Below are positions 1 through 64,000 of a stretch of 64,000 bases of DNA, piece after piece. Position 1 is the first letter of the stretch. Every line of letters begins with the position of its first letter. The notes under the pieces are model-generated. The model saw only the letters and a program-made list of their open reading frames with translations, ran no database searches and was not told the DNA's origin. The stretch is from the IMG/VR virus record IMGVR_UViG_3300045988_107970, positions 1 to 64,000 of that record. The stretch is one strand, 5' to 3'. The position numbers and the translations under genes are program-made. The DNA comes from a virus.

Positions 1-69
1 CCATAAATCGACCCCCTATATGCTATTAAGATACAATCATATGCGTTCGATAAAACTAACACCCTATAT

Positions 70-122
70 GTTTGTGACGCGGTATCAAAAAAAAAAAACC
101 AAACATAACAAACGTCACAAAC
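70..122. repeat. 10-bp inverted repeat enclosing an A12 tract
   Basis: GTTTGTGACG (70-79) and CGTCACAAAC (113-122) are exact reverse complements; A12 at 87-98 lies in the loop. Confidence 0.8.
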
Positions 123-164
123 ATATATAACATTATAACCTATACCGTGCATCTGCCTATAGTT

Positions 165-486
165 ATTGAACATATGTTATATAACGAACAAAACGCGCCT
201 AGAGAGCGAAATGTGAAGGTTTTATGGAGAGCAACTTTCTCAACCTTGCCGCCGCCCGTTATGGCAATATTGCAATTGCCCCGTGGGTCAACGCGCCACC
301 AGACGCGGTGACTTAACGGGGCTACACATAGCCACGCGGGTTTTGTGGGGATTCTGTGAATCACCGCCAAACGTGGCAATATGTAGCCAACGCCCACGGC
401 AATGGGCGCGTACCTTTAGGATCGCATAGGTGAGCATGGCAACGGGTAGCCCCGCCCATGCAATATCAACCAACATTGAACATATG
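165..486. repeat. GC-rich non-coding block bounded by exact 12-nt direct repeat ATTGAACATATG
   Basis: Repeat copies at 165-176 and 475-486. Interior has TGGCAA-type motifs (262-267, 374-379, 397-402, 437-442) and a nested hairpin at 279-321. Confidence 0.7.
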
Positions 487-542
487 GTTTAGTCCTACTA
501 TGGGCGGGTAAGTATCCGCTAACACAACAGATAGGAGTTATC

Positions 543-779
543 ATGAACGACAAACTACGGACTGCCGCACGCCTGCTAGCACGCTATAGCTACAATATGG
601 GCGAAAATATCGCCAACGCTGATAACTATGAGTTTTGGCATGCAAAGTATATGGGTGCAAGGTATATGCTTTTCGCATTGACTGGGCTTGACGGTACAAC
701 CATCGGCAACGAGGATAACGAGGTTATTGTTATGTTGTCCGATGATAGCAACCACTACACGTTTGACTTCAAGTTTTAG
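543..779 (+). CDS. hypothetical protein (78 aa)
   Basis: ORF track; GGAG Shine-Dalgarno 7 nt upstream of ATG. Confidence 0.6.
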   Translation: MNDKLRTAARLLARYSYNMGENIANADNYEFWHAKYMGARYMLFALTGLDGTTIGNEDNEVIVMLSDDSNHYTFDFKF

Positions 780-894
780 TTGCGAGGGTACCCGCCTTAT
801 AGGGTACCCGCCCATAGTGGGACTTGACCATATATCAGACCGCAGCATATGGCGCGGTGGCATATCATCATCACTGCTACAGTTTGGAGCTATA

Positions 895-1182
895 ATGATC
901 GTTTATTCCACCGCCTACCACACCGTAAAGTTCACCATCAACACCGTTGACGAGGACGGCTTTATCAAGAGCATTGACGGCGAGAACTTTGTACAGATTG
1001 ACCGCGCCGACATTGACGGCGCACGGCACGCGCAACACAAGGCGCAAGACTTGTATCTGCGCAAGGTATTGCAGACCTGCGAGTATTGCAAGCGTGATAG
1101 CAAAGTGTTCTGCGCTGTCGTGACGTGGGAGTATACCGACCATCTTGGTAACACCTGCGAAACTGGCAAGTTCACCATCTAG
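895..1182 (+). CDS. hypothetical protein (95 aa; internal ATG of ORF 688..1182)
   Basis: ATG 895 preceded by GGAGC; upstream part of the long ORF overlaps 543..779. Confidence 0.5.
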   Translation: MIVYSTAYHTVKFTINTVDEDGFIKSIDGENFVQIDRADIDGARHAQHKAQDLYLRKVLQTCEYCKRDSKVFCAVVTWEYTDHLGNTCETGKFTI

Positions 1183-1280
1183 CACGCCACCACAACCACC
1201 ACAACCCGCCACCGTGCCATATATTGCGGTCTGATAATAGTTGACAGCCTACGATACGGGGCGCAAGACTGGAGCATACC

Positions 1281-1568
1281 ATGAAAGTTTCCACCGCTCA
1301 ATTTATGCGCGAGTGCGTTGCACAAACTAGTATCTATATCGGTACGTTTCGCGCCGCACTTGACGAGGGCGACCTTGCACAAAATATTAACTGGGACGCA
1401 CTGTCAACGGCGCAACGGCGTTTATCAACCAACCAACCAACCAACAAGGAGGAACTATGTACACAATCGACTACACGTCTCACGTTTCAGGTGGTTTCGG
1501 CTACCATATGGACGCATTTGATGCGACTTTGGAAGCCGATAGCATCTTTGCCGTATTGGACTTTATAA
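1281..1568 (+). CDS. hypothetical protein, doubtful
   Basis: GGAGC RBS before ATG 1281, but the 3' third overlaps the better-supported ORF 1457..1720. Confidence 0.3.
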   Translation: MKVSTAQFMRECVAQTSIYIGTFRAALDEGDLAQNINWDALSTAQRRLSTNQPTNKEELCTQSTTRLTFQVVSATIWTHLMRLWKPIASLPYWTL

Positions 1569-1720
1569 AGTCGAACTTTGTGATGGACTGCGATTATGTT
1601 ACGGTCAACTCTATTTTCTGTGGGAATCGTGAACTTGATATAGACGAACTGTATCATTATGTGGAGCGGTTCAGTTGGGCTGACTGGGACTATTGGCACC
1701 ATCCCGAAGATTGGGAGTAG
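1457..1720 (+). CDS. hypothetical acidic protein (87 aa)
   Basis: Strong RBS AAGGAGG 6 nt upstream of ATG. Confidence 0.65.
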   Translation: MYTIDYTSHVSGGFGYHMDAFDATLEADSIFAVLDFIKSNFVMDCDYVTVNSIFCGNRELDIDELYHYVERFSWADWDYWHHPEDWE

Positions 1721-1769
1721 CAAAAGATTAGGGCGCGGTAGTTCGCCGCGCCCACGATTGGAGGAAAAT

Positions 1770-2003
1770 ATGTACAATATCATAGCTAAGTCACTGACAA
1801 AAGACGCGCCGTCTGGCAAGGTGTATACCGTCACGTTGCGAAAGTGGGATATGCCCGTTTCGCCTTACGAGGTGGTATACGAGATGGACGATACGGAAAA
1901 TAAGTACAACCCGGGCACGTATCGAGTATACGAGTACGGAACATTTGACGATGCACGCGCATCGTTTATGGAAGAAACTAGTTCCATATTGGACATTTTA
2001 TAG
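1770..2003 (+). CDS. hypothetical protein (77 aa)
   Basis: Internal ATG of ORF 1659..2003 with GGAGGAA RBS; terminator follows. Confidence 0.6.
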   Translation: MYNIIAKSLTKDAPSGKVYTVTLRKWDMPVSPYEVVYEMDDTENKYNPGTYRVYEYGTFDDARASFMEETSSILDIL

Positions 2004-2008
2004 AGCTA

Positions 2009-2036
2009 GGGGAACTCTATAGTTCCCCTTTTTTTT
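2009..2036 (+). terminator. intrinsic terminator
   Basis: GGGGAACT/AGTTCCCC stem, CTAT loop, T8 run. Confidence 0.85.
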
Positions 2037-2208
2037 GGAAAAAATTATGGAGATTTGATGGAAGTTTCATGGAGAAAATCCTAGACTGGAATATGGAGAA
2101 ACTGTGGAGCATTTGTGGAGATTTGACGCGCTGGAAAATTGCAAGCTGGAAAATACCGAAACGCGCTAAAATGGAGTGGTACGCGAAACAGACTGGAAAG
2201 GTGGAAAA

Positions 2209-2376
2209 ATGTTTCGGAAAATTGTAGACTGGATGCGCACACCCGAGGGCAAGGAATACGTAGCTGGAATTATTTTCGGAATGGTCGGAATAATTGCCGT
2301 GAGAACGTTTTGTTTCTTTGTGTGCTTGGCAACTGGATACCCTGCTAATCCTTGGAACATTTTGTTTTGGTTGTAA
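2209..2376 (+). CDS. small membrane protein (55 aa, one hydrophobic helix)
   Basis: ATG 2209 within ORF 2176..2376; hydrophobic core IIFGMVGIIAVRTFCFFVCLA; terminator follows. Confidence 0.5.
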   Translation: MFRKIVDWMRTPEGKEYVAGIIFGMVGIIAVRTFCFFVCLATGYPANPWNILFWL

Positions 2377-2380
2377 GATT

Positions 2381-2409
2381 AGAGCGGATTAAATATCCGC
2401 TCTTTTTTT
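2381..2409 (+). terminator. intrinsic terminator
   Basis: AGAGCGGAT/ATCCGCTCT stem followed by T run. Confidence 0.85.
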
Positions 2410-3832
2410 GTGGAAAAATGTTACTGGGATAATCGCATTACGGATAAACCACGTAAGCATTGCGGAAAAACTACCGAGTGCGGAAAAACTAAGGCGCTCA
2501 AATGCGTTTTAAGGCGTGGAAAAACGATAGCCCTTAGTCGGACAAGCGCGGAAAAAACTATACCCTTAAATCGCCTTACAGTGCCTTATACGGACAAATG
2601 CTATCGCGCTAGTCGGAAAAGATAGCGGAATATTTGAGACAAGCGCGGAAGATTATAGAGATTCTATGGTTGGAAAATCAACATGGAAAATACCGTGCTA
2701 TCGCATGGAAAATCTATTGACAGCCTATACGGAACTATATTATCATGTTATCTTTTGTGGAAAAATATTACGCAAGTTTACGGAAAAATGTTGCCTAACT
2801 GATAGCAATACGCCACGGAAAAAATGATACTAATACTAACTCATTATAATGTATATAATATTATATATGTATATATGTATACGGAAAAATCAACGCGCAA
2901 GCATTACGGAAAAATGCTACATACTTACTAGCATTTAAACGCTACCTAATCAGTCGGAAAATAATTACTACTAGTCTAGTCGGAATTAAATGTTACGGAA
3001 AAAATAACATATAAATTGTTGTCGGAATAATAACGTTACGGAAAAACTATCATATCGAAATGTTACGGAAAAACTAACGTTACCTCACGGAAAATATATA
3101 CAACATCATAAACATTATAATGAATATATACATCTGATACATTACATATATATATAATATGTTACTAGTCGGAAAATATATATACGTTATATACGTATGG
3201 AATATTACATATATCTAATACGTTATATACGTATATAACATTATGCTTAGTCGGAAAATTATAATTACTACTATATCAGTCGGAATATATCCATGATAAA
3301 AATCTATCACAGATAATAAATATCTATCGTGTGGAAAAATTATGTGCTGCGGAAAATCTATTGACGCTCACGGAAAAATCAACACGCAAGTGTTGCGTGA
3401 TTGTAGTAGCCGCACGGAAAATCTATGGTAAAGAACATACCACTTAGATACCAATTATTTATCATGGTTAGGGTACCTAAATATATATATCTAGCTGGAC
3501 AAATGCCGCACACGGCTTGATAAACGCATACCCTTAGTGCGTAGACGCGGCGCGGAAAATATGCCCTTAAATCGAAAGATAAAACGTTTTATCAACGATT
3601 GTAGGTTTGGAGCGTGCGCGGAAAAACTGATAAACAGATTAACGCTAACGCCCACACCGCGCGCCACGGAAAAAGTTCGCTAGCACAACACGGAATAAAG
3701 CACAAGCGCGGAAGAAAGATACACGCTATCAACACACCTACGGAAAAATCAAACGCGAGTACCACACGGAAGATTGAATTGCAATAGCTACGGAAAATCT
3801 GCATACAAAATACACACACTTTTTGTCTATGT

Positions 3833-3877
3833 TTAATTGTGTTGATACTGTGACGGAAAAGATTCTCGACCATATGG
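3833..3877 (+). promoter_or_regulatory. copy of the conserved early-region motif (TTAATTGTGT..TGTGA..GGAAAAGATTCTCGAC-CATATGG)
   Basis: Aligns by eye with copies at 4417, 4755, 6912, 7238, 9834 and 13562; 55 nt upstream of the ORF at 3934. Confidence 0.6.
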
Positions 3878-3933
3878 CGGCGCGTTTTGGTATCTTATAG
3901 ATACGGATAGACGCGAGCAGAAAGGGCGAGCAG

Positions 3934-4170
3934 ATGAACAAGTTTGAGAAAATCGTTCTTGCCAAAGTCGAGGATAGTATCGGTAGTTTTGAGAACAGCA
4001 TACAAGACGGATGGATTGACGAGGGCGCGTTTACGCGCGAGGGGTTATTTAATACCGTGCGCGGCGAGGTTGTTGCGGAATGTCCGCGCGAGGTTCGTTT
4101 TCTTGGCAACGCGCGGATTGACGAGATATGTTATCATGCGGTAGACAGTTTCGAGTTTCGCACTTGGTAA
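3934..4170 (+). CDS. hypothetical protein (78 aa)
   Basis: ORF track; AAGGG RBS; terminator follows. Confidence 0.6.
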   Translation: MNKFEKIVLAKVEDSIGSFENSIQDGWIDEGAFTREGLFNTVRGEVVAECPREVRFLGNARIDEICYHAVDSFEFRTW

Positions 4171-4174
4171 CTTG

Positions 4175-4201
4175 GCAAGGGCTTATGCCCTTGCTTTTTT
4201 G
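4175..4201 (+). terminator. intrinsic terminator
   Basis: GCAAGGGC/GCCCTTGC stem, T run. Confidence 0.85.
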
Positions 4202-4315
4202 TTTGCCGCTACAAAAAATAGACAGTCCTCTAGCTTAATAATAATAATAGGATAGGGCGATTTTTGTGTCAAGCGTCAATCTAAAATCTCCATACAATCT
4301 CCATAGATCCACAAA

Positions 4316-4417
4316 GTTCAATTTTGAACCACGAGTTCAATTTAAAATTGAACTAATCGAACTAATGCGCAACCTAAATTGAACTTTAAAATTGAACTTT
4401 TATATCTATCTTTGAAC
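4316..4417. repeat. cluster of ATTGAAC/GTTCAAT boxes (at least 7 copies in 100 bp)
   Basis: Inverted pairs at 4316-4329 and 4335-4353; direct AAATTGAACTTT at 4376-4387 and 4389-4400; TTGAAC at 4412-4417. Confidence 0.8.
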
Positions 4418-4460
4418 TGTGTAGAGATTGTGAATGTAAAGTTTCTGGGCTTGGTTCAAT
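4417..4460 (+). promoter_or_regulatory. early-region conserved motif copy
   Basis: CTGTGTAGAGATTGTGAATGTAAAGTTTCTGGGCTTGGTTCAAT; nearly identical to the copy at 4755. Confidence 0.6.
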
Positions 4461-4509
4461 CAATCAATGATAAATTATGGGTACTGACAGACACGAGAAA
4501 GGTTAGACC

Positions 4510-4749
4510 ATGAACACCATCAATATCAACACCAACGGCAAGATGCACGAGTACGATATGAGCAAACATATGTATTGTATTATTGACAATCACGTTGACA
4601 ATGGCTTTATTGCTTTTTGCTCAACACTCGAAAAGGCGCGTAAAATGTGCCATGAGTATTGTGCAGACGTTTACGACAGTGAACCCGAGAATGTGGAAAG
4701 CGTGTGGATTGATGATTATGAGCTTGACACGTGGGCGTGGCTGGCTTAA
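4510..4749 (+). CDS. hypothetical protein (79 aa)
   Basis: ORF track; GAGAAAGG RBS. Confidence 0.6.
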   Translation: MNTININTNGKMHEYDMSKHMYCIIDNHVDNGFIAFCSTLEKARKMCHEYCADVYDSEPENVESVWIDDYELDTWAWLA

Positions 4750-4754
4750 CGAGA

Positions 4755-4807
4755 TTTAATTGTGTTGAGATTGTGAAGGTGAAGTTTCTGGGCTTACCGC
4801 GCTCAAT
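4755..4807 (+). promoter_or_regulatory. early-region conserved motif copy
   Basis: TTTAATTGTGTTGAGATTGTGAAGGTGAAGTTTCTGGGCTTACC... Confidence 0.6.
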
Positions 4808-4809
4808 AA

Positions 4810-5325
4810 GTGATAAATTATAAGTACAGAAACCAACCACAAGGAAAGGAAAGAACGTTGGCTACTAAGACTTTTGATTTTGGCAAGATTGACTACTATG
4901 GTCGTGGTCGTAAGGTTAACCCCGTCACCGTTGAGGTTGAGTTGACGGTAAAGGACGGCAAGCCCTGCTTTTCTGCTATGGGCATGGTTTACAATCAGTC
5001 AAAAACCGATACCGTTGCTGGGGGTCAATGCCTAGATTCAATCGCAAAGCGCACTAAGAACAAGCAGTTCATGGAGATTTACCGTCTTTGGAAACTGTAC
5101 CATCTTAACGATATGCACGCTGGCACAATCGAGCAGGAGAAAGCAATTGAAGATTGGATGGCAAAGGGGAACCGCTACGATTATACTAGCGCCTGCGACT
5201 ACCTTAAAAGCGTTGGGCTTTATGAGGTGGAGCACAACGGCGAGCCTTACAAGTATGGTCATGCGTGGCTTTACTGGGATATTCCCGAGGATGATTTGAA
5301 GTCTATCAAGGCGCTTTTTGATTAA
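4810..5325 (+). CDS. hypothetical protein (171 aa; start uncertain, alternative TTG 4858)
   Basis: ORF track; GGAAAGGAAAG RBS fits TTG 4858 better; terminator follows. Confidence 0.6.
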   Translation: MINYKYRNQPQGKERTLATKTFDFGKIDYYGRGRKVNPVTVEVELTVKDGKPCFSAMGMVYNQSKTDTVAGGQCLDSIAKRTKNKQFMEIYRLWKLYHLNDMHAGTIEQEKAIEDWMAKGNRYDYTSACDYLKSVGLYEVEHNGEPYKYGHAWLYWDIPEDDLKSIKALFD

Positions 5326-5333
5326 GCGACTAA

Positions 5334-5362
5334 AGGGACTAGGCAACTAGTCCCTATTTTTT
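5334..5362 (+). terminator. intrinsic terminator
   Basis: AGGGACTAG/CTAGTCCCT stem, GCAA loop, T run. Confidence 0.85.
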
Positions 5363-5670
5363 GCCTTTAAATGCTACTGATTGACTATCAATATAGGCAA
5401 CGGAATATAAGCCACTGAGAGCCGATTTAAGCCCTTATATTATCGAGCTGGATAAACTATACCCGATAGGCGTATAACGGCCCTTATATTCGATTCTGTG
5501 GGCTTATGGAGGTAAAAGCGTCTGGACTACCCTAGCGCATTTAACGGATGAACCAAAGCAACCAAAGCAAAGCAGGGCAACGGATAAAATAATATATGGA
5601 GAGAATGTGTAGGCGCTTATACCGTGATACTATTTAACCAACGGAAGGGACGCGAGAAAGGCGGCACAAA

Positions 5671-5931
5671 ATGAAAACCATCACGCGCACTGGCAAGTAC
5701 TTGCACGCGATAGCCGAGGGCAGAAAGAACGGCACGGAGCTTGTGAGGACGTGGGCGCTTTGCTCTAAACCGCGCAAGCGTTACGCGCGACATCTGGTCG
5801 AGGTTTACGGCTGGGACGTGCGCGGAGCAATTCAACGCGCTTATATTTTCGGCTATGATTTTATGCCCTATAGCTACAAAGAAAAGCGCCCCATTATGGA
5901 GACGCGCACGAAAAAGAGTTTCGGCTTTTAG
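5671..5931 (+). CDS. hypothetical basic protein (86 aa)
   Basis: ORF track; GAGAAAGG RBS; terminator follows. Confidence 0.6.
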   Translation: MKTITRTGKYLHAIAEGRKNGTELVRTWALCSKPRKRYARHLVEVYGWDVRGAIQRAYIFGYDFMPYSYKEKRPIMETRTKKSFGF

Positions 5932-5937
5932 ATTCTG

Positions 5938-5969
5938 GCGCTCACTGAAAAGGTGGGCGCTTTTCTTTT
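5938..5969 (+). terminator. intrinsic terminator
   Basis: GCGCTCAC/GTGGGCGC stem (one G-U pair), T-rich tail. Confidence 0.75.
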
Positions 5970-6186
5970 ATATGTTCATTTGTGGAGAAATTATGGAGTT
6001 CGTAGATCACACGTTCACAACCTAAAAGTATGGTATTATGTAACTAGTCGGGAGGACAAAGCGACCTACATACGCCACTCATAATGACTTATTTATTGAG
6101 CTACAGTTCTGCCTATTTTTTAGTTAACCATTAGAAACTTTTATCTGGATATAATTATATGAAGATGATATGGAGACAAGCAAAGC

Positions 6187-6453
6187 ATGGTAATATCTAA
6201 TCAAGGAAAGAAACCAACTGAAAGGCGGTACAACATGGTATTCAAGGATTTGCGGGAGCTTTGGAGCGGCATGGTCAACGTGGTTGTTCGCACCAAAGAT
6301 AAACCATCGCTTTGCATTGAAGATTATCCATTTGATATAGTGCAAAAATATCCTTGGGTAGACGATTGCGAAGTTTGGTCGATTGACCCCGACATGTATA
6401 TACAACGTGATGGTCATTCGAGTTGCGTTATCACGCTCGACTATAAGGGATAG
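6187..6453 (+). CDS. hypothetical protein (88 aa; alternative ATG 6235)
   Basis: ORF track. Confidence 0.5.
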   Translation: MVISNQGKKPTERRYNMVFKDLRELWSGMVNVVVRTKDKPSLCIEDYPFDIVQKYPWVDDCEVWSIDPDMYIQRDGHSSCVITLDYKG

Positions 6454-6574
6454 CAACAAGCCTACCAAAAAAGGTGGGCTTTATTTTTGCGTGTATATCT
6501 GTGTAGATAATGTGAACACGGCAAAGCTATGGTACTATTTAATCAACGAAAGGAACCTACAGAAAGGGCGAACA

Positions 6575-6871
6575 TTGGTTATCTATAAGAATTGGCGCGG
6601 TTGTGAAAACATTGATTGGGGCCACTACAATACGCAAGCAGACCCCGACATGATTTACAAGGGCTACACTTTTAACTACTGGGATATTGAGGACGCTTTG
6701 TGGAATGAGTTTTGCGAACTTAACAATTACGATGATTCACAAAGTGGAGATTTTGCCATAGAGTCTAAGTTTAGCGCTTGGGTTAAAGACAACGCCGAAA
6801 GCTACCTAGACGATTGTATCTGTGGTGGGTATTTTGCCAAAGACTCTAAGTCTTGGCACGATAGCATTTAG
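6575..6871 (+). CDS. hypothetical acidic protein (98 aa, TTG start inside ORF 6383..6871)
   Basis: In-frame TTG 6575 after AGAAAGGG RBS; promoter-like motif at 6490-6540 lies inside the longer ORF. Confidence 0.5.
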   Translation: MVIYKNWRGCENIDWGHYNTQADPDMIYKGYTFNYWDIEDALWNEFCELNNYDDSQSGDFAIESKFSAWVKDNAESYLDDCICGGYFAKDSKSWHDSI

Positions 6872-6875
6872 ATAA

Positions 6876-6904
6876 AGCGCCCTAATATGGGCGCTTTTCT
6901 TTTG
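6876..6904 (+). terminator. intrinsic terminator
   Basis: AGCGCCC/GGGCGCT stem, T-rich tail. Confidence 0.85.
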
Positions 6905-6911
6905 ACTATTG

Positions 6912-6954
6912 AGATATGTAGATTTTGTGAAGTGAAAGATTCTCGATACTCATA
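6912..6954 (+). promoter_or_regulatory. early-region conserved motif copy
   Basis: GATATGTAGATTTTGTGAAGTGAAAGATTCTCGATACTCATAG. Confidence 0.6.
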
Positions 6955-7030
6955 GACTCCATCAGTGCAATAATAATATCAACCAAAGGGGATAAGCCCG
7001 ATGGGTTGACAATAGCAGAAGGGTAAGAAG

Positions 7031-7195
7031 ATGGACGTTAGGGACGAGCAGAAGGTCATTGCATACGTTGGCGGCAAGGAAGTCTATAGCGGCATTTGGC
7101 GAGATGCACCCGAGGACGTGAAGGCTCTAGACGGCGCATGTGATTGGTATATCCTTGACAGTATCGAGCAATTCGATATTATCATGATTGCCTAG
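7031..7195 (+). CDS. hypothetical small protein (54 aa, below the ORF-track cutoff)
   Basis: Own translation MDVRDEQKVIAYVGGKEVYSG...; AGAAGGG RBS; sits between a promoter motif and a terminator. Confidence 0.5.
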   Translation: MDVRDEQKVIAYVGGKEVYSGIWRDAPEDVKALDGACDWYILDSIEQFDIIMIA

Positions 7196-7201
7196 AGATT
7201 A

Positions 7202-7229
7202 AGGCGGTAGAGATACCGCCTTTTTCTTT
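7202..7229 (+). terminator. intrinsic terminator
   Basis: AGGCGGTA/TACCGCCT stem, GAGA loop, T run. Confidence 0.85.
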
Positions 7230-7237
7230 GTCGGTAT

Positions 7238-7280
7238 ATATGTGTAGACTTTGTGAAGTAAAACATTCACGACAATATAG
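7238..7280 (+). promoter_or_regulatory. early-region conserved motif copy
   Basis: ATATGTGTAGACTTTGTGAAGTAAAACATTCACGACAATATAG. Confidence 0.6.
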
Positions 7281-7342
7281 AATAGATATTAGGTATTATA
7301 TAGACAAGTAAAGCAAAGCCGAGCAGAAAGAAGGCACCTAAA

Positions 7343-7582
7343 TTGACTAAGCGAGTGCGTCAGAAGGACATACGAGAGGATATTGCATACGGCATCGCCC
7401 ACGACCTAAGTGCCGAGTATGGGCGCGATGATTGGTATGAGTACACGCGAAACCTCAAGCTACAGTGCATCGCATATAGCCGTGGCACCTATGGCATAAA
7501 TGGCGCTGAATGGATTAGCCGAGCAGATGGTGAGCTGTATGCTGTTGGTAGTCGTAATAGCGCCCTTGCATCGCTTTATTAA
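7343..7582 (+). CDS. hypothetical protein (79 aa, TTG start)
   Basis: ORF track; AGAAAGAAGG RBS; terminator follows. Confidence 0.55.
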   Translation: MTKRVRQKDIREDIAYGIAHDLSAEYGRDDWYEYTRNLKLQCIAYSRGTYGINGAEWISRADGELYAVGSRNSALASLY

Positions 7583-7592
7583 CCGACTGGAA

Positions 7593-7619
7593 GGGATGGG
7601 AAACCATCCCTTTTCTTTT
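7593..7619 (+). terminator. intrinsic terminator
   Basis: GGGATGG/CCATCCC stem, GAAA loop, T-rich tail. Confidence 0.85.
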
Positions 7620-7717
7620 ATCAATACAAATATGTAGATTATATGAATGATCTACAGACATAGCAAACATATGGTAGATTTATATCAAGTTAAAACCTGC
7701 TAGAGATTGGAACGACA

Positions 7718-7924
7718 ATGGCAAAAATGCGGCAGTATACCTATCTTGAAATGACTAAAATCGTCAAGCGCAACGGGTATGAGTACGTTAGATGTGCTGG
7801 CGACCATTGTATATATAAACATGAAGATGGTAACGGTACTATTGTGCTAGCGAAAAAGAAACATATTAACCCATGTATTGCAAGGCGGCTTATCAAAGAG
7901 AACAATTTAATCGTTGACCTGTAA
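7718..7924 (+). CDS. hicA: HicA-like (YcfA family) mRNA interferase toxin homolog
   Basis: 68 aa. Pattern KIVKRNGYEYVRCAGDHCIYKHEDGNGTIVLAKKKHINPCIARRLIKENNL matches the HicA layout (G-[SD]-H-x-I-[YF]-x-H ... short lysine-rich tail). Confidence 0.55.
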   Translation: MAKMRQYTYLEMTKIVKRNGYEYVRCAGDHCIYKHEDGNGTIVLAKKKHINPCIARRLIKENNLIVDL

Positions 7925-8139
7925 ATAACAATCGTTGACTTGTAAACATATTACCCTACAGATGCACCATAAAATGCGTTTGTAGGGTATTGCATTTTTT
8001 ACGCGATAAAACGCTTTATTTGCCCTTGTATTTTAAATATGGGTACTTACTAGGGTAGAGTGCTTATCGGGGCAAATAGGGACAAATAACGCGCTTTAAG
8101 CCTATAAAACGACCCTTTTGAAAGTGGGGTACACAACCA

Positions 8140-8230
8140 CAAAATACTACGGAAGATTAACTATTAGATTAGATGGAAAATTATCCGCCATTTTTTATTT
8201 TCTTGTTTATACTGATACGGAAAAATCTTG
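8140..8230 (+). repeat. second mini-cluster of the GGAAAA-type repeat (3 copies)
   Basis: TACGGAAGATT, ATGGAAAATT and TACGGAAAAATC within 90 bp, same orientation as the main array. Confidence 0.7.
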
Positions 8231-8284
8231 CGTAAGCATATTTATCTATTTTGTATTATATCTATTTTGTTAGGAATGTATAAA

Positions 8285-8390
8285 TTTCCACAAAAAACGT
8301 GGACAACTCACCCTACTTTGGTATAGTTGTCCACAAAAAACGTGGACAAGTGAGCTACTTTTGAGAGTTTCCCACGCTTTTTGTGGACAA
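8285..8390. promoter_or_regulatory. three copies of a 20-nt operator-like unit CCAC-A6-CGTGG-ACAA, built from DnaA-box-like 9-mers (TTGTCCACA)
   Basis: Copies at 8287-8306 and 8330-8349 (the latter with an 8-bp inverted repeat TTGTCCAC/GTGGACAA), and 8372-8390 with an inverted core. Confidence 0.7.
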
Positions 8391-8454
8391 GTTAAAGATA
8401 TTCCACACTTTGATTATTATTTGTGGAATATATAACGAGACGGAATATATATTT

Positions 8455-9030
8455 ATGGAGAGAATATGGATCACTAGATTTAAACGCATCGGATTAAATG
8501 CCTTTAGTTATATGTGTGATATACTTTGGGCAAAGCAAAGCAAACGCAAGACGGAAAGGTTTCATATGTTTGTTGACGGTAACATTTGGGTGTCGGATTA
8601 TTCTGATGTTGACGAGCTTCGGAAAAAATGCAAGGAAGGTTATAGGTTTGTCGGGGACGTTGAGTATGATGTTCCTATTGTGAAGAATCAAAAGACGTGG
8701 TATCGCTTTAAGTCTACGGATGATAGTATCACTGGGTATCTTTATGTGACGGAGCATCGTATTAAAGACGTGTTCGACCTATTAAGGACTAACGTTATCG
8801 TTCACACGGAAGATAATAATACCTTTGTGTTCCATCCCTATGGTATGACAATCAATCGCAAAAAGACTATCGTGTACAAGCGTGATACCGTGGTGGAATA
8901 CTTTCCACAAAAGAATCAATACAAGGGGCTTAGTCCTTATGGTGCTGTGTCAAGCTATGTAAATGTGCATCGCTACCGTAGTATGCGTAATACCTTGATT
9001 AACCTTGGATATATCAGCGTGGAAAATTAG
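8455..9030 (+). CDS. hypothetical protein (start uncertain: 8383 GTG, 8455 ATG, or 8566 ATG with the best RBS)
   Basis: ORF track 8383..9030; the 5' end of the ORF overlaps the operator repeats, so a downstream start is likelier. Confidence 0.55.
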   Translation: MERIWITRFKRIGLNAFSYMCDILWAKQSKRKTERFHMFVDGNIWVSDYSDVDELRKKCKEGYRFVGDVEYDVPIVKNQKTWYRFKSTDDSITGYLYVTEHRIKDVFDLLRTNVIVHTEDNNTFVFHPYGMTINRKKTIVYKRDTVVEYFPQKNQYKGLSPYGAVSSYVNVHRYRSMRNTLINLGYISVEN

Positions 9031-9031
9031 T

Positions 9032-9081
9032 GAAAAAAGTTTTGAAAACTACTTGACAGCTACGCAGCAACTTATTACAAT
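9032..9081 (+). promoter_or_regulatory. consensus sigma70-type promoter with A-rich UP-like element
   Basis: GAAAAAAGTTTTGAAAAC; TTGACA 9053-9058; 17-nt spacer; TACAAT 9076-9081. Confidence 0.75.
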
Positions 9082-9087
9082 GTTTGG

Positions 9088-9233
9088 TACAACATAAATG
9101 ATACGGAACAAAAACGAACTAGCTTTTATGTTGCATACCGTCCTTTCTGGTGTTGGTATGAATGTGGTTGGGGTCTGATTGGCGGTTCTTTCAGGCGGAT
9201 TAGGGGAGCGCTTATGCGTTCCCCTTTTCTTTT
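9088..9233 (+). ncRNA. candidate small RNA (about 145 nt) or leaderless micro-ORF transcript
   Basis: Lies between a consensus promoter and a 9-bp-stem terminator (9203-9233). The only ORF is a 26-codon ATG ORF without an SD. Confidence 0.4.
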
Positions 9234-9320
9234 ATGGAAAATTATATGGAGAAAATATGTTAGAGCTATAATCGTGATACTATTAAACCACGGAATGAAA
9301 CCGAAAAGAAGGGCAACGTA

Positions 9321-9512
9321 ATGGATAATCGCCGATGGGTTATTGCGCTTGACAAGCGTACTGGTAGGCGTGTTGAGTTTACTATGTGCGACCTTAATAA
9401 TGTGGCATTTTATCAGTCAAAATATACGCTTGACGGATATGATGTTAAAGTGTTGACGGCTGACGAGGTGGAAAAGTTCGCCGATGATGAAAAGCAAAAC
9501 GGTATCATGTAA
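9321..9512 (+). CDS. hypothetical protein (63 aa)
   Basis: ORF track; AAGAAGGG RBS. Confidence 0.6.
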   Translation: MDNRRWVIALDKRTGRRVEFTMCDLNNVAFYQSKYTLDGYDVKVLTADEVEKFADDEKQNGIM

Positions 9513-9528
9513 TTAGATTGGAACTATC

Positions 9529-9735
9529 ATGGATAATAATGAGATTGTTTCGGTTGTTGGGTTTGACAGCGCAAACTCCAGCAAGGCGGTAACGTCTTGT
9601 TGTCGGAAAGATGCACAACGCTATGCAAAGTATTATCGTTCCATCGGTTATCATGCGCGTGTAATGACATATGACGAGCTAGATAGTTTGCTTGATAAGG
9701 AACACACGGAACAAACGCCATATCTATTTGCTTAA
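9529..9735 (+). CDS. hypothetical protein (68 aa)
   Basis: ORF track; terminator follows. Confidence 0.55.
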   Translation: MDNNEIVSVVGFDSANSSKAVTSCCRKDAQRYAKYYRSIGYHARVMTYDELDSLLDKEHTEQTPYLFA

Positions 9736-9744
9736 AGTTATTAG

Positions 9745-9769
9745 AGCGCTCTAAATGGGCGCTTTTTTT
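9745..9769 (+). terminator. intrinsic terminator
   Basis: AGCGCTC/GGGCGCT stem, T7 run. Confidence 0.75.
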
Positions 9770-9833
9770 GTTGCATTTGTCGGAAAATATCAGACATTTG
9801 CAACATACATAAATGTGGAGGATCCGTGGAGAA

Positions 9834-9864
9834 GATGTGTAGACAAAGATTCTCGGCCATATGG
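9834..9864 (+). promoter_or_regulatory. early-region motif copy (3' half only)
   Basis: GATGTGTAGACAAAGATTCTCGGCCATATGG. Confidence 0.5.
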
Positions 9865-9919
9865 AATAAATCTTTGGTAATATGTAGTCAAGGAAAGGCG
9901 CTCGGAAAAAGGAGCAGAA

Positions 9920-10261
9920 ATGAGCGATATGGTTTACACTCTTAAGCCCGTCAAGGTTTGTCTTGACGGTGACGATTGCAATGTCTTTGACGCTTATCTG
10001 GTTGGATACGGTAGGCGCGGTTTCTGTGAGCAGAATAGCGGCGGCTATGAGCACCCGCATTTCACCAAGCCCGAAGCTATGCGCGTCATGCGTGCGCTGA
10101 ATCGTGATGCCGACAATGGTATTGGTGATGGTACGCGCTATGATTATCTGTTTGAGACGGATACTTTTATCGAGAACTACAATGGAGATATGATGGTGGT
10201 CAAGCCTGATATTTTCGGCATGTACGAGATGGGCGTTGATATGAGCTGGGTTTTGGCTTAG
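9920..10261 (+). CDS. hypothetical protein (113 aa)
   Basis: ORF track; AAGGAG RBS. Confidence 0.65.
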   Translation: MSDMVYTLKPVKVCLDGDDCNVFDAYLVGYGRRGFCEQNSGGYEHPHFTKPEAMRVMRALNRDADNGIGDGTRYDYLFETDTFIENYNGDMMVVKPDIFGMYEMGVDMSWVLA

Positions 10262-10293
10262 AATAAAGCACGCTTTTAACGGAAGGGAATGCC

Positions 10294-10575
10294 ATGAGCA
10301 GCTTTACCGAATATATGATTGAGCAGATTGAGGATAAGACAAAAAACAGGGTTAAAGTGTTGCCTATGTGCGGAGGTCGTGACGCTGATACTGTTTTGTG
10401 CGATATGATGGAACAAACCGACTTTGAGCGCAATAGAATTGCTAAAGATATTTTTATTTCGTGGAAGTATAGCGATGAAAGTGCGCGTGATGCCATTGAG
10501 CATATGTTTTATTTGTTTACCGAGGTGCCATTTGACGCTTTTCTTATGAGGTGCGACAAGGCATTGTCTAAATAA
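10294..10575 (+). CDS. hypothetical protein (93 aa)
   Basis: ORF track; GGAAGGG RBS. Confidence 0.6.
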   Translation: MSSFTEYMIEQIEDKTKNRVKVLPMCGGRDADTVLCDMMEQTDFERNRIAKDIFISWKYSDESARDAIEHMFYLFTEVPFDAFLMRCDKALSK

Positions 10576-10601
10576 AGTTTTCAAAGTGAAGGGTAGTTAT
10601 C

Positions 10602-10781
10602 ATGGATAACACTATTGCTAAGCTCACTGATGTTATTAACGACCTTATTGAATCAAATGAAAAGAACTACAGTGATGGCACTGGGGTATATCAAGGTGGC
10701 TATCTGGACGGATACCATGACGCATTAGTTGATGTTTTAAATCAAATGCGTATTGAGAACTATCATACTTACTATAACTAG
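10602..10781 (+). CDS. hypothetical small protein (59 aa, below the track cutoff)
   Basis: Own translation MDNTIAKLTDVINDLIESNEKNYSDG...; GAAGGG RBS. Confidence 0.5.
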   Translation: MDNTIAKLTDVINDLIESNEKNYSDGTGVYQGGYLDGYHDALVDVLNQMRIENYHTYYN

Positions 10782-10795
10782 ATTGTGAGTTTATC

Positions 10796-10937
10796 ATGGA
10801 AGATATTGATATTGAAAAGATTTGTGACGTTATCACTTTTTTGCAGGACAACGAGCAATACGGCGATGATTGGGGGCGATGCAATAGCGGAGCTGTACAA
10901 GGTGATTGACGCTATTGAAGGCTTAATGAAGTATTAA
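10796..10937 (+). pseudogene. small ORF with a frame break at a G5 run (10872-10876)
   Basis: Frame 1 gives MEDIDIEKICDVITFLQDNEQYGDDWG. The +1 frame continues DAIAELYKVIDAIEGLMKY to a stop at 10935-10937. Removing one G joins the two. Confidence 0.4.
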
Positions 10938-10940
10938 ACA

Positions 10941-10969
10941 AGGCGGATTATATATCCGCCTTTTCTTTT
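10941..10969 (+). terminator. intrinsic terminator
   Basis: AGGCGGAT/ATCCGCCT stem, T-rich tail. Confidence 0.85.
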
Positions 10970-11075
10970 AGGCATTTAATTGTGTAGGTTATATGTAGTG
11001 TTGTAATTCTCAATGGAATAATAGGTATAGCATAGTAATATATTGTTGTCGAAAGGAAGAGAGAAAGGAATCGAC

Positions 11076-11558
11076 ATGAGTACGCCTTCTATTACTATTT
11101 TGAAGAATCGTGTTTTTGATTGGGAAACCAAAGAGAAGAAGGATGTTACTGTAGCAAAGTTCTATCGCCACTATGACGGATACCTTATGGGGCATGGTAG
11201 CGACATTGCCGCAGCTATTGCAAATGCCGCATGTACGAAGAGCAAGAAGTATATTCGCTTTGACGGAAAGAAGTGTGACGAGCCTGTACTGAACAATCGT
11301 AATTGGTGCCAGCATTTTCTCAAAGAGTTGTGCAAACAAGATATGGATATTGAGTTTGTTGGCAACGATGAAAACTTTTATAGCGATTTCACCTATGTTA
11401 TTACTGGTGACTATGATAACTTTGGTGGAAAGTTTGACATTGACAAGACGGACTATCTAATTAGAATCAACGTCAAGGTCTATGATGGAGACGAGCAGGG
11501 GCAACTACTATTCGATGGTAGCGGTTTGGAATATCTAGGCTGGAAGAACTGGGAGTAA
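11076..11558 (+). CDS. hypothetical protein (160 aa)
   Basis: ATG 11076 in ORF 11043..11558; GAGAAAGGAA RBS. Confidence 0.65.
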   Translation: MSTPSITILKNRVFDWETKEKKDVTVAKFYRHYDGYLMGHGSDIAAAIANAACTKSKKYIRFDGKKCDEPVLNNRNWCQHFLKELCKQDMDIEFVGNDENFYSDFTYVITGDYDNFGGKFDIDKTDYLIRINVKVYDGDEQGQLLFDGSGLEYLGWKNWE

Positions 11559-11571
11559 AACAGCCATTCTA

Positions 11572-11610
11572 ACATGGTGAAAAAGGTGTATACTTTTTTC
11601 ACCATGTTTC
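11572..11610 (+). terminator. intrinsic terminator (13-bp stem)
   Basis: AACATGGTGAAAA/TTTTCACCATGTT. Confidence 0.8.
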
Positions 11611-11647
11611 TTATAACTAATGTGTTAGATATGTGAAAGGTCACAAC

Positions 11648-11893
11648 ATGTGGTATGTGTTTAATAGTATGCTCAATAAAAAATCTTGGAAAAGATATGA
11701 GCTTGAAACGAAAAGGTTTAGTACGTATGATGATGCGAGAAAGTATATAAAAGACAAGGCTGATAAATATCGTAGGTTTTGTATAGACGATGATTCATAC
11801 GTTGAAGATTATGGCAATGCTGTATTTGTTAATTTTCTTGGAATAAGAATTGATTTTAGTATTTTTAAGGCAGACCATATGTTATATTGGTAG
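11648..11893 (+). CDS. hypothetical protein (81 aa)
   Basis: ATG 11648 after GAAAGG RBS. Confidence 0.55.
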   Translation: MWYVFNSMLNKKSWKRYELETKRFSTYDDARKYIKDKADKYRRFCIDDDSYVEDYGNAVFVNFLGIRIDFSIFKADHMLYW

Positions 11894-11899
11894 GTTGTT

Positions 11900-12085
11900 A
11901 TGTGTGAGTATTGCGAGAAGAGTAAGAACATTTATACCAAAGACAAAAGAAGTGTTGTCTATATCGAGTGGGATGATTGTAAACCTAAGCTGGTCACTGT
12001 GAGCGGCGGATTCAATTCATGTGCCATTAGAGTGCCTATATTCTTTTGTCCTTTTTGCGGCAAGGAGTTGCGTGAATTAGATTAG
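11900..12085 (+). CDS. small zinc-ribbon protein (CxxC...CxxC)
   Basis: MCEYCEK...FFCPFCGK; terminator follows. Confidence 0.55.
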   Translation: MCEYCEKSKNIYTKDKRSVVYIEWDDCKPKLVTVSGGFNSCAIRVPIFFCPFCGKELRELD

Positions 12086-12110
12086 AGCGGTTATTATGCC
12101 GCTCTTTTTT
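12084..12110 (+). terminator. intrinsic terminator
   Basis: AGAGCGG/CCGCTCT stem, T6 run. Confidence 0.85.
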
Positions 12111-12219
12111 ATATGGAGAATTATGTAGAGATTATGTGCGGTTTGAATTGTCGCTTGCGTTGTTGTTAGTTGGTAGTGTTATATAAACAACGAAAGGGCG
12201 CGGAAGAAAGGACGCAACC

Positions 12220-12657
12220 ATGTGTGAGTGCAAGCGTTATTCGACTATTGACGATGTTGTTAGCTATGCTATCGACCCTGTTTGCGGTGAGTTTCCAGAT
12301 GATTACGATTTTTATGCTATTGCCCGTGAGCTGTTTGAGTTCGCTTCTGATGTTGACGAGAACGGTGTCCAGCATGGCAATGCGTATTTCGTTGAGCGTG
12401 AGGGCGTGGATTGGGATGCCGTTATGCAAAAGCACGACCACGGTGAAGAGTTTGATAAAATTGTAGACGATGCGTGGCATGGCGAAGGAACGTATACTAT
12501 TTCAGTAATAAATGTGTGGGTACAACACGTTGAGTGTAGTGACAAAAAAGATTTAAAGCATGAGTTGCATGAGTTTTTCGAGTATTTTGATTGTTGGAAC
12601 AATAGGGTTATCGTTACTAAGGTTAGTGATTTTGTAACATTGTTTTTATCTATGTAA
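12220..12657 (+). CDS. hypothetical acidic protein (145 aa)
   Basis: ORF track; GGAAGAAAGGA RBS. Confidence 0.65.
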   Translation: MCECKRYSTIDDVVSYAIDPVCGEFPDDYDFYAIARELFEFASDVDENGVQHGNAYFVEREGVDWDAVMQKHDHGEEFDKIVDDAWHGEGTYTISVINVWVQHVECSDKKDLKHELHEFFEYFDCWNNRVIVTKVSDFVTLFLSM

Positions 12658-12712
12658 CATTTTAGATGTTACAATTCAAAGGATAACGTTACAAACTTGA
12701 TTGGAGAATCAA

Positions 12713-13000
12713 ATGTTTATTCTTGTTAATTATCCTGCTGAATATGGCATTGGTGATGGCATTAGTGAAATTGGTAGGTATGACACACGCGAAGAAGCGG
12801 CAACGAAGATTGCAAAAGATATTATCAATTACTATGGTATAGACATTGATATTGATGATTTTCTTAAAGAAGAGCGTCAATATGATAACGGCGATTTTCG
12901 TTATGACGATGATGCCGATAATCACGTTTGGTTTAACAACTATGAGTGTAGTTGTTATGGTCAGAACATGGAAGATAGTTGGCTTATCATTAAGGCTTAA
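12713..13000 (+). CDS. hypothetical acidic protein (95 aa)
   Basis: ATG 12713 after GGAGAA RBS. Confidence 0.6.
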   Translation: MFILVNYPAEYGIGDGISEIGRYDTREEAATKIAKDIINYYGIDIDIDDFLKEERQYDNGDFRYDDDADNHVWFNNYECSCYGQNMEDSWLIIKA

Positions 13001-13022
13001 ACTTGATTTGATTGGAGTTATT

Positions 13023-13289
13023 GTGGTAGAGTTTGTTTCTTATGATGGCGAGTTCCCGAACCTGTGCAGCGGCACACTCGTGTTGCGCATTGACGGTGAA
13101 GAGGTGACGTTTCCCAAATACTGTATGCGCAGCGGTGGAAGTGTCTCTTTCGATGAAGATTGGCACGAGTATATTTCTACTGGCGAGTGGTCTGTGAAGG
13201 TTCCCAAGCAATATGCTAACATTAAAGACGAGATTGAGCGTTGTGTCAATGAGAACGTTGAATGGGGTTGCTGTGGTGGCTGTATATAA
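13023..13289 (+). CDS. hypothetical Cys-rich protein (88 aa, GTG start)
   Basis: In-frame GTG 13023 after GGAG; C-terminus WGCCGGCI. Confidence 0.5.
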   Translation: MVEFVSYDGEFPNLCSGTLVLRIDGEEVTFPKYCMRSGGSVSFDEDWHEYISTGEWSVKVPKQYANIKDEIERCVNENVEWGCCGGCI

Positions 13290-13319
13290 CAGCTTAAAAT
13301 AGTTCTTTTAGGAGTTATC

Positions 13320-13505
13320 GTGGATAGATATAGACGTGTTAATAAATGGTGGGAAGATAAAGACCGTGAGTGTACTTTCTGCCATTCAAAACTTAGCGTC
13401 AAATATGATGTACCGATTCTTGTGCCTAGCGATGGTGGCGTTAAGGAAACTTGGGTGCCATGCTGTAATGAGTGCGTGTGGCATTGTGTTTTTGGGGCGG
13501 AGTAA
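13320..13505 (+). CDS. small zinc-ribbon protein (61 aa)
   Basis: CTFCH...PCCNEC; AGGAG RBS; terminator follows. Confidence 0.55.
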   Translation: MDRYRRVNKWWEDKDRECTFCHSKLSVKYDVPILVPSDGGVKETWVPCCNECVWHCVFGAE

Positions 13506-13518
13506 TTCGCCCCTTTTT
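13494..13518 (+). terminator. intrinsic terminator
   Basis: GGGGCG/CGCCCC stem, T5 run. Confidence 0.8.
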
Positions 13519-13561
13519 ATTTTACTATCATTTCAGTAATGAATTGAAATTACACTGAAAT

Positions 13562-13605
13562 GAATTGTGTATGATCTGTGAAGGTGGAAAATCTCGACTG
13601 TATCG
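13562..13605 (+). promoter_or_regulatory. early-region conserved motif copy
   Basis: GAATTGTGTATGATCTGTGAAGGTGGAAAATCTCGACTGTATCG. Confidence 0.6.
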
Positions 13606-13660
13606 CTTTGGATTAGAGTATTATATAGACAAGGAAAGAACGGGCGAGAAAGGAACTGTG

Positions 13661-14159
13661 ATGGACATTCAGGTTAAAGAGTACAATGGCAGACAATATA
13701 AGGTTTACAATGACACTTGGTATTGTTTTGATACGCCTGATAGGGTTATTCAGATTCTCGATGGTGCAATAAAAAAACCATGAGCGTATTCGTGTTTTCT
13801 ATGGAGATACTGAAACTGGTCGTGACTGGATGGAGATTTACGATACCATTGGTTATGTTAGTCGCAGTTGTGGTAACGTCAAGATTCCTTTGCTGATTAA
13901 GAATAGTCGTTCTATTGGCGGCACTGGTATTCTTGATTACAGCATTGTTAAGATTACTATTGACAAGGTTATTGTTTATCAGCAAAGTAATTATCGTTTG
14001 CCTAACATGGAGATTCGTGAAGCGAGTGATAACCTTAAAGCAATTGGATATAATTATTCTACATTTGAAGATGGAAAGAATGATTTTAATTGCAAGACCA
14101 TGAAGCAGGCAGAAAATCACATTGATTTTCTTAAAGGCAAGCGCAACCGTGAGTTCTAG
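13661..14159 (+). pseudogene. hypothetical protein split by a frame break at an A7 run (13771-13777)
   Basis: MDIQVKEYNGRQYKV...ILDGAIKK stops at 13781-13783. The +1 frame reads on (K)NHERIRVFYGDTETGRDWMEIYDTIGYV... to 14159. Removing one A joins the two. Confidence 0.5.
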
Positions 14160-14184
14160 TATTTTTAACTGAAAGGATAGAACA

Positions 14185-14541
14185 TTGGCTTATACTATGG
14201 ACTTTGATTATGACGAGACTTATACCCTTATGCGCAAGTTTCGTGAGCTTACCAAACAAGAAGTCCGTATCATGGACTATCTTATGAAAATGTCCGTTTT
14301 CGAGGGGACGTATAGCGACCTTGCCAAGGCCATTGGCGATGAAACGCTGTGTAGTAACGTGCGTAAAGCGCTGTTGCATCTACAAAGCATGGGCATTGTA
14401 AATATCGTAAACGTATATTACGAGGACGAAGCGAAAGAGCACAATACCAACCCCATGAAAGCGTGCTTTATCGTGGACGGATGGATGTACGCTTTTTTAA
14501 TGGGTGGCTGGGACAAGGTTGAGTTCGGTACACGTGCTTAG
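14185..14541 (+). CDS. putative winged-helix DNA-binding protein
   Basis: LTKQEVRIMDYLMK...TYSDLAKAIGDETLCSNVRKALLHLQSMGIV resembles a MarR/wHTH layout; weak call. Confidence 0.4.
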   Translation: MAYTMDFDYDETYTLMRKFRELTKQEVRIMDYLMKMSVFEGTYSDLAKAIGDETLCSNVRKALLHLQSMGIVNIVNVYYEDEAKEHNTNPMKACFIVDGWMYAFLMGGWDKVEFGTRA

Positions 14542-14590
14542 ACTTAACGTGTCTTAAATCGTATTACAGTGGCTTAGAGAGGTGGTTGCC

Positions 14591-14809
14591 ATGAAGGTTG
14601 AGCAACTTAGCGATGATGAAATGTATGAGCTTAAAGACAAGCTATATACTGATTTTTACTACAATCAAGAAGCATTGCCGCAGATGATTGAGAGTGAGCG
14701 CAATGTTGTTGCGACTGCGACATACCCTAGCGACATTCCAAATTGGCTTATGTATAATCTTTTCCACGGTACAGAGTTTACCGAAGATGACTTTTGGTGT
14801 AACTTATAA
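14591..14809 (+). CDS. hypothetical acidic protein (72 aa)
   Basis: ATG 14591 after GGTGG. Confidence 0.5.
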   Translation: MKVEQLSDDEMYELKDKLYTDFYYNQEALPQMIESERNVVATATYPSDIPNWLMYNLFHGTEFTEDDFWCNL

Positions 14810-14850
14810 TTTTACCATATGGGAAAACTTCTTGTATCAAGGTAATTATA

Positions 14851-14864
14851 TTCCCATATGGGAA
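14851..14864. repeat. perfect 14-bp palindrome TTCCCATATGGGAA
   Basis: Self-complementary; partial copy CCATATGGG at 14815-14823. Confidence 0.85.
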
Positions 14865-14870
14865 TATCTA

Positions 14871-14963
14871 ATATCACGTCTCATAGGCGGCAACACTATC
14901 CCACGCCTTTTCTCACTTCTTTCCTTTCATTTGTGTTGCCGTCTATAAGGCGTGATATTTTTT
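14871..14963 (+). terminator. unusually long hairpin (26-bp stem, 36-nt loop) followed by T6
   Basis: Arms 14871-14896 and 14933-14958 pair with one C-A mismatch and two G-U pairs; T run 14958-14963. Confidence 0.7.
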
Positions 14964-14991
14964 GTGGAGAAAATATGAACTTGAAATATAG

Positions 14992-15020
14992 TTGACATGT
15001 AGTTACCAACTATATATACT
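14992..15020 (+). promoter_or_regulatory. sigma70-type promoter
   Basis: TTGACA 14992-14997; 17-nt spacer; TATACT 15015-15020. Confidence 0.7.
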
Positions 15021-15061
15021 ATTAGGCAAGAAAAGAGAAAACCTTAGAGAAAGGTACTTTA

Positions 15062-15937
15062 ATGAACGATACGATGAACCACAAGATTCAGACTTCAACC
15101 GCTTGTATCGGACATTTCATCGACACCACTATTTATGAAACCTACCTTGGTGAGCTTTGGGGTGGTATTCCCTACAACATGCGCGACAAGGCCGATGATG
15201 AGCTTGGTGAGAGCGCGGTTGCGTATATTGAATCTGCTATTTGTGATATTCTCCCGTCTGATTATGATGATGATTTTTATATTACGTATACTGGCACGTA
15301 CCATCCGAAGTATTATAACTTTGAGACCGATTCGGTTCTGTTTGATTTTGCATACACGGATGGACTGTGTGAGTTTATGCTTGGCTACGCTGCCATGAAC
15401 CGTAATAATTTTGAGGAGTTTCTTGAGAAGAAGTATACTTCTCACGATGGCTATGTATCGTTCACGCCTAACAACTGGGATGATTGGTATGATGGGTATG
15501 TAAAGGATGATTTTCGTTGCGTATCTGCCCTGCTTTATTTCATGCTTATTATGTGTTCTTGCGTAAACATTGACGATAACTATAATTTCGTTGACGAGAA
15601 TACATATCAGATGGGGTTTGTAGAGAGCGCTACGCAGATTATTTCCGAAGGTTATACGCCTTATTCATACGCTGTGAAGTATGAGAACGGAATGGTTATA
15701 GCTGTTTTCAGCGATTGTGATAATAACGGGGCTTTCTTCAGCTGCTATCTGGTTGATGCTAACGGCAACGTAATTAAGCATGAGCAGATGTCGGATGCTT
15801 ACGAGGAGTTTAACGACAGTGCATTTGCCGCCTTTGAGTACGGCGATATTGAAAACCTTTTGGATGATGATTCGATTCTTTATCATCTTCGCAGTGAACC
15901 GTGCAGCGTTCCCGATATTCCCGAGCATGAGTGCTAA
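15062..15937 (+). CDS. hypothetical highly acidic protein (291 aa)
   Basis: ORF track; GAGAAAGG RBS; rich in D/E/Y. Confidence 0.7.
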   Translation: MNDTMNHKIQTSTACIGHFIDTTIYETYLGELWGGIPYNMRDKADDELGESAVAYIESAICDILPSDYDDDFYITYTGTYHPKYYNFETDSVLFDFAYTDGLCEFMLGYAAMNRNNFEEFLEKKYTSHDGYVSFTPNNWDDWYDGYVKDDFRCVSALLYFMLIMCSCVNIDDNYNFVDENTYQMGFVESATQIISEGYTPYSYAVKYENGMVIAVFSDCDNNGAFFSCYLVDANGNVIKHEQMSDAYEEFNDSAFAAFEYGDIENLLDDDSILYHLRSEPCSVPDIPEHEC

Positions 15938-15945
15938 TGTGTGAT

Positions 15946-16086
15946 ATGGCGTATTGCATTTGGAATAATTGTCAAGGTGCCTTTGCAGTCAAGAACAAAG
16001 CCGATTCTGAAAAGTTCAAAAAAGATATGCAAAAGCACCTTGACGCGCTATTTAATATGTGCAATAATCTATCGAAGGTTTATTAG
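15946..16086 (+). CDS. hypothetical small protein (46 aa)
   Basis: Own translation MAYCIWNNCQGAFAVKNKADSEKF... Confidence 0.35.
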   Translation: MAYCIWNNCQGAFAVKNKADSEKFKKDMQKHLDALFNMCNNLSKVY

Positions 16087-16109
16087 TGTCCGCATAAAAG
16101 GAGTATAAT

Positions 16110-16523
16110 ATGCTGACTGCGATTTGCAAGAGTGTTGAAGATGCTGATTATTGGGCTTATGACGATACGATTGAGGACGTTCTTGAGGATATTGTCTATG
16201 TAACAGACAGTGAGCATTGTGCTGGCGAGCATGAGTGTGTGGCTTCTGCCCTTGATCCAAAGGGCAATGATTGGTATACTGATTCTTTACAGACAAATGA
16301 AATGATGTTGTCTGATGATGAATTGTTTGTGGTTACTTACTATGTCTATGATGGTAACGGTTCATTTGACGAGCTGGTCGATTTTGCTATCACTAAGAAC
16401 GATATTATCAATAATGTTCTCACGAATAAGTATGTCGAGGGTGCTTATTATTGGACGTTTGGACAGATGCTAAAGACCACTAATGACTGGCTTAATGGCA
16501 AGTACGGTGAGTATGACGATTAG
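16110..16523 (+). CDS. hypothetical acidic protein (137 aa)
   Basis: ORF track; AAGGAG RBS. Confidence 0.65.
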   Translation: MLTAICKSVEDADYWAYDDTIEDVLEDIVYVTDSEHCAGEHECVASALDPKGNDWYTDSLQTNEMMLSDDELFVVTYYVYDGNGSFDELVDFAITKNDIINNVLTNKYVEGAYYWTFGQMLKTTNDWLNGKYGEYDD

Positions 16524-16561
16524 TTTTTAATTGTGCCTTATACGGAAAAGTAAAACGTTTT

Positions 16562-16590
16562 AGCAGGGCTTAAATAGCCCTGCTTTCTTA
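16562..16590 (+). terminator. intrinsic terminator
   Basis: AGCAGGGCT/AGCCCTGCT stem. Confidence 0.75.
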
Positions 16591-16595
16591 TCTAC

Positions 16596-16624
16596 TTGAT
16601 AGCTACTTTTATATGCAATACAAT
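16596..16624 (+). promoter_or_regulatory. sigma70-type promoter of the CTACTTGAYA family
   Basis: TTGATA 16596-16601; 17-nt spacer; TACAAT 16619-16624. Confidence 0.7.
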
Positions 16625-16663
16625 ATAGTTAGACTAATGTAACATATAAAGGAGTGCTTATGT

Positions 16664-16873
16664 ATGTCAAATATAAAGGCAAATGTACAGAAAAATGAAC
16701 GCGCCATGCTTAATACGACAATAAACAAAGGCGTTTTAGATAGTTTTAAAGCCCATTGTAAAGGCGCTGGGATGCCTATGAACACGGTATTGGAGACGTT
16801 CATGGTACAGTTTGTATCGGGCGAGTTCGTGCTAAAGATAGGCAAAAGCAATAAGATTGATATTAAAGACTAG
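16664..16873 (+). CDS. ribbon-helix-helix protein, RelB/DinJ-antitoxin-like (paralog of 17627..17818)
   Basis: LNTTINKGVLDSFKAHCKGAGMPMNTVLETFMVQFVSGEF aligns with the paralog LNTTIDKDVKDAFSAYCKQVGFSMNTVLEILMRQFANGEF. Confidence 0.5.
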   Translation: MSNIKANVQKNERAMLNTTINKGVLDSFKAHCKGAGMPMNTVLETFMVQFVSGEFVLKIGKSNKIDIKD

Positions 16874-16892
16874 CATTTAGCTGGTCTTTTTT
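16868..16892 (+). terminator. intrinsic terminator
   Basis: GACTAGC/GCTGGTC stem (one G-U pair), T6 run. Confidence 0.65.
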
Positions 16893-16907
16893 ATTTGGAA
16901 TATCTAC

Positions 16908-16935
16908 TTGACAACTATATGATAAGTAGTATCAT
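16908..16935 (+). promoter_or_regulatory. sigma70-type promoter of the CTACTTGAYA family
   Basis: TTGACA 16908-16913; 16-nt spacer; TATCAT. Confidence 0.6.
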
Positions 16936-16972
16936 GTATGTTGATAGTCGGAAGAAAGGATAGACCGTGGGT

Positions 16973-17062
16973 ATGAATAGCGATGACTGGAAAATTATAA
17001 TCTTTTGTTTTATTTTTTGTACGACATTGCTTGTCTTAGAGTTTATCCATATATATAGTTAG
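16973..17062 (+). CDS. possible 29-aa hydrophobic peptide
   Basis: Own translation MNSDDWKIIIFCFIFCTTLLVLEFIHIYS; AAAGGA RBS. Confidence 0.3.
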   Translation: MNSDDWKIIIFCFIFCTTLLVLEFIHIYS

Positions 17063-17073
17063 GTTGGAAAATT

Positions 17074-17412
17074 ATGAGTGATGTTGGTTTTATTGTTATG
17101 GAAGACCCCATTATGACTCCACAAGCAGTTACGGAAAAGATTGATAACACGCCCATTGAGATTGCTCAAGCCGCCAAAGACGAGGTGTATGTTGTATGGT
17201 ATGACAATGGTTGTGCATACGAGGATGGTTATCAAGAGATTGATAGAATCTTTTCTAATTATGACGATGCCGCTAAGTATCTTGATGATTGTGGATGTTA
17301 TAAGGATGTTCGAAATGGATATAATGGAGAATATATGATATGGTTTCCACCATATGACGTGGAATATCCTGATTTTGGACACTATACCATTCGTGAGTTT
17401 GATTTGTACTAA
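17074..17412 (+). CDS. hypothetical acidic protein (112 aa)
   Basis: ORF track. Confidence 0.6.
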   Translation: MSDVGFIVMEDPIMTPQAVTEKIDNTPIEIAQAAKDEVYVVWYDNGCAYEDGYQEIDRIFSNYDDAAKYLDDCGCYKDVRNGYNGEYMIWFPPYDVEYPDFGHYTIREFDLY

Positions 17413-17427
17413 TTGTTAGGAGAAAAA

Positions 17428-17625
17428 ATGTCTAAGATTCATCCACGTTGTTGCGCCAACTGCCGTAACTGTGAGCCGTTTGATAACGGTTTCGAGGTTG
17501 AGGACGATGAAGCAGGCTATTGTAAGGCGCATGAGTGGGAGATTGTATACTTGGATGATGATTCGTGGTGCGATGATTTTGTAGCTGTGAAATCGACCCG
17601 TGTTCGTGACGAGGATTGGGATTAA
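17428..17625 (+). CDS. small Cys-rich (zinc-binding?) protein
   Basis: ATG 17428 after GGAGAAAAA; CCANCRNC motif. Confidence 0.55.
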   Translation: MSKIHPRCCANCRNCEPFDNGFEVEDDEAGYCKAHEWEIVYLDDDSWCDDFVAVKSTRVRDEDWD

Positions 17626-17626
17626 C

Positions 17627-17818
17627 ATGGTGGAAAATAACAAGGTCGTACTCAATACAACCATTGACAAAGACGTTAAGGACGCTTTCAGCGCCTACTG
17701 CAAACAGGTTGGTTTCTCTATGAACACGGTGCTAGAGATTCTTATGCGACAATTTGCGAATGGCGAGTTTCGTATTAAGTTTGAAAAGAATAAGTTGGAT
17801 CTTGATTTAGAAGGATAA
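17627..17818 (+). CDS. ribbon-helix-helix protein, RelB/DinJ-antitoxin-like (paralog of 16664..16873)
   Basis: See paralog alignment; ATG 17627 sits 1 nt after the upstream stop. Confidence 0.5.
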   Translation: MVENNKVVLNTTIDKDVKDAFSAYCKQVGFSMNTVLEILMRQFANGEFRIKFEKNKLDLDLEG

Positions 17819-17844
17819 TACCTTATATATAGGTTATAATAGAT

Positions 17845-17875
17845 GGGTGGAACATTTATTGTTCCACCCTTTTTT
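17845..17875 (+). terminator. intrinsic terminator
   Basis: GGGTGGAAC/GTTCCACCC stem, T6 run. Confidence 0.85.
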
Positions 17876-17912
17876 ATTTTCAAAATTGACTGCAAAAATA
17901 TGAGCTAACTAC

Positions 17913-17941
17913 TTGATAACTACATTGATATAAGGTAGAAT
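17913..17941 (+). promoter_or_regulatory. sigma70-type promoter of the CTACTTGAYA family
   Basis: TTGATA 17913-17918; 17-nt spacer; TAGAAT 17936-17941. Confidence 0.7.
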
Positions 17942-17974
17942 ATAGTAAAGAAAGACGAGAGGAAGGGATTGATA

Positions 17975-18778
17975 ATGGCTAGTCCAGCATTTGCGCCAGT
18001 TGTTGTGGAAGAAAAGCAGCAGAACAATATCATTCCGTTTAGTGTTATCATTGGCACTAAAGATGTTAAGCCTAAAAGTCCGAAGGCTCGTGATAACAGC
18101 GGTGGATTAAAGCCTGCTGGTGTATCTTCTGAGGTGTATGCTTTCCGTACCGATGAAGAGATTAAGTCTATGATTGATGTGTTTGACAAGCATATCAATG
18201 AAGCTACCGATGAACACCATCGTCAGCTTGCCAGTCGGAACAAGCTGCTGTTCGTTATTGGTATCAATGTTGGTTTGCGTGCAAGCGATTTGATTACGCT
18301 TAAATGGAGTTTCTTCTTGGACTGCGTTAAGGACGGAGAGTATAAGTTTAAGGACTTCTATACTTTGCAACCTAAGAAAACACGCAAGCAGAAGAAGTTT
18401 GTTAAGTTGTTCTTTAATAACACTGTTAAAAAGATTATTGTAGAGTATCTTAATGAGTTCCCTGTGGACAATTTAGACGAATATATGTTTAAGTCTCGTG
18501 AGGGTGACGGTGCCATTGCAGCCACTACTCTTTGGCGTATTATCAAGAACATCGCCAAGGAAGCGGGGATTAACCAGAATATCGGTAGCCATAGTCTGCG
18601 TAAAACGTGGGGTAGATTCTGTTTTGAACAGGCTGAAGACAAAACAAGGGCTTTGGTTTTATTGCAAAAGGCTTTCAATCATTCTAGTCAAGACGTTACA
18701 CTGCACTATCTTGGATTGCTTGATGATGATATTCAAGATATGTATGAGAGTATTAACATTGGTTATGATTTTATTTAA
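17975..18778 (+). CDS. tyrosine recombinase / phage integrase family protein
   Basis: GLRASDLITLKW (Arg I), GSHSLRKTWG (H-x-x-R), NHSSQDVTLHYLG (catalytic Tyr region). Confidence 0.8.
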   Translation: MASPAFAPVVVEEKQQNNIIPFSVIIGTKDVKPKSPKARDNSGGLKPAGVSSEVYAFRTDEEIKSMIDVFDKHINEATDEHHRQLASRNKLLFVIGINVGLRASDLITLKWSFFLDCVKDGEYKFKDFYTLQPKKTRKQKKFVKLFFNNTVKKIIVEYLNEFPVDNLDEYMFKSREGDGAIAATTLWRIIKNIAKEAGINQNIGSHSLRKTWGRFCFEQAEDKTRALVLLQKAFNHSSQDVTLHYLGLLDDDIQDMYESINIGYDFI

Positions 18779-18793
18779 TGAAAGGTGAGTATC

Positions 18794-18979
18794 ATGGGAC
18801 TGTTTGGTCGGAAAAAAGACATTACCAACATGGTATTTGACTGGGATTTGTACTGGAAAGATATTGAGAATGGCGTTGACAACAAAATTATAGTCAAGAA
18901 GATGGAAAGTCTTGATTACTATGTGAGCAAGGCCGAACAGTCATACGGAAAAATTTTAGTAGCGGCATACGCAAAGTAA
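18794..18979 (+). CDS. hypothetical protein (61 aa)
   Basis: ATG 18794 after AAAGGTGAG. Confidence 0.5.
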   Translation: MGLFGRKKDITNMVFDWDLYWKDIENGVDNKIIVKKMESLDYYVSKAEQSYGKILVAAYAK

Positions 18980-18986
18980 TTGATAT

Positions 18987-19020
18987 AAGGCGGTTGTTTT
19001 TTGACGGCCGCCTTTGTTTA
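18987..19020 (+). terminator. intrinsic terminator
   Basis: AAGGCGG...CCGCCTT stem, T-rich tail. Confidence 0.65.
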
Positions 19021-19081
19021 TTATAATCTTAGATATTGAAGAGTGTTGGAGTGGTAAAACAAAACTAAGAGAAGGGAGCGC

Positions 19082-20023
19082 TTGTCTTTGCGGAAAAATT
19101 TTGATGACTTTATACAGACATTTGATTCCGATAACACGGCAAAGGTGGCTAAATCATTATGTGTTATAGGCGAATATGATTATTCAAATTGCACACCTGT
19201 TGATTTACAGAATATTATATTAGGAATGAATCCTAATAGCCCAAAGGCTATAACGACTATTATATATATCCTTGGTTTGTATGCAAAATATCTTGGCAAT
19301 AAAGATATGGAATATATGTTGAATGACTTGGATCGGAATATTCTTTGGTCATTAGCCAAACCAAATGCTTCTAAGAAATTTATTTCCAATGCGCAGTTTG
19401 AAAAGATATACCATGATATAGGAATGTATGAGGACTATAACGGATTTTATATACAGACACTATTTAGAAGTCTATATGAAGGTATCTATAACGATGATAT
19501 GAGCGTTGTGAAGAACCTTAGAGCGGAAAATATATGGTGGGATGGAACAACGTTAAAGCCCGATAATGGCGAGCCGTATGATATATCTATATCGAAAAAA
19601 TTAGCCGATGATTTGATTAAGCTGAGCAAAATTGATATATGGGAAAGACGGAACAGGTATGGGACATGCAAGATACCAATAGTCGGATTGCATGAAGACA
19701 GCTGTTTCAAGGTGGAGAATCGCAAAGGCAGTTCGGAATATTCCTATAGGTTCAGTTACTATAGGCTATTGCGGAATATATCTAAGAACTATGTTGGATA
19801 TAATCTGTTGCCGCTACAGATATATGTGAGCGGAATAATGCACAGGATAACATTGGAATTAGACAAGTGTGGAATAAATATCAAAGATGCCTTTGCGGAC
19901 AATAACAAGGATAGAAAAGTGAATGGAATAATTTCAGATGAATTGAAGCGCAGCATGTGCGATACGCCAGTGCGGAACTTCAGGGAAATGGTCAAAGGGC
20001 ATATAGATATTTTCTCTCCTTAG
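19082..20023 (+). CDS. hypothetical protein (313 aa), AT-rich; N-terminus vaguely integrase-SAM-like, no catalytic motifs seen
   Basis: ORF track; GAGAAGGGAG RBS, TTG start. Confidence 0.6.
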   Translation: MSLRKNFDDFIQTFDSDNTAKVAKSLCVIGEYDYSNCTPVDLQNIILGMNPNSPKAITTIIYILGLYAKYLGNKDMEYMLNDLDRNILWSLAKPNASKKFISNAQFEKIYHDIGMYEDYNGFYIQTLFRSLYEGIYNDDMSVVKNLRAENIWWDGTTLKPDNGEPYDISISKKLADDLIKLSKIDIWERRNRYGTCKIPIVGLHEDSCFKVENRKGSSEYSYRFSYYRLLRNISKNYVGYNLLPLQIYVSGIMHRITLELDKCGINIKDAFADNNKDRKVNGIISDELKRSMCDTPVRNFREMVKGHIDIFSP

Positions 20024-20138
20024 ATGGAATATTTTATATGATGCAAATGATATGGTTTGGTGCTAACATCTTAGTGTTGTGAAGTATTGCTATATTCTAA
20101 ATATTTCACAACACACTTCTTGAGAGGAGCATTTGCGC

Positions 20139-20474
20139 ATGTTCGACTATAGTAAATACGGATTTTCCAATGGCGATAAGACCGAGCTTAAACGTGTTCT
20201 CGAAGACAAGATAGAGTTTGAATCGGTAAGTATAGATACATATATAGCAAGACCATATACATTTATTTTAAGGTCTTCTGAAAAAAATGTCACAGCTTCT
20301 CTAGAGGACGATAGAGTGATAATCAGACGGAATGATCGCTTTAAAACTACTATTTCAAATTTCTCTTTTGACAGCGTATGTGATGTGCAGTTTAAATTGA
20401 CGGAAGATTTTAGGTGTTCTATATTTTTTACCATTGCAAATATCTGCTATAATATCATTGCCTATGTTTGTTGA
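20139..20474 (+). CDS. hypothetical protein (111 aa)
   Basis: ATG 20139 after GAGAGGAG; a 15-bp imperfect inverted repeat at 20074-20114 lies just upstream. Confidence 0.55.
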   Translation: MFDYSKYGFSNGDKTELKRVLEDKIEFESVSIDTYIARPYTFILRSSEKNVTASLEDDRVIIRRNDRFKTTISNFSFDSVCDVQFKLTEDFRCSIFFTIANICYNIIAYVC

Positions 20475-20510
20475 TACATATTTAGTCCGCTGATGCAATG
20501 CGGACTGCCA

Positions 20511-20573
20511 CGAAAAAAGTTTTCAAAATTTTCTAAAAAAGTTGTTGACATAGATATAGGCACCGTGTAATAT
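20511..20573 (+). promoter_or_regulatory. consensus sigma70 promoter P1 with A-rich UP-like element
   Basis: CGAAAAAAGTTTTCAAAATTTTCTAAAAAAG; TTGACA 20545-20550; 17-nt spacer; TAATAT 20568-20573. Confidence 0.8.
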
Positions 20574-20579
20574 AGTTGA

Positions 20580-21806
20580 TGTCAGAAAGAGACGCGGACA
20601 AATCGCAGATCAATCTGATGAGCACCTTGAGAAAAGAAGATGGAAAAAAGTTCAAAAAAGTTCTTGCAACTGATAAAGTTAGATGCTATAATATCTGACA
20701 CAGAGAAACGGAAGTTTCCAGTTGCACCTTGATATTTGCATAAAGTATCAGCGTTGAGAAATCAACGCGAAGGATTGTTTCAACCATGTGTATTCCAAAT
20801 TCCATTGGGTCATGGACGTGTTCAAAGAGTTCCACTATAGAGGATACCCTATAGGTAGGCTTTGCCTGATGCAGGTAACTGACATCTTTAGAAGGGCAGG
20901 AGAGATGGAAAATCTCAACTGAGGGCAGACACGGTGCTGTGATGAAACGCAAGAAAATGGTATCGCTAACTGGTCGCTATCGCAATAGATATGAGGTACG
21001 CACTTCATTGAACCAAGTAGAGGATAGTGTGGCAGCTATGCCAATCGCTTGGAGTGCCACAAGATAGTTGTCCAATTGATGCTGGTAATCAGCTATAAGA
21101 CCAGACGTGAGTACGAGTAGCCCAAATTTGGATAGTATAGAAGATTAATATGCTGAATGGTGGGTGAAAGTTGTTGGTAGCCAATCCAGCCATAGATTGA
21201 CGTAAAGTCGGGATGGAAAGATACGAGGTCGCTCCTTGTGTCTCAGCTCCATTTCCTATGTGACCGAATTACCACTACGTTTTATGAAGGTAAGGCGAAG
21301 GCCTGAGACAATCTTTCGCGTTGGTTTGCTTGACCGACAAAGCGAGGTTCGATTCTGTATTAGGTTTTTGGTTGCTTTGCTGATACAGATGGTGCGGTAC
21401 GATTCCGCAGACGGAAAATACAATGGCTCCTTTCTGTTTTGGTTTCATGGTTGCTCCAATTTAACTCAAACGTATTTTTCGTTAACGCTTAGTCCCAAGG
21501 TTTACGATGGAGATAGCTACCTGACAAGTCTTGGGCGCATGGTGGCGGCGTAATGTCACCCCTTGTCTTAACGGAGGAAGCGGACTGTTAAGCGTACACC
21601 GTTGCGTAAAATCGGTAGCGTTGGAAGGTCTGCCAGCGCGGACGGTATTTAAAATAAGTGACCCCTCTGGTAGTTGGCGAGGACTTTAGTAAGCTACCAC
21701 CGTCTATGGAATATATATTTGCCCTTTACCTTGATTGCGGGCGTTCCTTCAACGAAGCAGGCACCTTGTTGATTAAGTATATATTCCATAGACGGTAATG
21801 TGAACT
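20580..21806 (+). ncRNA. candidate large structured non-coding RNA (about 1.2 kb; family unassigned)
   Basis: Only one RBS-less 105-aa + strand ORF. Visibly higher GC than flanks. Many hairpins, including GNRA-capped stems (20705-20718, 20751-20768) and an 18-bp perfect stem (21700-21717/21778-21795). Two promoters upstream, tRNAs downstream. Confidence 0.5.
20643..20692 (+). promoter_or_regulatory. sigma70 promoter P2 with extended -10 and A-rich UP-like element
   Basis: GAAAAAAGTTCAAAAAAG; TTGCAA 20664-20669; 17-nt spacer; TGcTATAAT (TATAAT 20687-20692). Confidence 0.8.
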
Positions 21807-21892
21807 GGCGGTGTGGCGAAATAGGTATACGCTATGCTTTAATGGGCAAAACAGGTAGCTCCTGTATGCAAGTTCGACTCTTGCCACTGCCA
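21807..21892 (+). tRNA. tRNA-like element, class II shape, aberrant anticodon arm (no assignable anticodon)
   Basis: Acceptor GGCGGTG/CACTGCC; T arm GCAAG-TTCGACT-CTTGC; variable arm ACAGG-TAGCT-CCTGT. The anticodon region TATGCTTTAATGGGCAAA does not form a 5-bp stem with a 7-nt loop. Confidence 0.4.
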
Positions 21893-21948
21893 CGGAACAT
21901 TACCGTCTATTTTGAAATGGTAATACATAGTGGAAAATTGTACGTAGT

Positions 21949-22021
21949 GGGAGATTAGTTAATGTTAGTATAACACCCTGCTTATAACGGGGCGTGACAG
22001 GGGCAGCACCTGTATCTCCTA
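21949..22021 (+). tRNA. tRNA-Ile(UAU)-like, canonical cloverleaf lengths but non-canonical D and T loops
   Basis: Acceptor GGGAGAT/ATCTCCT; D stem GTTA/TAAC; anticodon stem CCCTG/CGGGG; loop CTTATAA. T loop is GGCAGCA instead of TTCRANN, and the D loop has no GG. Confidence 0.55.
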
Positions 22022-22056
22022 CTACCTATAATCTAAATTGTGTATTACCATTATAT

Positions 22057-22138
22057 GCCGCAGTAATCCTTTAAAGACGAGGGTTGGACTGTAAATCCAA
22101 TGTCTATGACTGGCTAGGAGCGTTACCTAGATGCGGCA
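22057..22138 (+). tRNA. tRNA-Tyr(GUA)-like with long variable arm, irregular D arm and non-canonical T loop
   Basis: Anticodon arm TTGGA-CTGTAAA-TCCAA; T arm CTAGG-AGCGTTA-CCTAG; acceptor GCCGCAG/ATGCGGC with a G-A mismatch. Confidence 0.5.
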
Positions 22139-22189
22139 CCTGTATCTATTATTACACACAATATAAGTTGTGTATTACCTTAATATAAT

Positions 22190-22271
22190 GTCCGATTGGT
22201 GGAATTGGCAGACACGACAGACTCAAAATCTGTTGCCGAAAGGCGTAACGGTTCGACCCCGTTATCGGACA
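22190..22271 (+). tRNA. tRNA-Leu(CAA)
   Basis: Acceptor GTCCGAT/ATCGGAC; D loop with GG; anticodon arm ACAGA-CTCAAAA-TCTGT; variable arm GCC-GAAA-GGC; T arm AACGG-TTCGACC-CCGTT. Confidence 0.85.
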
Positions 22272-22321
22272 CCCAGATTACTTAGATATAATGTTGTTTA
22301 CATTATATCTGTAATATAAAC

Positions 22322-22396
22322 GGGCGCGTGGACTAATGGATAAGTCAACTGGCCTCTACCCAGTTCATCATGCGGGTTCGACTCCTGCCGCGTCCG
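22322..22396 (+). tRNA. tRNA-Arg(UCU)-like (C at position 33, 7-nt variable region)
   Basis: Acceptor GGGCGCG/CGCGTCC; D arm GACT-AATGGATA-AGTC; anticodon arm ACTGG-CCTCTAC-CCAGT; T arm GCGGG-TTCGACT-CCTGC. Confidence 0.7.
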
Positions 22397-22507
22397 CCTA
22401 GTTGTAAACGCAGAATGGCTAGTCAGAAAGTAGCTAGTCTGATGAAAGGTGAAACCTACACACCAAGCCATTCTGCTTACATATATTGTAGGGGATTGTA
22501 GGTCTGT

Positions 22508-22942
22508 ATGACTGAATCAAAAACAAATAAAGGAATATCAACAGAACTTAAGTTTTTTAGTTATTGCTTGGATAATGATATTGTTGTTTGTCAGCCAGTA
22601 ACTACAGATACACCGTATGATTGTATTTTTGAAGGAAAATCTGGACGCCTTTATAAAGCACAATTAAAAACTGGATATAGACCATCCAAGTTAAAAGACC
22701 AGAATGTTTTTGCGTATAGTACAAGAACAAGTCATTTTTCAAAAGACGGTGTTTCTTCTCATGGATATACAAAAGGACAGATTGATGGTTTTATTACTTA
22801 TTTTAATGAATTGCCAGATATGTTTTTTTATATTCCAATTGAATTAAGTAAAAAAGGTTCAATGAGGATTTACTTTGGAGACAAGCCTACTGCTCAATCA
22901 AATTATTATAAAGATTTTTTATTGGATTTTTCTAAATTATAG
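22508..22942 (+). CDS. PD-(D/E)XK endonuclease, I-Ssp6803I-like (PDDEXK_5-type) putative homing endonuclease
   Basis: 144 aa. GISTELKFFSYCLDNDIVVCQPVTTDTPYDCIF...LYKAQLKT fits the E...PxD...(E/Q)xK layout. AT-rich, embedded between tRNA genes. Confidence 0.55.
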   Translation: MTESKTNKGISTELKFFSYCLDNDIVVCQPVTTDTPYDCIFEGKSGRLYKAQLKTGYRPSKLKDQNVFAYSTRTSHFSKDGVSSHGYTKGQIDGFITYFNELPDMFFYIPIELSKKGSMRIYFGDKPTAQSNYYKDFLLDFSKL

Positions 22943-22955
22943 ATATAATATATAT

Positions 22956-23038
22956 GGAAACATGGCGTAATGGTAGCGCAGCACCCTGCTAAGGTGTCCT
23001 AGCGTAAGCTAGTCTGAGTTCGATTCTCAGTGTTTCCG
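22956..23038 (+). tRNA. tRNA-Ser(GCU)
   Basis: Acceptor GGAAACA/TGTTTCC; anticodon loop CTGCTAA; variable arm CTAGC-GTA-GCTAG; T arm CTGAG-TTCGATT-CTCAG. Confidence 0.85.
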
Positions 23039-23250
23039 CCTTGTATATTTATGCCCCTATTGGCAGTGGCTTTGAAGCTGTGCCGAAAACAGCTTTTGCG
23101 GTAGAATAGGCAACGCCGCATAGCTATTCGGGAGGATAGCGAGCCTTCTTGCTAGGAGATAAGCAAGTGCTTTCACGGAGTAATTGGTGAGCTGAAACAC
23201 CGTAAAAACAGATCCTCTGGATGTGCCGTGAATACGCATCCTGTTTTTTT
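23039..23250 (+). promoter_or_regulatory. structured 5' leader ending in an intrinsic terminator (attenuator or riboswitch candidate, class unassigned)
   Basis: Hairpins at 23075-23095, 23123-23140, 23148-23167 and 23175-23203. Terminator GGATGTG/CGCATCC plus T7 at 23219-23250, 30 nt before the SPFH gene. Confidence 0.45.
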
Positions 23251-23280
23251 GTTTGAATGTTGTACGTAGAAAGGGTTGGT

Positions 23281-24279
23281 ATGATAACGTTTGTTGTCGG
23301 AATTATTGCACTACTTATTGCAATTCCATTCATTGTCTTTGATATTCGCACAAAGATTCCCGAACCTGTCGGGAACACCAATATTCTTGGGAAGTCATAT
23401 ATTAAAAACGAGACGGATATTAAGACTGTAAAGTTTGCGCACACTTGCGCTCGTGGCGTTGCAGTAGTATGTATTGTCTTTGCCTTTGCATTTATCGGTG
23501 GTTCTTGCATCTATACACAGGACACTGGTGAGGTTTGCGTAATTCGTAATCTCGGTGGTTCTCTTGCCGATTCAACTTCTGAAGCTGGTTTCCATATCAA
23601 GGCACCGTGGCAAGATGTTATTACGTATGATGTCCGTAATAATCTTATCAACTTTTATGGCGACACAGATTACAAGGTTGACGGTGGCTCATATGAGGGT
23701 AAGCAGGTATCAATCAATGATAAGTCTGGTGCAAGTGCCAACGTTGATATTCAGGTAAACTATAGCTTGAATCCAGATTCAGCACTTAGCCTTTATTCTG
23801 AGTATGGTACGCAGGAAAGCTTTGTCGAGAAGTATATTTCCAATGATGTTCGCGCCGTTACCCGTGAGGTTTCTGGTAAGTTTGATACCGTTACCATGCT
23901 GACTGATCGCTCGCAGTTCACAAAGGCTATTCAAGATGCGCTGACTAAGAAGTGGAATAAGATTGGCCTTACTGTTGAGCAGGTAAGCGTACAGGATGTG
24001 CGCTATCCTAAGTCTATTACCGATAGCTATTCGCAGGCTCAGGCAGCTGAGGTAGCAAAGCAGAAGGCGCAGAACGAGCAGGAGACTGCAAAGGTTCAGG
24101 CTGAGACTAAGAAGATTGAAGCTCAGGGCGAAGCTGACGCAAATGCAGTTCTCGCACAAAGCCTTAATGACCAAGTGTTGCAGCAGCACTACATTGATGC
24201 TTTGAAGGATGTCGGTAAGGAAGGTAATCTTGTTGTGGTTCCCAATGGATCCACTCCAATGATTAACACTGGTAAATAA
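23281..24279 (+). CDS. SPFH/Band 7 (prohibitin/HflK-like) membrane protein
   Basis: N-terminal TM helix ITFVVGIIALLIAIPFIVF, SPFH-like core, C-terminal coiled AQAAEVAKQKAQNEQETAKVQAETKKIEAQGEADA. Confidence 0.75.
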   Translation: MITFVVGIIALLIAIPFIVFDIRTKIPEPVGNTNILGKSYIKNETDIKTVKFAHTCARGVAVVCIVFAFAFIGGSCIYTQDTGEVCVIRNLGGSLADSTSEAGFHIKAPWQDVITYDVRNNLINFYGDTDYKVDGGSYEGKQVSINDKSGASANVDIQVNYSLNPDSALSLYSEYGTQESFVEKYISNDVRAVTREVSGKFDTVTMLTDRSQFTKAIQDALTKKWNKIGLTVEQVSVQDVRYPKSITDSYSQAQAAEVAKQKAQNEQETAKVQAETKKIEAQGEADANAVLAQSLNDQVLQQHYIDALKDVGKEGNLVVVPNGSTPMINTGK

Positions 24280-24398
24280 TGTACATGCCTTGGAAACTTT
24301 AGGGTTGACCATGAAAGACGGATAGTTTCGGCTATGTGAGAGTAAATGATATATCATTGAAATCTTAACGCGAAAGCAATTGTGTTTAATATATGTAG

Positions 24399-24435
24399 AG
24401 AGGGTATGTCCTTTTGGATGTACCCTCTTTTTTTA
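24399..24435 (+). terminator. intrinsic terminator
   Basis: AGAGGGTA/TACCCTCT stem, T7 run. Confidence 0.8.
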
Positions 24436-24486
24436 TGTGAACATGATATAATATTCATGTAAGTTGACGGAAAATAAGGAGAGCAA

Positions 24487-24861
24487 GTGCCTACTTTCAT
24501 TTGTACTGTGTGTCAAAACAGAATCAAAGAACGCGGCAGTAATGTTGATTGTGGATACTATAATGATACACGCCCAATGATTGAAGACACGACAAAACTA
24601 TATGATAAGAGTTTCCTCTGTCCTCATTTTATTCATGTCAGGTATAAAAATATGAATACATGTAAGTCAAAGAAGAAATATTCATGTAGATATGATGCGC
24701 TGTGTGCAGCCAAGACCCTGTTTATTAATGGCTCAAAGATTCTTCGTCCATACAAATGCAATGTGTGTAAGTCTTGGCACTTAACACACGAATGCTCTGA
24801 TGGTTATAACCCAGCGGAAGAATATAGCAAGGCAAGAAAAGCAAATCGCTTGTATGATTAG
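24487..24861 (+). CDS. Cys-rich zinc-ribbon protein (124 aa)
   Basis: CTVCQN...; RPYKCNVCKSWHLTHEC; AAGGAG RBS, GTG start. Confidence 0.6.
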   Translation: MPTFICTVCQNRIKERGSNVDCGYYNDTRPMIEDTTKLYDKSFLCPHFIHVRYKNMNTCKSKKKYSCRYDALCAAKTLFINGSKILRPYKCNVCKSWHLTHECSDGYNPAEEYSKARKANRLYD

Positions 24862-24882
24862 ATATTTATTGGAAGGTTTATC

Positions 24883-25329
24883 GTGAATTTTTCTAAGTTT
24901 GATATGCGTATGTTCAATGAAGCACGTATGGAAGCTGAATCATCTGAATTTAAAAGGTTTCATACTGGGGCTGTAATTGTCTATAAGAAACATATTATTG
25001 GGCGCGGAAAGAATGATGATAAGTCTCACCCAATGCAAAAGGAATACAACCGTAAATATAGGACGTTTAATAACGTTGGCGGTAATTATATCAATGATAG
25101 TATCCATGCCGAAATTGCAGCTATTTCATCGATACCGTATACTGTTGGAATAGATATTGATTGGTCTAAAGTTAAGGTGTATGTATATAGAATCTCTCGT
25201 GGTACTAAACTTGGATACGGACTTGCAAAGCCCTGCCCTGCTTGTATGAACGCACTAAAAGACCTTGGAATAAAGAATATCTATTATACTGATAGTGATG
25301 GTTATAGCTATCTCCAACTTGATGTGTAA
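24883..25329 (+). CDS. dCMP/cytidine deaminase family protein
   Basis: Zinc motifs HAEIAAI and PCPACMNAL. Confidence 0.85.
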   Translation: MNFSKFDMRMFNEARMEAESSEFKRFHTGAVIVYKKHIIGRGKNDDKSHPMQKEYNRKYRTFNNVGGNYINDSIHAEIAAISSIPYTVGIDIDWSKVKVYVYRISRGTKLGYGLAKPCPACMNALKDLGIKNIYYTDSDGYSYLQLDV

Positions 25330-25455
25330 TTATTTTGTGAAGAGAGTTCCATTTGTGTTACTTTTCTGATATAATATCATAAGAATAAAACAGAATTTTC
25401 TGATGGAAGATTCTTTGTGATGTAAATAGATTGAAAGAAAGTTGGAATATGATAT

Positions 25456-25830
25456 ATGGAAATGCCATTTAAGGAACAGACAGTAGAGAGCGATGATTTC
25501 TACTATAATTTTTATGGTTGTCTTGATATTGAGATATCAGATGCGGATTATGAGTGCGATCATGTTGGTGATTGTTCATTGGAAGATTTCGATGACAATT
25601 TGCCAGACGCTTTAATTGATTATGATTTTGATGAACGAGTTCTCGGTAACATGATGGTGAGTAAGTTTGTCGGAAGTTTAAGCGACAATGAAAAATATAT
25701 CCTATCATGTCTATTAAATGGGATGACACATCAAGAGATTAGTGATACAATGGATTGTACGAGACAGAATGTCACTAGGACTGTGGAAAGACTCGGCACA
25801 AAAGCTATTGATTTTCTGTCTTGCAATTAA
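25456..25830 (+). CDS. sigma-70 region-4-like / HTH transcription regulator
   Basis: LSDNEKYILSCLLNGMTHQEISDTMDCTRQNVTRTVERLGTKAIDFL. Confidence 0.5.
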   Translation: MEMPFKEQTVESDDFYYNFYGCLDIEISDADYECDHVGDCSLEDFDDNLPDALIDYDFDERVLGNMMVSKFVGSLSDNEKYILSCLLNGMTHQEISDTMDCTRQNVTRTVERLGTKAIDFLSCN

Positions 25831-25860
25831 GGTTATATGCCAATAGAAAGGTGATTTATT

Positions 25861-26403
25861 ATGGCGCGTAAAAAGAATACCGTAACTCAGGCTGTTGTAG
25901 ATGAACTTATGGAGAGTTGTGATATCGCTGTCACTACTGCGTTTGACAAGTGTACCATTGTAGCATGTAAGCTACCAAATGGATTTGTAATTGTTGAGTC
26001 CTCTTCTTGCGTTGACCCTGCCAACTATGACGAGGATATGGGTGTCGATATTTGTATGAAGAATATTGAGCGCAAGGTGTGGGAGCTTGAGGGCTATCTC
26101 CTACAGAACAAACTATACCATTATTCAGATGTTTCCGATGGCGATGATGTCGTTGATGAGCAAGATTGCGATGGAGATTGCGAGCATTGCGACCTATATG
26201 ATTCTCAGGACGAGGATGATGTAAAGGATGAGCCGAAGCGCAAGAATCATGATGATGAGGACGATGATTATTGGGATAAGCTCATTCAGACTTACAGTGA
26301 TTATCTAGATTATGTTGATGATTATCTTGATGATTTAGCGCGTCATAGTCATAAGCGCCGCTATCGTGAGTTTAATCCTTATCGTAATAATGTTTGGTGC
26401 TAA
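25861..26403 (+). CDS. Gp49-like (N4 gp49 / Sf6 gp66 family) domain protein with acidic tail
   Basis: KCTIVACKLPNGFVIVESSSCVDPANYDEDMGVDICMKNIERKVWELEGY. Confidence 0.6.
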   Translation: MARKKNTVTQAVVDELMESCDIAVTTAFDKCTIVACKLPNGFVIVESSSCVDPANYDEDMGVDICMKNIERKVWELEGYLLQNKLYHYSDVSDGDDVVDEQDCDGDCEHCDLYDSQDEDDVKDEPKRKNHDDEDDDYWDKLIQTYSDYLDYVDDYLDDLARHSHKRRYREFNPYRNNVWC

Positions 26404-26503
26404 ACAATAGAATACATATAGATTATATGGAGAATGGTTTTGATAATATGTATTCTGATAGAATACTAGTCGGAACTATTCTCCATATTGCTAAGGAGTT
26501 AAT

Positions 26504-27220
26504 GTGAGAGACGAAATAGACCATAGCGGTGAAGCATATGGTAGATTAACATTACTTAGTAAGAATGGAAATAGACAAGAATACTGGTGTTCTTGTAGTT
26601 GTGGAAGATATACAAAAGATAATCCAAAGCTCGTAAGATATCAGCGGATGGTAAATGGAAGTATAAAGTCTTGTGGGTGCTATAATCGAGAACGGTCTAG
26701 CAGGATGATATCTGAATATAATAAATCATTAATACGTGGAAACACGTATGATTTATCTGGTGAATATGGAATTGGATATACGTCTAATGGAGAAGAGTTT
26801 TATTTTGACTTAGAAGATTACGACAAAATTAAAGATTATACGTGGTTTATTAATAGCGGATATGTACGAACAAAGAGAGACGGACGTGTAATAAAATTAC
26901 ATAAATTACTTTGTGAAGGGAAGGAGATAGACCATTTTAATAGAAATAAATTAGACAATAGAAAAAGTAATTTAAGACCCATTACGCATAAGCAAAATAT
27001 GTTAAATAGAAGTATTGCCGTCAATAATACTTCTGGCGTAACTGGTGTGTCGTTTAATAAATCACACAATAAATGGTATGCAGGCATATCAGAGAATGGT
27101 AATCGACACAACCTTGGTTATTTCGATAACTTTGACGATGCCATTGCAGCACGCAAGGCGGCAGAAGAAAAATATTTTGGTGGGTATAATTATAATAACA
27201 ACGTTAAAGGAGTTGCATAG
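26504..27220 (+). CDS. HNH homing endonuclease with C-terminal AP2 DNA-binding domain
   Basis: EIDHFNRNKLDNRKSNLR (HNH); SGVTGVSFNKSHNKWYAGI...LGYFDNFDDAIAARKAAEEKYFG (AP2); AT-rich. Confidence 0.8.
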   Translation: MRDEIDHSGEAYGRLTLLSKNGNRQEYWCSCSCGRYTKDNPKLVRYQRMVNGSIKSCGCYNRERSSRMISEYNKSLIRGNTYDLSGEYGIGYTSNGEEFYFDLEDYDKIKDYTWFINSGYVRTKRDGRVIKLHKLLCEGKEIDHFNRNKLDNRKSNLRPITHKQNMLNRSIAVNNTSGVTGVSFNKSHNKWYAGISENGNRHNLGYFDNFDDAIAARKAAEEKYFGGYNYNNNVKGVA

Positions 27221-28392
27221 TGTATATATATCTTGATACGGCAGCAACAGTAAGACCGTGCAAAGAAGTTGTTGATGCTGCAATGCCATATTTACAGGAT
27301 GAATTCTATAATCCATCTGCTATTTATAGTGGTGGAGTAAGGGTTAAGAGCGCAATTGATAATTCTCGTGAGTCTATTGCTGGTTTTATCAACGCTGACC
27401 CAGATGAAATATTTTTTGACTCTGGTAGTTCGGAATCAAATTGCTGGGCTATTCAGGGCTATGTGTTTGCTGGTATGATGGACTTCGCTAAAACCGAGAT
27501 TGTCACAACGAAGATTGAACATAAATCTATCATGGAATGCGTTGATGCTATGGGGCGTCTTGGTAGCAACACTGGTTATTGCGATGTGGAATATCTTGAT
27601 GTTGACAAAGATGGTTTTGTTAACATGGAGCAACTTGAGTCTGTGTTTAAAGACCGTGAAGAGCCTAATTATTATGACATCTTTGTGTCCATTCAACTTG
27701 CCAACAACGAATGCGGAGTTATCCAAGACATTAAAGCTATTTCTAACATTGTCCATAAATATGGCGGCGTGCTTCATGTAGATGCAACGCAGGCATTTGG
27801 TCATATTCCCATTGATGTTAAGGCTATGGGCATTGATATGTTAAGCGCATCTGCGCATAAGATTGGAGGATTTAAAGGAGTTGGATTATTATACAAGAAA
27901 AAGGATATTGAGCTTCAGCCTATTATCTATGGCAGTCAAAATGCTGGATACAGAGGGAGCACTGAAAACTGCTTTGGTATTGTCGGCTTTGCGAAAGCCG
28001 TTGAACTCGCATCTGAGGAAATGGAAGACAAGCTGGCGCTATCTGTAAAGCGTGATTACTTTATTAACGAGCTTACAAGGAATGGCTGCAAGCTGAATGG
28101 AGCTTCTGTTCATAGACTGCCAAATAATATCAACGTTCAGCTTCCTGAAGGCATTGGCTCGGAAGAACTTCTGTATATGCTTGACCTAGATGATATTCAA
28201 TGCAGTGCTGGTTCTGCCTGCAATAGCCATTCGAAGAAGCCATCGTATGTTCTCAAGGCTCTTGGACTGACAGATGAACAGGCTGCAAGGTCTGTTAGAT
28301 TTACGATTTCTTCTGACATTACATATGAAGCCATTGATTATGTTATTGAAAAAGTAGTAAAGATTATGAAGATTATAAGGAATAGCAACTAA
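27220..28392 (+). CDS. cysteine desulfurase (NifS/IscS-like class V aminotransferase)
   Basis: PLP lysine in SASAHKIGG; catalytic Cys loop SAGSACNS. Confidence 0.85.
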   Translation: MYIYLDTAATVRPCKEVVDAAMPYLQDEFYNPSAIYSGGVRVKSAIDNSRESIAGFINADPDEIFFDSGSSESNCWAIQGYVFAGMMDFAKTEIVTTKIEHKSIMECVDAMGRLGSNTGYCDVEYLDVDKDGFVNMEQLESVFKDREEPNYYDIFVSIQLANNECGVIQDIKAISNIVHKYGGVLHVDATQAFGHIPIDVKAMGIDMLSASAHKIGGFKGVGLLYKKKDIELQPIIYGSQNAGYRGSTENCFGIVGFAKAVELASEEMEDKLALSVKRDYFINELTRNGCKLNGASVHRLPNNINVQLPEGIGSEELLYMLDLDDIQCSAGSACNSHSKKPSYVLKALGLTDEQAARSVRFTISSDITYEAIDYVIEKVVKIMKIIRNSN

Positions 28393-28475
28393 ATCCGTTG
28401 CTTTGACGTGTTTGAAACTAAAACAGTTGCTATAATATGATAACAACAAGTTTACTAGAGTAGAAAGGTTACGAT

Positions 28476-29654
28476 ATGCTAGTAAATGGCGAGCGTGCAT
28501 TGGCTTATCCAGTTATCGTTGAGGAGATTAAGCCTATTCCAAACTATGACCGTGTTGAACATGCACGTGTCGGCGGCTGGTGGATTATCGCCCAGAAGAA
28601 TCAGTTTAAGGTAGGCGATAAGGCTTTGTATATCGAGACTGATTCGCTTGTTCCTAGTAACGATGAGCGCTTTGCATTCCTTGAGAAAAAGCATTATAAG
28701 GTTAAGACCATTAAGATGTGTAAGGTCTATTCGCAGGGACTTCTCATGCCCATTGATGTGTTCCCTGAGATTAAGGATAAGGACGTTCACGAGGACGTGA
28801 CAAATCTGCTTGGTATTAAGTATTATGTAGCCGAGGATAATGCTCGTAAGGCTAAGTCTAATCCCAACGCCAAGTACAATAATATGTGCGCACGCAATTC
28901 TAAGCTTGCCAAGAAGAAGTGGTGGAAGTGGCTTATGAAGCGTGCATGGGGTCGCAAGCTACTGTTTGTTTTCTTTGGTCGTAAGAAAGACAATCCTAAG
29001 AATTGGCCTGTATGGGTAAAGAAAACAGATGAGGATCGCATCGAGAATGTTATGTTCATGCTTGAGGATAAGAATCCTTATGTAGTAACTGAGAAGATTG
29101 ATGGCACTTCTACTACGTTCTTCCTTGATTTAACTGGTCGCAAGCCAGACTTTGGCGTGTGTTCGCGTAATGTTCGCCAGATGGATGCAGACCAGAAGAA
29201 TTTTGTTTCTGATATGTATGGCATCGGGAACGTCTACTGGGAAATGGCTTTCAAGTATAATGTCGAGAACGCTCTTAAGGACATTGCAAAGAAGCACAAC
29301 CATAAGCATATTGTCCTACAGGGCGAGACATATGGAGAGTCTGTACAGGGAAACAAGTACAAGCTTGACGAGCGCCGATTTGCCGCCTTCAATTTAATCT
29401 TTGACGGAGAGCGCCTTGGTTCTGTCGAAGCAAAGAAGATTCTAGCTGAGTACGACATTCCGTTTGTTCCTATTATTGATGACAGCTATATTCTGCCCGA
29501 TGCTGATGACTTTGAGGAGTTCAAGCAGTCTGCCGATGGCAAGAGTGTAATCAATAAGAAGTGTCTGCGTGAGGGTTTTGTGTATCGTAGTCAGGATGGA
29601 CAAAAATCGTTCAAGAACGTTTCCCGCAAATTCTTGCTTAAAGCTGGTGAATAA
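28476..29654 (+). CDS. ATP-dependent RNA ligase (DRB0094-like family)
   Basis: Nucleotidyl-transferase motif I TEKIDGTS; N-terminal domain VIVEEIKPIPNYDRVEHARVGGW typical of this family. Confidence 0.75.
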   Translation: MLVNGERALAYPVIVEEIKPIPNYDRVEHARVGGWWIIAQKNQFKVGDKALYIETDSLVPSNDERFAFLEKKHYKVKTIKMCKVYSQGLLMPIDVFPEIKDKDVHEDVTNLLGIKYYVAEDNARKAKSNPNAKYNNMCARNSKLAKKKWWKWLMKRAWGRKLLFVFFGRKKDNPKNWPVWVKKTDEDRIENVMFMLEDKNPYVVTEKIDGTSTTFFLDLTGRKPDFGVCSRNVRQMDADQKNFVSDMYGIGNVYWEMAFKYNVENALKDIAKKHNHKHIVLQGETYGESVQGNKYKLDERRFAAFNLIFDGERLGSVEAKKILAEYDIPFVPIIDDSYILPDADDFEEFKQSADGKSVINKKCLREGFVYRSQDGQKSFKNVSRKFLLKAGE

Positions 29655-30596
29655 ATGGAGACTAGCACAAAGCCAGTGCTAGTGATGATGGTGGGTTTAC
29701 CCGCAAGTGGTAAATCCACCATCGCTTATAATCTAGCCAAGGAAAATAATTATATTGTATTCAGCTCAGATGCATTAAGAGAAGAGCTTTATCTAGATAT
29801 CAATGACCAGACTCATAACCATGAGCTGTTTGTAGAATTGCATAAGCGTATCAAGACAGCATTAAAAGAAGGTAATAATGTTATCTATGACGCTTGCAAT
29901 CTAAGCTCTAAAAGGCGCGTTGCTTTTCTACAGGAACTAAATCGTATCCCTTGTCGGAAAGAATGTATCATTGCCGCTACCCCATATGAGCAATGCTTGA
30001 GAAATAATGCGAGCAGGGATAGGCATGTGCCAGATTATGTCATTGAGCGTATGTATAAAAGCTTTGACACGCCATATCATTACGAAGGCTTTGACCGTAT
30101 TAGCATTGAGTATTGGAAAGGTAGCTGCAATGGCTCGCTACTTCCACTGTCTTGGGCGCTAGACTATAAGGATTACAATCAGGATAATCCGCACCATGAA
30201 TTAACTCTTGGCGCACATTGCATAAAGGCTATGTTTTGGCTATATAATAACGAGTTGTTCAATTCCGCTTCAATTAATACCATAATGAAGGCGGCTCTAA
30301 TTCACGATTGTGGCAAGCCGTTTTGTAAGACATTTAAAAATGGCAAGGGAGAAATAACAGACATAGCTCACTATTATGGACATGAGCATGTAGGCGCATA
30401 TGATAGCCTGTTCTTTACATATGTTGCTGGCATCAATCCATTATTTGTTTCAGCCCTTATCTCAAACCATATGAAACCTTGGGTATGGGAGAAAGACAAC
30501 AACGAAAAAATGTATAATAAATATCTAAAATTGTGGGGCGATTATTTCATGCAATGTGTTATGATTCTACATGAAGCAGATAAGGCCGCACACTAA
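29655..30596 (+). CDS. polynucleotide kinase (P-loop) fused to HD phosphohydrolase domain
   Basis: Walker A GLPASGKST; HD motifs LIHDCGKP and HYYGHEHVGA. Confidence 0.75.
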   Translation: METSTKPVLVMMVGLPASGKSTIAYNLAKENNYIVFSSDALREELYLDINDQTHNHELFVELHKRIKTALKEGNNVIYDACNLSSKRRVAFLQELNRIPCRKECIIAATPYEQCLRNNASRDRHVPDYVIERMYKSFDTPYHYEGFDRISIEYWKGSCNGSLLPLSWALDYKDYNQDNPHHELTLGAHCIKAMFWLYNNELFNSASINTIMKAALIHDCGKPFCKTFKNGKGEITDIAHYYGHEHVGAYDSLFFTYVAGINPLFVSALISNHMKPWVWEKDNNEKMYNKYLKLWGDYFMQCVMILHEADKAAH

Positions 30597-30608
30597 AGGA
30601 GTTTTTAT

Positions 30609-31025
30609 ATGTCATATAGGGTTTTCGATCTAAAAAATCGTGAATGGGCAGATCCCGATAAAATTCTAATTTCATGCGGAGAAAACAAGCTTCTGACCTG
30701 CGGAAACGCTGTGCTCGGATGGCGAAAATTGAAGGAATTGCCTGAAGATAAGTATTTATTCCACAAAAGTCTAGGAATTGTGGATAAACATGGTGTCGAG
30801 CTATATGAAGGCGATATCTGTGCTGTTGATATGCCAGAGGGACATGAAGATGGCGATACAATCACTGTTGAGGTTGCATATATCAAAGAGCGTGCTGCTT
30901 ATTTCATGTTTGATTGGGAGCACTCTAAGTATTACAGCTTTGGTGAAGATATTAATTTAATCATTGAAGTTGTAGGCAATGTATGCGATAGACTTGATGG
31001 AGAAAATGAGGAGGATGTAGCATGA
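30609..31025 (+). CDS. YopX family protein
   Basis: FHKSLGIVDKHGVELYEGDICAV...VEVAYIKERAAYFMFDW. Confidence 0.6.
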   Translation: MSYRVFDLKNREWADPDKILISCGENKLLTCGNAVLGWRKLKELPEDKYLFHKSLGIVDKHGVELYEGDICAVDMPEGHEDGDTITVEVAYIKERAAYFMFDWEHSKYYSFGEDINLIIEVVGNVCDRLDGENEEDVA

Positions 31026-31150
31026 CGGTAATTGCAATCGTTGGAGTGGCGGCAATTGTGGTATCATATACATGCTGTAAGATTTCCCACAAGGAAGATG
31101 AGCTTCGTAGGTATGAGAATGAAGACTATGGTATTTGGGATGAGTGGTGA
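31022..31150 (+). CDS. possible 42-aa membrane peptide
   Basis: Own translation MTVIAIVGVAAIVVSYTCCKISHKEDELRRYENEDYGIWDEW; ATGA overlap with upstream stop. Confidence 0.4.
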   Translation: MTVIAIVGVAAIVVSYTCCKISHKEDELRRYENEDYGIWDEW

Positions 31151-31155
31151 TTGAT

Positions 31156-31725
31156 ATGATTCAGATTCGTAATGGAGTATTTGAGACTAATAGCTCAAGC
31201 ACGCACAGCATTTGCATCGCAAAGAAGCCTGTCGATGCAGACGGATGCTATGTTGCTTTTCACTTTGGAGAGTTTGGTTGGGAAAATGATGATGTCAATG
31301 TGGCAGATTATCTATATACTGCTATCTATGAACTTGATCCGAATGGCGACCGTGGACTTCTTGATAAGCTAAAGGATATTCTTGATGCTCATGGTATCAG
31401 CTATACATTTGAAGAGCCTAAGACAGTTCACTATGATTATGGTGATGGAAATGAATGGGACGAGCTTGATGTAGGATATATCGACCACGGATATGATACA
31501 TATGAGTTCGTACATACAGTGCTTGACAATGATGATATGCTAATTCGCTATCTCTTTAGTGATAGTCATGTGTACACTGGCAATGATAATGATGATGGCG
31601 ATAGGATGTGCAATGCCGCAGAGCCTACAATCTGGAAGTGGGATACGGATTGGCACAATAGCTGGGAAGAGCCAAACCCCAATCACGATGAAGAGAAGTA
31701 CGAATACTTCTATAAGGGAAACTAG
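31156..31725 (+). CDS. hypothetical protein, paralog A (N-terminal MIQIRNGVFETNSSSTHS)
   Basis: Shares an 18-residue N-terminal motif with 31736..32206. Confidence 0.7.
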   Translation: MIQIRNGVFETNSSSTHSICIAKKPVDADGCYVAFHFGEFGWENDDVNVADYLYTAIYELDPNGDRGLLDKLKDILDAHGISYTFEEPKTVHYDYGDGNEWDELDVGYIDHGYDTYEFVHTVLDNDDMLIRYLFSDSHVYTGNDNDDGDRMCNAAEPTIWKWDTDWHNSWEEPNPNHDEEKYEYFYKGN

Positions 31726-31735
31726 GTGTTGTACA

Positions 31736-32206
31736 ATGATTCAGATTCGCGCTGGTGTGTTCGAGACTAATTCAAGCTCAACGCATTCACTATGTATTAT
31801 GACGAAAGATGATTTTAATAAATGGGTTTCAAGTCATAATGGTGAATATTATTTTGTTGATGGAGATGGATATGGCTATTCTTTCAATCATTGTTTTGCT
31901 GATGGTGTTGGAAGCGGAATCTATGATAAAGAAACAGTAAAGCAGGCTATCGAAAAATACGCAAAGTATTATGAAGAGAAGTACAAAGATGAGCAGTGGT
32001 ATATTCCTGTCGATGTTGACATGTTGGAGTATAGCGATGACGAAGAGGTAGAGTCTAGCCGCGAGGATTCAAGACTATACGACCTAGGTATCTATACATA
32101 TGATGATTGGTGTAGATATAATGATGAGCTAGAGCAGTATGAGACATCCTTTACAACTCCGTCTGGTGATGATATGATTGCATTCGGAGCATATGGCTAT
32201 CGCTAG
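31736..32206 (+). CDS. hypothetical protein, paralog B (N-terminal MIQIRAGVFETNSSSTHS)
   Basis: ATG 31736 inside ORF 31559..32206. Confidence 0.7.
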   Translation: MIQIRAGVFETNSSSTHSLCIMTKDDFNKWVSSHNGEYYFVDGDGYGYSFNHCFADGVGSGIYDKETVKQAIEKYAKYYEEKYKDEQWYIPVDVDMLEYSDDEEVESSREDSRLYDLGIYTYDDWCRYNDELEQYETSFTTPSGDDMIAFGAYGYR

Positions 32207-32214
32207 GAGAAGTA

Positions 32215-33120
32215 ATGAAGATTCTTGGCAGTTATAAGAACAACGACTATACCTGTACAATGTTCTCAGACGGCACTAAAATTAGGTGGAATGATAAGGA
32301 TTCATTTAACCCAATCAAGCCTGAGTCAATTGACCTTAAGATTACCAACATGTGTAATATGGAGTGTGGTATGTGCCACGAGAACTCAACGTCCGATGGG
32401 AAGCATGGCGATATCCTGAACCTTCCGTTTATCGATACTATGTTTCCCTATAGCGAAGTTGCAATCGGTGGCGGCAATCCTTTGACGCATCCAGATTTGA
32501 TTGAATTTCTTAAAGGACTTAAAGAGCGCAAGATTATCGCAAGCATGACGGTGAATCAAATGCACTTTATGCAGAATATTGATTTGCTGAAAGAGCTTAC
32601 GGATAAAAAACTAATCTATGGTCTTGGTATTTCATATATCGGTGGCCGTCATGAGAACTGCATTGAAGCAATCAAGCAGTTCCCCAATGCTGTCGTTCAT
32701 GTTATCAACGGTATCGTACATATGGATGGTCTAGAAGCCCTTGCCAATAACGATTTGAAGATTCTCGTTCTTGGATACAAGGAGTTTAGGCGTGGCAAAA
32801 CTCTATATGATGAGTGCGGTAGTCAGATTAATTATCTAAAGGCACAGTTCTATGACCTGCTACCTAAGATGGTGAACGATGGCTGGTTCAAGTGCATTAG
32901 CTTTGACAACCTTGCAATTAAGCAGCTTGAGCCTAAGCGCCTTATGAGTGAGGAAGACTACGCTCAATTCTATATGGGCGATGATGGGTCGTTCACTATG
33001 TATGTAGATGCTGTTAACCAACAGTTTGCTAAGAGTTCTGTGTCTACTGAGCGATATGATTTGATGGATGATATCGCCGATATGTTTAAGATTGTTAAGG
33101 ATGGTGTCAATGGAAAATAA
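32215..33120 (+). CDS. radical SAM protein (function unassigned)
   Basis: CxxxCxxC cluster motif CNMECGMCHE near the N-terminus; GGGNP SAM-binding-like motif. Confidence 0.75.
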   Translation: MKILGSYKNNDYTCTMFSDGTKIRWNDKDSFNPIKPESIDLKITNMCNMECGMCHENSTSDGKHGDILNLPFIDTMFPYSEVAIGGGNPLTHPDLIEFLKGLKERKIIASMTVNQMHFMQNIDLLKELTDKKLIYGLGISYIGGRHENCIEAIKQFPNAVVHVINGIVHMDGLEALANNDLKILVLGYKEFRRGKTLYDECGSQINYLKAQFYDLLPKMVNDGWFKCISFDNLAIKQLEPKRLMSEEDYAQFYMGDDGSFTMYVDAVNQQFAKSSVSTERYDLMDDIADMFKIVKDGVNGK

Positions 33121-33547
33121 GTTGCTTTATCTTGCTGGCGGCATAAGCGGACTCAGCCGTGATGAGCAGTGGCAGTGGCGCAAAGATGTGCGTACTAAGA
33201 TTCTTGAGAGCATTAATTTCTATGGGTATGATTATATGCCCGTGTTCTTTAACCCACTGATGCACTACACTCTAGATGATAAAATTCACAAGAGTGAGCG
33301 CGAGGTATTTGAGCTTGAGACTTACAATGTTCGCAAGTCAGATTTGGTTATTGTGAACTTCAACGCTCCTTCGTCAATCGGAAGCGCTATGGAACTCGCT
33401 ATCGCCAAGGAGAATCGTATTCCTGTTGCTGGATTGAACGAAGATAACGTTGAGCTGCATCCTTGGTTGATTGAGTGTACAACGCGCATGTGCGATACAT
33501 TTGACGAGCTTATCGACTATGTTGCATGTCAGCATTTGATGGCGTAA
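33110..33547 (+). CDS. nucleoside 2-deoxyribosyltransferase-like protein
   Basis: MENKLLYLAGGISG...VIVNFNAPSSIGSAMELAIAKENRIPV; ATGGAAAATAA overlap with the upstream gene. Confidence 0.6.
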   Translation: MENKLLYLAGGISGLSRDEQWQWRKDVRTKILESINFYGYDYMPVFFNPLMHYTLDDKIHKSEREVFELETYNVRKSDLVIVNFNAPSSIGSAMELAIAKENRIPVAGLNEDNVELHPWLIECTTRMCDTFDELIDYVACQHLMA

Positions 33548-33550
33548 TAA

Positions 33551-33580
33551 ACTAATGTAAAACTAATGTAGACTAATGTA
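33551..33580 (+). repeat. three tandem copies of ACTAATGTA (period 10-11 nt)
   Basis: Copies at 33551-33559, 33562-33570 and 33572-33580; the same CTAATGT core recurs in the promoter motif at 33631. Confidence 0.85.
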
Positions 33581-33630
33581 AAAAATTTTTAGATTATCTA
33601 CTAGATTAGTTTATACTTGTGATATAATAA

Positions 33631-33644
33631 CTAATGTTATATGC
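33631..33644 (+). promoter_or_regulatory. middle-region promoter-like motif TAATGTTATATGC
   Basis: CTAATGTTATATGC, 28 nt upstream of the SSB-like gene; preceded by GTGATATAAT. Confidence 0.6.
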
Positions 33645-33671
33645 CTTAATAAATATACGGAGGTATCTTAG

Positions 33672-34820
33672 ATGGCAAATGAGAAGAGTGGCATTAAGAA
33701 GACTGACTGGAAGTCAAGCTTTGTTCTAGTTGGCGCTGCAAAGGTAAATGATTATACCTTTACCATCGATAAGCAGAGTGAGCGCAGTTCTTGGGTTTAT
33801 AATTCTATGGGCCTTAACATTGACTGCGGTGAGAAGTATGGTACTGTACGCGCCGAGATGTTTGGTGGATATTCCCCAGACCGCGAGAATATTATCTATG
33901 CCCACGGCAAGGACGATAACGGCAATGATGACTTTTCTAAGCAGATGACTGTTGCTTGGGAAGACCGCTTTGATGATACGATTCTAGATGAGGTCGGCGA
34001 CCTTTCGTTCATCGTTGTCGGTCTTGAGAAGACTACGACTGGAAAGACCTATTATAAGAACTTCCTTAGCGAGTATGATGCCATTGCCTATGCTCAGGAG
34101 CATCTTGAGGACGGCATGATCGTAAACGTCAAGGGTCGTTTGCAGTATAGTATGTACAATGATACCGTTCAGGTTCGTAAGACTATTCAGAGCATTGTTC
34201 TTAGCAGCGCAGATGAGCCTTCTAAGTACTATGCTCGATTCACTCAGTCTGTTCTTCTTGATAAGGATTCTGCAAGCCTTAAGGATGTTGACAAGGACAA
34301 GGGCGTTATGTATGTGAATGCTCGTGTTCTTGATTATGTGAGTGAGCTTAACGGTACTGAGATTAATGGTCAGTATCCGTTCACAGAGCAGTTCGAGTTT
34401 CCAATGGACTTCACTAAGCCTGAGCTTTGCAAGAAGGTTTATGATAAGCTCTTTAAGATTAAGAAGAATGTTCGTCAGGTAACATTTGATGGTATCTTTG
34501 TTGAGGGCGGAGCTACTGTTACCGCAACAATGGATGATGTTCCCGATGATATCAAGAATCTAATTGATATGGGTATTTATTCTGAGGAGGAAGCACTTGC
34601 CAAGTGTAGTGCAAGCGGCTCTCGTGAGCGCCGTATGATTCTTCAGAAGCCAGTGATTAAGCTTGTTGGCGATGACAAGACTCCTGTTGTCCAAATCTTT
34701 GATGATAAGTATGAAGAGGATGAGCTTGTAATTAACACTGGTAGCGATGAGGATGCGCCATTTGATACTGATGAGAAGCCTTCAGATGGCTCAGATATGT
34801 CTTGGCTTGATTCCCTGTAA
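33672..34820 (+). CDS. putative single-stranded DNA-binding protein with acidic C-terminal tail
   Basis: Position at the head of the replication module; acidic tail ...DEKPSDGSDMSWLDSL; fold not verified. Confidence 0.45.
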   Translation: MANEKSGIKKTDWKSSFVLVGAAKVNDYTFTIDKQSERSSWVYNSMGLNIDCGEKYGTVRAEMFGGYSPDRENIIYAHGKDDNGNDDFSKQMTVAWEDRFDDTILDEVGDLSFIVVGLEKTTTGKTYYKNFLSEYDAIAYAQEHLEDGMIVNVKGRLQYSMYNDTVQVRKTIQSIVLSSADEPSKYYARFTQSVLLDKDSASLKDVDKDKGVMYVNARVLDYVSELNGTEINGQYPFTEQFEFPMDFTKPELCKKVYDKLFKIKKNVRQVTFDGIFVEGGATVTATMDDVPDDIKNLIDMGIYSEEEALAKCSASGSRERRMILQKPVIKLVGDDKTPVVQIFDDKYEEDELVINTGSDEDAPFDTDEKPSDGSDMSWLDSL

Positions 34821-34832
34821 ATAATACATACT

Positions 34833-34847
34833 ATTAATGTTATATGC
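34833..34847 (+). promoter_or_regulatory. middle-region promoter-like motif
   Basis: ATTAATGTTATATGC. Confidence 0.6.
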
Positions 34848-34899
34848 GGGAGAGATAAGTTTGAACTCTCCCGCTCATTTGCTAGTGATTGGAGGTGTT

Positions 34900-35621
34900 A
34901 TGGGAAAGTTTAATGATTTAACTGGTCAGAAGTTTGGCAGACTTACTGTTATTAAACGCACAGAAAATTATAAGACCCCAAGCGGAAATACAAAAGCACA
35001 ATGGTTATGTATGTGCGACTGCGGCAATCCAAATCCTATTATTGTAACGACATCTAATTTAAAGCGTAACAATACAACATCTTGTGGATGTCATCAAAAA
35101 GAGAGAGCTTCACAAGCAAATAAAAAATACAACACTTATGATTTGTCTGGCGAATATGGAATTGGTTATTTAAGTAATTCTAATGAACAATTTTATTTTG
35201 ATAAATGTGATTATGACAAAATAAAAAGATATTGCTGGCTTTCAGATGGTGAATATGTAGTTGCTAGAAATGGAAATCGCAACATAAGACTTAGTAGGCT
35301 TATTATGGGAGTAGTAAATACTGGCAATGATGTTTTGGTGGATCATAAAAACCATAACACATATGATAATCGAAGATGCAATCTTAGAATTGTTGATACT
35401 CAAAAAACGCCATGAATAAACGTCTTCTTGACTCAAATATATCTGGTGTTGCTGGCGTAAGATTTGAAAATAAAAAATGGGTAGCCTACATCAAAGTAAA
35501 TTATAAAAAAATTTGGCTTGGGGCATTTGACAACTTTGAAGACGCTGTGAACGCTAGAAAAGTAGCTGAAGAAAAATATTTTGGCGAGTATAGTTATGAT
35601 AATAGTATGAAATTGTCATAA
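34900..35621 (+). pseudogene. HNH-AP2 homing endonuclease with a frame break at an A6 run (35402-35407)
   Basis: The HNH part ends ...NLRIVDTQKTP*. The -1 frame continues NAMNKRLLDSNISGVAGVRF...AP2 domain. Co-linear with the intact paralog 26504..27220. Confidence 0.75.
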
Positions 35622-35654
35622 AATTATTAATATTATATGTTATAATTCTTAACT

Positions 35655-35669
35655 GATAATGTTATATGC
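35655..35669 (+). promoter_or_regulatory. middle-region promoter-like motif
   Basis: GATAATGTTATATGC. Confidence 0.6.
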
Positions 35670-35689
35670 ATAAAGAAGGGTGATAAAAT

Positions 35690-36805
35690 ATGGGTAAGTT
35701 TGGTAAAAAGAATCATGTGTCACTAAATCCACTTGATGCCAATCTTTGTCTTCTAGGACTTCCCAAAATCGGAAAGACTACTATTATGAAGCAGGTAGCA
35801 GAGAAGCTTGTGGGGGAGTCTGGGTATCTGTTCCTTGAGATGTACAGGGAGAATGGCGCGAAGTACATCGAGGATATTGTCTACGAGAACGTGCCAGACT
35901 GGGATACGTTCGTAGAAATCATTGACGATATTGTTGAGAATAAGACTAGTGATTATCCAGATCTCAAAGTTGTCTTTATCGATACAATTGACAACGCCAT
36001 TCAGCTCGCAGAGCAGGAGAGTATTCGACTCTGGAACAAGGAGAATCCAACTAAGCGTACTACTGCAATTAATGCGGCTTGGGGAGGTTTTCAGAAGGGG
36101 CAAGATAAGGCGCTTGACCTGCTTCAGGAGCAGTGGTTCCGTCTTCGTGAGGTTGGCGTAGCGTTTTCTCTAATTGGTCATGTACGCCAGACAACCATCA
36201 CAGACCCAATTACGCTTGATACATATCAGCAGATTACATCTGATGTTTCGCAGCGATACTTTAATCAGATTAAGAAGAATATTGATTTGATTGGCATTGC
36301 TTACATTGACCGTGAAATTACCAAGGAGCGTACTGGCAAGAAGAACGCTGTAACTGGCAAGGATGAGGTTGTCAATAAGATTACTTCAGAAGCACGAAAG
36401 ATTAAGTTTAGGGATTCGAATTATTGTGTTGATAGCGGCGGTCGAATGTCTCAAATTGTCGAGGAGATTAACTTTGACGCAGACGAGTTTATTAAGGCAA
36501 TCACGAATGCCCTTGCCGCAGAGGTAACAAAGAGCGGCAAGTCTGTTGATGCTCGCGCAAAGGAAGACGCAAAGCGCGAGAAGGAAACAGCTAAGCGCGT
36601 TGCAGAGCAGGAAGAGCAGGCTAAGTCTCAGGCTGCTGTGGACGATGTAGTTGCTCAGATTGTTGATTTCTTTACTGAGAACAAGTCTGACATTGCAAAG
36701 ATTAAGCCAGTTCTTGCAGCCGTCAAGAATCTTGGGTATGACAACCCCAAGTCCATTGATAATGTCGAGGACGCAAACAAGATTCTCGCTCTAATTTCTG
36801 AGTAA
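35690..36805 (+). CDS. AAA_24-type (Sak4-like) RecA-fold ATPase
   Basis: Walker A LLGLPKIGKTT; Walker B VVFIDTID; lysine/glutamate-rich C-terminal region. Confidence 0.65.
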   Translation: MGKFGKKNHVSLNPLDANLCLLGLPKIGKTTIMKQVAEKLVGESGYLFLEMYRENGAKYIEDIVYENVPDWDTFVEIIDDIVENKTSDYPDLKVVFIDTIDNAIQLAEQESIRLWNKENPTKRTTAINAAWGGFQKGQDKALDLLQEQWFRLREVGVAFSLIGHVRQTTITDPITLDTYQQITSDVSQRYFNQIKKNIDLIGIAYIDREITKERTGKKNAVTGKDEVVNKITSEARKIKFRDSNYCVDSGGRMSQIVEEINFDADEFIKAITNALAAEVTKSGKSVDARAKEDAKREKETAKRVAEQEEQAKSQAAVDDVVAQIVDFFTENKSDIAKIKPVLAAVKNLGYDNPKSIDNVEDANKILALISE

Positions 36806-36882
36806 TTCTGATATAATGTATAACCATGCTACAGGACATAAAAAATGTAGTATGGTTATACTCACTAAAGAAAGGTTTGATT

Positions 36883-37023
36883 ATGGCACAGTCTATTGAG
36901 GTCATGGAGCAGCGCTATCAGATGCTACTTAACCGCAAGGGTAAGAATTCAGAGAATGTCGGCATCATGCGCAAGCTACGCCGTAAGATTAACAAGGCTA
37001 AGAACGGCATTATTCTTTCCTAG
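36883..37023 (+). CDS. hypothetical small basic protein (46 aa)
   Basis: ATG 36883 inside ORF 36826..37023. Confidence 0.4.
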   Translation: MAQSIEVMEQRYQMLLNRKGKNSENVGIMRKLRRKINKAKNGIILS

Positions 37024-37063
37024 CATATCTTCATAGAATATTCCTTCAGAGAAAGGAGTCTAT

Positions 37064-37492
37064 ATGTCTTCTGACTTTAAGCAAGAGTTTCTGAAAAACA
37101 AGTATGAGTATATTTCAGATGATGCTGCTAATGAGCCGCTAAAGAAAACGAAGAAGCAGAAGCCCAAGAAGTCTAATCATAAGCATGAATATAAGAATTT
37201 AATTATTCAGTCTTATGATAAGGTGGCTGGCAAATGGCGTGATACTTATGTAAGTTATTGTCCTATTTGCGGCAAGCTGAGCAGCTTTCAGGAAACTGAT
37301 GATATTGCAAAGATTTTCCCAAATATTCGAGTTGGTACATTTGGCTTTTGTATTGGCCTAACTTATAATGAGAGCAACAAAGAGTGGCAGAGCTTTGCAA
37401 ATTGGTCTAGCGAAAATATTCCGCATGTCAAGTGGAAAGATTTTGTTTATTGGAAAGACAAGTATATCGACTTGGATTTGCTAAATAATTAA
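37064..37492 (+). CDS. hypothetical protein with CxxC zinc-ribbon element
   Basis: YCPICGK; AAGGAG RBS; terminator follows. Confidence 0.6.
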   Translation: MSSDFKQEFLKNKYEYISDDAANEPLKKTKKQKPKKSNHKHEYKNLIIQSYDKVAGKWRDTYVSYCPICGKLSSFQETDDIAKIFPNIRVGTFGFCIGLTYNESNKEWQSFANWSSENIPHVKWKDFVYWKDKYIDLDLLNN

Positions 37493-37505
37493 TTGACCTA
37501 ATATT

Positions 37506-37537
37506 CTGCCCATGACATAATAGTCGTGGGCAGTTTT
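37506..37537 (+). terminator. intrinsic terminator
   Basis: CTGCCCA/TGGGCAG stem, T4. Confidence 0.7.
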
Positions 37538-37547
37538 ATATATATGG

Positions 37548-38291
37548 ATGGTGTATAAAGTGAAAAAAGAAAAGTCACCTATTACCATTGTCGCAGAAAT
37601 GGTTGATAAAAATTATGCATATGTTCTTAATTTTATAAACAATCATCCTGAGCTTGGTATTGTAAAAGATGAAAACAATAAATATGTAATGGATGAATCA
37701 CAGCAAAACTCTTTATGCATAACCATTCAAAAGCACGAGATTGAACGTGAACAGAAGCGAGTTGAGCGCGAGAAGAAGAAGCTTGAACAAGAGAAGAAGC
37801 GAGTTGAGCGCGAAAAGAATAAGGCAAAAAAAGAAAAAGTGCGCAAGATGACAAAGCAAGAGAATGAAGAGTGGGATGCGCTTTATGAGTATGTGCGTAC
37901 AAAGGTTATGGGATACGATGGCAAGCAACACTTAGAGCCTTATATTGTATTAAGGCTAAAGGGTCTGGCTGAGGGCAAAGCAATGGCTAACCGCAAACAC
38001 AAAGGTAATGCTTGTTATTCTTATTTGCTTATTTTAAATACATTTAAATACTGTATGCCAGATATTCAGCGTGCAGTTGGGCGTATCGCATTTAAAGATA
38101 CATGTGGCAAGTTCAACTACATTATGAGAATCGTGGAAAATAATATCAATACGGTATATATCCGTATGAAAAATGTAGAGAAAGTAAAAGAAGAAGCTGT
38201 AAAATCTGATGTCAGTTATGCTGCTAACTATGTTAATATGTTTAAGGCAAAGAAAACAAACAACACTAAGAAGCTCGATGACCTATGGTAA
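37548..38291 (+). CDS. hypothetical protein with central KE-rich coiled coil (possible replication organiser or helicase loader, by position only)
   Basis: EREQKRVEREKKKLEQEKKRVEREKNKAKKEK; immediately upstream of the DnaB-like helicase. Confidence 0.6.
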   Translation: MVYKVKKEKSPITIVAEMVDKNYAYVLNFINNHPELGIVKDENNKYVMDESQQNSLCITIQKHEIEREQKRVEREKKKLEQEKKRVEREKNKAKKEKVRKMTKQENEEWDALYEYVRTKVMGYDGKQHLEPYIVLRLKGLAEGKAMANRKHKGNACYSYLLILNTFKYCMPDIQRAVGRIAFKDTCGKFNYIMRIVENNINTVYIRMKNVEKVKEEAVKSDVSYAANYVNMFKAKKTNNTKKLDDLW

Positions 38292-38305
38292 GGGTTGGTT
38301 GATAT

Positions 38306-39808
38306 ATGGCGGAAAAAAATAAAAAGAAATTAAGCGTATTTGAGCAGCAAAAGGTAGAGACTATTAAAAAGGTATCTGAATATAAACTTCAATGTGAAGC
38401 AAATGTTGTTGCTATTCTATATAAAGATCCAGACCAGCTGTATAATACCGACATTGATTTAAGTTCATTTACAAGTAATGTATGGAAAGTATTCTGGCAA
38501 ATTGCACACGACATTATTATTGTTGAGAACAAGAATACTCTTGACGATATTACAATAGGAATGTATCTCAATAAGCATCCAAAGCTTAATGAGAAGTATG
38601 TTGAGTATGGTGGCTATAATACTATTACTGCCGCTATGGGGTATGTCAATGAAGAGAATCTTGACGGCTATGTATCTGAGTTGCATAAGTGGGATGCTGT
38701 AAGAGAGCTTTGTGAAAAGGGATTTCCTGTAAAAGATAGGCTTTCTGATTATGCCGATATGTCTGAGGAAGAGATTTATAATGAGCATGAAGCATATCTA
38801 AATCATATCTTTGCAAATTCATCTGCTGGCATTAAGAGTGTCAATGTATTTGATGGTATGTATGAGTTTATTCAAGAGCTTAATGAGTGCAGCGAAGCTG
38901 GTATGCCGTTCTACAATGCCGACTTGCTTAATGCAGAAGTTGGCGGATTTAATCTTAATGGCAATATTTATGGACTCGGTGCAGGAAGTGGCTGCGGCAA
39001 ATCTAATATGGCGTTTAACTGGATTATCCCTTCTGCTATGAAATATGGCGAAAAGGTGGTTATGTGTATCAACGAGGAAGATGAACGCCGTATTCGTAAA
39101 GAGCTTTTAATCTGGGTAGCCAATAATATTTTCCATGAAGAGCTTCATAAACGTACAATTCGTGACGGCGGATTTGATGGTGAGACAATTGCCCTGCTAA
39201 AGAAGTGCGCTGATTGGATTGACCAGCAGAAAGATGAACATATCTTGACTGTTATTCCGCTTGAAAGATATTCTGTTAATACAGTTATTAAGATTATTAA
39301 GAAGTATTCAAGTGCGTTTGGCGTGCGCGTATTTATTCTTGATACACTCAAAGAGAGTTTTGATGCTAAAACAGATGAGATATATAAATCTATGATGCGA
39401 GATATGGTTACTCTTTACGATGTTGTCAAGCCGTCTGCCAAAAACGTTGGGCTGTTTGTAACGTATCAGCTTGGTAAGGGTAGTTTAAAGATGCGTTATC
39501 TTACCAACAATGAGATTGGTCAAGCTAAGTCTATCGTAGATGTTATGAGTGTAAATCTTATGATGCGTAGACCGTATGAAGATGAATATGAAGGCGGATC
39601 AAAAGAGGTAATCGGTTATCGTCCAGATGGCAAAGACGGCAAATCAAAAATCGCCATTAAGCTAAAGAAGGATGATAATCCAATGATTACTTTTATATGT
39701 AAGAATAGGTTTGGTATTAGCGGCGGACATCAAGTTGTATCAAGCTGCGACCTTAGTACAAATACATATAAGGACATTGGATACTGTAACATACCTCAAG
39801 ATTTTTAA
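38306..39808 (+). CDS. dnaB: DnaB-like replicative DNA helicase
   Basis: Walker A GLGAGSGCGKSN; RecA-like C-terminal domain; 500 aa. Confidence 0.8.
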   Translation: MAEKNKKKLSVFEQQKVETIKKVSEYKLQCEANVVAILYKDPDQLYNTDIDLSSFTSNVWKVFWQIAHDIIIVENKNTLDDITIGMYLNKHPKLNEKYVEYGGYNTITAAMGYVNEENLDGYVSELHKWDAVRELCEKGFPVKDRLSDYADMSEEEIYNEHEAYLNHIFANSSAGIKSVNVFDGMYEFIQELNECSEAGMPFYNADLLNAEVGGFNLNGNIYGLGAGSGCGKSNMAFNWIIPSAMKYGEKVVMCINEEDERRIRKELLIWVANNIFHEELHKRTIRDGGFDGETIALLKKCADWIDQQKDEHILTVIPLERYSVNTVIKIIKKYSSAFGVRVFILDTLKESFDAKTDEIYKSMMRDMVTLYDVVKPSAKNVGLFVTYQLGKGSLKMRYLTNNEIGQAKSIVDVMSVNLMMRRPYEDEYEGGSKEVIGYRPDGKDGKSKIAIKLKKDDNPMITFICKNRFGISGGHQVVSSCDLSTNTYKDIGYCNIPQDF

Positions 39809-39815
39809 TTTTACT

Positions 39816-39830
39816 ATTAATGTTATATGC
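39816..39830 (+). promoter_or_regulatory. middle-region promoter-like motif
   Basis: ATTAATGTTATATGC. Confidence 0.6.
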
Positions 39831-39881
39831 GGTTGTGCTATACTTTAATAAGTGACTGAGCGTGAAAGGAGTGATATTTAG

Positions 39882-40946
39882 ATGGATGCAGCTTCTCTAA
39901 AGGAATATATCTTCAATAATAATAAAGTTGAATTTGTTCTAGATAAGATTGGTTGTAAGTCAATTAAATATCACTCCTCTAAAAATTTTTATTCATCGAC
40001 TAATTACAATGGCGATAATAGCGGCGCTGTCAATGTCTACAATAACAAATATCTTCTCGTTCATAATTGGACTCGTGAGAGTGAGTTTGATGATGTTGCA
40101 GATATTATTTCCCTCACTAAATACAACAAGAAGTGTTCATTTGTAAGCGCCATTAAATATCTTCATAAGATTCTTGGGCTTAAGTTTACGCAATATGAAA
40201 AAGAGGAAAAGGAAGATCCGTTGGCTGTATTTAAGAACGCTATAAGTACGTGCAAATGTATAAACGTAGCGAATATACAAGCCATTAGAGAAGAAGCTAT
40301 CAACGATTATGTTCCTTTGCTCTACATTGATTGGCTGCGAGAAGGCATTATGCCTTGGGCTGCTAAAAAATTTGAACTAGCCTATTCATATAAATACCAT
40401 CGCGTAGTTGTTCCCATTAGATATTGGGAAGATGGCAGGCTAGTTGGGTTTAATCAAAGAACTACTGTCGAGAACTATGAAGAGCTGGGAATTCGTAAAT
40501 ATTTTCTGACACCCTCATATAAGAAAAACCTTAATCTCTATGGTCTTTGGGAAAACAAAGAAGAAATTGAGAACAAGAAGACTATAGTTATCTGTGAGTC
40601 TGAAAAGTCTGTCCTTAAAAGATATTCTCGCAATGATGGCACTTGTGTTGCGCTTCAAGGCAAGAAGCTAAGCGAAGAGCAAAGGAGTATTATCCTCGGA
40701 CTAGATGTAAACGAAGTTATTGTTGCTCTTGATAATGATGTTCCAATAGAAGAGGTACGCCACATATGCGAGCAGTTCTTCTATATGAGAAAAGTATCAT
40801 ATGTGAAGGATAGATGGGATTTGCTCGGCGAGAAAGATGCTCCCGCCGATGCAGAGAATAAGGTGTATAATTTTCTTATGAAGCATCGAGTTAGATATGA
40901 TGAGTCAGAGCATCAAAAGTATTTAAGTGGTCTTAAGAAGAAATGA
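39882..40946 (+). CDS. DNA primase (TOPRIM domain)
   Basis: TOPRIM motifs IVICESEKSVL and VALDNDV; no clear CHC2 zinc finger at the N-terminus. Confidence 0.7.
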   Translation: MDAASLKEYIFNNNKVEFVLDKIGCKSIKYHSSKNFYSSTNYNGDNSGAVNVYNNKYLLVHNWTRESEFDDVADIISLTKYNKKCSFVSAIKYLHKILGLKFTQYEKEEKEDPLAVFKNAISTCKCINVANIQAIREEAINDYVPLLYIDWLREGIMPWAAKKFELAYSYKYHRVVVPIRYWEDGRLVGFNQRTTVENYEELGIRKYFLTPSYKKNLNLYGLWENKEEIENKKTIVICESEKSVLKRYSRNDGTCVALQGKKLSEEQRSIILGLDVNEVIVALDNDVPIEEVRHICEQFFYMRKVSYVKDRWDLLGEKDAPADAENKVYNFLMKHRVRYDESEHQKYLSGLKKK

Positions 40947-40954
40947 GGTAGACA

Positions 40955-41176
40955 ATGAAGCTCGTATTTCAGAACAGTCGAGGACATGAGCGAACAATTG
41001 CATATGTTAAAACGGCTGATGAAGCGTATTCTGAAATTAAAAAATTCTGTAACGAAAGAGACTTTCATATTTACTATACTCGTATTTGGCAAGACGATGA
41101 TGGTGCGACAGTCTATGATGTTGGCTCGCATGTAAGCTTCTTTAAACTATATCAAGATAACAAGGAGCAGAAATGA
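40955..41176 (+). CDS. hypothetical protein (73 aa)
   Basis: ORF track. Confidence 0.55.
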   Translation: MKLVFQNSRGHERTIAYVKTADEAYSEIKKFCNERDFHIYYTRIWQDDDGATVYDVGSHVSFFKLYQDNKEQK

Positions 41177-41484
41177 TTACGAAAAAAGATTTTGTTTCCG
41201 CAGTGAATTCAATTAAAGAAGTTGAGAACTTCTATCATCAGTATGGTCATAAGTGCTATGTTAAGAACTCGCTAATTCAAACGCTTGTAGATTCTGTTGG
41301 CGATAAATATGAATGGACTGCATGGTACATCAATACGACTCGATATGGTGAAGTGAATAACACTGTAAGTGCCGGTGAATATGGCAACGAAGTTAAACAC
41401 TATGTTATCAAGACTGTCGATGATTTGTATGACTTCCTTGCAGACTATTATCATTGGAATGAAATGGATTATAAGTATGAGTAA
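41173..41484 (+). CDS. hypothetical protein (103 aa)
   Basis: ORF track; ATGA overlap with the upstream gene. Confidence 0.6.
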   Translation: MITKKDFVSAVNSIKEVENFYHQYGHKCYVKNSLIQTLVDSVGDKYEWTAWYINTTRYGEVNNTVSAGEYGNEVKHYVIKTVDDLYDFLADYYHWNEMDYKYE

Positions 41485-41686
41485 CTATCCAGACTACACT
41501 TGGGAACAAGATTCCTACGCACCGTGGAATAGCGATGAGGATTATATCGACAAGAAGTGCAAGCAGTGTTCACTGTTCGCAAAAATTCCAGATGATATCT
41601 GTGCAACAGACATGGGATATTGTATTGAGTGCTGTGATTATTTTAGCGGCGAAGACGATGCCTGCGCTTCTTTTGAACTATATTAA
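41477..41686 (+). CDS. hypothetical Cys-rich protein (69 aa)
   Basis: ATG 41477 inside ORF 41369..41686; overlaps the upstream stop. Confidence 0.5.
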   Translation: MSNYPDYTWEQDSYAPWNSDEDYIDKKCKQCSLFAKIPDDICATDMGYCIECCDYFSGEDDACASFELY

Positions 41687-41688
41687 GG

Positions 41689-41940
41689 ATGTTATATATG
41701 AGTGGTAATTGTTCAGATGACTTAAATTCATGGCATACTAATTTCGCTACGACAACAGATGATATCCAAGAATTTATGAAGATTACATATTATATGATGG
41801 GCATTGTAGATGAGTTCATTGGTATGTGTGATGCTTCAACATATGGCGGATTTAGAGATAATGATTTTCGTATGTTCAAAAGAATGCATAAAGAAATGGA
41901 CGATATCATAGAGCGCCGAGGAATATACATCAATAAATAG
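41689..41940 (+). CDS. hypothetical protein (83 aa)
   Basis: ORF track. Confidence 0.55.
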   Translation: MLYMSGNCSDDLNSWHTNFATTTDDIQEFMKITYYMMGIVDEFIGMCDASTYGGFRDNDFRMFKRMHKEMDDIIERRGIYINK

Positions 41941-41952
41941 AGCGGTGTGATA

Positions 41953-42246
41953 ATGGAAATTGTAAGCATTGACCGTGTGAAGGCTCGCAAACCACATAAG
42001 TGTGATATGTGCGGCAAGAAGATTGAAGTCGGCGAAGAATACGAAGCCCAAAACTTAGTCTGTTATAATGAGATGTATACGTTTCATCAGTGCGACAGAT
42101 GCAAGCCATATGTCGATGAGCTGTGGAGTATAGGTTTTGATAACGACCTAGACGGACTTGATTCATGTACCTTTTATTCGTTTATGTCAGAAGAGCATAA
42201 TGATGTTTTGGATAAATGGTATAAAGAAGATGGTTATGATGAGTAA
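41953..42246 (+). CDS. hypothetical zinc-ribbon protein (97 aa)
   Basis: CDMCGK...CDRC. Confidence 0.55.
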   Translation: MEIVSIDRVKARKPHKCDMCGKKIEVGEEYEAQNLVCYNEMYTFHQCDRCKPYVDELWSIGFDNDLDGLDSCTFYSFMSEEHNDVLDKWYKEDGYDE

Positions 42247-42430
42247 GAAAAGCACTATAATCTGCGACAGGTGCGGCAAAGAAGTACCATACAATGTAGG
42301 CAAAAGGTTTTATCATCATACATGTATATTGTTTGATAGGTTTTGTCTATGGGATAGCATAGAAGATAGGCTTGATTTGTGTGATGATTGCTCAAATGAG
42401 TTTCGCAAGTGGCTAAAGAAAGAGGTGTAG
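42236..42430 (+). CDS. hypothetical zinc-ribbon protein (64 aa)
   Basis: CDRCGK...CDDC; overlaps the upstream stop. Confidence 0.5.
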   Translation: MMSKKSTIICDRCGKEVPYNVGKRFYHHTCILFDRFCLWDSIEDRLDLCDDCSNEFRKWLKKEV

Positions 42431-42433
42431 ATT

Positions 42434-42703
42434 ATGGCATTGGATTTAACATGGTTTGACGTAGATGGAGATATCGAAACATTCTATACCTATTGTCTTC
42501 ATCACATGGAAGGCTGCGATGAGCCAGAATGGACTATGTACAATCGAATCACGGCGGTAATTGAAGATTATTGGATGAAGAAGTTTAAGTTTAAACTTAA
42601 GGATTCAGTTGACAATAATCTTAAGGGCTTGGTAGTTGGCAATGTGATTGAAGACACCATTGCAGAGATGCCAAACGCATTGAAGATGTTAGAGGATTCA
42701 TAG
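42434..42703 (+). CDS. hypothetical protein (89 aa)
   Basis: ORF track. Confidence 0.55.
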   Translation: MALDLTWFDVDGDIETFYTYCLHHMEGCDEPEWTMYNRITAVIEDYWMKKFKFKLKDSVDNNLKGLVVGNVIEDTIAEMPNALKMLEDS

Positions 42704-42715
42704 AGAGGAATTGAT

Positions 42716-42985
42716 ATGGCTATATACAAACTTGAATTTGATTGGTGGACAGTCGAGGACGAGGACAAACCTTGGTATGAACAGGAGCAGCGAGTATATT
42801 ATTTCACGCACGCCGAGGACGCGCTTGATTTCGTTGACCGTGTAGTCTGGAATGAAGCTGCATATGTATCTATGGGCAGTCCGATTAACGCATATCTTTA
42901 TAAGTTTACCGAGTCTAGGCAGTATGATGAGCGAGATTGCCGATATATCGCTGCATGGCACGATATTGACAAAAGAGTGCGCTAA
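42716..42985 (+). CDS. hypothetical protein (89 aa)
   Basis: ORF track. Confidence 0.55.
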   Translation: MAIYKLEFDWWTVEDEDKPWYEQEQRVYYFTHAEDALDFVDRVVWNEAAYVSMGSPINAYLYKFTESRQYDERDCRYIAAWHDIDKRVR

Positions 42986-43024
42986 AACAACGCTCTGACC
43001 TGCGGTTTTGTTGACGAAAAAAGC

Positions 43025-43117
43025 TTTAAAATCGTGATTTTAAAAGTTTGATAATTCCAATAAAAATGTTAATTCCAAATAGCAATTGGAAGCAACAAAA
43101 AATATTGGAATTATCAA
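43025..43117. repeat. nested palindromes built on AATTCCAA / TTGGAATT
   Basis: TTTAAAATC/GATTTTAAA (43025-43044); outer 14-bp inverted repeat TTGATAATTCCAAT (43048-43061) / ATTGGAATTATCAA (43104-43117); inner TTCCAA/TTGGAA (43073-43091). Confidence 0.85.
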
Positions 43118-43212
43118 AGAATAAAACATACCTTTAACGTCTAATTCAATTTAATATTGTGATATAATAATGACCGTATATAAGGCGGTCATTATTTGTA
43201 TAGGGAGACGAT

Positions 43213-43434
43213 ATGGAGCTAGACACATTTTATGTCGTAACGATTCCAGAACATACAAAGAAAGAAATTTCTTTTAGCACAAAAAAGTTTGGCACATGCA
43301 TAGGTATTACACCAGAAGAAACACAAGTCTGTATTCCAGAAGAGAAATACTATTTCAACAAACGTAAACAGGCTAAGAAGTTTTGTTTAGAGAATAACTA
43401 TCCGTTTGAATACATTACAAAGGAGTTGTATTAA
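43213..43434 (+). CDS. hypothetical protein (73 aa)
   Basis: ORF track; GGGAGA RBS. Confidence 0.55.
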   Translation: MELDTFYVVTIPEHTKKEISFSTKKFGTCIGITPEETQVCIPEEKYYFNKRKQAKKFCLENNYPFEYITKELY

Positions 43435-44642
43435 TGGCGCGTTTGTCAAAAGAAGAACTTGATAAAATCAAAGAAAAATACAGCGTATCACGTATATGGT
43501 CATGGAGTCGTGTAAATACCTACATGACTTCTAAGTACGAGTATTATCTTAAATACGTCAAGCACGTGAATGAAGATAGAACAGACTGCGGATATGCGCC
43601 ACTCGGATCTATCGCACATGACACTCTTGACGCATTCTATGAGGGTGATATTTCATATGAAGATATGATTAGTCAGTTCGAGGATGGTTGGCTTACTGCC
43701 ATTGACATTGCAGACCTTAAGCTTGACCGTAATGATGAAGAGCATGATGCTAGTATCAAGGCTAAATACAAGGAAGATTTACAAATCTTCTTTAAAAACC
43801 ATATTAAGTATGAGCATAAACTGCTTATTGAGAAGCCTGTAATTGCACAGGTTGGTGATAATGTATTTGTTGGCTATATCGATGCATTGTTCAAGGATGA
43901 TAATGGTTGCTATAATATCATAGATTTTAAGACTAGCTCTATGTACAAGGGCAAGACGCTTGAAGAGCATTCAGGGCAGCTAACTATCTATGGATTAGGA
44001 CTAGTACAAGCTGGTATTCCACTTGATAAGGTAAAGATTTGCTTTAATTTCTTAAAGTATTGTAACGTTCAGTATCATCAGAAGAATGGCGCAGTAAAAG
44101 AGCGACAGGTAGAGCGCTATAAGCTTGGTGACAGTCTCAAGACAAATGTTAAGATGTGGCTTAAAGCCGATGGGTATTCGGAAGACGAAGTTGATAATTA
44201 TCTGAAGCTTCTTATTGATACAAACACCATTGATGTATTGCCAGATGATGTACGTGATAAGTATGTGATTACAGATTGCCATGTATTTATTCCATTTACA
44301 CAGGAGTTAATTGATAAGTGGACTGATACGATTGTGTCTACCATTCAAGATATTAACATGCGCGAGAAAGATTACGAAGAGACTAAGAGCGATGCCGCGT
44401 TTTGGGATTCCGAGGAAGATGTCAAAGCTCAATCGTATTACTTCTCGACATTAATGGGATACAGCGCAAATCTGCATAAGCCATATAAAGAATATCTAGA
44501 CAAACTAGAAGCTCAGAAGAATGATACAGATATATTTGGCGGTCTTGTTGGAGATTCTAAAAATGACGTTGCAACTAGTCAGGATATATGCAATAATAAG
44601 ACCGATGAAGTAGATTTATCTTGGTTAGATGAACTAGCCTAA
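43434..44642 (+). CDS. PD-(D/E)XK exonuclease (RecB/Cas4-like fold)
   Basis: Core motif GYIDALFKDDNGCYNIIDFKTS; C-terminal tail DEVDLSWLDELA. Confidence 0.65.
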   Translation: MARLSKEELDKIKEKYSVSRIWSWSRVNTYMTSKYEYYLKYVKHVNEDRTDCGYAPLGSIAHDTLDAFYEGDISYEDMISQFEDGWLTAIDIADLKLDRNDEEHDASIKAKYKEDLQIFFKNHIKYEHKLLIEKPVIAQVGDNVFVGYIDALFKDDNGCYNIIDFKTSSMYKGKTLEEHSGQLTIYGLGLVQAGIPLDKVKICFNFLKYCNVQYHQKNGAVKERQVERYKLGDSLKTNVKMWLKADGYSEDEVDNYLKLLIDTNTIDVLPDDVRDKYVITDCHVFIPFTQELIDKWTDTIVSTIQDINMREKDYEETKSDAAFWDSEEDVKAQSYYFSTLMGYSANLHKPYKEYLDKLEAQKNDTDIFGGLVGDSKNDVATSQDICNNKTDEVDLSWLDELA

Positions 44643-44660
44643 CTTGTAGAAGGATATACA

Positions 44661-46685
44661 GTGAGCAATGGTATTAACGTTTTAAATCTATGCGATGGTA
44701 TTTCGTGTGGCAAGGTCGCTCTTGACCGCGCTGGCATCAAGGTGAATAAGTATTTTTCAAGTGAGATTGACGAGAATGCCATTGCTATTTCTGAGAAGAA
44801 TCACGATGGTATTATTCGTCTTGGTGATATTACTAAGTGGCGTGAATGGGATTTGCCGCATATCGACTTGGTTTTGTCAGGCACGTCTTGTTTCCCAGCT
44901 GGTGCGCTTGTGCTACGTGAAGATGGTTTTGTTCCAATTGAAGAGATTAAAGTTGGAGACATGGTAATGACGCACAAGGGTCGTTTACGCCGTGTACTTG
45001 CAACTGGTTCAAAGCTTTCTGAAACAATCATGCTTAAAGGTCAGGGTTCTGTTGGAATCGAATGTACTCCAAATCATCCGTTTTATAGTGTGCATAAGCA
45101 ATGGCCGCATACAGCTGGAAACCCGAGCAATAAGTCAATTGTTTCTGAACCTGAGTGGGTTGAAGCAAAGGACATGAAAAGCAAGTTTTGGCTTAATGTG
45201 TGCAATGTAGAAGAGCCAACTGAAGTTCCTCAATTTGATGAAGCACAATTTAATGTTAGTGATTGTGGACATATTAAAGATTTCCAAATGACTAGTGCGT
45301 TTTTCTACTTTGTTGGTAGATGGCTTGGAGACGGATGGGCTAATGTTCACAAAAGAAAGAATCGCGTTCATTCAAATTTAAAACGAGTATATGTGTGTTG
45401 TTCACACGATGAAGAAGAGTACCTTGAAAAGAAATTGAGTGAAACTGGTTTATATTTTAGTAGAACCGACAACGGGTCAACTATGAGATTTACATGTTCT
45501 TCTACTCAGCTATATGACTGGATTATTGGCAATTTCGGAGTTCATGCAGATGGCAAGAACATCCCGTATTGGTGCCTTGGTATGCCAGTAGAATTTCGTA
45601 AGGCGATGTTTGAAGGATATATTGATGCAGACGGTACCAATAGAGACAATGGAGTTAGATCGAATTCTATTAATAGAGGATTAACTGTTGGAATGAAGCT
45701 TATTGCTGGTTCTCTTGGGATGGCATTAAGTACATATAAATTTAACACAAAAGAAAATGGTATGATTGAAGGTAGGATTGTAAATCAAAAACCTCTTTAT
45801 GAACAATCGTATTATCATGATTCTCGTAGTGCAATGTTTCTTGATACTGGTTGGTTTGGATGCGTAAGAAGCGTGAAGCCGTGTCGTGATACTGCTATGG
45901 TATACAATCTAGAGGTTGAAGAAGATAATTCATATACTGTAGACGGCATTGCTGTACACAATTGTCAAGGATTCTCCCGTGCTGGTATGATGCTTAATTT
46001 CAAGGATGAGCGCAGTAAACTATTTTTTGAATTCGTTGATATTCTTAATGACATTAAGACAAAGAATCCAGATGTCTTGTTTCTATTTGAGAATGTCAAG
46101 ATGAAAGATGTGTGGAAAGATATTATCACCGATAAGCTTGGCGTTGAGCCTATTGAGATTAACAGTAAACTTATGAGCGCACAAAATCGTTGGCGTACAT
46201 ATTGGACTAATATCCCCAATGTTGAAAAGCCAAAGGACAAGGGTATTAAGCTGCTTGATATTCTTGAAGACAATCCCGATGTTGAATTGGTTGAGCATAA
46301 GGGAATCATGTTCGATTCATACTTTCCAGAGAATGCTGTTGCCATTGTTAATCGAGTTGATGGCGAGCTACGTATCAATCAAGCAACTAAGAAGGGTTAT
46401 ATTGTAGCGCATAATGGTGATGGCGTTAATCTATCATTCCCGACTAGCAAGACTCGGCGTGGTCGTGTGATTAAGCAGAAGTCATCTACTCTTGATTGTG
46501 CCTGCGATGCATCTGTGTATTACGACAATACGATTAGACGTTTGACTTGCACTGAGCTAGAGCGCCTTCAAACGCTGCCTGATGGGTATACAGAAGGTTG
46601 GGTTAGGAGTAACAGGGTCAAGGCGATCGGCAATGGCTGGACTGTTGACGTAATTGCATGGATCCTTAGTTTTATGAAGCAGTAA
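44661..46685 (+). CDS. DNA (cytosine-5) methyltransferase interrupted by an intein
   Basis: Motif I LNLCDGISCG; motif IV (S)CQGFS split by the intein; FLFENV; AQNRWR; AIGNGWTV. Confidence 0.85.
   Translation: MSNGINVLNLCDGISCGKVALDRAGIKVNKYFSSEIDENAIAISEKNHDGIIRLGDITKWREWDLPHIDLVLSGTSCFPAGALVLREDGFVPIEEIKVGDMVMTHKGRLRRVLATGSKLSETIMLKGQGSVGIECTPNHPFYSVHKQWPHTAGNPSNKSIVSEPEWVEAKDMKSKFWLNVCNVEEPTEVPQFDEAQFNVSDCGHIKDFQMTSAFFYFVGRWLGDGWANVHKRKNRVHSNLKRVYVCCSHDEEEYLEKKLSETGLYFSRTDNGSTMRFTCSSTQLYDWIIGNFGVHADGKNIPYWCLGMPVEFRKAMFEGYIDADGTNRDNGVRSNSINRGLTVGMKLIAGSLGMALSTYKFNTKENGMIEGRIVNQKPLYEQSYYHDSRSAMFLDTGWFGCVRSVKPCRDTAMVYNLEVEEDNSYTVDGIAVHNCQGFSRAGMMLNFKDERSKLFFEFVDILNDIKTKNPDVLFLFENVKMKDVWKDIITDKLGVEPIEINSKLMSAQNRWRTYWTNIPNVEKPKDKGIKLLDILEDNPDVELVEHKGIMFDSYFPENAVAIVNRVDGELRINQATKKGYIVAHNGDGVNLSFPTSKTRRGRVIKQKSSTLDCACDASVYYDNTIRRLTCTELERLQTLPDGYTEGWVRSNRVKAIGNGWTVDVIAWILSFMKQ
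44889..45962 (+). mobile_element. intein (358 aa) with LAGLIDADG homing-endonuclease domain
   Basis: Starts CFPAGALVLREDGFVPIEEIKVGDMV and ends YTVDGIAVHN, followed by +1 Cys. LAGLIDADG blocks FVGRWLGDGWA and FEGYIDADGT. Confidence 0.85.
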
Positions 46686-46734
46686 AATATCTATTTTAAG
46701 GAGCGGATATGAAAAAGGCAGACCTAAAAAGTTT

Positions 46735-47130
46735 ATGATTGTTCGTAATGGATATGGCAATTTATTTATTTTGTTAAGTTATAACAATAATGAATGGGCA
46801 ATCGGCAGAGGTCTAACGGATGAAGAATACGAAAGCGGTCTATATGATGACTGCTATGTTCCGATTGGTTATGAACATTATGAGTTTAATGATGATTTGG
46901 TACACGTAGAAGATCCTATTGCAAGTATTACTAAAATATATGATTCTGTTCCTGTAAAATTTCCATTTGAACTTGACGTTGAAAGTTTATATGATAAATA
47001 TAAGCCAAAGCTTCTTTGGGAACGCGAACCTACGCCTGTCAGTTTGGATAAGCTCAATGGTTTTCAATCCAACAAAGAAGTGATGGAGTATATTGGTACT
47101 ATTGTCCCACCATATATAATAGTAGAATAA
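46735..47130 (+). CDS. hypothetical protein (131 aa)
   Basis: ORF track. Confidence 0.6.
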   Translation: MIVRNGYGNLFILLSYNNNEWAIGRGLTDEEYESGLYDDCYVPIGYEHYEFNDDLVHVEDPIASITKIYDSVPVKFPFELDVESLYDKYKPKLLWEREPTPVSLDKLNGFQSNKEVMEYIGTIVPPYIIVE

Positions 47131-47158
47131 TTTAAATATTAGTTTTTAGGAGATTGGT

Positions 47159-47770
47159 ATGAACGCTCTTGACCTAATAAAACAAAATAAGGTGATGTTG
47201 GCGATTGTAATAAAAGCAGAAGAAGCTGGTTTCGATGTACTGAAAGCAACAAGTGACAAAGTTACGGTAAAAGCCAATTGTTTACCAGTAGAAATCACAT
47301 GGGAGATGTGTTCGTGTCATGGCGGTAGAATGTGGCTGTCGCAGCTTAACACGAACATCAATACTGAACTATCTTCACCTGAATACGATGAAAAAAATGG
47401 CATCGTAGACCCAGAGACAGAGCTTGCGTTTTATATTGACAATAAGATGATTGATACTATCAAAAGCTTTGAAAAGTATGTCTATGTCGTTGATGTTATC
47501 GGGGAATACAAAAAGGATGAGCTAAGAACATCTTATTTCAAGAGTGTCGAAGACGCTTCTTACTTTGTGTTCCATGAGCATGGGCATGACCTTAACAGCG
47601 AATATGGAGAAGTGACGCATCAATATCCAAATCCTGATATGCAAGAGCGTATAACCTATGTCTGTGAAGATAATGGCGTGCTAAAGTTTAAGGGCGAAGC
47701 CATTAATAAGGGTAAAGCTGGTAGGGCATACGAAATTAAATTTAGGGTGTTTAGAAAGAAGATACACTAG
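47159..47770 (+). CDS. hypothetical protein (203 aa)
   Basis: ORF track; AGGAGA RBS. Confidence 0.65.
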   Translation: MNALDLIKQNKVMLAIVIKAEEAGFDVLKATSDKVTVKANCLPVEITWEMCSCHGGRMWLSQLNTNINTELSSPEYDEKNGIVDPETELAFYIDNKMIDTIKSFEKYVYVVDVIGEYKKDELRTSYFKSVEDASYFVFHEHGHDLNSEYGEVTHQYPNPDMQERITYVCEDNGVLKFKGEAINKGKAGRAYEIKFRVFRKKIH

Positions 47771-47788
47771 CACATTTAAGGAGATAAA

Positions 47789-48073
47789 ATGCTACCAATT
47801 CTTACTCATAGTGGGGTCATAAAGGATTATATAGCTGGTGAAGATATTAAGAACAATGATATCTGCATCGTAGACACAGAGACGCAGAAGATTAGAAAGC
47901 CGAAAAATCCTTCTGAGTGGTTCTATTGTCAAGTGGTTTATGTGTATGAGACTAATCCTTGGGCTATTGATGGTATCGAAGAGGGATATATTATAAGCCA
48001 AAAGATGATTGACGGCGGCACTATTAAAGAGGGAGCGCGATGCCGCTGCTGGCTCGGTTTCTTTAGAGTGTAG
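47789..48073 (+). CDS. hypothetical protein (94 aa)
   Basis: ORF track; AAGGAG RBS. Confidence 0.6.
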   Translation: MLPILTHSGVIKDYIAGEDIKNNDICIVDTETQKIRKPKNPSEWFYCQVVYVYETNPWAIDGIEEGYIISQKMIDGGTIKEGARCRCWLGFFRV

Positions 48074-48087
48074 GAGATGTTAGTCTA

Positions 48088-48282
48088 ATGGATGCAGAGC
48101 ATACTATAGTTCAGTGTTGCGGTGAAGTATATATCGATACTAGACCGCTTCCCAAGTGTCCTTCAAATTCAAAACGCTCATCAATCAACATTGTGGGCGA
48201 TAAGATTTATATGAATGGATATGAATATAAAAACGGCGAGTGGAAGAGAACTCTACGCGCCTTGTTCTATAATCTATTTTAA
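48088..48282 (+). CDS. hypothetical protein (64 aa)
   Basis: ORF track. Confidence 0.5.
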   Translation: MDAEHTIVQCCGEVYIDTRPLPKCPSNSKRSSINIVGDKIYMNGYEYKNGEWKRTLRALFYNLF

Positions 48283-48305
48283 ATGTAAATGTAGGATGCA
48301 TTATA

Positions 48306-48479
48306 ATGAAAGCCAAAGAGCTTGCAGAAGAGCTATTGAAATATCCAGACTTTGATGTTGTTGTGCGTGTGCCTATATCTGTCGCAACCTATGACCGTCC
48401 ATATGGTGAATATGATATGCTAGATATAGATTATATTGGCGGTATTAAAGATGATGATATGGTAATAGTTCTTGAATAG
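48306..48479 (+). CDS. hypothetical small protein (57 aa, below the track cutoff)
   Basis: Own translation MKAKELAEELLKYPDFDVVVRVPISVATYDRPYGEYDM... Confidence 0.45.
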   Translation: MKAKELAEELLKYPDFDVVVRVPISVATYDRPYGEYDMLDIDYIGGIKDDDMVIVLE

Positions 48480-48491
48480 ATGAGGTTGATT

Positions 48492-48806
48492 ATGTATATC
48501 TATATTGTTCGTTGTTATGATTACGATACTATGTTTAGCGTTGGTTATTTCACGAACGAAGAAGACGCAGAGAAGTGTATGGAATATCACATGAGAACAG
48601 TGCCAAGCGACTATGAGTATATGTGTGATGCATATACCATAGAAAAATACGAACTTGATGATACTGATTATACGGCGCTCCTTAAAGGTCTTGATGAAGA
48701 TGAGAGGGTAAAGCAAAGAAAAGAGGAAGAAGAGTTTAGAAATAAGGAGCTTGCAGAACTTGCCAGACTAAAGGCAAAGTATGAAGGACAACAAGGTGAT
48801 TCGTAA
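48492..48806 (+). CDS. hypothetical protein (104 aa)
   Basis: ATG 48492 after GAGG. Confidence 0.55.
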   Translation: MYIYIVRCYDYDTMFSVGYFTNEEDAEKCMEYHMRTVPSDYEYMCDAYTIEKYELDDTDYTALLKGLDEDERVKQRKEEEEFRNKELAELARLKAKYEGQQGDS

Positions 48807-49092
48807 TAAATATGAGTTCTTGAAGTCTCTTAAAAAAGAAGAGCTTGATAATGGAACCATTAGAGTTTCAATCGAGTGCAGAGACGGCATAACAGAAAGT
48901 GTATGGGCATATCAAGATGACAATATGGATAAATCGTTTGCTATTTTGTTGAACACACCGCTTAGCTATTTCCCAGTTCTTTATTATGGGTCAGAAGTCA
49001 AGATTAAATATCGTGACAATGTAGCTATGCTCGATGCCAATTGGGTGGTAGAAGAGTGTAACCGATATGTGATTAAGCGTTCTGATATATAA
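48781..49092 (+). CDS. hypothetical protein (103 aa)
   Basis: ORF track; 26-nt overlap with the upstream ORF, so the start is uncertain. Confidence 0.5.
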   Translation: MKDNKVIRNKYEFLKSLKKEELDNGTIRVSIECRDGITESVWAYQDDNMDKSFAILLNTPLSYFPVLYYGSEVKIKYRDNVAMLDANWVVEECNRYVIKRSDI

Positions 49093-49116
49093 AATTATTG
49101 TTTTAAGGTGGTTAAT

Positions 49117-49257
49117 ATGGTAGAATTTGATGTTGATATGGAGTATCTTGCAATCAACGATGAGCTTGATTGCGTTGTGCTACATGATGAGAATGGCGTA
49201 ATGGACGATGTAGTTTTTGTTCCTGAGAAGAAGCAGGAAGAAAAACAATCAGATTAA
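49117..49257 (+). CDS. hypothetical small acidic protein (46 aa)
   Basis: Own translation MVEFDVDMEYLAINDELDCVVLHDENGVMDD...; AAGGTGG RBS. Confidence 0.4.
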   Translation: MVEFDVDMEYLAINDELDCVVLHDENGVMDDVVFVPEKKQEEKQSD

Positions 49258-49297
49258 AAATTTATCGTTCAACTGATAAAGATATATGCTATAATGT

Positions 49298-49327
49298 AGG
49301 GAGACTTTTTGATCTCCCTATTTTTTT
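49298..49327 (+). terminator. intrinsic terminator
   Basis: AGGGAGA/TCTCCCT stem, T7 run. Confidence 0.8.
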
Positions 49328-49344
49328 ATTGAGAGGGTGCATAT

Positions 49345-50121
49345 ATGCAGAAGAGTTGTAAGTATTGCGGAAAGAAGTTTGAGCCTAAAAAAGGCCATAA
49401 TAATCAAATGTATTGCTGTAAATCATGTTCGGTAAAAGATAGGCACGTAGAAGATATTGGTCTTTTTAGAGAAGAAATTGATGATTACATTAAAAAATAC
49501 GTATTAGGATTAATAATTACAGATGGATGCTTGTCAAAGAATGGCGAAAGAATTTTTATATGTATTTCATTAAAAGATTTTAAAATGATAGAACGGATTA
49601 GAGATTTGGTATGTCCAAACAAAAAGGTATATAAAGACGGTAATAACTATCAAGTAAAGTGGAGAAATGAAAATGATGTTAAATATCTTAATGACATAGG
49701 TATACATGAGAGAAAAACATTTGATGTTGTATTGCCGATGTTTAATGAAAACATGTGGCATTTAATCAGGGGTATTTTCGATGGTGATGGATGTGTTTAT
49801 TACAGTACAACGTTTGATAAAAAGATGAATAAGGAATATACATATACATATATTACTTTTACTACTGCAAGTGAAAAATTTGCTTATCAATTAAATAAAT
49901 TTTTAAATCAAAATAATATTGCGTCAAAAATTTATATTGATAAAAGAAATTCTGACAGAAAGAATTTAACGTTTTATATAAAAATATTAAAAAAAGAAAG
50001 TGTATTATTGTTTAGAAATCTCATTTATCAAGATTGTAATAATTGGTATCTAGAGAGAAAGTACAATAAATTTTATAATAAATCACCAAAGAGTATTGAA
50101 AGCAGTGATGTTTGTGCTTAA
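49345..50121 (+). CDS. free-standing LAGLIDADG homing endonuclease with N-terminal zinc ribbon
   Basis: LGLIITDGCLS and IRGIFDGDGCVY; very AT-rich; 3' end overlaps the polymerase gene. Confidence 0.75.
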   Translation: MQKSCKYCGKKFEPKKGHNNQMYCCKSCSVKDRHVEDIGLFREEIDDYIKKYVLGLIITDGCLSKNGERIFICISLKDFKMIERIRDLVCPNKKVYKDGNNYQVKWRNENDVKYLNDIGIHERKTFDVVLPMFNENMWHLIRGIFDGDGCVYYSTTFDKKMNKEYTYTYITFTTASEKFAYQLNKFLNQNNIASKIYIDKRNSDRKNLTFYIKILKKESVLLFRNLIYQDCNNWYLERKYNKFYNKSPKSIESSDVCA

Positions 50122-53100
50122 AGAGTATGAGAATTATCATAAACATGATTCAATATCAAACATTTACTTACCTGATAGCCACGTCAAACCAATCGACTAT
50201 ATTAATCGGATCAAGGAGCTTGGTTACGGTTGCTATTTCACCACAAATCATGGCACTGGCGGCGATGTATTTGAGTCTCTTACCGCATGTAAAGAAGCTG
50301 GCATTCGATGCCTGTATGGTGTAGAGGGCTATATTGTTAAAGATCCTCTTGAGAAAGACAAGCGCAACTATCATATCGTAATTATTCCTACAACCAACAA
50401 AGCTAGGAAGAAACTTAATCTTGTGACAAGCAGGTCTAATATCGAGGGGTTCTATTATCGTCCTCGTATCTTCCCAGAGGATTTGCTTAAACTCGACCCA
50501 GAGGATGTGTATATTACTACAGCATGTGTCGCTGGTATTGTTCGTGACAAAGATGCAATCGTTGATATTTTCATGCCGTTAATGAAGTATTTTGGCAATC
50601 ATATGCTTCTTGAGGTACAGAATCATAATGAGCCTAATCAAATTGCTGTGAATAAGACCTGCCTTGCTTTGTCTAAGAAGTTTGGGCTTGAGCTTATTGC
50701 AGCAAATGATAGCCACTATATCTATCCAGAACAAGCAAAAGAGCGTCTTGATTTTCTTCGTGGTAAGGGTCTTACATATGGAGATGAGGACGGATATATT
50801 CTTGATTTCCCAGATTACGACACTCTCTTTGCGCGTTTTCAAAAACAGGGTGTATTATCTGACGAGCAAATCAAGAGGGCAATAGCCAATACTCTTATCT
50901 TTCGTGAGTGCGAGGATATTGAGATTGATAAGTGTATTAAGATGCCGACTGTTTATCCAAACCTTACAGCAGATGAAAAGATTAGCGAGCTTAAAAAGCA
51001 TGTCGTTTCTAAGTTTAGAAACATCATCAAGGCAGACCATATCTCTAAAGACGAGCTTGTTGACTATAAGAGTGGTATTGCGCAAGAGATGAAGGTTATT
51101 GAGGACACAAAGGAGATCAATACAGCAGACTACTTCTTGCTCAACGAAAAGCTGGTTGACCTTGCTGTCAATAAGTATGGTGGCATTCTTACACGCACTG
51201 GACGTGGCAGCTGTGGTGGCTTTTACATCAATCGTATTCTTGGTATGACTCAGCTCGATAGATTCAAGCTAGATATCAAGCTGTATCCAGAGCGCTTTAT
51301 GAGTACGGCGCGACTTCTTGAGAACAGGGCTATGCCAGATATCGACTTCAATGTAGTATCACAGGAGCCGTTTGCCAATGCTGCCAAAGAGTTGCTTGGT
51401 GAGCATGGTTGCTATCCTATGATTGCATATGGCACGATGAAGCTTGGCGAGTCTTTCAGAAATGTTTGTCGTTCACACGGCCTTGCCTTTGATGATTATA
51501 ATGAAATCGCAAAAGACATTGAAAACCATATGAACGACAAGAAGTGGCTACCGTATATCGAAGAAGCTCAAACCTATATGGGTACAGTGGTATCAGCATC
51601 AGTACATCCTTGTGCGTTCTTGCTTGACAATAAGGATATTCGTGAAGAGTATGGCGTTGTCAAAATTGGTGATGCCATGTGCGCTATGATTACATCTGGT
51701 GAAGCAGACGAGTATAAGATGCTTAAGGATGACTTTCTGGTTGTAACTGTATATCGCATTATTTCAGATACGTTTAAACTTATTGGCAAGCCAATCATCT
51801 CAGTTAGCGAGCTACTTGATAACTTAGATAAAAAGGTATGGGACATCTTTGCAAGTGGTCTTACGTGTACTCTTAATCAGGCGGATGGTGATTGGGCTAC
51901 GTCTATGTTAAAGCAGTTCAAGCCACATTCTGTGTCTGATATGGCTATGTTCACAGCTTGCTTACGTCCATTCTTTGAACCTTGGCGAGACAAATTTATT
52001 AACAGAGAGGATTTTACTACTGGCTCTTCTTATCTTGATGAAGTGCTTACGTCAACTCACTCATATATTCTCTTTCAAGAGAATCTGATGCAATATTTTG
52101 AGTGGCTTGGCGTAACGCCTGCTGAGTCTATTGGTCTAATCAAGAAAATTTCCAAGAAGAAGATTCATCCAGAGGACTTCAAGAATCTTGAAGAGAGGAT
52201 CAAAGCAAAGTGGATTGAAAATACTGGATCGCTTGATGACTTTGAAGAGACTTGGCAAATGGTTCAAAGCTGTATGAGCTATGGCTTTTGTAGCGCACAC
52301 GCAGTTGCAACTGGTATTGATTGCCTGTATGGAGCATATCTAAAGGCAAACTATCCACTAGAGTATTACACTTGCACTTTATCTTTATACGCCGATGATA
52401 TTGAAAGAACTTCAAAGCTAATCGCAGAGATGCCTTATTTCAATATCAAGCTGTTGCCAATTCAGTTCGGTAAGTCTGGTGCCGATTACACAATGGACAA
52501 GGATGCTAATTGCATATATAAGGGTATTGAGTCTATCAAATTCTGTAATCGTCAAATCGCAGATGAACTACTTGAGCTATCTAAGAACAAGTATGATTCG
52601 TTTACGGAGCTGCTGAAAGACATTAAAGATAAGACATCTATTAACTCTAGACAGCTGACCATCCTTATCAGTCTTAATTTCTTTTCAGACTTTGGTAAGA
52701 ATAGGTATCTGTTAGATGTTGTTGATATCTATGATAAGTTTGCCAACTCAAAAATCATTGCCAAAAAGAAGATGGAGGAGCTTGGCGTATCTGATTATCT
52801 GATGCAAAAGTATGCTGGCAAGGAGACGAAATCACAGTGGAGACAGCTCGATAACCAAGGATTAATCAATGAGCTTTGTAATAGACTTGAGAATAAATCT
52901 CTTGATATTGTTTCTCAAGTAAGAGCGGAGATGGATTATCTTGGCTATGTGAATTATGTTAACTCCAATATGGCAGACGATTATTATATTGTCACTGGCT
53001 TTGTGACATACAAGAATCCCTGCACTCCCAATCTTGTTTTGCGTAGAATTTGTGACGGCGAAGAGATAGGGTGTAGAATTAAGCAGTCAAAGGTGTTCAA

Positions 53101-53242
53101 GGAGACTCCATTTGGCATGTATTCTATCTTGAAGATTGAAGGATTTACATACGACTTCAAGAGCAAGAAGATTAATGGCGAATGGCAAAAGTCAGATGAG
53201 CGCGAGATTGTACTCGAAAACTATGAATGTATGAAAGGGTAG
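50108..53242 (+). CDS. dnaE: DNA polymerase III alpha subunit (DnaE-like, N-terminal PHP domain)
   Basis: PHP start YENYHKHDSISN...FTTNHGTGG; about 1045 aa; polymerase core region PDIDFN. Confidence 0.85.
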   Translation: MFVLKEYENYHKHDSISNIYLPDSHVKPIDYINRIKELGYGCYFTTNHGTGGDVFESLTACKEAGIRCLYGVEGYIVKDPLEKDKRNYHIVIIPTTNKARKKLNLVTSRSNIEGFYYRPRIFPEDLLKLDPEDVYITTACVAGIVRDKDAIVDIFMPLMKYFGNHMLLEVQNHNEPNQIAVNKTCLALSKKFGLELIAANDSHYIYPEQAKERLDFLRGKGLTYGDEDGYILDFPDYDTLFARFQKQGVLSDEQIKRAIANTLIFRECEDIEIDKCIKMPTVYPNLTADEKISELKKHVVSKFRNIIKADHISKDELVDYKSGIAQEMKVIEDTKEINTADYFLLNEKLVDLAVNKYGGILTRTGRGSCGGFYINRILGMTQLDRFKLDIKLYPERFMSTARLLENRAMPDIDFNVVSQEPFANAAKELLGEHGCYPMIAYGTMKLGESFRNVCRSHGLAFDDYNEIAKDIENHMNDKKWLPYIEEAQTYMGTVVSASVHPCAFLLDNKDIREEYGVVKIGDAMCAMITSGEADEYKMLKDDFLVVTVYRIISDTFKLIGKPIISVSELLDNLDKKVWDIFASGLTCTLNQADGDWATSMLKQFKPHSVSDMAMFTACLRPFFEPWRDKFINREDFTTGSSYLDEVLTSTHSYILFQENLMQYFEWLGVTPAESIGLIKKISKKKIHPEDFKNLEERIKAKWIENTGSLDDFEETWQMVQSCMSYGFCSAHAVATGIDCLYGAYLKANYPLEYYTCTLSLYADDIERTSKLIAEMPYFNIKLLPIQFGKSGADYTMDKDANCIYKGIESIKFCNRQIADELLELSKNKYDSFTELLKDIKDKTSINSRQLTILISLNFFSDFGKNRYLLDVVDIYDKFANSKIIAKKKMEELGVSDYLMQKYAGKETKSQWRQLDNQGLINELCNRLENKSLDIVSQVRAEMDYLGYVNYVNSNMADDYYIVTGFVTYKNPCTPNLVLRRICDGEEIGCRIKQSKVFKETPFGMYSILKIEGFTYDFKSKKINGEWQKSDEREIVLENYECMKG

Positions 53243-53247
53243 ACACA

Positions 53248-55494
53248 ATGGATAACAATCAGGTAGAGTTCAAAGGCACTGTTGTTAAATGTGTCTACTC
53301 TTCTCCTAATTTCAAAACATATGCTCTTGATGTAGACGATGTTTCATATCCTAACATCAAGCACAATAAGTTTGACAACGTTTCCCTTATCGGTGATTTG
53401 TCAGACCTTGTTATTGGTATTGAATACGATGTTGTTGCCACAGAAGAGCAGACAAAATATGGCATAAGCTATCGTGGTGTAAATGTACGTAGGGATATGC
53501 CTACAAAAACGTCAGATGTTAAGGCATTTTTACAAGAGATTCTTACTATGAATCAGGCAGAAGTTCTTTATGAGAACTATCCTGATATCATCGATATCGT
53601 CATGGAAGGTAAGGATGATATCGTAGATGTCGATAAGCTCTATGGCATTGGTAAAAAGACATTTGAGAGAATCAAAGAAAAGATTATCGAGAACTTTAAG
53701 CTTGTTGACATTGTGGCAGAGTTTAAGGGCGCTATTTCACTTAGTATGATTAAGCGCATTTATGATAAATACAATGACGTTGATGTACTAATGGAGCGTC
53801 TTAAGGATGCGCCATATGCTACGCTTACTCGCGTCAGCGGTGTGGGCTATAAGATTGCCGATTCCATCATCCTTAATCTGCAAAAAGAGGGCGTTATTGA
53901 TTTTGGGTACGATGTAAAAACTAGTAAAGATAGGTGTCTTGCCTGCATTATCTATTTGCTTAAAGAGAACGAGAATGAAGGCAACACGAAGATGAATCTT
54001 GCGGACTTGCGCCAGCAATGCTATGACATGGTTCAATCTTGTGCAGACCATTTCGTCAACGCCATTCAGGATGATGCTATTTACTATGATAAGTACACTA
54101 TGTCTATCGCTCTCTCAAGTACGTTTAAGAAAGAAAAACATATTGCATATATGATTATGAACAATATATTTAATCCAAATAACGTTTGGGATTTTGATGT
54201 AGAGAAGTACGGCAAAGTTGGTGAATTCGAGCTGTCCGATGAGCAGATTATGGCTGTTGAATACTTATGTAAATACAACATCAGTATTCTTAACGGCGCA
54301 GGAGGTACTGGCAAAAGCTTTTCAACGCAAGCCATTATCAATATGCTTGAAGACAATGGAAAGAAGTATAAACTATTTTCACCAACTGGTAAGGCAGCTA
54401 AGGTCTTATCTGGATTCACAGGAAGAAAAGCTTCTACTATTCACAGGGGTCTTGGGTATAATCCACGAGTCGGTTGGTCTTATAACCAAGATTGCAAGCT
54501 TTGTTGCGATGTTGTCGTAGTCGATGAGTGTTCGATGGTTGACGTTAATTTGTTCGCACATCTTATTGATGCTATCGACTTTAATAGCACAAAGCTTATG
54601 CTGATTGGTGATAATGCACAGCTACCCTCTGTTGGATGCGGTAATTTGTTCCATGATTTTATGCAGAGCGATGTTATCCCAACAACGACATTGACTAAAG
54701 TGTTTCGTTATGGGGAAGGCGGTGTATCCACTGTTGCGACAGACACGCGATTCTGTAAGACATATCTTGATGCAAGTATGAAAAACAAAGCTACTTGGTT
54801 TGGAACAAGTAAAGATTATGTGTTCATTGATTTTGCAAAAGAAGATGTCCCTAAAAATGCAGTTGCGCTATACAAAAAGCTATTGAAAAACGGCGAACAC
54901 ATGGAAGACATTCAGGTTCTTACGGCTAAGAACATAGGAGAATACGGTACAGCAAAACTTAACAACATGATTCAAAAGGCTGTTAATAAAAACTATGGCA
55001 CTAAAAAATATATGAAGGTGGGAGATGTACAATATTATGATGATGACATAGTTGTACAAAAACAAAACAACTATAGTGCCTTAATATGTGATGAACATGG
55101 AACGATAAATGAAAAAGAGGGAACTGCGTTCGTTGCAAATGGCGAAACCGCACGTATCGTATATGTATGCGCTACATATGCCGTGCTTGATTTTGATGGT
55201 ATCATTGTTAAGTATTCTAAGTATGATATGACTATGGTGGGACTTGCATATGCCATGACAATCCACAAGTCACAGGGCAGTAGCATCAAAAACGTCATCC
55301 TTTGCACGACAAAGAGCGATATCTTTATGCTCAATAGCAACTTGCTCTATGTTGGTGTAAGCCGTACAAAAAATCGCTGTTATCATCTAGGCTCTATTGA
55401 TGCCGTCAATATGGCGGTTAAAAAGAAAGCCAATCTATCAAGGCAGACATTCATGCAAGAATTGATGAAGTCAATGGAGTATATGCAAGGATAG
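53248..55494 (+). CDS. RecD-like SF1 DNA helicase
   Basis: Walker A GAGGTGKSF; Walker B VVVDECSMV; late motif AMTIHKSQGSS; N-terminal HhH-like region. Confidence 0.8.
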   Translation: MDNNQVEFKGTVVKCVYSSPNFKTYALDVDDVSYPNIKHNKFDNVSLIGDLSDLVIGIEYDVVATEEQTKYGISYRGVNVRRDMPTKTSDVKAFLQEILTMNQAEVLYENYPDIIDIVMEGKDDIVDVDKLYGIGKKTFERIKEKIIENFKLVDIVAEFKGAISLSMIKRIYDKYNDVDVLMERLKDAPYATLTRVSGVGYKIADSIILNLQKEGVIDFGYDVKTSKDRCLACIIYLLKENENEGNTKMNLADLRQQCYDMVQSCADHFVNAIQDDAIYYDKYTMSIALSSTFKKEKHIAYMIMNNIFNPNNVWDFDVEKYGKVGEFELSDEQIMAVEYLCKYNISILNGAGGTGKSFSTQAIINMLEDNGKKYKLFSPTGKAAKVLSGFTGRKASTIHRGLGYNPRVGWSYNQDCKLCCDVVVVDECSMVDVNLFAHLIDAIDFNSTKLMLIGDNAQLPSVGCGNLFHDFMQSDVIPTTTLTKVFRYGEGGVSTVATDTRFCKTYLDASMKNKATWFGTSKDYVFIDFAKEDVPKNAVALYKKLLKNGEHMEDIQVLTAKNIGEYGTAKLNNMIQKAVNKNYGTKKYMKVGDVQYYDDDIVVQKQNNYSALICDEHGTINEKEGTAFVANGETARIVYVCATYAVLDFDGIIVKYSKYDMTMVGLAYAMTIHKSQGSSIKNVILCTTKSDIFMLNSNLLYVGVSRTKNRCYHLGSIDAVNMAVKKKANLSRQTFMQELMKSMEYMQG

Positions 55495-55553
55495 ATTGAC
55501 ATAAAACCTACACAATATTAATAGGAGTTTGTGGTATTATATATACTGCAAAC

Positions 55554-55569
55554 TCCTAATGTTATATGC
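55554..55569 (+). promoter_or_regulatory. middle-region promoter-like motif
   Basis: CTCCTAATGTTATATGC; overlaps the 3' arm of a 9-bp hairpin (55523-55557). Confidence 0.55.
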
Positions 55570-55584
55570 AAAGAGGTGATTGGA

Positions 55585-56235
55585 TTGAAGAATAAAGATA
55601 TTCTAGTGTCTATTGGTGTGTTGGGTATATTTGCGGTTCTTTTGTTTAGCATTTTGTATTTCGTGTTTCAACCAGTTCATAGTGACAATGATGGCAAGGA
55701 TAGCGATGATACAAGTGTTGTAATTATTAAAGACAAAGAGAAAGCAGAAGAGTCTGATGATGAATACGCTGATTTAACTGCAAAATATGTAAGCTACGAG
55801 ACTTATGATGCTCCTAAGAATAGTGGATTTAAATCTTTTATGGATTATAGAACGATAACTAATACCGATTCTAAACAGTACAGGCTACAACAGCATTATG
55901 CTGAGACTGGCGAATACGGTATTAGGATGGCTGATAGCAGATATATCGTGGCTATCGGTACATATTTTACATCTGATGTTGGTCAGTATTTTGATATTAT
56001 ACTTGAAAATGGTACTGTTATCCCGTGTATTTTGGGAGATCAAAAGGCTGATGTAGATACCGATTCAGATAATATCATCACAAAGCACAATGGATGTATG
56101 AGTGAATTTATCGTTGATTCAGATGCGCTGAATGAGGATATTAAGTTCCACGGTGACATGTCTTACTGTTTAAAAGATTGGGACAGTCCTATTAAAACTA
56201 TCAAGGTATACAACAGAAATATTTTTGAATATTAA
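55585..56235 (+). CDS. membrane-anchored protein, possible 3D/DPBB-like C-terminal domain (weak)
   Basis: TTG 55585 after AGAGGTG; TM helix ILVSIGVLGIFAVLLFSILYFVF; function call tentative. Confidence 0.5.
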   Translation: MKNKDILVSIGVLGIFAVLLFSILYFVFQPVHSDNDGKDSDDTSVVIIKDKEKAEESDDEYADLTAKYVSYETYDAPKNSGFKSFMDYRTITNTDSKQYRLQQHYAETGEYGIRMADSRYIVAIGTYFTSDVGQYFDIILENGTVIPCILGDQKADVDTDSDNIITKHNGCMSEFIVDSDALNEDIKFHGDMSYCLKDWDSPIKTIKVYNRNIFEY

Positions 56236-56293
56236 TTTATATTCTTATGTATATTAGTGGCTAAATGCTGTATAATATTTAATTGTATCAAAT

Positions 56294-56305
56294 AAAGTTA
56301 TATGC
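56294..56305 (+). promoter_or_regulatory. middle-region promoter-like motif (shorter variant)
   Basis: AAAGTTATATGC upstream of nrdD. Confidence 0.5.
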
Positions 56306-56320
56306 TTTAATTAGGAGGTA

Positions 56321-58501
56321 ATGCGTATGATGTTTGTTATTAAGCGAAATGGACGAGAAGACGCTTTTGACAAGAACAAGATTTCAAACGCTATTAAGAA
56401 AGCATTTATTGAAGTTGATGGCGATGTTACCGAGGACGCAAATAAAATTGCAAATAAGATTTCAAATGAAATCGCAAATATCAAGAAAGAGAAAATGTCC
56501 GTTGAGGATATTCAAGACATGGTTGTGAACAAGCTTATGTCAACCTCGCGCAAAGATGTGGCTTCTCATTACGTTGAGTACCGTTATAAGCGTAAGATTA
56601 TTCGTGAGGTCAATACAACAGATGAAACAATTATGGAGCTGCTAAGCGGAGACAGCGATTATTGGAATAACGAAAACTCAAATAAGAATGCTAGTCTTGT
56701 CACCACTCAACGAGATTATATGGCTGGCGTTGTAAGTGAAGATATCTCCAAGCGCTTTTTGCTACCAGAGGATGTTGTTGAAGCTCATGAAGCTGGCATC
56801 ATTCATTTTCATGACATTGATTATTTTGGGCAGAATGCTCTCAGTAATTGCTGCCTAATTAACCTAGAAGACATGCTTCAGAATGGCACTGTTATCTCTA
56901 ATGTTATGATTGAGAAGCCGCATAGCTTTGCCACCGCTTGCAATATCGCCACTCAGATTATTGCTCAGGTTGCATCAAGTCAGTATGGTGGACAGACAAT
57001 TAGCCTTACACATCTTGCTCCTTTTGTTGACGTGAGCCGACAGAAGATTAAGAAGCAGGCGATGGATACATATGTTGAGTTTGTCGGACATGAGCCTAAG
57101 ACAGATGACGAGATTGCCAATTACAATGATATTGTCGAGTCTATGGTGAAGGACGAGATTAAGCGCGGCGTTCAGACTATTCAGTATCAAGTTGTAACAC
57201 TTATGACAACCAATGGACAGGCTCCATTCCTTTCTGTGAACATGTATCTTAACGAAGCAAAAGATGAGCAAACTAAGAACGACCTTGCTCTAGTTATTGA
57301 AGAGGTTCTTAATCAGCGCATTCAGGGCGTTAAGAATGAGAAGGGCGTATGGGTAACGCCTGCATTCCCGAAGCTGCTTTATGTCCTTGAGGATGATAAT
57401 ATCCATGAGGGCGATAAGTATTTCTATCTCACTAAGCTTGCTGCCAAGTGTACCGCAAAGCGTATGGTGCCTGATTATATTTCTGAAAAGAAGATGAAGG
57501 AATATAAGCTATCTAAGGGCGAAGAGGTTGGAAATGGGGATTGTTATCCTTGTATGGGGTGCCGCTCGTTCCTTACCCCAGACCGTAGTGGTAATGGATA
57601 TGATAACATTGCAAAGGCTAAGAACTATGATGGCAAGCCGAAGTATTATGGTCGCCTAAATCAAGGTGTTGTGACAATCAACCTTCCTGATGTTGCACTA
57701 TCGTCTGGCGGCGACTTTGATAAGTTCTGGAAGCTTTTTGATGAGCGCACTGAACTTTGTCACAAGGCGCTACAGGCACGTCATAATAGGCTCATGGGTA
57801 CTCCATCTGATGTAGCACCTATCCTTTGGCAGCATGGCGCTTTTGCTCGCTTGGACAAGGGTGAAAAGATTGACAAGCTTCTTTACAATGGATATTCAAC
57901 AATTTCACTTGGATACGCTGGTCTTTATGAGTGTGTAAAGTATATGACTGGTCATAGCCATACAGATGGTGATATTGGTGAGAAGTTTGGACTTGAGGTA
58001 ATGCAGGCTCTTACCGATAAGTGCAATCAATGGAAGGAAGCAGAGAACATTGATTACAGTCCATACGGTAGCCCAATTGAATCTACCACATACAAATTTG
58101 CAAAGTGTTTAAAGAAGCGCTTTGGTGTAATCGAGGGTATCACTGATAAGGATTATATTACCAACTCTTATCATGTTAATGTTACTGAACACATCGATGC
58201 GTTTAGCAAGCTTGCTATCGAGTCTAAGTTCCAGAAGCTTTCTCAGGGCGGTGCCATTAGCTATGTTGAGGTGCCAAATCTAACAAACAATATCGATGCA
58301 GTGATTCAGATTATTCAGTTTATCTATGACAATATTATGTATGCTGAGCTGAATACAAAGAGCGATTATTGTATGGTGTGCGGTTGGGACAAGGAGATCC
58401 TTATTGTAGAGGATAAGGATACTGGCGAGCTTGTTTGGGAATGCCCCAACTGTGGCAACCGCGACCATGATAAAATGAGCGTGGCACGCAGAACTTGTGG
58501 T
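56321..58501 (+). CDS. nrdD: anaerobic ribonucleoside-triphosphate reductase, exon 1
   Basis: ATP-cone N-terminus; zinc ribbon CMVCGW...CPNCGN. The frame ends in ...ARRTCG, then runs into intron sequence (QN*). ATG 56327 has better SD spacing. Confidence 0.85.
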
Positions 58502-59478
58502 CAAAATTAAAAGAATCCAATACAGGCTACAAATCAAAACGGTTAAAATTCACGGGAAACCTAAACAATTAATATTGCATGGCAACCGTGAGCCAAGCTT
58601 GTTTACAATAGACTGTCCAATGATAAATCGAAGGGAGGTAATATGTATAAGATTAATGATGTTAAGACTTGTGAAGACCATAACATAGGAACTGTTTATA
58701 TGAATGACAAGCCATATTATGTATGCAACGTTTGTGGGAAAATGTCTTTCCAAAAGGTATCGTCTAATAAGAAAGTATGGTGTACAAAACATTATAAGCA
58801 GTTTAAAAAATATGGACATGTATTAGAAAATAACCCAAGAACAATTTCTGATAGAAACGAGATAAGGGTTGACGGAGACATTGCATATATAGATTTATAT
58901 GATAAGAATTGCAATGTTGTAGCAACTGCTATGGTTGATGCGGAAGATGTTCCAAAGGTAAAAGACATTAAGTGGAAACTTTCTGGCTCTGGTTACGCAA
59001 TGAACACACCAAAGTTTAAAGGTGGAAACATTCATATGTCGAGAGTTATTCTTGACACCGACCAGTTTGTAGACCATATTAATCACAATACGTTAGACAA
59101 TAGGAAGTGCAATCTTAGAGTAGTAACAAAGCCTCAGAATCAAATGAATGCAAACTATAAGGGTGTTGCAAAAACCAAAAATGGGAAATTTTACGCACAC
59201 ATTAAACTAAATGGGAAACTATTTAATCTTGGTGAGTATGTGTTTGAAGAAGAAGCTTTGTTCGCAAGATGGTATGCGGAAACTTTACTATTCAAAGAGC
59301 ATCGTTATCCGAAAGAAAAACCTGTAATTCTATTGGACAGGGAATTGCAGATTAAAGAATATGTAAACAAGAAGGTGCAGAGACTATAATAATCGGCGTT
59401 GCTCAACCAAAATAATGGAGAGAACGTAAGGCATAGTCCACACCCCTAATAAATATCGGGAAACCGAGGGTACTATGG
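58502..59478 (+). mobile_element. group I intron in nrdD carrying an HNH-AP2 ORF
   Basis: 5' exon ends in U (GGT) and the intron ends in G. P4 pairing CACGG 58551-58555 / CCGTG 58586-58590. R-like AATAGACTGTCC (58607-58618) and S-like AAGGCATAGTCC (59428-59439) form P7 GACT/AGTC. Confidence 0.8.
58643..59389 (+). CDS. intron-encoded HNH homing endonuclease with AP2 domain
   Basis: VDHINHNTLDNRKCNLR; YKGVAKTKNGKFYAHIKLNGKLFNLGEYVFEEEALFARWY; GGGAGG RBS. Confidence 0.8.
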   Translation: MYKINDVKTCEDHNIGTVYMNDKPYYVCNVCGKMSFQKVSSNKKVWCTKHYKQFKKYGHVLENNPRTISDRNEIRVDGDIAYIDLYDKNCNVVATAMVDAEDVPKVKDIKWKLSGSGYAMNTPKFKGGNIHMSRVILDTDQFVDHINHNTLDNRKCNLRVVTKPQNQMNANYKGVAKTKNGKFYAHIKLNGKLFNLGEYVFEEEALFARWYAETLLFKEHRYPKEKPVILLDRELQIKEYVNKKVQRL

Positions 59479-59574
59479 TACATTGGAAGTAACTTCTGGA
59501 ATGCTGGACGTACTCAGGAGATTAAAGAGCGCGTCCTTCATGTAGACGATATGCCAGCGGAAGATGGTGATTAA
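59479..59574 (+). CDS. nrdD: anaerobic ribonucleotide reductase, exon 2 (glycyl-radical C-terminus)
   Basis: Own translation YIGSNFWNAGRTQEIKERVLHVDDMPAEDGD*. Joined to exon 1 it restores RRTCG-YIG. Confidence 0.8.
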   Translation, partial: YIGSNFWNAGRTQEIKERVLHVDDMPAEDGD

Positions 59575-60133
59575 AATTAGGTATGCATTAATTCGCAAGA
59601 TGGATATTTCGAATGGCAGCGGCATCGGCGTTTCTCTTTTTGTACAAGGGTGCCGCGCCCATTGTAAAAACTGTTTTAACAGTGAAACATGGGGATTTAC
59701 TGGTGGCAAAGAATGGACTAAGCAGACTAAAGAAGAGTTTCTTAAGCTTGTTGCGCAGCCGTTTGTTGCCAGAGTAACCATCCTTGGTGGAGAGCCGCTT
59801 GAGCCTGAAAATGTATACGATGTTCTTTCTCTCATCAAAGACATTAAAGCCAAGTTTCCAGACAAGAAAATCTGGCTGTATACTGGATTTACATGGGAAC
59901 AAATCTTTAAGCCAGCTATGTTAAATGATTTAAACCCATTAGACTTCTTTAAGACTGTTAAAGTTAAGACAGCTCGAAAGAACATTGTTTCTATGTGCGA
60001 TGTTGTTGTCGATGGTAGATACGTTGACGAGCTTAACGACATATCTTTAAAGTGGTGTGGAAGTTCAAATCAGCGTGTAATAAATGTTCAAAAAACTATA
60101 GCAACAAATAAGATTGTATTGTATAATAATTAA
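59564..60133 (+). CDS. nrdG: anaerobic ribonucleotide reductase activating protein (radical SAM)
   Basis: GCRAHCKNCFN cluster motif; ATG overlaps the nrdD exon 2 stop. Confidence 0.85.
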   Translation: MVIKIRYALIRKMDISNGSGIGVSLFVQGCRAHCKNCFNSETWGFTGGKEWTKQTKEEFLKLVAQPFVARVTILGGEPLEPENVYDVLSLIKDIKAKFPDKKIWLYTGFTWEQIFKPAMLNDLNPLDFFKTVKVKTARKNIVSMCDVVVDGRYVDELNDISLKWCGSSNQRVINVQKTIATNKIVLYNN

Positions 60134-60143
60134 CGTTATATGC
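60131..60143 (+). promoter_or_regulatory. middle-region promoter-like motif
   Basis: TAACGTTATATGC. Confidence 0.5.
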
Positions 60144-60166
60144 GATAACAAAGAAAGGTGATTTAT

Positions 60167-60706
60167 ATGCAGCGCATGGCAAATTTTTCTAAGGTGTCTT
60201 TCAACAGATTTCATGATGATTGGCTTGACACTTTTGATGCTCTAAAGGACGAGACTGATAACGACAAGCTTGAGAAGCATCTTCGCAATATCTACAATGG
60301 TATTAAGCTTCCTAAGCGTGCCACAGCTCAGAGCGCAGGTTATGATTTCTTTTCTCCTATGAGCTTTGTTCTTGAGCCTAACGACTCCATTAAGATTCCG
60401 ACTGGTATTCGCTGTGAGATGTATGACGGCTGGGTTCTGATGGGATTCCCTCGTAGCGGACTTGGTTTCAAATACGGTTTGTCAATGGCAAACACTGTAT
60501 CTATTATTGATGGCGATTACTTTGACTCTGATAATGAAGGCAATATTTTTGTAAAGTTGACAAATAACAGTTGTCTAGCCAAGGAGATTCGCATCAACAA
60601 GGGCGATGCTTTCTGTCAGGGCATTTTCCTTCCCTTTGGTATCACACTAGACGATAACACCACGGCTGTGCGCAATGGTGGTCTGGGGTCAACTGATGCA
60701 AAGTAA
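60167..60706 (+). CDS. dut: dUTP pyrophosphatase (trimeric dUTPase)
   Basis: Motifs SAGYDFFSP, FPRSGLG, IIDGDYFDS, GGLGSTD. Confidence 0.85.
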   Translation: MQRMANFSKVSFNRFHDDWLDTFDALKDETDNDKLEKHLRNIYNGIKLPKRATAQSAGYDFFSPMSFVLEPNDSIKIPTGIRCEMYDGWVLMGFPRSGLGFKYGLSMANTVSIIDGDYFDSDNEGNIFVKLTNNSCLAKEIRINKGDAFCQGIFLPFGITLDDNTTAVRNGGLGSTDAK

Positions 60707-61208
60707 GTATACATGTGATGTATGCAAGCATTATCTTGGTTGGAATGACTGGGCGATTCCTTGTGAAGTCAAGTATGATGATATTGATAAAGACTTAAAC
60801 GCATGTGAATGCTTTCGCCCAATTGGAAAGGCGCGTTGTATGTTTCGCAAAGCACCTATTAATAAAAATGGATTGAATGCAAATATAAAAGCGCATATTC
60901 TCTCCGATGATGAAATGAATAGACTCGGGTTTTATGATTTAGGTGCTTCATCATGGTATCTATGCAAGCATGTACATAAATATCCGACAATAACATTCAA
61001 TGTCACAATTCCAAAAGATAAGCCAGAAGATTTAAAAATTGACGTATTGGACGAAGAGTTTCTTCAGCCATATGATTATCAGAGTATGCTTGAGCGTAAT
61101 CCAAAGTTTGCACCAGCTCTTGAGGTTAAAGAATCTGTGGATATGTTTATGATGTATCTTATTGGCAACGGTGTATTAAGCGGATGGTCTATCGGTGATT
61201 ATCTGTAG
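60696..61208 (+). CDS. hypothetical Cys-rich protein (170 aa)
   Basis: ATG 60696 in ORF 60675..61208, overlapping the dut stop. Confidence 0.6.
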   Translation: MQSKYTCDVCKHYLGWNDWAIPCEVKYDDIDKDLNACECFRPIGKARCMFRKAPINKNGLNANIKAHILSDDEMNRLGFYDLGASSWYLCKHVHKYPTITFNVTIPKDKPEDLKIDVLDEEFLQPYDYQSMLERNPKFAPALEVKESVDMFMMYLIGNGVLSGWSIGDYL

Positions 61209-61221
61209 GGGGGGTGGTTTA

Positions 61222-61881
61222 ATGAGTGGTTATTTAGTTAATCATTATAAATCTGTATATCGTATTTTACCTGTTATCAATAATGCAACAAATGATTTCT
61301 GTCGTGATTGCAATGGTAAGATTGACGAAGATAATGTGTATATTCCATGCTATTACAATTCAAGAATTTGGCATTATGGCAGGTCTAAGCTTATTGCTTA
61401 TATTCCATCTGTTCAACGTGGTCATAACGTAGTTAAAGCCCTCAAGAAAAATGGCGTAAATGTTTTTGACTGTGATGAATCAGATGGAGAGGTAGTATTT
61501 AAGTTTAACGCTTCTGATATGGATCAAGTTGCTTCTTTAATGAAGCCTAAGACTAGTGGTGCGAAAACTAGCCCATTCTCGTCAAAGAACCTACCAAAAG
61601 CGCAGGTAGATATACCCGAAAATGAGCTTGCTCGTTATAAAAGTCTAGTTTCAAAGCTTGACAATTATATTGTTATTAAAAAGTTCAATGATAGATTTCT
61701 TGACGAAGTTCTAGCAAAGAAGCTAAGACCAAAAGGAAAACGTAAGCCGTTTGACTACAAGCAAGATATGAAAACTCTATGTCTTACACGTGATGTTAAA
61801 GGCTATATTTATAAGCGCGGTCTTTGGGAAGACTATCTAAAATTTTTAGAGATTGCCATTGATACCTATCTAAACAAATAA
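61222..61881 (+). CDS. hypothetical protein (219 aa)
   Basis: ATG 61222 in ORF 61195..61881. Confidence 0.6.
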   Translation: MSGYLVNHYKSVYRILPVINNATNDFCRDCNGKIDEDNVYIPCYYNSRIWHYGRSKLIAYIPSVQRGHNVVKALKKNGVNVFDCDESDGEVVFKFNASDMDQVASLMKPKTSGAKTSPFSSKNLPKAQVDIPENELARYKSLVSKLDNYIVIKKFNDRFLDEVLAKKLRPKGKRKPFDYKQDMKTLCLTRDVKGYIYKRGLWEDYLKFLEIAIDTYLNK

Positions 61882-61961
61882 ATATATATGCTATAATAGT
61901 GCCAAAAGATATACAAAAATGTTAGTCTTTTGGCACTTCATATAAAATTCTAGGAGGATAT

Positions 61962-62504
61962 ATGAACGACTTTTCTGTTGAAATTCTTAAGCATCCAACA
62001 GATGAGGATTGGATGCTGGTAAAAACGTGTACCCTAGTTACTGTCGATAAGAAGAGCACAAAGCCGCCTACAATGGAATGGAAGAAGAAGTTGCTTGCTG
62101 CCCAGCATAGCCCAATTCGCACGCTAGAGTTTTGTTTTAGGCTGAATAACATTCCTTCGTGGGTAGCAACACATTTAGTACGCCATATTCATGCAACACC
62201 ATTTGTAAAGACGCAGCGCAATGACCGTCAAGATAATTACGATCGTAATGCCGCACGTCAAGATGCGCCAGTTTCGATGTGCTGGTATATGAACGCAGAA
62301 GAGCTTATGACAATTGCACATAAGCGTCTATGTACACAGGCTTCTCCTGAGACACGTCAAGTAGTACAGGCTATTTGCGATGAGGTTGTTAAGGTTAATC
62401 CAGAGTTTGAAGGACTACTAGTGCCTAACTGCTATTATCGTGGCGGTATTTGCACCGAGTTCAATCCATGTGGACTGAATAAGACATATAAGGAGCGTGT
62501 ATAG
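61962..62504 (+). CDS. ThyX-like (flavin-dependent thymidylate synthase fold) protein, divergent signature
   Basis: SWVATHLVRHIHATPFVKTQRNDRQ sits where the ThyX signature RHRxxSxxxxSQRY is expected; short at 180 aa. Confidence 0.5.
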   Translation: MNDFSVEILKHPTDEDWMLVKTCTLVTVDKKSTKPPTMEWKKKLLAAQHSPIRTLEFCFRLNNIPSWVATHLVRHIHATPFVKTQRNDRQDNYDRNAARQDAPVSMCWYMNAEELMTIAHKRLCTQASPETRQVVQAICDEVVKVNPEFEGLLVPNCYYRGGICTEFNPCGLNKTYKERV

Positions 62505-62505
62505 C

Positions 62506-62904
62506 ATGGCGGTAATTAGTTATAACGAGAGCAAGAGCGGCAACAACTCTCTTATTGTTCATGGTAATGAGGAGGAGCTTAAGGAGGTTGCTAAGTTTGT
62601 AAACAGTATGTATGACAACGTAGACAATCTTAGCATTGATAAAGATATGGTAAATCACCCGTCTCACTACGAGCGTGGCATTGAATGCATTGACGAGATG
62701 ATTCTTCTATTTGGCGTTATGGAAACGATGTCCTTCTGTAAGCTCAACTCACATAAATATCGCAAGCGTGCGCTTGACAAGGGCGGCAGAGAAGACATTG
62801 ATAAGTCGGATTGGTATATGAAAGAGTATGCTTATCTTGATTCGAAATCAGACTTTGAAGTAAAAGAGGAAATTTACAAAAAGTATAATCTAAATAACAA
62901 CTAA
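62506..62904 (+). CDS. DUF3310-family phage protein
   Basis: VNHPSHYERGIECIDEM...FCKLNSHKYRKRALDKGGREDIDKSDWYMKEY. Confidence 0.65.
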   Translation: MAVISYNESKSGNNSLIVHGNEEELKEVAKFVNSMYDNVDNLSIDKDMVNHPSHYERGIECIDEMILLFGVMETMSFCKLNSHKYRKRALDKGGREDIDKSDWYMKEYAYLDSKSDFEVKEEIYKKYNLNNN

Positions 62905-62917
62905 ATATATATGTTAT

Positions 62918-62942
62918 GGGGCTTGTTATAGCCCCATTTTTG
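62918..62942 (+). terminator. intrinsic terminator
   Basis: GGGGCT/AGCCCC stem, T5. Confidence 0.8.
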
Positions 62943-63037
62943 TGCAAATATTCTTTATAGAACTTATCTTTTGTAATTTACGTAAAACAAAGATACAATA
63001 TTGTTGTAAAAATATATTATAAAGGTGTGTTAACATC

Positions 63038-64000
63038 ATGGGAAAAGACCTTAAAGGCAAAGACTTGGGGCGCGGATACAGTCAACGAAAAGATAAACGT
63101 TTTGAAGCGCGGTGTATGATTAACGGTACAAAAATTTGCTTATACGATATGCATCTACCAACATTAAAGAAACGTTTTGAAGAAGAAAAAATTAAGATTC
63201 TAAGAGACGAAAAGAATATTAGACCAAACCTTACACTGTCTGAATGGTTTGAAGAGTGGTTTGAAAAATACAAAAAGCCAGCATTGAAGTCGGAAGTGTC
63301 TAAAAAGGCATATCATAGAAAAGTATCCAACACATACATTGCTGCAATGGGAGATAAAAAGATAGAGAATATATCTCATATGAATATGCAAGATACAACA
63401 AACGAATTACTTAGTAAATTCAAAGCAAGAACGCTGAGAGAAGCACTTGGCGTACTCAGAGAGTGTTTGGATATAGCGGTTATGAATCAAATCATTAAGT
63501 CTAACCCGTGTATTAATATAGCAATAAAAGACGAGAATGAAGCTGTTCAAGAACGTAGGGTTTTGAGTTCTCGTGAAATGAAAATGTTTTTAGATGAAAT
63601 AGAACATGAGTATTACAATGAAGCTTACCAAATCTTATTACTTACTGGCATGAGAATCGGTGAATTCAGCGGCCTTCAATGGCAGGATATAAACTGGCAA
63701 AACAAAACAATCAGAATACAAAGAAGTCTGAGCATTGGCTATGTTGACGGCAAGAAAATGGAATATCTCACAACGCCAAAGACGAGCAATAGCTACAGAA
63801 CTATTCCGTTCTTCGGGAACGTAGGAGAACTATTTAAAGATTGGAAGGTAAAACAAGACCAATACAAAGCAAAGCTTGGAAGTAGATGGAGATTGCGACC
63901 AGAGTTAGGCGATTTAGTCTTTACGACAACACTTGGTTCGCCAGTAACAAGATATGCATTGTCCCATAACATTGAAAAGGTATTGAAGAACATCAACGAA
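63038..64000 (+). CDS. tyrosine-type site-specific integrase (3' end beyond the window)
   Basis: Own translation, open to the window end: MGKDLKGKDLGRGYSQRKDKRFEARCMINGTK... (Arm-type N-terminus), LLLTGMRIGEFSGLQWQDI (Arg I), TPKTSNSYRTIPF. Confidence 0.8.
   Translation, partial: MGKDLKGKDLGRGYSQRKDKRFEARCMINGTKICLYDMHLPTLKKRFEEEKIKILRDEKNIRPNLTLSEWFEEWFEKYKKPALKSEVSKKAYHRKVSNTYIAAMGDKKIENISHMNMQDTTNELLSKFKARTLREALGVLRECLDIAVMNQIIKSNPCINIAIKDENEAVQERRVLSSREMKMFLDEIEHEYYNEAYQILLLTGMRIGEFSGLQWQDINWQNKTIRIQRSLSIGYVDGKKMEYLTTPKTSNSYRTIPFFGNVGELFKDWKVKQDQYKAKLGSRWRLRPELGDLVFTTTLGSPVTRYALSHNIEKVLKNINE

Follow-up and report, generated by a model that had tools for sequence, protein, structure and literature searches.

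Organisation of the locus

The window, meaning the whole 64,000-nucleotide stretch analysed here, comes from a phage of gut Clostridia, a relative of the Bacillus phage SPβ. Its SPβ-like features are a homologue of the YonO RNAP (47% identity), a DnaE polymerase and a divergent late/early layout. An array of short GGA-containing repeats (Table 1) separates the first early promoter from the terminators of a hypervariable block of accessory genes. The interval 2034-3870, described in a first-pass annotation as one strand-specific array of about 50 copies, consists of two different elements, namely a 5′ sub-array of TGGAR boxes and a main array of YGGAAWA sites. The array was also found in seven further loci fetched from ENA, Logan and IMG/VR, besides locus L124, which matches the window at 100%; it is thus not an assembly artefact.

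Table 1. Features of the array region and site clusters elsewhere in the window
Feature	Position	Strand	Basis or remark
Intrinsic terminator following the variable gene 1770-2003	2008..2035	+	9-pair stem then T-run; delimits the array on the left
5′ sub-array of TGGAR boxes (TGGAGA, TGGAAG, TGGAAA), mostly 11 bp apart	2036..2208	+	13 boxes
Small ORF, 55 aa, one hydrophobic segment	2209..2376	+	between the two sub-arrays
Intrinsic terminator 3′ of the small ORF	2381..2409	+	prediction
Main array, 39-41 co-oriented, irregularly spaced YGGAAWA sites	2410..3870	+	counts, shuffles, logo
Putative sigma-A-type promoter inside the array, TTGACA-18-TATCAT	2717..2746	+	11/12 consensus match
Second AT-rich block	2830-2880		14% GC
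AT-rich centre, two copies of ACGTTATATACGTAT (3184, 3220)	3095..3250		20% GC
Early promoter of gene 3934-4170 with upstream boxes	3826..3900	+	repeat families D2 and D8; conserved blocks
First early gene past the array, 78 aa, matching no known family	3934..4170	+	terminator 4174-4195
Putative minus-strand sigma-A-type promoter (4272 to 4244)	4244..4320	-	promoter scan, 11/12 match
Second cluster, 10 sites, around DnaA-box-like palindromes (8290-8400) and inside gene 8455-9030	8148..9233	+	PWM scan
Third cluster, 10 sites	18807..20034	+	PWM scan
Candidate binder, 311-aa integrase-fold protein without catalytic tyrosine	19088..20023	+	AF2 and Foldseek

The terminator that borders the array on the left has a conservation of 0.93 in a five-way alignment. 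The TGGAR sub-array behind it, in which spacings of 11 or 22 bp dominate, counts 15-20 boxes in relatives and is expanded in one of them, L122. Homologues of the small ORF (57-84% identity) occur wherever this sub-array is found, including in L176, a relative without the main array. In type, the sub-array matches the paired boxes of the early promoters described below, and it is probably the promoter/operator region of the small ORF. The first-pass annotation had recognised a small membrane ORF with its own terminator, and both are present (ORF at 2209-2376, terminator at 2381-2403).

Downstream of this terminator, no further + strand terminator is predicted before 4174. The -35 element of the internal promoter is conserved across five lineages, with a -10 element that reads TATCAT, TATCGT or TATTGT; activity of this promoter would make the right two-thirds of the array a transcribed leader of gene 3934-4170. 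L146, L147, L148 and L152 carry the array without this gene, so its product is not an obligatory partner of the array. The last array copy (3854) adjoins a -35-like ATTCTCGAC and an extended -10 TGGTATCTT, which agrees with the earlier observation that it merges into the early-gene motif (GGAAAAGATTCTCGAC at 3855). On the opposite strand, an inverted triplet of TGGAGA-type boxes (4285-4320; aatCTCCATacaatCTCCATagatCCACAaag) lies upstream of the minus-strand promoter, the orientation of the boxes following that of the promoter.

Other elements of the first description are likewise found, including the near-palindromic AT-rich block present twice, the repeat sub-families (GTTACGGAAAAA, TAGTCGGAA, CACGGAAA and GCGCGGAA), ORF 2410-2625 and the stretch 2626-3591, which contains no ORF of at least 60 aa. 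The AT-rich centre is a feature of every array-bearing relative (25-28% GC).

Sequence, spacing and conservation of the array site

The repeats show a strict strand bias. On the + strand of interval 2034-3870, GGAAAA occurs 36 times and TTTTCC 0 times, as first counted, while GGAA occurs 54 times and TTCC 0 times. The enrichment stands against local composition, the control that the first-pass annotation had named: 1000 dinucleotide-preserving shuffles of the interval yield 1.78±1.31 copies of GGAAAA (maximum 6) and 0.13 of TTTTCC. Half of the 74 GGAAAA copies of the 64-kb window fall within this 1.8-kb interval. The base preceding GGA is C or T in 67/69 + strand copies, the cores read CGGAA (36/54) or TGGAA (17/54), and GGAU makes up only 5/69 of the GGA copies.

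In a logo built on 231 distinct 50-nt site contexts from five lineages, the conserved site is ~12 nt long, not 6-7 nt, with information over 12 positions. It is asymmetric and reads (not A)(not C)-Y-G-G-A-A-a-A-W-(not G)-t. Spacing in the main array is irregular, as had been noted, ranging from 12 to 138 bp with a median of 28.5 bp, and helical phasing is absent. Gaps shorter than 12 bp number 0 in the main array vs ~5 expected (P=0.003), which defines an exclusion zone; measured between centres, sites of the window come no closer than 12 bp, and the corresponding minimum in four relatives is 11-13 bp (P 0.002-0.02). Judged from these properties, the site looks like a protein footprint. Most cores are kept in position across five lineages, and differences affect 4.5% of core positions vs 13.8% for spacers (P=6e-5), about three times fewer in cores; changes at position -1 are mostly C->T or T->C. 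This pattern of substitution indicates that the core is under purifying selection.

Array-type sites elsewhere in the window

A PWM scan of the window gives 88 hits on the + strand vs 8 on the minus strand, or ~90 array-type sites of which half belong to one block; every gene of the window lies on the + strand, so that strand and transcription are inseparable in this count. The 32 intergenic gaps of the 4.2-25 kb region contain 20 + strand sites, distributed over 13 of the gaps, vs 1.6±1.1 in shuffles, and 2 minus-strand sites. None is found in the 21 intergenic gaps of the 25-64 kb region. Sites at 5399, 9860 and 11012 fall either within promoter spacers or between a terminator and a promoter, where the DNA is untranscribed, and those at 9102, 10795, 16541 and 24466 in 5′ or 3′ untranslated regions.

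Two further clusters are present. The second begins with three copies (8148, 8172 and 8216) that the first reading had placed near 8140-8230, and extends into gene 8455-9030, whose site density is the second highest among genes (3 sites vs 0.85 expected, P=0.03). The third cluster comprises 2 sites in a small gene (18794-18979), 7 in gene 19088-20023 and 1 over the 3′ end of the latter (20023-20034). No other gene of the window is as dense in sites as gene 19088-20023, which has 7 sense and 0 antisense sites vs 2.4±1.2 in synonymous-codon permutations (P=0.0005), and these sites span all three frames. They are kept (7-11 sites) in homologues with 95-99% identity; homologues with 37-69% identity, from phages without arrays, have 0-1. 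Since the enrichment is codon-independent in the gene and also occurs in the early gaps, the motif itself is selected.

A related box is found at early promoters, in which TGKAGA-N5-TGKAGN pairs (at 5597, 5983, 6917, 7243, 9247, 9816/9827 and 10983) sit at a fixed 14 nt from the extended -10 boxes. From its placement, this TGKAGA/TGGAGA box behaves as a DNA promoter element.

Distribution among related phages

Independent metagenome assemblies yield at least five lineages in which the array keeps its place and orientation, and the single orientation of the ~50 copies is preserved throughout, with 0-2 inverse motifs. L176, a close relative (RNAP 97% identical), has neither the main array nor the AT-rich centre belonging to it.

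A different solution is seen in a sister lineage (L155/L290). There, every early terminator-to-promoter gap is filled with the near-palindromic TCGTTAACAA, in 48 forward and 4 reverse copies interleaved with CGGAAAA. The near-palindromic nature of this motif points to double-stranded DNA; the motif appears operator-like and occupies the same positions as array-type sites. Among its arrays, this lineage carries an extra, 36%-identical paralogue of gene 8455-9030, whose product is designated p191.

A candidate binding protein

Just upstream of gene 19088-20023 are a gene for a Xer-like recombinase and then a small gene. The 311-aa product of gene 19088-20023 ends with ...VKGHIDIFSP, 5 residues past the GH motif, the tyrosine being absent. 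Its AF2 model (pLDDT 89.3) finds its best Foldseek matches in MrpR (8a0a, E=5e-9), the SroF-DNA complex (9rd5, TM 0.67) and YopR (8bpz/8bj6), while Cre and Xer rank lower in the same list (TM 0.33-0.40). By these best matches, the SPβ-family master repressors MrpR, YopR and SroF are the nearest structural neighbours of the modelled protein. At the sequence level, phmmer and profile searches return no match linking it to MrpR/SroF-type repressors, and identity in the structural alignments is ~12-14%. The protein is the prime candidate for binding the array sites, although its link to the motif is circumstantial. Other candidates encoded in the window are RHH-like proteins (16664-16873 and 17627-17818), a GerE/sigma-region-4-like HTH protein (25456-25830) and the unassigned p191, whose model is unusable (pLDDT 49).

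A putative operator array for a phage regulator

The interpretation put forward here, to which a probability of about 0.45 is given, is that the array sites are operator-like, or stoperator-like, DNA sites for a phage regulator and that the array serves as a polar roadblock, a repressor reservoir, or both. About 50 co-oriented, asymmetric sites of ~12 bp would be bound by a sequence-specific phage regulatory protein, possibly the catalytically dead MrpR/SroF-type protein of 19088-20023, and they belong to a wider set of identical-type sites covering the early region. We infer that the sites are read at the level of DNA, that the 311-aa protein may be their binder, and that binding would block transcription or buffer the level of repressor. 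Among the hypotheses of the first-pass annotation, that of a landing pad for a DNA-binding protein comes closest to the evidence, given the asymmetric 12-nt unit, the 12-bp exclusion zone, the single copies in early gaps and the sister motif. Its accompanying suggestion that the array lies near a genome end entering first is unsupported, as the assemblies break at different points.

The nearest functional parallel is provided by the stoperators of cluster A mycobacteriophages, which are short, 13-bp asymmetric sites bound by a monomeric repressor at promoters and in short intergenic gaps (PMC9283540). Their orientation is tied to transcription, a reversed site abolishing repression, and the repressor (L5 gp71, TipsytheTRex) silences lytic genes by blocking both initiation and elongation (PMC9283540). 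The 12-nt site described here is likewise asymmetric, used in one orientation and enriched in early gaps. The two systems differ in that L5 has single dispersed sites (~20-36 per genome), whereas ~50 are packed here in 1.8 kb of non-coding DNA, with more clusters elsewhere, including one within the gene of the candidate repressor. Furthermore, the host phylum differs, no gp71-like protein is recognised in the window, and the candidate has an integrase fold instead of the HTH and stoperator domain of gp71; the likeness to stoperators therefore means "works like" and not membership.

The protein itself leads to the SPβ-family master repressors, with which it shares the integrase fold, the missing catalytic tyrosine and an SPβ-like genome. 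MrpR binds a repeated element (SPBRE) at ~10 SPβ promoters (PMC10516654), and the target of SroF, which acts as a monomer, is an asymmetric A-tract box of 26 bp (10.1101/2025.11.27.690993). The site described here differs from the 26-bp SroF box (CAGTAATTTTATTTTTATTCTTAATG), and SPβ has ~10 single sites and no array beside yonO, whereas the window has ~90 sites. Several points weigh on the proposed reading. L176 conserves a 98% identical 311-aa protein yet not the main array. Some sites are only 12-20 bp apart, so that a protein with the 26-bp footprint of SroF could not fill all of them at once. Finally, the conserved sigma-A-like promoter within the array leaves room for a role at the RNA level.

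Clusters of sites with a proposed role in buffering or concentrating a DNA-binding regulator are known elsewhere, for example datA of E. coli, with five DnaA boxes, and the incA iterons of P1, which are 19 bp long and part of a replicon. Weak single TGGNA sites of AbrB have also been suggested to concentrate this protein (PMC3738160). A block of 50 sites, all pointing one way in the early region of a phage, has no equal among these examples, and the sites described here are not DnaA boxes.

Alternative explanations

A landing pad or decoy that titrates a host factor (a nucleoid-associated or AbrB-type transition-state regulator) or another phage protein (RHH, GerE-type HTH or p191) away from its host or phage targets is unlikely, although several features would suit it. 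The window encodes the RHH-like and GerE/sigma-r4-like HTH proteins mentioned above; RHH proteins typically bind tandem direct repeats, to which the 11-bp TGGAR sub-array would correspond. The phasing of this sub-array and the RHH-like proteins also recall partition centromeres of the parC or tubC type, in which a small adaptor protein binds phased tandem repeats (10-12 bp) beside the gene of a ParM, TubZ or ParA motor. The main array is unphased, and no ParA, ParM or TubZ is found in the 64-kb window, which spans about half of the genome. For p191, the high site density of its gene and the extra paralogue of the TCGTTAACAA lineage are suggestive, and its model offers no help. AbrB of B. subtilis recognises a bipartite TGGNA with a 4-5-bp spacer, as well as thousands of weak single TGGNA sites (PMC3738160); TGGAA fits this motif. 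However, neither the predominant CGGAA cores nor the promoter boxes (TGGAG or TGTAG) fit TGGNA, and the phased boxes of the 5′ sub-array read TGGAG with a 6-bp spacer. Sites of AbrB lack a fixed orientation and occur in all of them (PMC3738160), in contrast to the one orientation of array sites, and no SpoVT/AbrB-domain protein was found among the ~70 window ORFs scanned. Moreover, intragenic enrichment is specific to the MrpR-like gene, which a host-factor decoy does not predict.

A function at the RNA level is rather improbable. It would involve a GGA-rich leader or non-coding RNA, originating from 2717 or from read-through, that sequesters CsrA or another RNA-binding protein of phage or host origin. 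With sponge RNAs such as CsrB and RsmZ, the array shares many GGA motifs on one strand of a non-coding and possibly transcribed region, but it extends over 1.4-1.8 kb vs 100-400 nt for these RNAs. Strict strand specificity, the promoter-like site at 2717, the lack of a terminator before 4174, the dispersed sites in untranslated regions and the sense-strand sites in gene 19088-20023 are all in line with such a role, and folding predictions for the putative transcript give the GGA cores a lower pairing, 0.50, compared with 0.75 for the remaining G residues. The factor sequestered would also bind the motif in early mRNAs, including that of the repressor-like gene.

The CsrA version, proposed in the first-pass annotation, fails on its site. 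The CsrA consensus RUACARGGAUGU has invariant ACA and GGA, with a purine before GGA (PMC4347634), whereas ACA-R-GGA is found in 0/69 copies, pyrimidine precedes GGA almost without exception, and AAA follows instead of UGU. Presentation of GGA in hairpin loops is not enriched (9/41 with a stem of at least 4 bp vs 6.6±2.2 in flank-permuted sequences, P ~0.2), folding z-scores are ~-0.7 on both strands, and an Rfam search of the array gives no match at E<=5. Against any RNA reading, one third of the array, on its left side, is located after terminators and ahead of promoters, as are a number of the dispersed sites, the sister lineage uses the near-palindromic motif that points to double-stranded DNA, and the related TGGAGA boxes appear to act as promoter elements.

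That the array has no function of its own and is a by-product of duplication or slippage of promoter-derived boxes in a mosaic region is very unlikely. Sub-families with units of 17-30 nt do point to expansion through local duplication, lineages differ by gains and losses of units, the flanking genes are mosaic (48-99% identity), and one relative lacks the main array. Such an origin is nevertheless at odds with the better conservation of cores than of spacers, with the one orientation maintained over ~50 copies in at least five lineages, with the exclusion zone and with the selection on the motif itself seen in gene 19088-20023 and the early gaps.

A replication origin, in which an initiator would bind the repeats as iterons and the AT-rich centre would serve for unwinding, is equally hard to maintain and considered highly improbable. 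In its favour, AT-rich blocks (14-20% GC) are surrounded by direct repeats that all point one way, the location is close to where the late and early genes diverge, and three copies (TGTGGAAAA) are exact relaxed DnaA boxes (TTWTNCACA / TGTGNAWAA). Yet these are 3/53 sites, 44/53 having two or more mismatches, and the diagnostic 5′ TG is not enriched at box positions 1-2 of the array sites (T, P=0.16; G, P=0.30). The sites are 12 nt long, irregular and unphased, unlike iterons of 17-22 bp; they are spread over 20 kb and within a gene; no Rep or DnaA-like initiator gene is found among the window ORFs scanned, including next to the array; and L176 dispenses with both array and AT-rich centre. A better origin candidate is offered by a 1-kb region of 24% GC beside clustered DnaA-box-like palindromes (L122, 3320-4350). 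Iteron origin, DnaA-box cluster and CsrA sponge RNA were each tested for their defining features, which are lacking, and were rejected.

The least credible reading makes the array a polar signal read by a machine that tracks along DNA, whether as a Chi-like site attenuating AddAB, as a sequence that orients a translocase or for packaging (pac). In its favour are the total strand polarity with avoidance of the inverse motif and the location within a few kb of a region syntenic with the SPβ pac site beside yonO. Against it stand a main array dispensable in L176, a sister lineage with another, interleaved motif not expected of a host-specified Chi, dispersed sites confined to early intergenic gaps instead of genome-wide, and a pac region that by synteny lies upstream of the array and outside it. 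Of the polar signal first suggested, only the orientation dependence stands, as a possible stoperator-like roadblock, and not translocation or packaging. The short repeats of the virulent phages T7 (SRL/SRR, beside the terminal repeats) and T5 (in the repeat-rich first-step-transfer region) are likewise co-oriented, irregular, non-coding and near the start of the early region, and their function has long been unclear. They are tied to fixed genome ends, whereas the assemblies here are permuted and define no ends, their motifs are unrelated, and the array is far larger, with dispersed copies in early intergenic gaps.

Implications for the phage early region

An array of this kind is so far undescribed in phages, and no known system packs ~50 stoperator-like sites into a non-coding block. 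Known stoperators are dispersed single sites, and any function proposed for the block itself is conjectural. If the sites are operators for a regulator of the MrpR/SroF type, the array may act as a multi-site polar roadblock or insulator heading the early region, and may also store or soak up the regulator locally, which would sharpen the switching of early genes.

Architecture of the array

The + strand of the interval 2034-3870 carries 36 exact copies of GGAAAA and 54 of GGAA, while TTTTCC and TTCC are both absent from it. Dinucleotide-preserving shuffling of the interval (1000 shuffles) yields 1.78±1.31 copies of GGAAAA, with a maximum of 6. The strand-specific array proposed in the first-pass annotation is thus confirmed, and its ancillary details on the interval were all verified. 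This interval alone accounts for half of the GGAAAA copies of the 64-kb window.

The base preceding GG is C in 36 cases, T in 17, A in one and never G. Pooling of 231 distinct contexts of 50 nt from five lineages reveals site information from -2 to +9, and hence a 12-nt asymmetric consensus, (not A)(not C)-Y-G-G-A-A-a-A-W-(not G)-t. Median spacing between sites is 28.5 bp, and gaps shorter than 12 bp are not observed where ∼5 are expected (P=0.003), an avoidance of crowding that is repeated in four relatives. In the main array there is neither visible helical phasing nor a conserved partner element at fixed distance, such as the -10/-35 of an alternative sigma factor. The interval is composite in make-up (Table), and from 2403 to 4174 the + strand has no predicted terminator. 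A terminator-like hairpin occurs on the minus strand at 3399-3383.

Coordinates of the array components and of other features (window positions, unless a relative locus L or a contig is named)
Feature	Position	Strand	Remarks
Terminator of upstream gene	2008-2029		
5' sub-array of TGGAR boxes	2036-2208		Mostly 11 bp apart; 13 boxes in window, 15-20 in relatives
Hydrophobic ORF	2209-2376		55 aa, conserved
Terminator of 55-aa ORF	2381-2403		
Main array	2410-3870		Irregular; 39-41 YGGAAWA sites; AT-rich blocks of 14-20% GC
Sigma-A-like promoter within array	2717-2746		-35 kept in five lineages
First early promoter	3826-3900		
Paired-box early promoters	5597, 5983, 6917, 7243, 9247, 9816-9827, 10983	+	
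HicA-toxin-like gene	7718-7924		PF07927, E=9.5e-9; no recognised HicB adjoining
Two paralogous RHH (RelB/DinJ-like) small proteins	16664-16873, 17627-17818		Just 5' of recombinase/repressor-like genes
ROOL RNA, full-length	20760-21323	+	RF03087, 290 bits
Four tRNA genes, after ROOL RNA	21807-23040	+	No anticodon called for one
HNH-AP2 gene	26504-27220		
LAGLIDADG gene	49345-50121		
HNH gene	58643-59389		
TCGTTAACAA arrays	L290 1230-7681 and L155 (contig IMGVR_UViG_3300045988_091023); L279/L280 (contig _109861)		Only contigs with such arrays in IMG/VR

Genome, host and early promoters

The window represents about half of a ∼130-kb phage genome that encodes a DnaE-type polymerase, DnaB-like and RecD/Dda-like helicases, NrdD and an RNA ligase. 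In relatives, a minus-strand gene whose product is 47% identical to the SPβ YonO RNA polymerase (RNAP) lies just upstream of the array. The divergent late/early layout of SPβ is matched by this phage. SPβ itself is devoid of such an array. RNAP relatives at 56-71% identity are carried by genomes and MAGs of Clostridia and Lachnospiraceae, so that the host is probably a gut Clostridia bacterium. Lachnospiraceae isolates with a relative of this RNAP include Lientehia hominis NSJ-141. No close cultured relative was found, and the array has no nucleotide match in GenBank phages, near or distant.

Positions 1-2003 form a hypervariable accessory block directly 5' of the array. Its GC content is 48%, compared with ∼39% elsewhere, and its four or five small orphan genes give way in close relatives to unrelated ones (48-99% identity). 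Elsewhere in the window, a 674-aa ORF (44661-46685, +) shows matches to DNA methyltransferase families at its two ends. Its middle (∼residues 70-440) matches an insert known from NrdD-like and helicase PHROGs and is possibly an intein or the insertion of a homing element.

Each early gene is monocistronic, with its own terminator and a distinctive promoter. The latter contains two TGKAGA boxes separated by 11 bp, the second of which, at the -35 position, lies 14 nt 5' of an extended -10 (TGnTAnnAT). Such an arrangement suggests factor-dependent promoters, either activated or repressed. A second class of early promoters has an additional third unit, ATTCTCGAC. The boxes are inverted 5' of a predicted minus-strand sigma-A promoter (4272 to 4244) and, because they invert with it, the TGKAGA element is best regarded as a DNA-level signal whose orientation follows that of the promoter. 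An antisense RNA from this promoter would cross gene 3934-4170, which encodes a 78-aa protein and is the first early gene 3' of the array, and enter the array. Beside the same promoter, GTTCAA/TTGAAC palindromes and AATTGAAC direct repeats occupy 4320-4400.

Conservation, loss and exchange of the motif

Relatives were collected from ENA and Logan contigs through lookup of the 78-aa protein, and from IMG/VR scans. Retention of the array in related phages, a question raised by the first-pass annotation, is answered positively in five distinct lineages, where the arrays are 78-90% identical with place and orientation unchanged, and where the densest 2 kb hold 43-49 YGGAAWA for 0-2 inverse motifs. 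Comparison with the closest IMG/VR relative gives a divergence of 4.5% in GGAA cores versus 13.8% in spacers (P=6e-5), position -1 changing mainly from C to T or T to C. About 35 of the 54 cores are retained as YGGA in all four other lineages. Units have been gained and lost among lineages, and the upstream genes form a mosaic (48-99% identity).

Scanning IMG/VR with the RNAP as anchor uncovers a large family (RNAP identity 97% to 46%), in which true arrays are limited to a close clade with RNAPs at least 94% identical. A further IMG/VR scan, for the CGGAAAA×3 pattern, returned mostly chance single matches and one true relative. The GGAAAA enrichment of locus L201, a distant relative, was rejected as an array after base-by-base inspection, since it reflects purine-rich coding and RBS composition; L164, L166 and L171, also distant and with a similarly diffuse profile, were discarded as well.

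Two relatives depart from the common organization. Locus L176 (RNAP 97% identical) retains the sub-array of TGGAR boxes along with the small ORF and its terminator, but has lost the main array and the two following genes; with only three YGGAAAA copies left, the main array is evidently dispensable. In the sister lineage L155/L290 (RNAP 95% identical; 22 kb of contig coverage), all terminator-to-promoter gaps along 6.5 kb of the early region are occupied by copies of the near-palindromic motif TCGTTAACAA (48 forward, 4 reverse) at a modal spacing of 30-31 bp, interleaved with CGGAAAA runs. These copies form eight clusters, one for each early intergenic gap, with very A/C-rich, G-poor spacers, and the three cassette terminators inspected are all followed by one or two reversed copies.

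In four of the five lineages (L121, L122, L123, L131), an insertion of ∼900 bp absent from the window separates the array from the 78-aa gene (e.g. L131 ∼9100-9990) and brings further motif copies as well as one more small gene. It includes a ∼150-nt segment of structured appearance ending in a terminator, with changes between lineages that seem compensatory by eye; this segment is possibly a small RNA or a riboswitch-like element.

Sites outside the array

The array-derived 12-nt PWM matches the window 88 times on the + strand and eight times on the minus strand. Forty matches belong to the array and, of the other 48, 44 fall inside the first 25 kb. The 32 intergenic gaps between 4.2 and 25 kb contain 20 + strand sites, versus 1.6±1.1 in shuffled sequences (maximum 5), and two on the minus strand; the 21 gaps between 25 and 64 kb contain none. 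Dispersed sites occur in untranscribed spacers 3' of terminators, in promoter spacers and in 5' and 3' untranslated regions. One of them (9102) lies in a unit at 9053-9225 (+), where ∼140 nt devoid of any convincing ORF are bounded by a consensus promoter (TTGACA-17-TACAAT, 9053-9081) and a terminator (9202-9225); this unit may encode a small RNA.

Ten-site clusters are formed by gene 8455-9030 together with the palindromes 5' of it, and by the segment 18807-20023. Within the latter, gene 19088-20023 is more densely populated with sites than any other gene, with seven sense sites, distributed over all three frames, and no antisense site, while synonymous-codon permutations give 2.4±1.2 (P=0.0005). 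Homologues of this gene at 95-99% identity have 7-11 sites, and those at 37-69% identity, from array-less phages, have 0-1.

Candidate binding proteins

Gene 19088-20023 encodes a 311-aa protein with 559 homologues, for which Pfam, NCBIfam and PDB yielded no match at the sequence level. Its AlphaFold2 model (pLDDT 89.3, pTM 0.77; 26 homologues used) retrieves from the PDB with Foldseek, as top matches, MrpR (8a0a, E=5e-9), the SroF-DNA complex (9rd5, TM 0.67) and YopR (8bpz, 8bj6), followed at lower ranks by Cre, Tn1549 integrase, Xer and lambda integrase (TM 0.3-0.4). The relationship with MrpR and SroF is one of fold comparison only, as phmmer, profile, Pfam and NCBIfam searches gave no sequence link. 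The protein terminates five residues past the GH motif and thus lacks the catalytic tyrosine; a small gene and the gene of a bona fide Xer-like recombinase lie 5' of its own. As master repressor of SPβ, MrpR binds a 15-bp element repeated at ∼10 promoters (PMC10516654), while SroF encircles DNA as a monomer on an asymmetric 26-bp A-tract box (10.1101/2025.11.27.690993).

The product of the 78-aa gene was rejected as binder, since arrays exist without this gene. The model of the second candidate, p191, encoded by 8455-9030 (pLDDT 49), is too low in confidence for use. Another product (25456-25830, +; 124 aa), with an acidic N-terminal half and a C-terminal GerE/LuxR-type (sigma region 4-like) HTH, is possibly a promoter-specificity or appropriator-type factor.

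Interpretation of the array

The best explanation, to which we assign a probability of about 0.45, is that the array is a DNA site cluster for a phage regulator. The motif would be a protein-binding site on DNA and the array a mega-cluster of such sites, acting as a multi-site polar roadblock or insulator and, alternatively or alongside, as a local reservoir of regulator. This reading is the simplest because it accounts for a 12-nt asymmetric site in single orientation with a footprint-sized exclusion zone, for core selection and enrichment in early gaps, untranscribed ones included, and for the operator-like alternative motif of the sister lineage and the cluster inside the MrpR/SroF-like gene. 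The roadblock, insulator or reservoir function is proposed because the array follows the terminators of the hypervariable accessory-gene block and precedes the first early promoter. Cluster A mycobacteriophages provide the nearest functional precedent with their operator/stoperator system, in which the orientation of sites follows transcription and repression is lost on site reversal (PMC9283540). The argument from orientation is weak here, as the window genes are all on one strand. Repressor-site systems are already known, but their clustered form, a 50-site block, is unprecedented. Literature searches on GGAAAA repeats, decoy arrays and phage CsrA sponges returned nothing relevant, and no paper describing the array or the phage clade was found.

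Some further weight, clearly lower, goes to the same DNA site-cluster logic with a different binding protein. A more specific proposal considers the array as a cis-encoded DNA 'repressor sponge', an operator-like mega-cluster that would set the free concentration of an integrase-fold master repressor. If so, the array would tune the lysis-lysogeny threshold, a superinfecting array could titrate the repressor of a related resident prophage and serve as an anti-immunity or induction weapon, and lineage-specific swaps between CGGAAAA and TCGTTAACAA would mark immunity groups. Taken as a whole, this scenario is doubtful.

A generic role at the RNA level, for which the internal promoter of the array and the sense-strand sites in mRNAs can be invoked, is rather unlikely. 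Its CsrA version, suggested in the first-pass annotation, in which a GGA-rich transcript would act as a sponge, is contradicted by motif context. The CsrA consensus RUACARGGAUGU has an invariant ACA and presents GGA in hairpin loops (PMC4347634); here, ACA-R-GGA is found in 0/69 cases, a pyrimidine precedes GGA in 67/69 and GGAU occurs in 5/69. Moreover, GGA is not enriched in hairpin loops, and neither an RNA structure signal nor an Rfam match was detected.

Neutral duplication debris is improbable given the conserved cores, the exclusion zone and the codon-independent enrichment within a gene. The iteron-type replication origin initially envisaged is slightly less probable still: the irregular 12-nt sites have an unfit geometry, the DnaA-box identity test failed, no initiator gene was found among the window genes, and L176 lacks the main array. 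Partition genes were likewise sought in the window and not found. A better candidate for an origin, or for a main-switch operator, would be the TTGTCCAC-N6/7-GTGGACAA palindromes (DnaA-box-like, TGTGGACAA), which are clustered as an inverted module at 8290-8400 in the window, 5' of gene 8455-9030, and at 3320-3500 in L122; in relatives, this second module is located beside a minus-strand 279-aa gene near the YonO-like RNAP, adjoining a 1-kb region of 24% GC. Finally, a Chi-like, translocase or packaging signal, the remaining early suggestion, is very improbable, since the motif is swapped by lineage and dispersed sites are confined to early gaps. By SPβ synteny, the putative pac region is the AT-rich gap 5' of the array.

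Implications for phage biology

Even with another binder, the array would rank with the most extreme examples of strand-specific motif clustering seen in phages and would call for an explanation. If the site-cluster reading is right, the stoperator idea, with its asymmetric and orientation-dependent silencing sites, would extend beyond actinobacteriophages, reaching large phages of the SPβ type in gut Clostridia, and be joined to integrase-fold repressors, which were described recently. The unidirectional block, with its 50 sites at the start of the early region, would then constitute a new architectural element and a natural case for the study of regulator buffering or insulation by site clusters. 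It would also make lysis-lysogeny control and the specificity of immunity concretely testable in abundant, uncultured phages of the human gut.

Follow-up and report, generated by a model that had tools for sequence, protein, structure and literature searches.

A ROOL RNA and a RAGATH-36-like RNA in a probable non-coding RNA operon of a phage tRNA island

What is encoded in a stretch of about 1.3 kb that holds no credible gene, is richer in GC than its flanks and runs into a tRNA cluster? The locus lies within the stretch of viral DNA analysed here, hereafter the window (64,000 nucleotides, positions 1–64,000 of the IMG/VR record IMGVR_UViG_3300045988_107970), whose gene content is that of a phage (PolIII-alpha, DnaB, integrases, methylase). 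An earlier note, made from the sequence alone, had suggested one giant structured RNA. Instead, we found a ROOL RNA of 564 nt and an unrelated RAGATH-36-like RNA of approximately 369 nt, followed by a hairpin. The locus as a whole is, with high probability, a non-coding RNA operon in the tRNA island of a large phage. What is directly supported in this reading is that the first RNA is a ROOL, that the second RNA has homologs with which it shares a conserved fold, that the hairpin stem is conserved as RNA, that the region is non-coding and that its promoters are conserved.

Coding status, composition and database matches

The ORF list of the window contains no credible CDS within 20475-22507, as the earlier note had stated. 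The sole + strand ORF of at least 100 aa in this region, 21236-21553 (TTG start, 105 aa), has no match in Pfam or PHROG and is broken by frameshifts (indels of lengths that are not multiples of three) or early stops in 10 of 11 related contigs. Its variable columns show neither codon periodicity (25/20/25) nor an excess at the third position, and the codon-like substitution pattern of a missed gene was thus not seen among the homologs. Moreover, the ORF straddles the boundary between the two RNAs, each of which is backed by covariance models. That a missed protein-coding gene, this ORF or another, stands behind the observed conservation is therefore extremely improbable, the existence of the ORF being the one point in its favor.

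The GC content amounts to 0.44–0.48 over 20700-21900, against 0.33–0.38 upstream and 0.27–0.32 downstream, in line with the enrichment described before, and all helices that had been named are present in the sequence. Of the two large RNA classes proposed for the locus as an alternative to a new one, ROOL was recovered by Rfam as a full-length match far above threshold, and GOLLD was not. Likewise, GOLLD, OLE, HEARO, group I and II introns, RNase P RNA and tmRNA gave no Rfam match (20400-22600 at E≤5; 21324-22200 at E≤10), and no tmRNA was found by ARAGORN. Distant blastn of the locus against INPHARED (GenBank phages) yielded only short matches to a tRNA-Leu gene, and hence no annotated relative is available there. 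A family-specific motif scanned over 185,579 species genomes produced 24 matches, all by chance, none of which has the module.

A full-length ROOL RNA and its upstream region

The 5' part of the locus comprises the following features.

20517..20573, + strand: putative promoter P1; A-tract (UP-like), -35 TTGACA at 20545-20550, 17-nt spacer, -10 TAATAT at 20568-20573 (consensus scan)
20636..20692, + strand: putative promoter P2; A-tracts, -35 TTGCAA at 20664-20669, 17-nt spacer, extended -10 TGcTATAAT at 20684-20692 (consensus scan)
20699..20759, + strand: presumed 5' leader from P2 (sequence; conserved in relatives)
20760..21323, + strand: ROOL RNA, full length (Rfam RF03087)

The segment 20760-21323 is a ROOL RNA. 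With RF03087 it reaches 290.3 bits (E 1.4e-65; gathering score 99.1), and the alignment is untruncated (model positions 1-574 of 574) and takes in the closing helix at the termini as well as the annotated pseudoknots. Most of the bracketed pairs of the model are standard pairs in the window alignment, and a shorter AU-rich stretch near 21106-21150 matches the long loop region of the model at about positions 357-400. The previously noticed GTGGCA/TGCCAC helix (21029-21060) falls within this RNA. The ROOL sequence is 91–99% identical across 11 relatives, with scores of 296 and 280 bits in two other loci, L155 and L162.

Both hexamers of P1 are invariant in 10 relatives. At P2, the -10 element and its TG are invariant in the relatives, and the -35 element differs in L079 only (TTGTAA). 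L021 and L079 have an unrelated gene upstream, and their homology to the window begins at the A-tract of P1, at about 20517. The consensus scan detected 61 promoter-like sites at 10/12 and 8 at 11/12 in the window, and the number of such sites in the region shows no excess over shuffled sequences. Thus, the two sigma70-type sites lie where they had been placed, without being the two best in the window; it is conservation and not score that suggests promoter activity of P1 and P2.

The leader contains the hairpin GAAAC-GGAA-GTTTC at 20705-20718. Another hairpin from the earlier description, GCGTTGA-GAAA-TCAACGC at 20751-20768, exists in the sequence and overlaps the 5' strand of ROOL; it competes with the ROOL closing helix for the same bases and is therefore at best a transient alternative.

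The second RNA and its relationship to RAGATH-36

The second RNA starts 15 nt after the end of ROOL and spans 21338-21706. Its parts are listed below.

21338..21616, + strand: 5' and central part (sub-threshold match to Rfam RF03104; motif order in about 60 phage contigs)
21340-21355, + strand: AAGCGAGGTTCGATTC motif
21354-21389, + strand: hairpin H1
21393-21409, + strand: T-loop-type hairpin CGGUACGAUUCCG, shared with RAGATH-36
after the T-loop-type hairpin and before 21482, + strand: long hairpin H2
21482-21492, + strand: TTAACGCTTAG motif
21494-21535, + strand: stem CCCAAG/CTTGGG, RAGATH-36 core
21541-21560, + strand: hairpin
about 21566-21612, + strand: extra hairpin domain
21617..21706, + strand: 3' domain (covariance model R1, covariation)
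21618-21624/21633-21639, + strand: hairpin H5
21627-21630 with 21660-21663, + strand: loop pseudoknot PK1, GGTC with GACC
21640-21646 with 21699-21705, + strand: helix P-outer, GGACGGT with ACCGTCT
21669-21675 with 21692-21698, + strand: helix P-inner, GGTAGTT with AGCTACC

RAGATH-36 (RF03104) comes from the catalogue of Weinberg 2017 and has a model of 128 nt; a literature search for the term found it in no paper. The model is matched over its full length at 21390-21565 with 37.0 bits (E 1e-5 to 2e-5), short of its gathering score of 70, owing to sequence divergence and to 61 nt inserted in the second hairpin; for this reason we file the second RNA as a divergent relative and not as a formal RAGATH-36 member. 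The core motifs follow each other in the expected order, i.e., the T-loop-type hairpin (21393-21409), UAACGCUUAG (21482-21492), the long stem closing with GGGCG (21494-21537) and the 3' hairpin (21541-21560), and the same motifs in the same order were observed in about 60 phage contigs. The CCCAAG/CTTGGG stem and the T-arm-like hairpin described earlier are core helices of RAGATH-36. By eye, compensatory base changes are seen within the family in H1 and in the stem at 21494-21535. The 5' extension and the 3' domain have no match to anything in Rfam 15, and comparison across about 60 phage contigs shows the Rfam RAGATH-36 model to span only the middle of an RNA of 250–430 nt.

A single-sequence nhmmer search with the downstream segment of the window against canonical RAGATH-36 loci gave only E 0.01–0.3, and homology was therefore demonstrated via motifs, covariation and a covariance model. 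A global MAFFT alignment (A1) covering the entire second RNA placed the window family wrongly on account of the long insertion, so that quantitative work was restricted to the 3' domain. In the 5' and central part, the GGUUCGAU and GGUACGAUU motifs are nearly invariant. It may be conjectured that AAGCG (21340-21344) pairs with CGCTT (21486-21490) and, as a further conjecture, that the two motifs form a "double T-loop"; owing to the near-invariance of the motifs, covariation is neutral toward both.

The 3' domain, in which the two long-range helices P-outer and P-inner are stacked, shows strong covariation. Model R1, built exclusively from non-relatives with the window's relatives left out, matches 21617-21706 over its full length (1-118 of 118) with 35.1 bits at E ~4e-7, the next match in the window having E 3.5; these E-values are rough, since the calibration was shortened. 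R1 also matches all 12 relatives of the window. Among non-relatives, 87% of positions are paired against 72% in shuffles, and 16 of 23 pairs are compensatory. Over 43 distinct sequences, 93% of the cells are paired, as opposed to 65% in shuffled controls, with changes on both sides in 22 of the 23 pairs; most of this covariation comes from comparison between clades, as the window clade is 95–99% identical in this domain. PK1, which was left out of the model, occurs in three covarying forms (AUGC:GCAU, GUGC:GCAC, and GGUC:GACC), the window family being counted as one event. L032 compensates P-outer (GGGCGGT with ACCGCCT), and the 3' arm of the downstream hairpin is unchanged there. The helices are supported by a helix search with a shuffled control; all four of them (H5, PK1, P-inner, P-outer) form in the window with compensatory changes, and the minimum-energy fold of 21617-21706 has the same architecture.

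The location of the element relative to tRNAs and to ROOL differs between lineages. In nine matches from at least seven lineages, the first base of a tRNA lies within -2 to +1 nt of the element's end, an abutment that holds for only part of the extended RAGATH-36 family. The window differs in that its tRNA-like gene lies 100 nt past the second RNA, with the hairpin in between. Approximately 45 other phage contigs carry the second RNA without ROOL, whereas the tandem of both is confined to the phage clade of the window (13 contigs). R1 has no match in any of 100 other ROOL loci, which rules out that the two RNAs are habitual partners.

The RNA at 21338-21706 is a divergent member of an enlarged RAGATH-36 family. 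More tentatively, and with somewhat less than even confidence, we suggest that it belongs to an undescribed class of large pseudoknotted phage RNAs (250–430 nt, with RAGATH-36 as the central third), which would join ROOL and GOLLD as a third type of large RNA in phage tRNA islands; many of its members are fused to a tRNA 5' end, and the one described here might be co-expressed with ROOL, the competing hairpin possibly acting as a processing-dependent folding switch.

The hairpin, the tRNA cluster and the proposed operon

The second RNA is followed by a hairpin and six tRNA or tRNA-like genes, all within 1.8 kb downstream of ROOL.

21699..21796, + strand: RNA hairpin with 18-bp arms (21700-21717 / 21778-21795) and interior 21718-21777
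21807..21893, + strand: tRNA-like gene with a long variable arm (ARAGORN "tRNA-???"; Rfam tRNA)
21949..22022, + strand: degenerate tRNA-like gene, anticodon TAT, non-canonical T loop (ARAGORN, mitochondrial mode only)
22057..22140, + strand: degenerate tRNA-Tyr(GTA)-like gene (ARAGORN at relaxed -ps90 only)
22189-22275, + strand: tRNA-Leu(CAA) (ARAGORN, Rfam)
22322-22398, + strand: tRNA-Arg(TCT) (ARAGORN, Rfam)
22956-23040: tRNA-Ser(GCT) (ARAGORN, Rfam)

Hence, the locus does adjoin a tRNA-like element and tRNAs, as had been noticed. The first gene, 21807-21893, scores 38.5 bits with the Rfam tRNA model (gathering score 29), and nine pairs of its cloverleaf are kept through two-sided changes in eight relatives. 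In place of the canonical 7-nt anticodon loop it has a loop of 4–6 nt (UUAAUG), conserved in all relatives. Neither Rfam nor default ARAGORN calls the gene at 21949-22022. Stop-codon reassignment was considered because of the unusual tRNA-like gene and of short ORFs in 1-20000 and gave no signal, since readthrough of each of the three stops lifts ORF coverage about equally.

The 18-bp stem of the hairpin is real: its arms are kept in 12 loci, with G·U wobbles and one full compensation. The interiors belong to at least six unrelated types of 46–153 nt. A role of the interior as antisense or guide sequence directed at the phage's own genome was rejected, since its only matches in the window are chance ones of 8–10 nt. 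In L079, a duplication has produced the order hairpin, partial tRNA-like gene, hairpin. The 5' arm of the hairpin overlaps the 3' strand of P-outer by six bases, and the hairpin and the closing helix of the second RNA are therefore mutually exclusive. Upon addition of the 3' arm, the predicted fold of the 3' domain changes, and in folding calculations on the full-length precursor the hairpin is thermodynamically favored over the conserved fold of the second RNA, which could instead point to a regulatory role.

We propose the following scheme. A single + strand transcript most likely starts from the two sigma70-type promoters P1 and P2, arranged in tandem; in it, ROOL would be followed by the second RNA, the hairpin, the tRNA-like RNA and the degenerate and normal tRNAs. 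These RNAs would be co-transcribed and then cut apart, with RNase P and RNase Z cutting the tRNA ends. In other phages, RNase P would also make the 3' end of the second RNA, because its closing helix stops 0–2 nt before the tRNA 5' end. In the window clade, the hairpin occupies this junction, and the likeliest cutter would be a double-strand-specific nuclease, e.g., RNase III; removal or cleavage of the hairpin should be required for the second RNA to retain its conserved fold. Between ROOL and the tRNAs, a single terminator-like site was detected, a weak one that coincides with a core helix of RAGATH-36, and 13 contigs have inherited everything from P1 through the tRNA-like gene as one block.

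The same co-inheritance, together with the spacing of merely 15 nt and the lack of a terminator between the two RNAs, would also fit a single molecule, either a giant RNA that founds a new class or a ROOL extended far beyond its usual 3' end. We regard this as very improbable: ROOL is closed on itself by its own terminal helix over 20760-21323, each part has a separate closing helix, and the two parts occur one without the other, the second RNA in those approximately 45 phage contigs and ROOL in the 100 other loci. The second RNA could also act in cis, as a leader through which the downstream tRNAs or gene are controlled in their processing, stability or expression, the exclusive choice between hairpin and closing helix being the switch. 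It abuts a tRNA 5' end in many phages and elsewhere lies directly upstream of a conserved small ORF or a lipoprotein-like ORF, whose ribosome-binding site could pair with the CU-rich 3' tail (read by eye); in the window, hairpin and P-outer contest the same bases. However, the downstream partner varies widely (tRNAs of at least six anticodons, ORFs, the hairpin), which would be atypical of a cis-regulator, the large size and pseudoknot of the element resemble those of a free-standing RNA, and its context suggests no ligand or effector, making such a leader an unlikely explanation.

Another possibility is that the inverted repeat 21700-21795 acts as DNA, i.e., as a recombination site, a cassette-exchange site or a protein-binding palindrome. 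This would explain the swapped interior, as unrelated interiors occur in contigs otherwise 95–99% identical, and it would agree with the L079 duplication and with the two integrase-family genes located 1.7–3.7 kb upstream. On the other hand, the variants of the arms (G:T and T:G wobbles and one G:C compensation) keep the stem of the + strand RNA, whereas the same wobbles would be mismatches in a DNA cruciform or in the - strand. In addition, the arms run into a conserved RNA helix, whose 3' strand they overlap, and an unsystematic look recognized no known recombination core motif. A DNA-level role is thus as doubtful, in our judgment, as that of a cis-acting leader, and we retain the operon of separately folded RNAs as the preferred reading.

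These observations matter in several respects. Few natural RNAs besides ROOL are known to assemble closed cages unaided, and each well-delimited example helps to frame experiments; the window copy has a conserved promoter and defined neighbors. RAGATH-36 proves to be the core of a far larger RNA supported by covariation, which shares its habitat with ROOL and GOLLD and is often fused to a tRNA 5' end. The presence of ROOL and the second RNA in one probable operon of one phage clade offers a concrete system to ask whether such large RNAs target phage tRNAs, cooperate with them or work through them, and by what route they leave tRNA precursor transcripts.

RNAs of the ROOL class (Weinberg et al., 2017, PMC5737381; cryo-EM, PMC12286853; review, PMC12990946) occur in phage and bacterial tRNA arrays and self-fold into hexameric or octameric hollow cages. 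The window copy shares with the class the phage genome setting directly beside a tRNA array; its length is 564 nt against the class average of 581 nt, and it has a short unaligned linker where the class has a variable linker (PMC12286853). In itself this ROOL shows no difference from the class; what is unusual is a second structured RNA 15 nt downstream.

The latter shares with RAGATH-36 the T-loop-type hairpin, UAACGCUUAG with the stem closing with GGGCG, and the next hairpin, all in the same order, as well as the context of phage tRNA islands. Both the canonical members and the window RNA are far longer than the Rfam model, beyond which they have a 5' extension (AAGCGAGGUUCGAU and a hairpin) and a pseudoknotted 3' domain of 90–135 nt. 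GOLLD (RF01998) is likewise a large phage-associated RNA next to tRNAs, which sometimes embeds a tRNA and also forms cages, but at E≤5–10 it has no sequence or structure match in the locus, which is not a member.

The hairpin resembles the stems at which RNase III processes bacterial rRNA operons and the early transcripts of phage T7. Like them, it is a long near-perfect duplex, in what is probably a polycistronic non-coding transcript; the stem alone is conserved and lies exactly between two products that would need separation. Swapping of the interior between close relatives, as observed here, is not a known feature of such sites; the window stem, for which cleavage is a prediction, also competes with the closing helix of the RNA upstream.

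Promoters and the ROOL core of the locus

The stretch 20475–21806 had been flagged as a candidate giant non-coding RNA, possibly of the ROOL or GOLLD class. Scanning the entire window against Rfam identified a full-length ROOL RNA (RF03087) on the plus strand at 20760–21323, scoring 290.3 bits versus a gathering score of 99.1 (E = 1.4e-65; model positions 1–574 of 574). GOLLD, OLE, HEARO, group I and II introns, RNase P RNA, and tmRNA had no matches in a sensitive Rfam scan of 20400–22600. In the covariance-model alignment, the terminal closing helix is formed by 20760–20781 and 21305–21323, the annotated ROOL pseudoknots are seen, the conserved stretches include CUGAAUG.UGGGUGAAAGUU and GGUCGCUCC, and the position of the variable linker of the class is matched by a short unaligned stretch. 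Of the flagged interval of 1332 bases, ROOL accounts for just 564. The flagged locus is indeed structured and has ROOL as its core, but the remaining 480 nt do not extend ROOL and instead contain a second RNA and a hairpin.

The locus is GC-enriched, as had been noted (0.44–0.48 in 20700–21900, 0.33–0.38 upstream, and 0.27–0.32 downstream). The tandem sigma70-type promoters P1 (20545–20573) and P2 (20664–20692) are located where the earlier note had placed them, but they do not rank highest in the window, as a consensus scan yielded 61 promoter-like sites at 10/12 and 8 at 11/12. It is conservation that supports their prediction as promoters: the hexamers of P1 are unchanged across ten related contigs, and so are the −10 box of P2 and its TG. 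Two viral contigs, L021 and L079, have an unrelated gene upstream and become similar to the window only at the A-tract of P1 (~20517); hence the module begins at the promoter. A missed gene does not seem plausible, in agreement with the non-coding status claimed previously, as the ORF at 21236–21553 (105 aa) is disrupted in 10 of 11 relatives and lacks codon periodicity (25, 20, and 25 variable columns by codon position); it has no protein family match.

A second structured RNA downstream of ROOL

RAGATH-36 (RF03104; gathering score, 70) has a sub-threshold match at 21390–21565 of 37 bits (E about 1e-5) that spans the full model; the second hairpin contains a 61-nt insertion. Relatives were collected by three patterns: the ROOL core (113 viral contigs, 11 of them with the whole module of the window), the RAGATH-36 core (38 contigs), and two 5' motifs alone (58 contigs, including L162, a more diverged relative of the module). 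Inspection of the raw sequences and motif bookkeeping revealed that the Rfam model represents the middle portion of a longer RNA, all eight features of which are present in the window, in the same order, at 21338–21706:

1. AAGCGAGGUUCGAU, then a variable hairpin
2. T-loop-type hairpin
3. variable hairpin
4. UAACGCUUAG, then a long stem
5. hairpin
6. hairpin H5 with the loop GAAAUGCUGCC
7. AAGUGCAUCC
8. tail of the form GGUAAA-N6-CCC

The 5' extension and the 3' domain of a canonical RAGATH-36 member match no Rfam families, and a literature search found no paper discussing RAGATH-36.

Within the 3' domain, a helix search controlled by shuffling the tails revealed two contiguous long-range helices in nearly all of 35 non-redundant members; they occur in about 14 versions that differ in sequence. 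P-inner pairs the tail with the loop after GUGCAUCC, and P-outer pairs the last 5–8 nt with the strand immediately 3' of H5. In a MAFFT alignment of 16 members, all from outside the clade of the window (A2), the observed values were matched by none of 500 shuffles.

Pairing and covariation in alignment A2 and its controls (shuffled; partners slid)
Measure; observed; shuffled; partners slid
Cells paired; 87%; 72%; 38–53%
Pairs changed on both sides; 16/23; 9.8; 2–8
Covariation score; 0.47; 0.18; 0.07–0.12

The covariance model R1, built from A2 without sequences of the window's clade and lying wholly outside the Rfam RAGATH-36 model, matches the window over its full length at 21617–21706 (35.1 bits, E about 4e-7; the next-best match in 64 kb has E = 3.5) and recovers 12 of 12 relatives along with many non-seed members. 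When the R1 matches were aligned (A3, 43 distinct rows), cell pairing reached 93% (65% in shuffles), with both sides changed in 22 of 23 pairs. The loop pseudoknot PK1 had been left out of R1 and hence provides an unbiased test of the fold. It is 97% paired in A3 and has three forms, AUGC:GCAU (28 matches), GUGC:GCAC (3 matches), and GGUC:GACC (12 sequences from the window's clade); thus, the window RNA has retained the fold via three coordinated changes per side. In L032, a contig of the window's clade, both strands of P-outer are changed (GGGCGGT with ACCGCCT), while a competing hairpin arm able to pair with the same bases is unchanged. The minimum-energy fold of 21617–21706 alone gives H5, P-outer, and P-inner. 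Taken together, this is a well-supported structured RNA, separate from ROOL.

The tRNA junction and the conserved-stem hairpin

In Rfam scans of 18 loci, all copies of the second RNA are localized among phage tRNA genes; the RAGATH-36 gathering score is attained in four loci, and ROOL occurs in the window's clade only. R1 has no matches across 100 other ROOL loci (836 kb). Hence the two RNAs are independent modules with a common habitat, found in tandem only in the window's clade. For nine R1 matches from at least seven lineages, a tRNA gene begins −2 to +1 nt after the element (anticodons Lys-UUU, Glu-UUC, Gln-UUG, Met-CAU, Leu-UAA, and Gly-UCC). Given the known action of RNase P, this enzyme would form the 3' end of the second RNA in phages with an abutting tRNA.

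In the window's clade, the place of this tRNA is occupied by the 18-bp hairpin that had been noticed earlier, with arms (21700–21717 and 21778–21795) kept in 12 of 12 loci and an interior of at least six unrelated sequence types (46–153 nt). The first six bases of its 5' arm are the 3' strand of P-outer. In folding predictions, the conserved second-RNA fold is preferred up to 21777; with the 3' arm added, a 22-bp hairpin is preferred, and H5 and P-outer are disrupted. The hairpin is thereby predicted to compete with the closing helix of the second RNA. Its stem is a putative processing site for a double-strand-specific nuclease, e.g., RNase III; cleavage there would detach both large RNAs from the tRNAs and release the closing helix. 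The main alternative, a DNA-level site of cassette exchange, fits the swapping of interiors among loci and the duplication present in L079, but the arm variants (A:T, G:T, T:G, G:C) keep the stem in plus-strand RNA and are mismatched in DNA or on the minus strand. We infer that the hairpin is processed by a nuclease and that ROOL, the second RNA, and the tRNAs are co-transcribed.

The L079 duplication (10753–11142) places a hairpin and the 5' part of a tRNA-like gene ahead of a further hairpin with the complete tRNA-like gene, which indicates recombination between hairpin arms or flanks. At the other end of the module, the leader hairpin GCGTTGA-GAAA-TCAACGC (20751–20768) shares bases with the ROOL closing helix on the 5' strand of the latter, and the ROOL 3' end (GCGTTG) is repeated in the hairpin's 5' arm. 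This overlap resembles the way structures compete at the second RNA's 3' end, and the leader hairpin is possibly a transient co-transcriptional structure.

Several phages have further elements nearby. In L152, L156, L170, and similar contigs, a subset of phages with a RAGATH-36-type element, a small ORF is conserved just downstream (consensus about YEFRxVRGHIEVFLDGxFxFSADTxxEA), in some cases with one tRNA intervening. Given second R1 matches away from the first copy (L127 9116–9218, L131 392–494, L123 6786–6901, L135 2338–2408), some phages may have a duplicate or a shortened variant. A conserved ~445-nt spacer between the element and the next tRNA-Glu (L121, L125, L138, L142, L144, L148) could represent a further RNA. 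Other small RNAs are present in these phage tRNA islands, with matches above gathering score to the Pistol ribozyme, RAGATH-4, and RAGATH-16 (L143 5521–5590; L128 224–354; L132 10860–10930).

The tRNA array and genome context

The reported adjacency to tRNAs was reproduced by ARAGORN and Rfam, with a tRNA-like gene followed by tRNAs:

21807–21893, plus strand: tRNA-like RNA, cloverleaf with a long variable arm and a 4–6-nt anticodon loop (UUAAUG)
21949–22022: degenerate tRNA-like gene, anticodon TAT, found with relaxed or mitochondrial settings only
22057–22140: degenerate tRNA-like gene, Tyr-GTA, found with the same settings only
Leu-CAA, Arg-TCT, and Ser-GCT: normal tRNAs, found by ARAGORN and Rfam

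Nine compensatory pairs, with changes in all four stems, keep the cloverleaf of the tRNA-like RNA, which is therefore a maintained RNA. Its short anticodon loop is conserved in all relatives, and, judging by sequence, it should be unable to decode in the normal way. In both degenerate genes the T loop is non-canonical, and neither Rfam nor ARAGORN at default settings calls them; a 54-nt direct repeat with 80% identity between its copies (22003–22056 and 22133–22186) follows, one copy per gene, suggesting duplication within the array. A PD-(D/E)XK endonuclease-family gene (PF11645, 22508–22942) lies inside the island between tRNA-Arg and tRNA-Ser. Between tRNA-Arg and the next gene, an 11-bp perfect inverted repeat (GCAGAATGGCT / AGCCATTCTGC) surrounds 45 nt (22410–22476); it has no T-run and hence is not an obvious terminator.

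The window derives from a large phage encoding a DnaE-type polymerase, a DnaB-type helicase, two integrase-family proteins, an SPFH protein, and a C5 cytosine DNA methyltransferase (44661–46685) interrupted by a Hint/intein domain at residues about 75–440. No annotated GenBank phages are similar to the locus. The integrase-family ORFs (17969–18778 and 19082–20023, the latter with a TTG start and only a weak PHROG match) form an adjacent pair immediately upstream of the probable RNA operon. With numerous short plus-strand ORFs and many strong sigma70-like plus-strand sites (e.g., 9053, 14992, 16040), positions 1–20000 have the appearance of an early-gene region; testing for reassigned stop codons there gave no signal.

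On the whole, the earlier observation is confirmed and its interpretation supported. Worth keeping are the 480 nt beyond ROOL, which hold the second RNA and the competing conserved-stem hairpin, and the new result is that RAGATH-36 represents only part of a larger phage RNA linked to tRNAs. The main finding itself is ordinary. ROOL has been described as a phage and prophage RNA that forms hexameric or octameric cages and is frequently found close to tRNA islands; given this published habitat, the core of the flagged locus is a typical ROOL RNA in a typical place.
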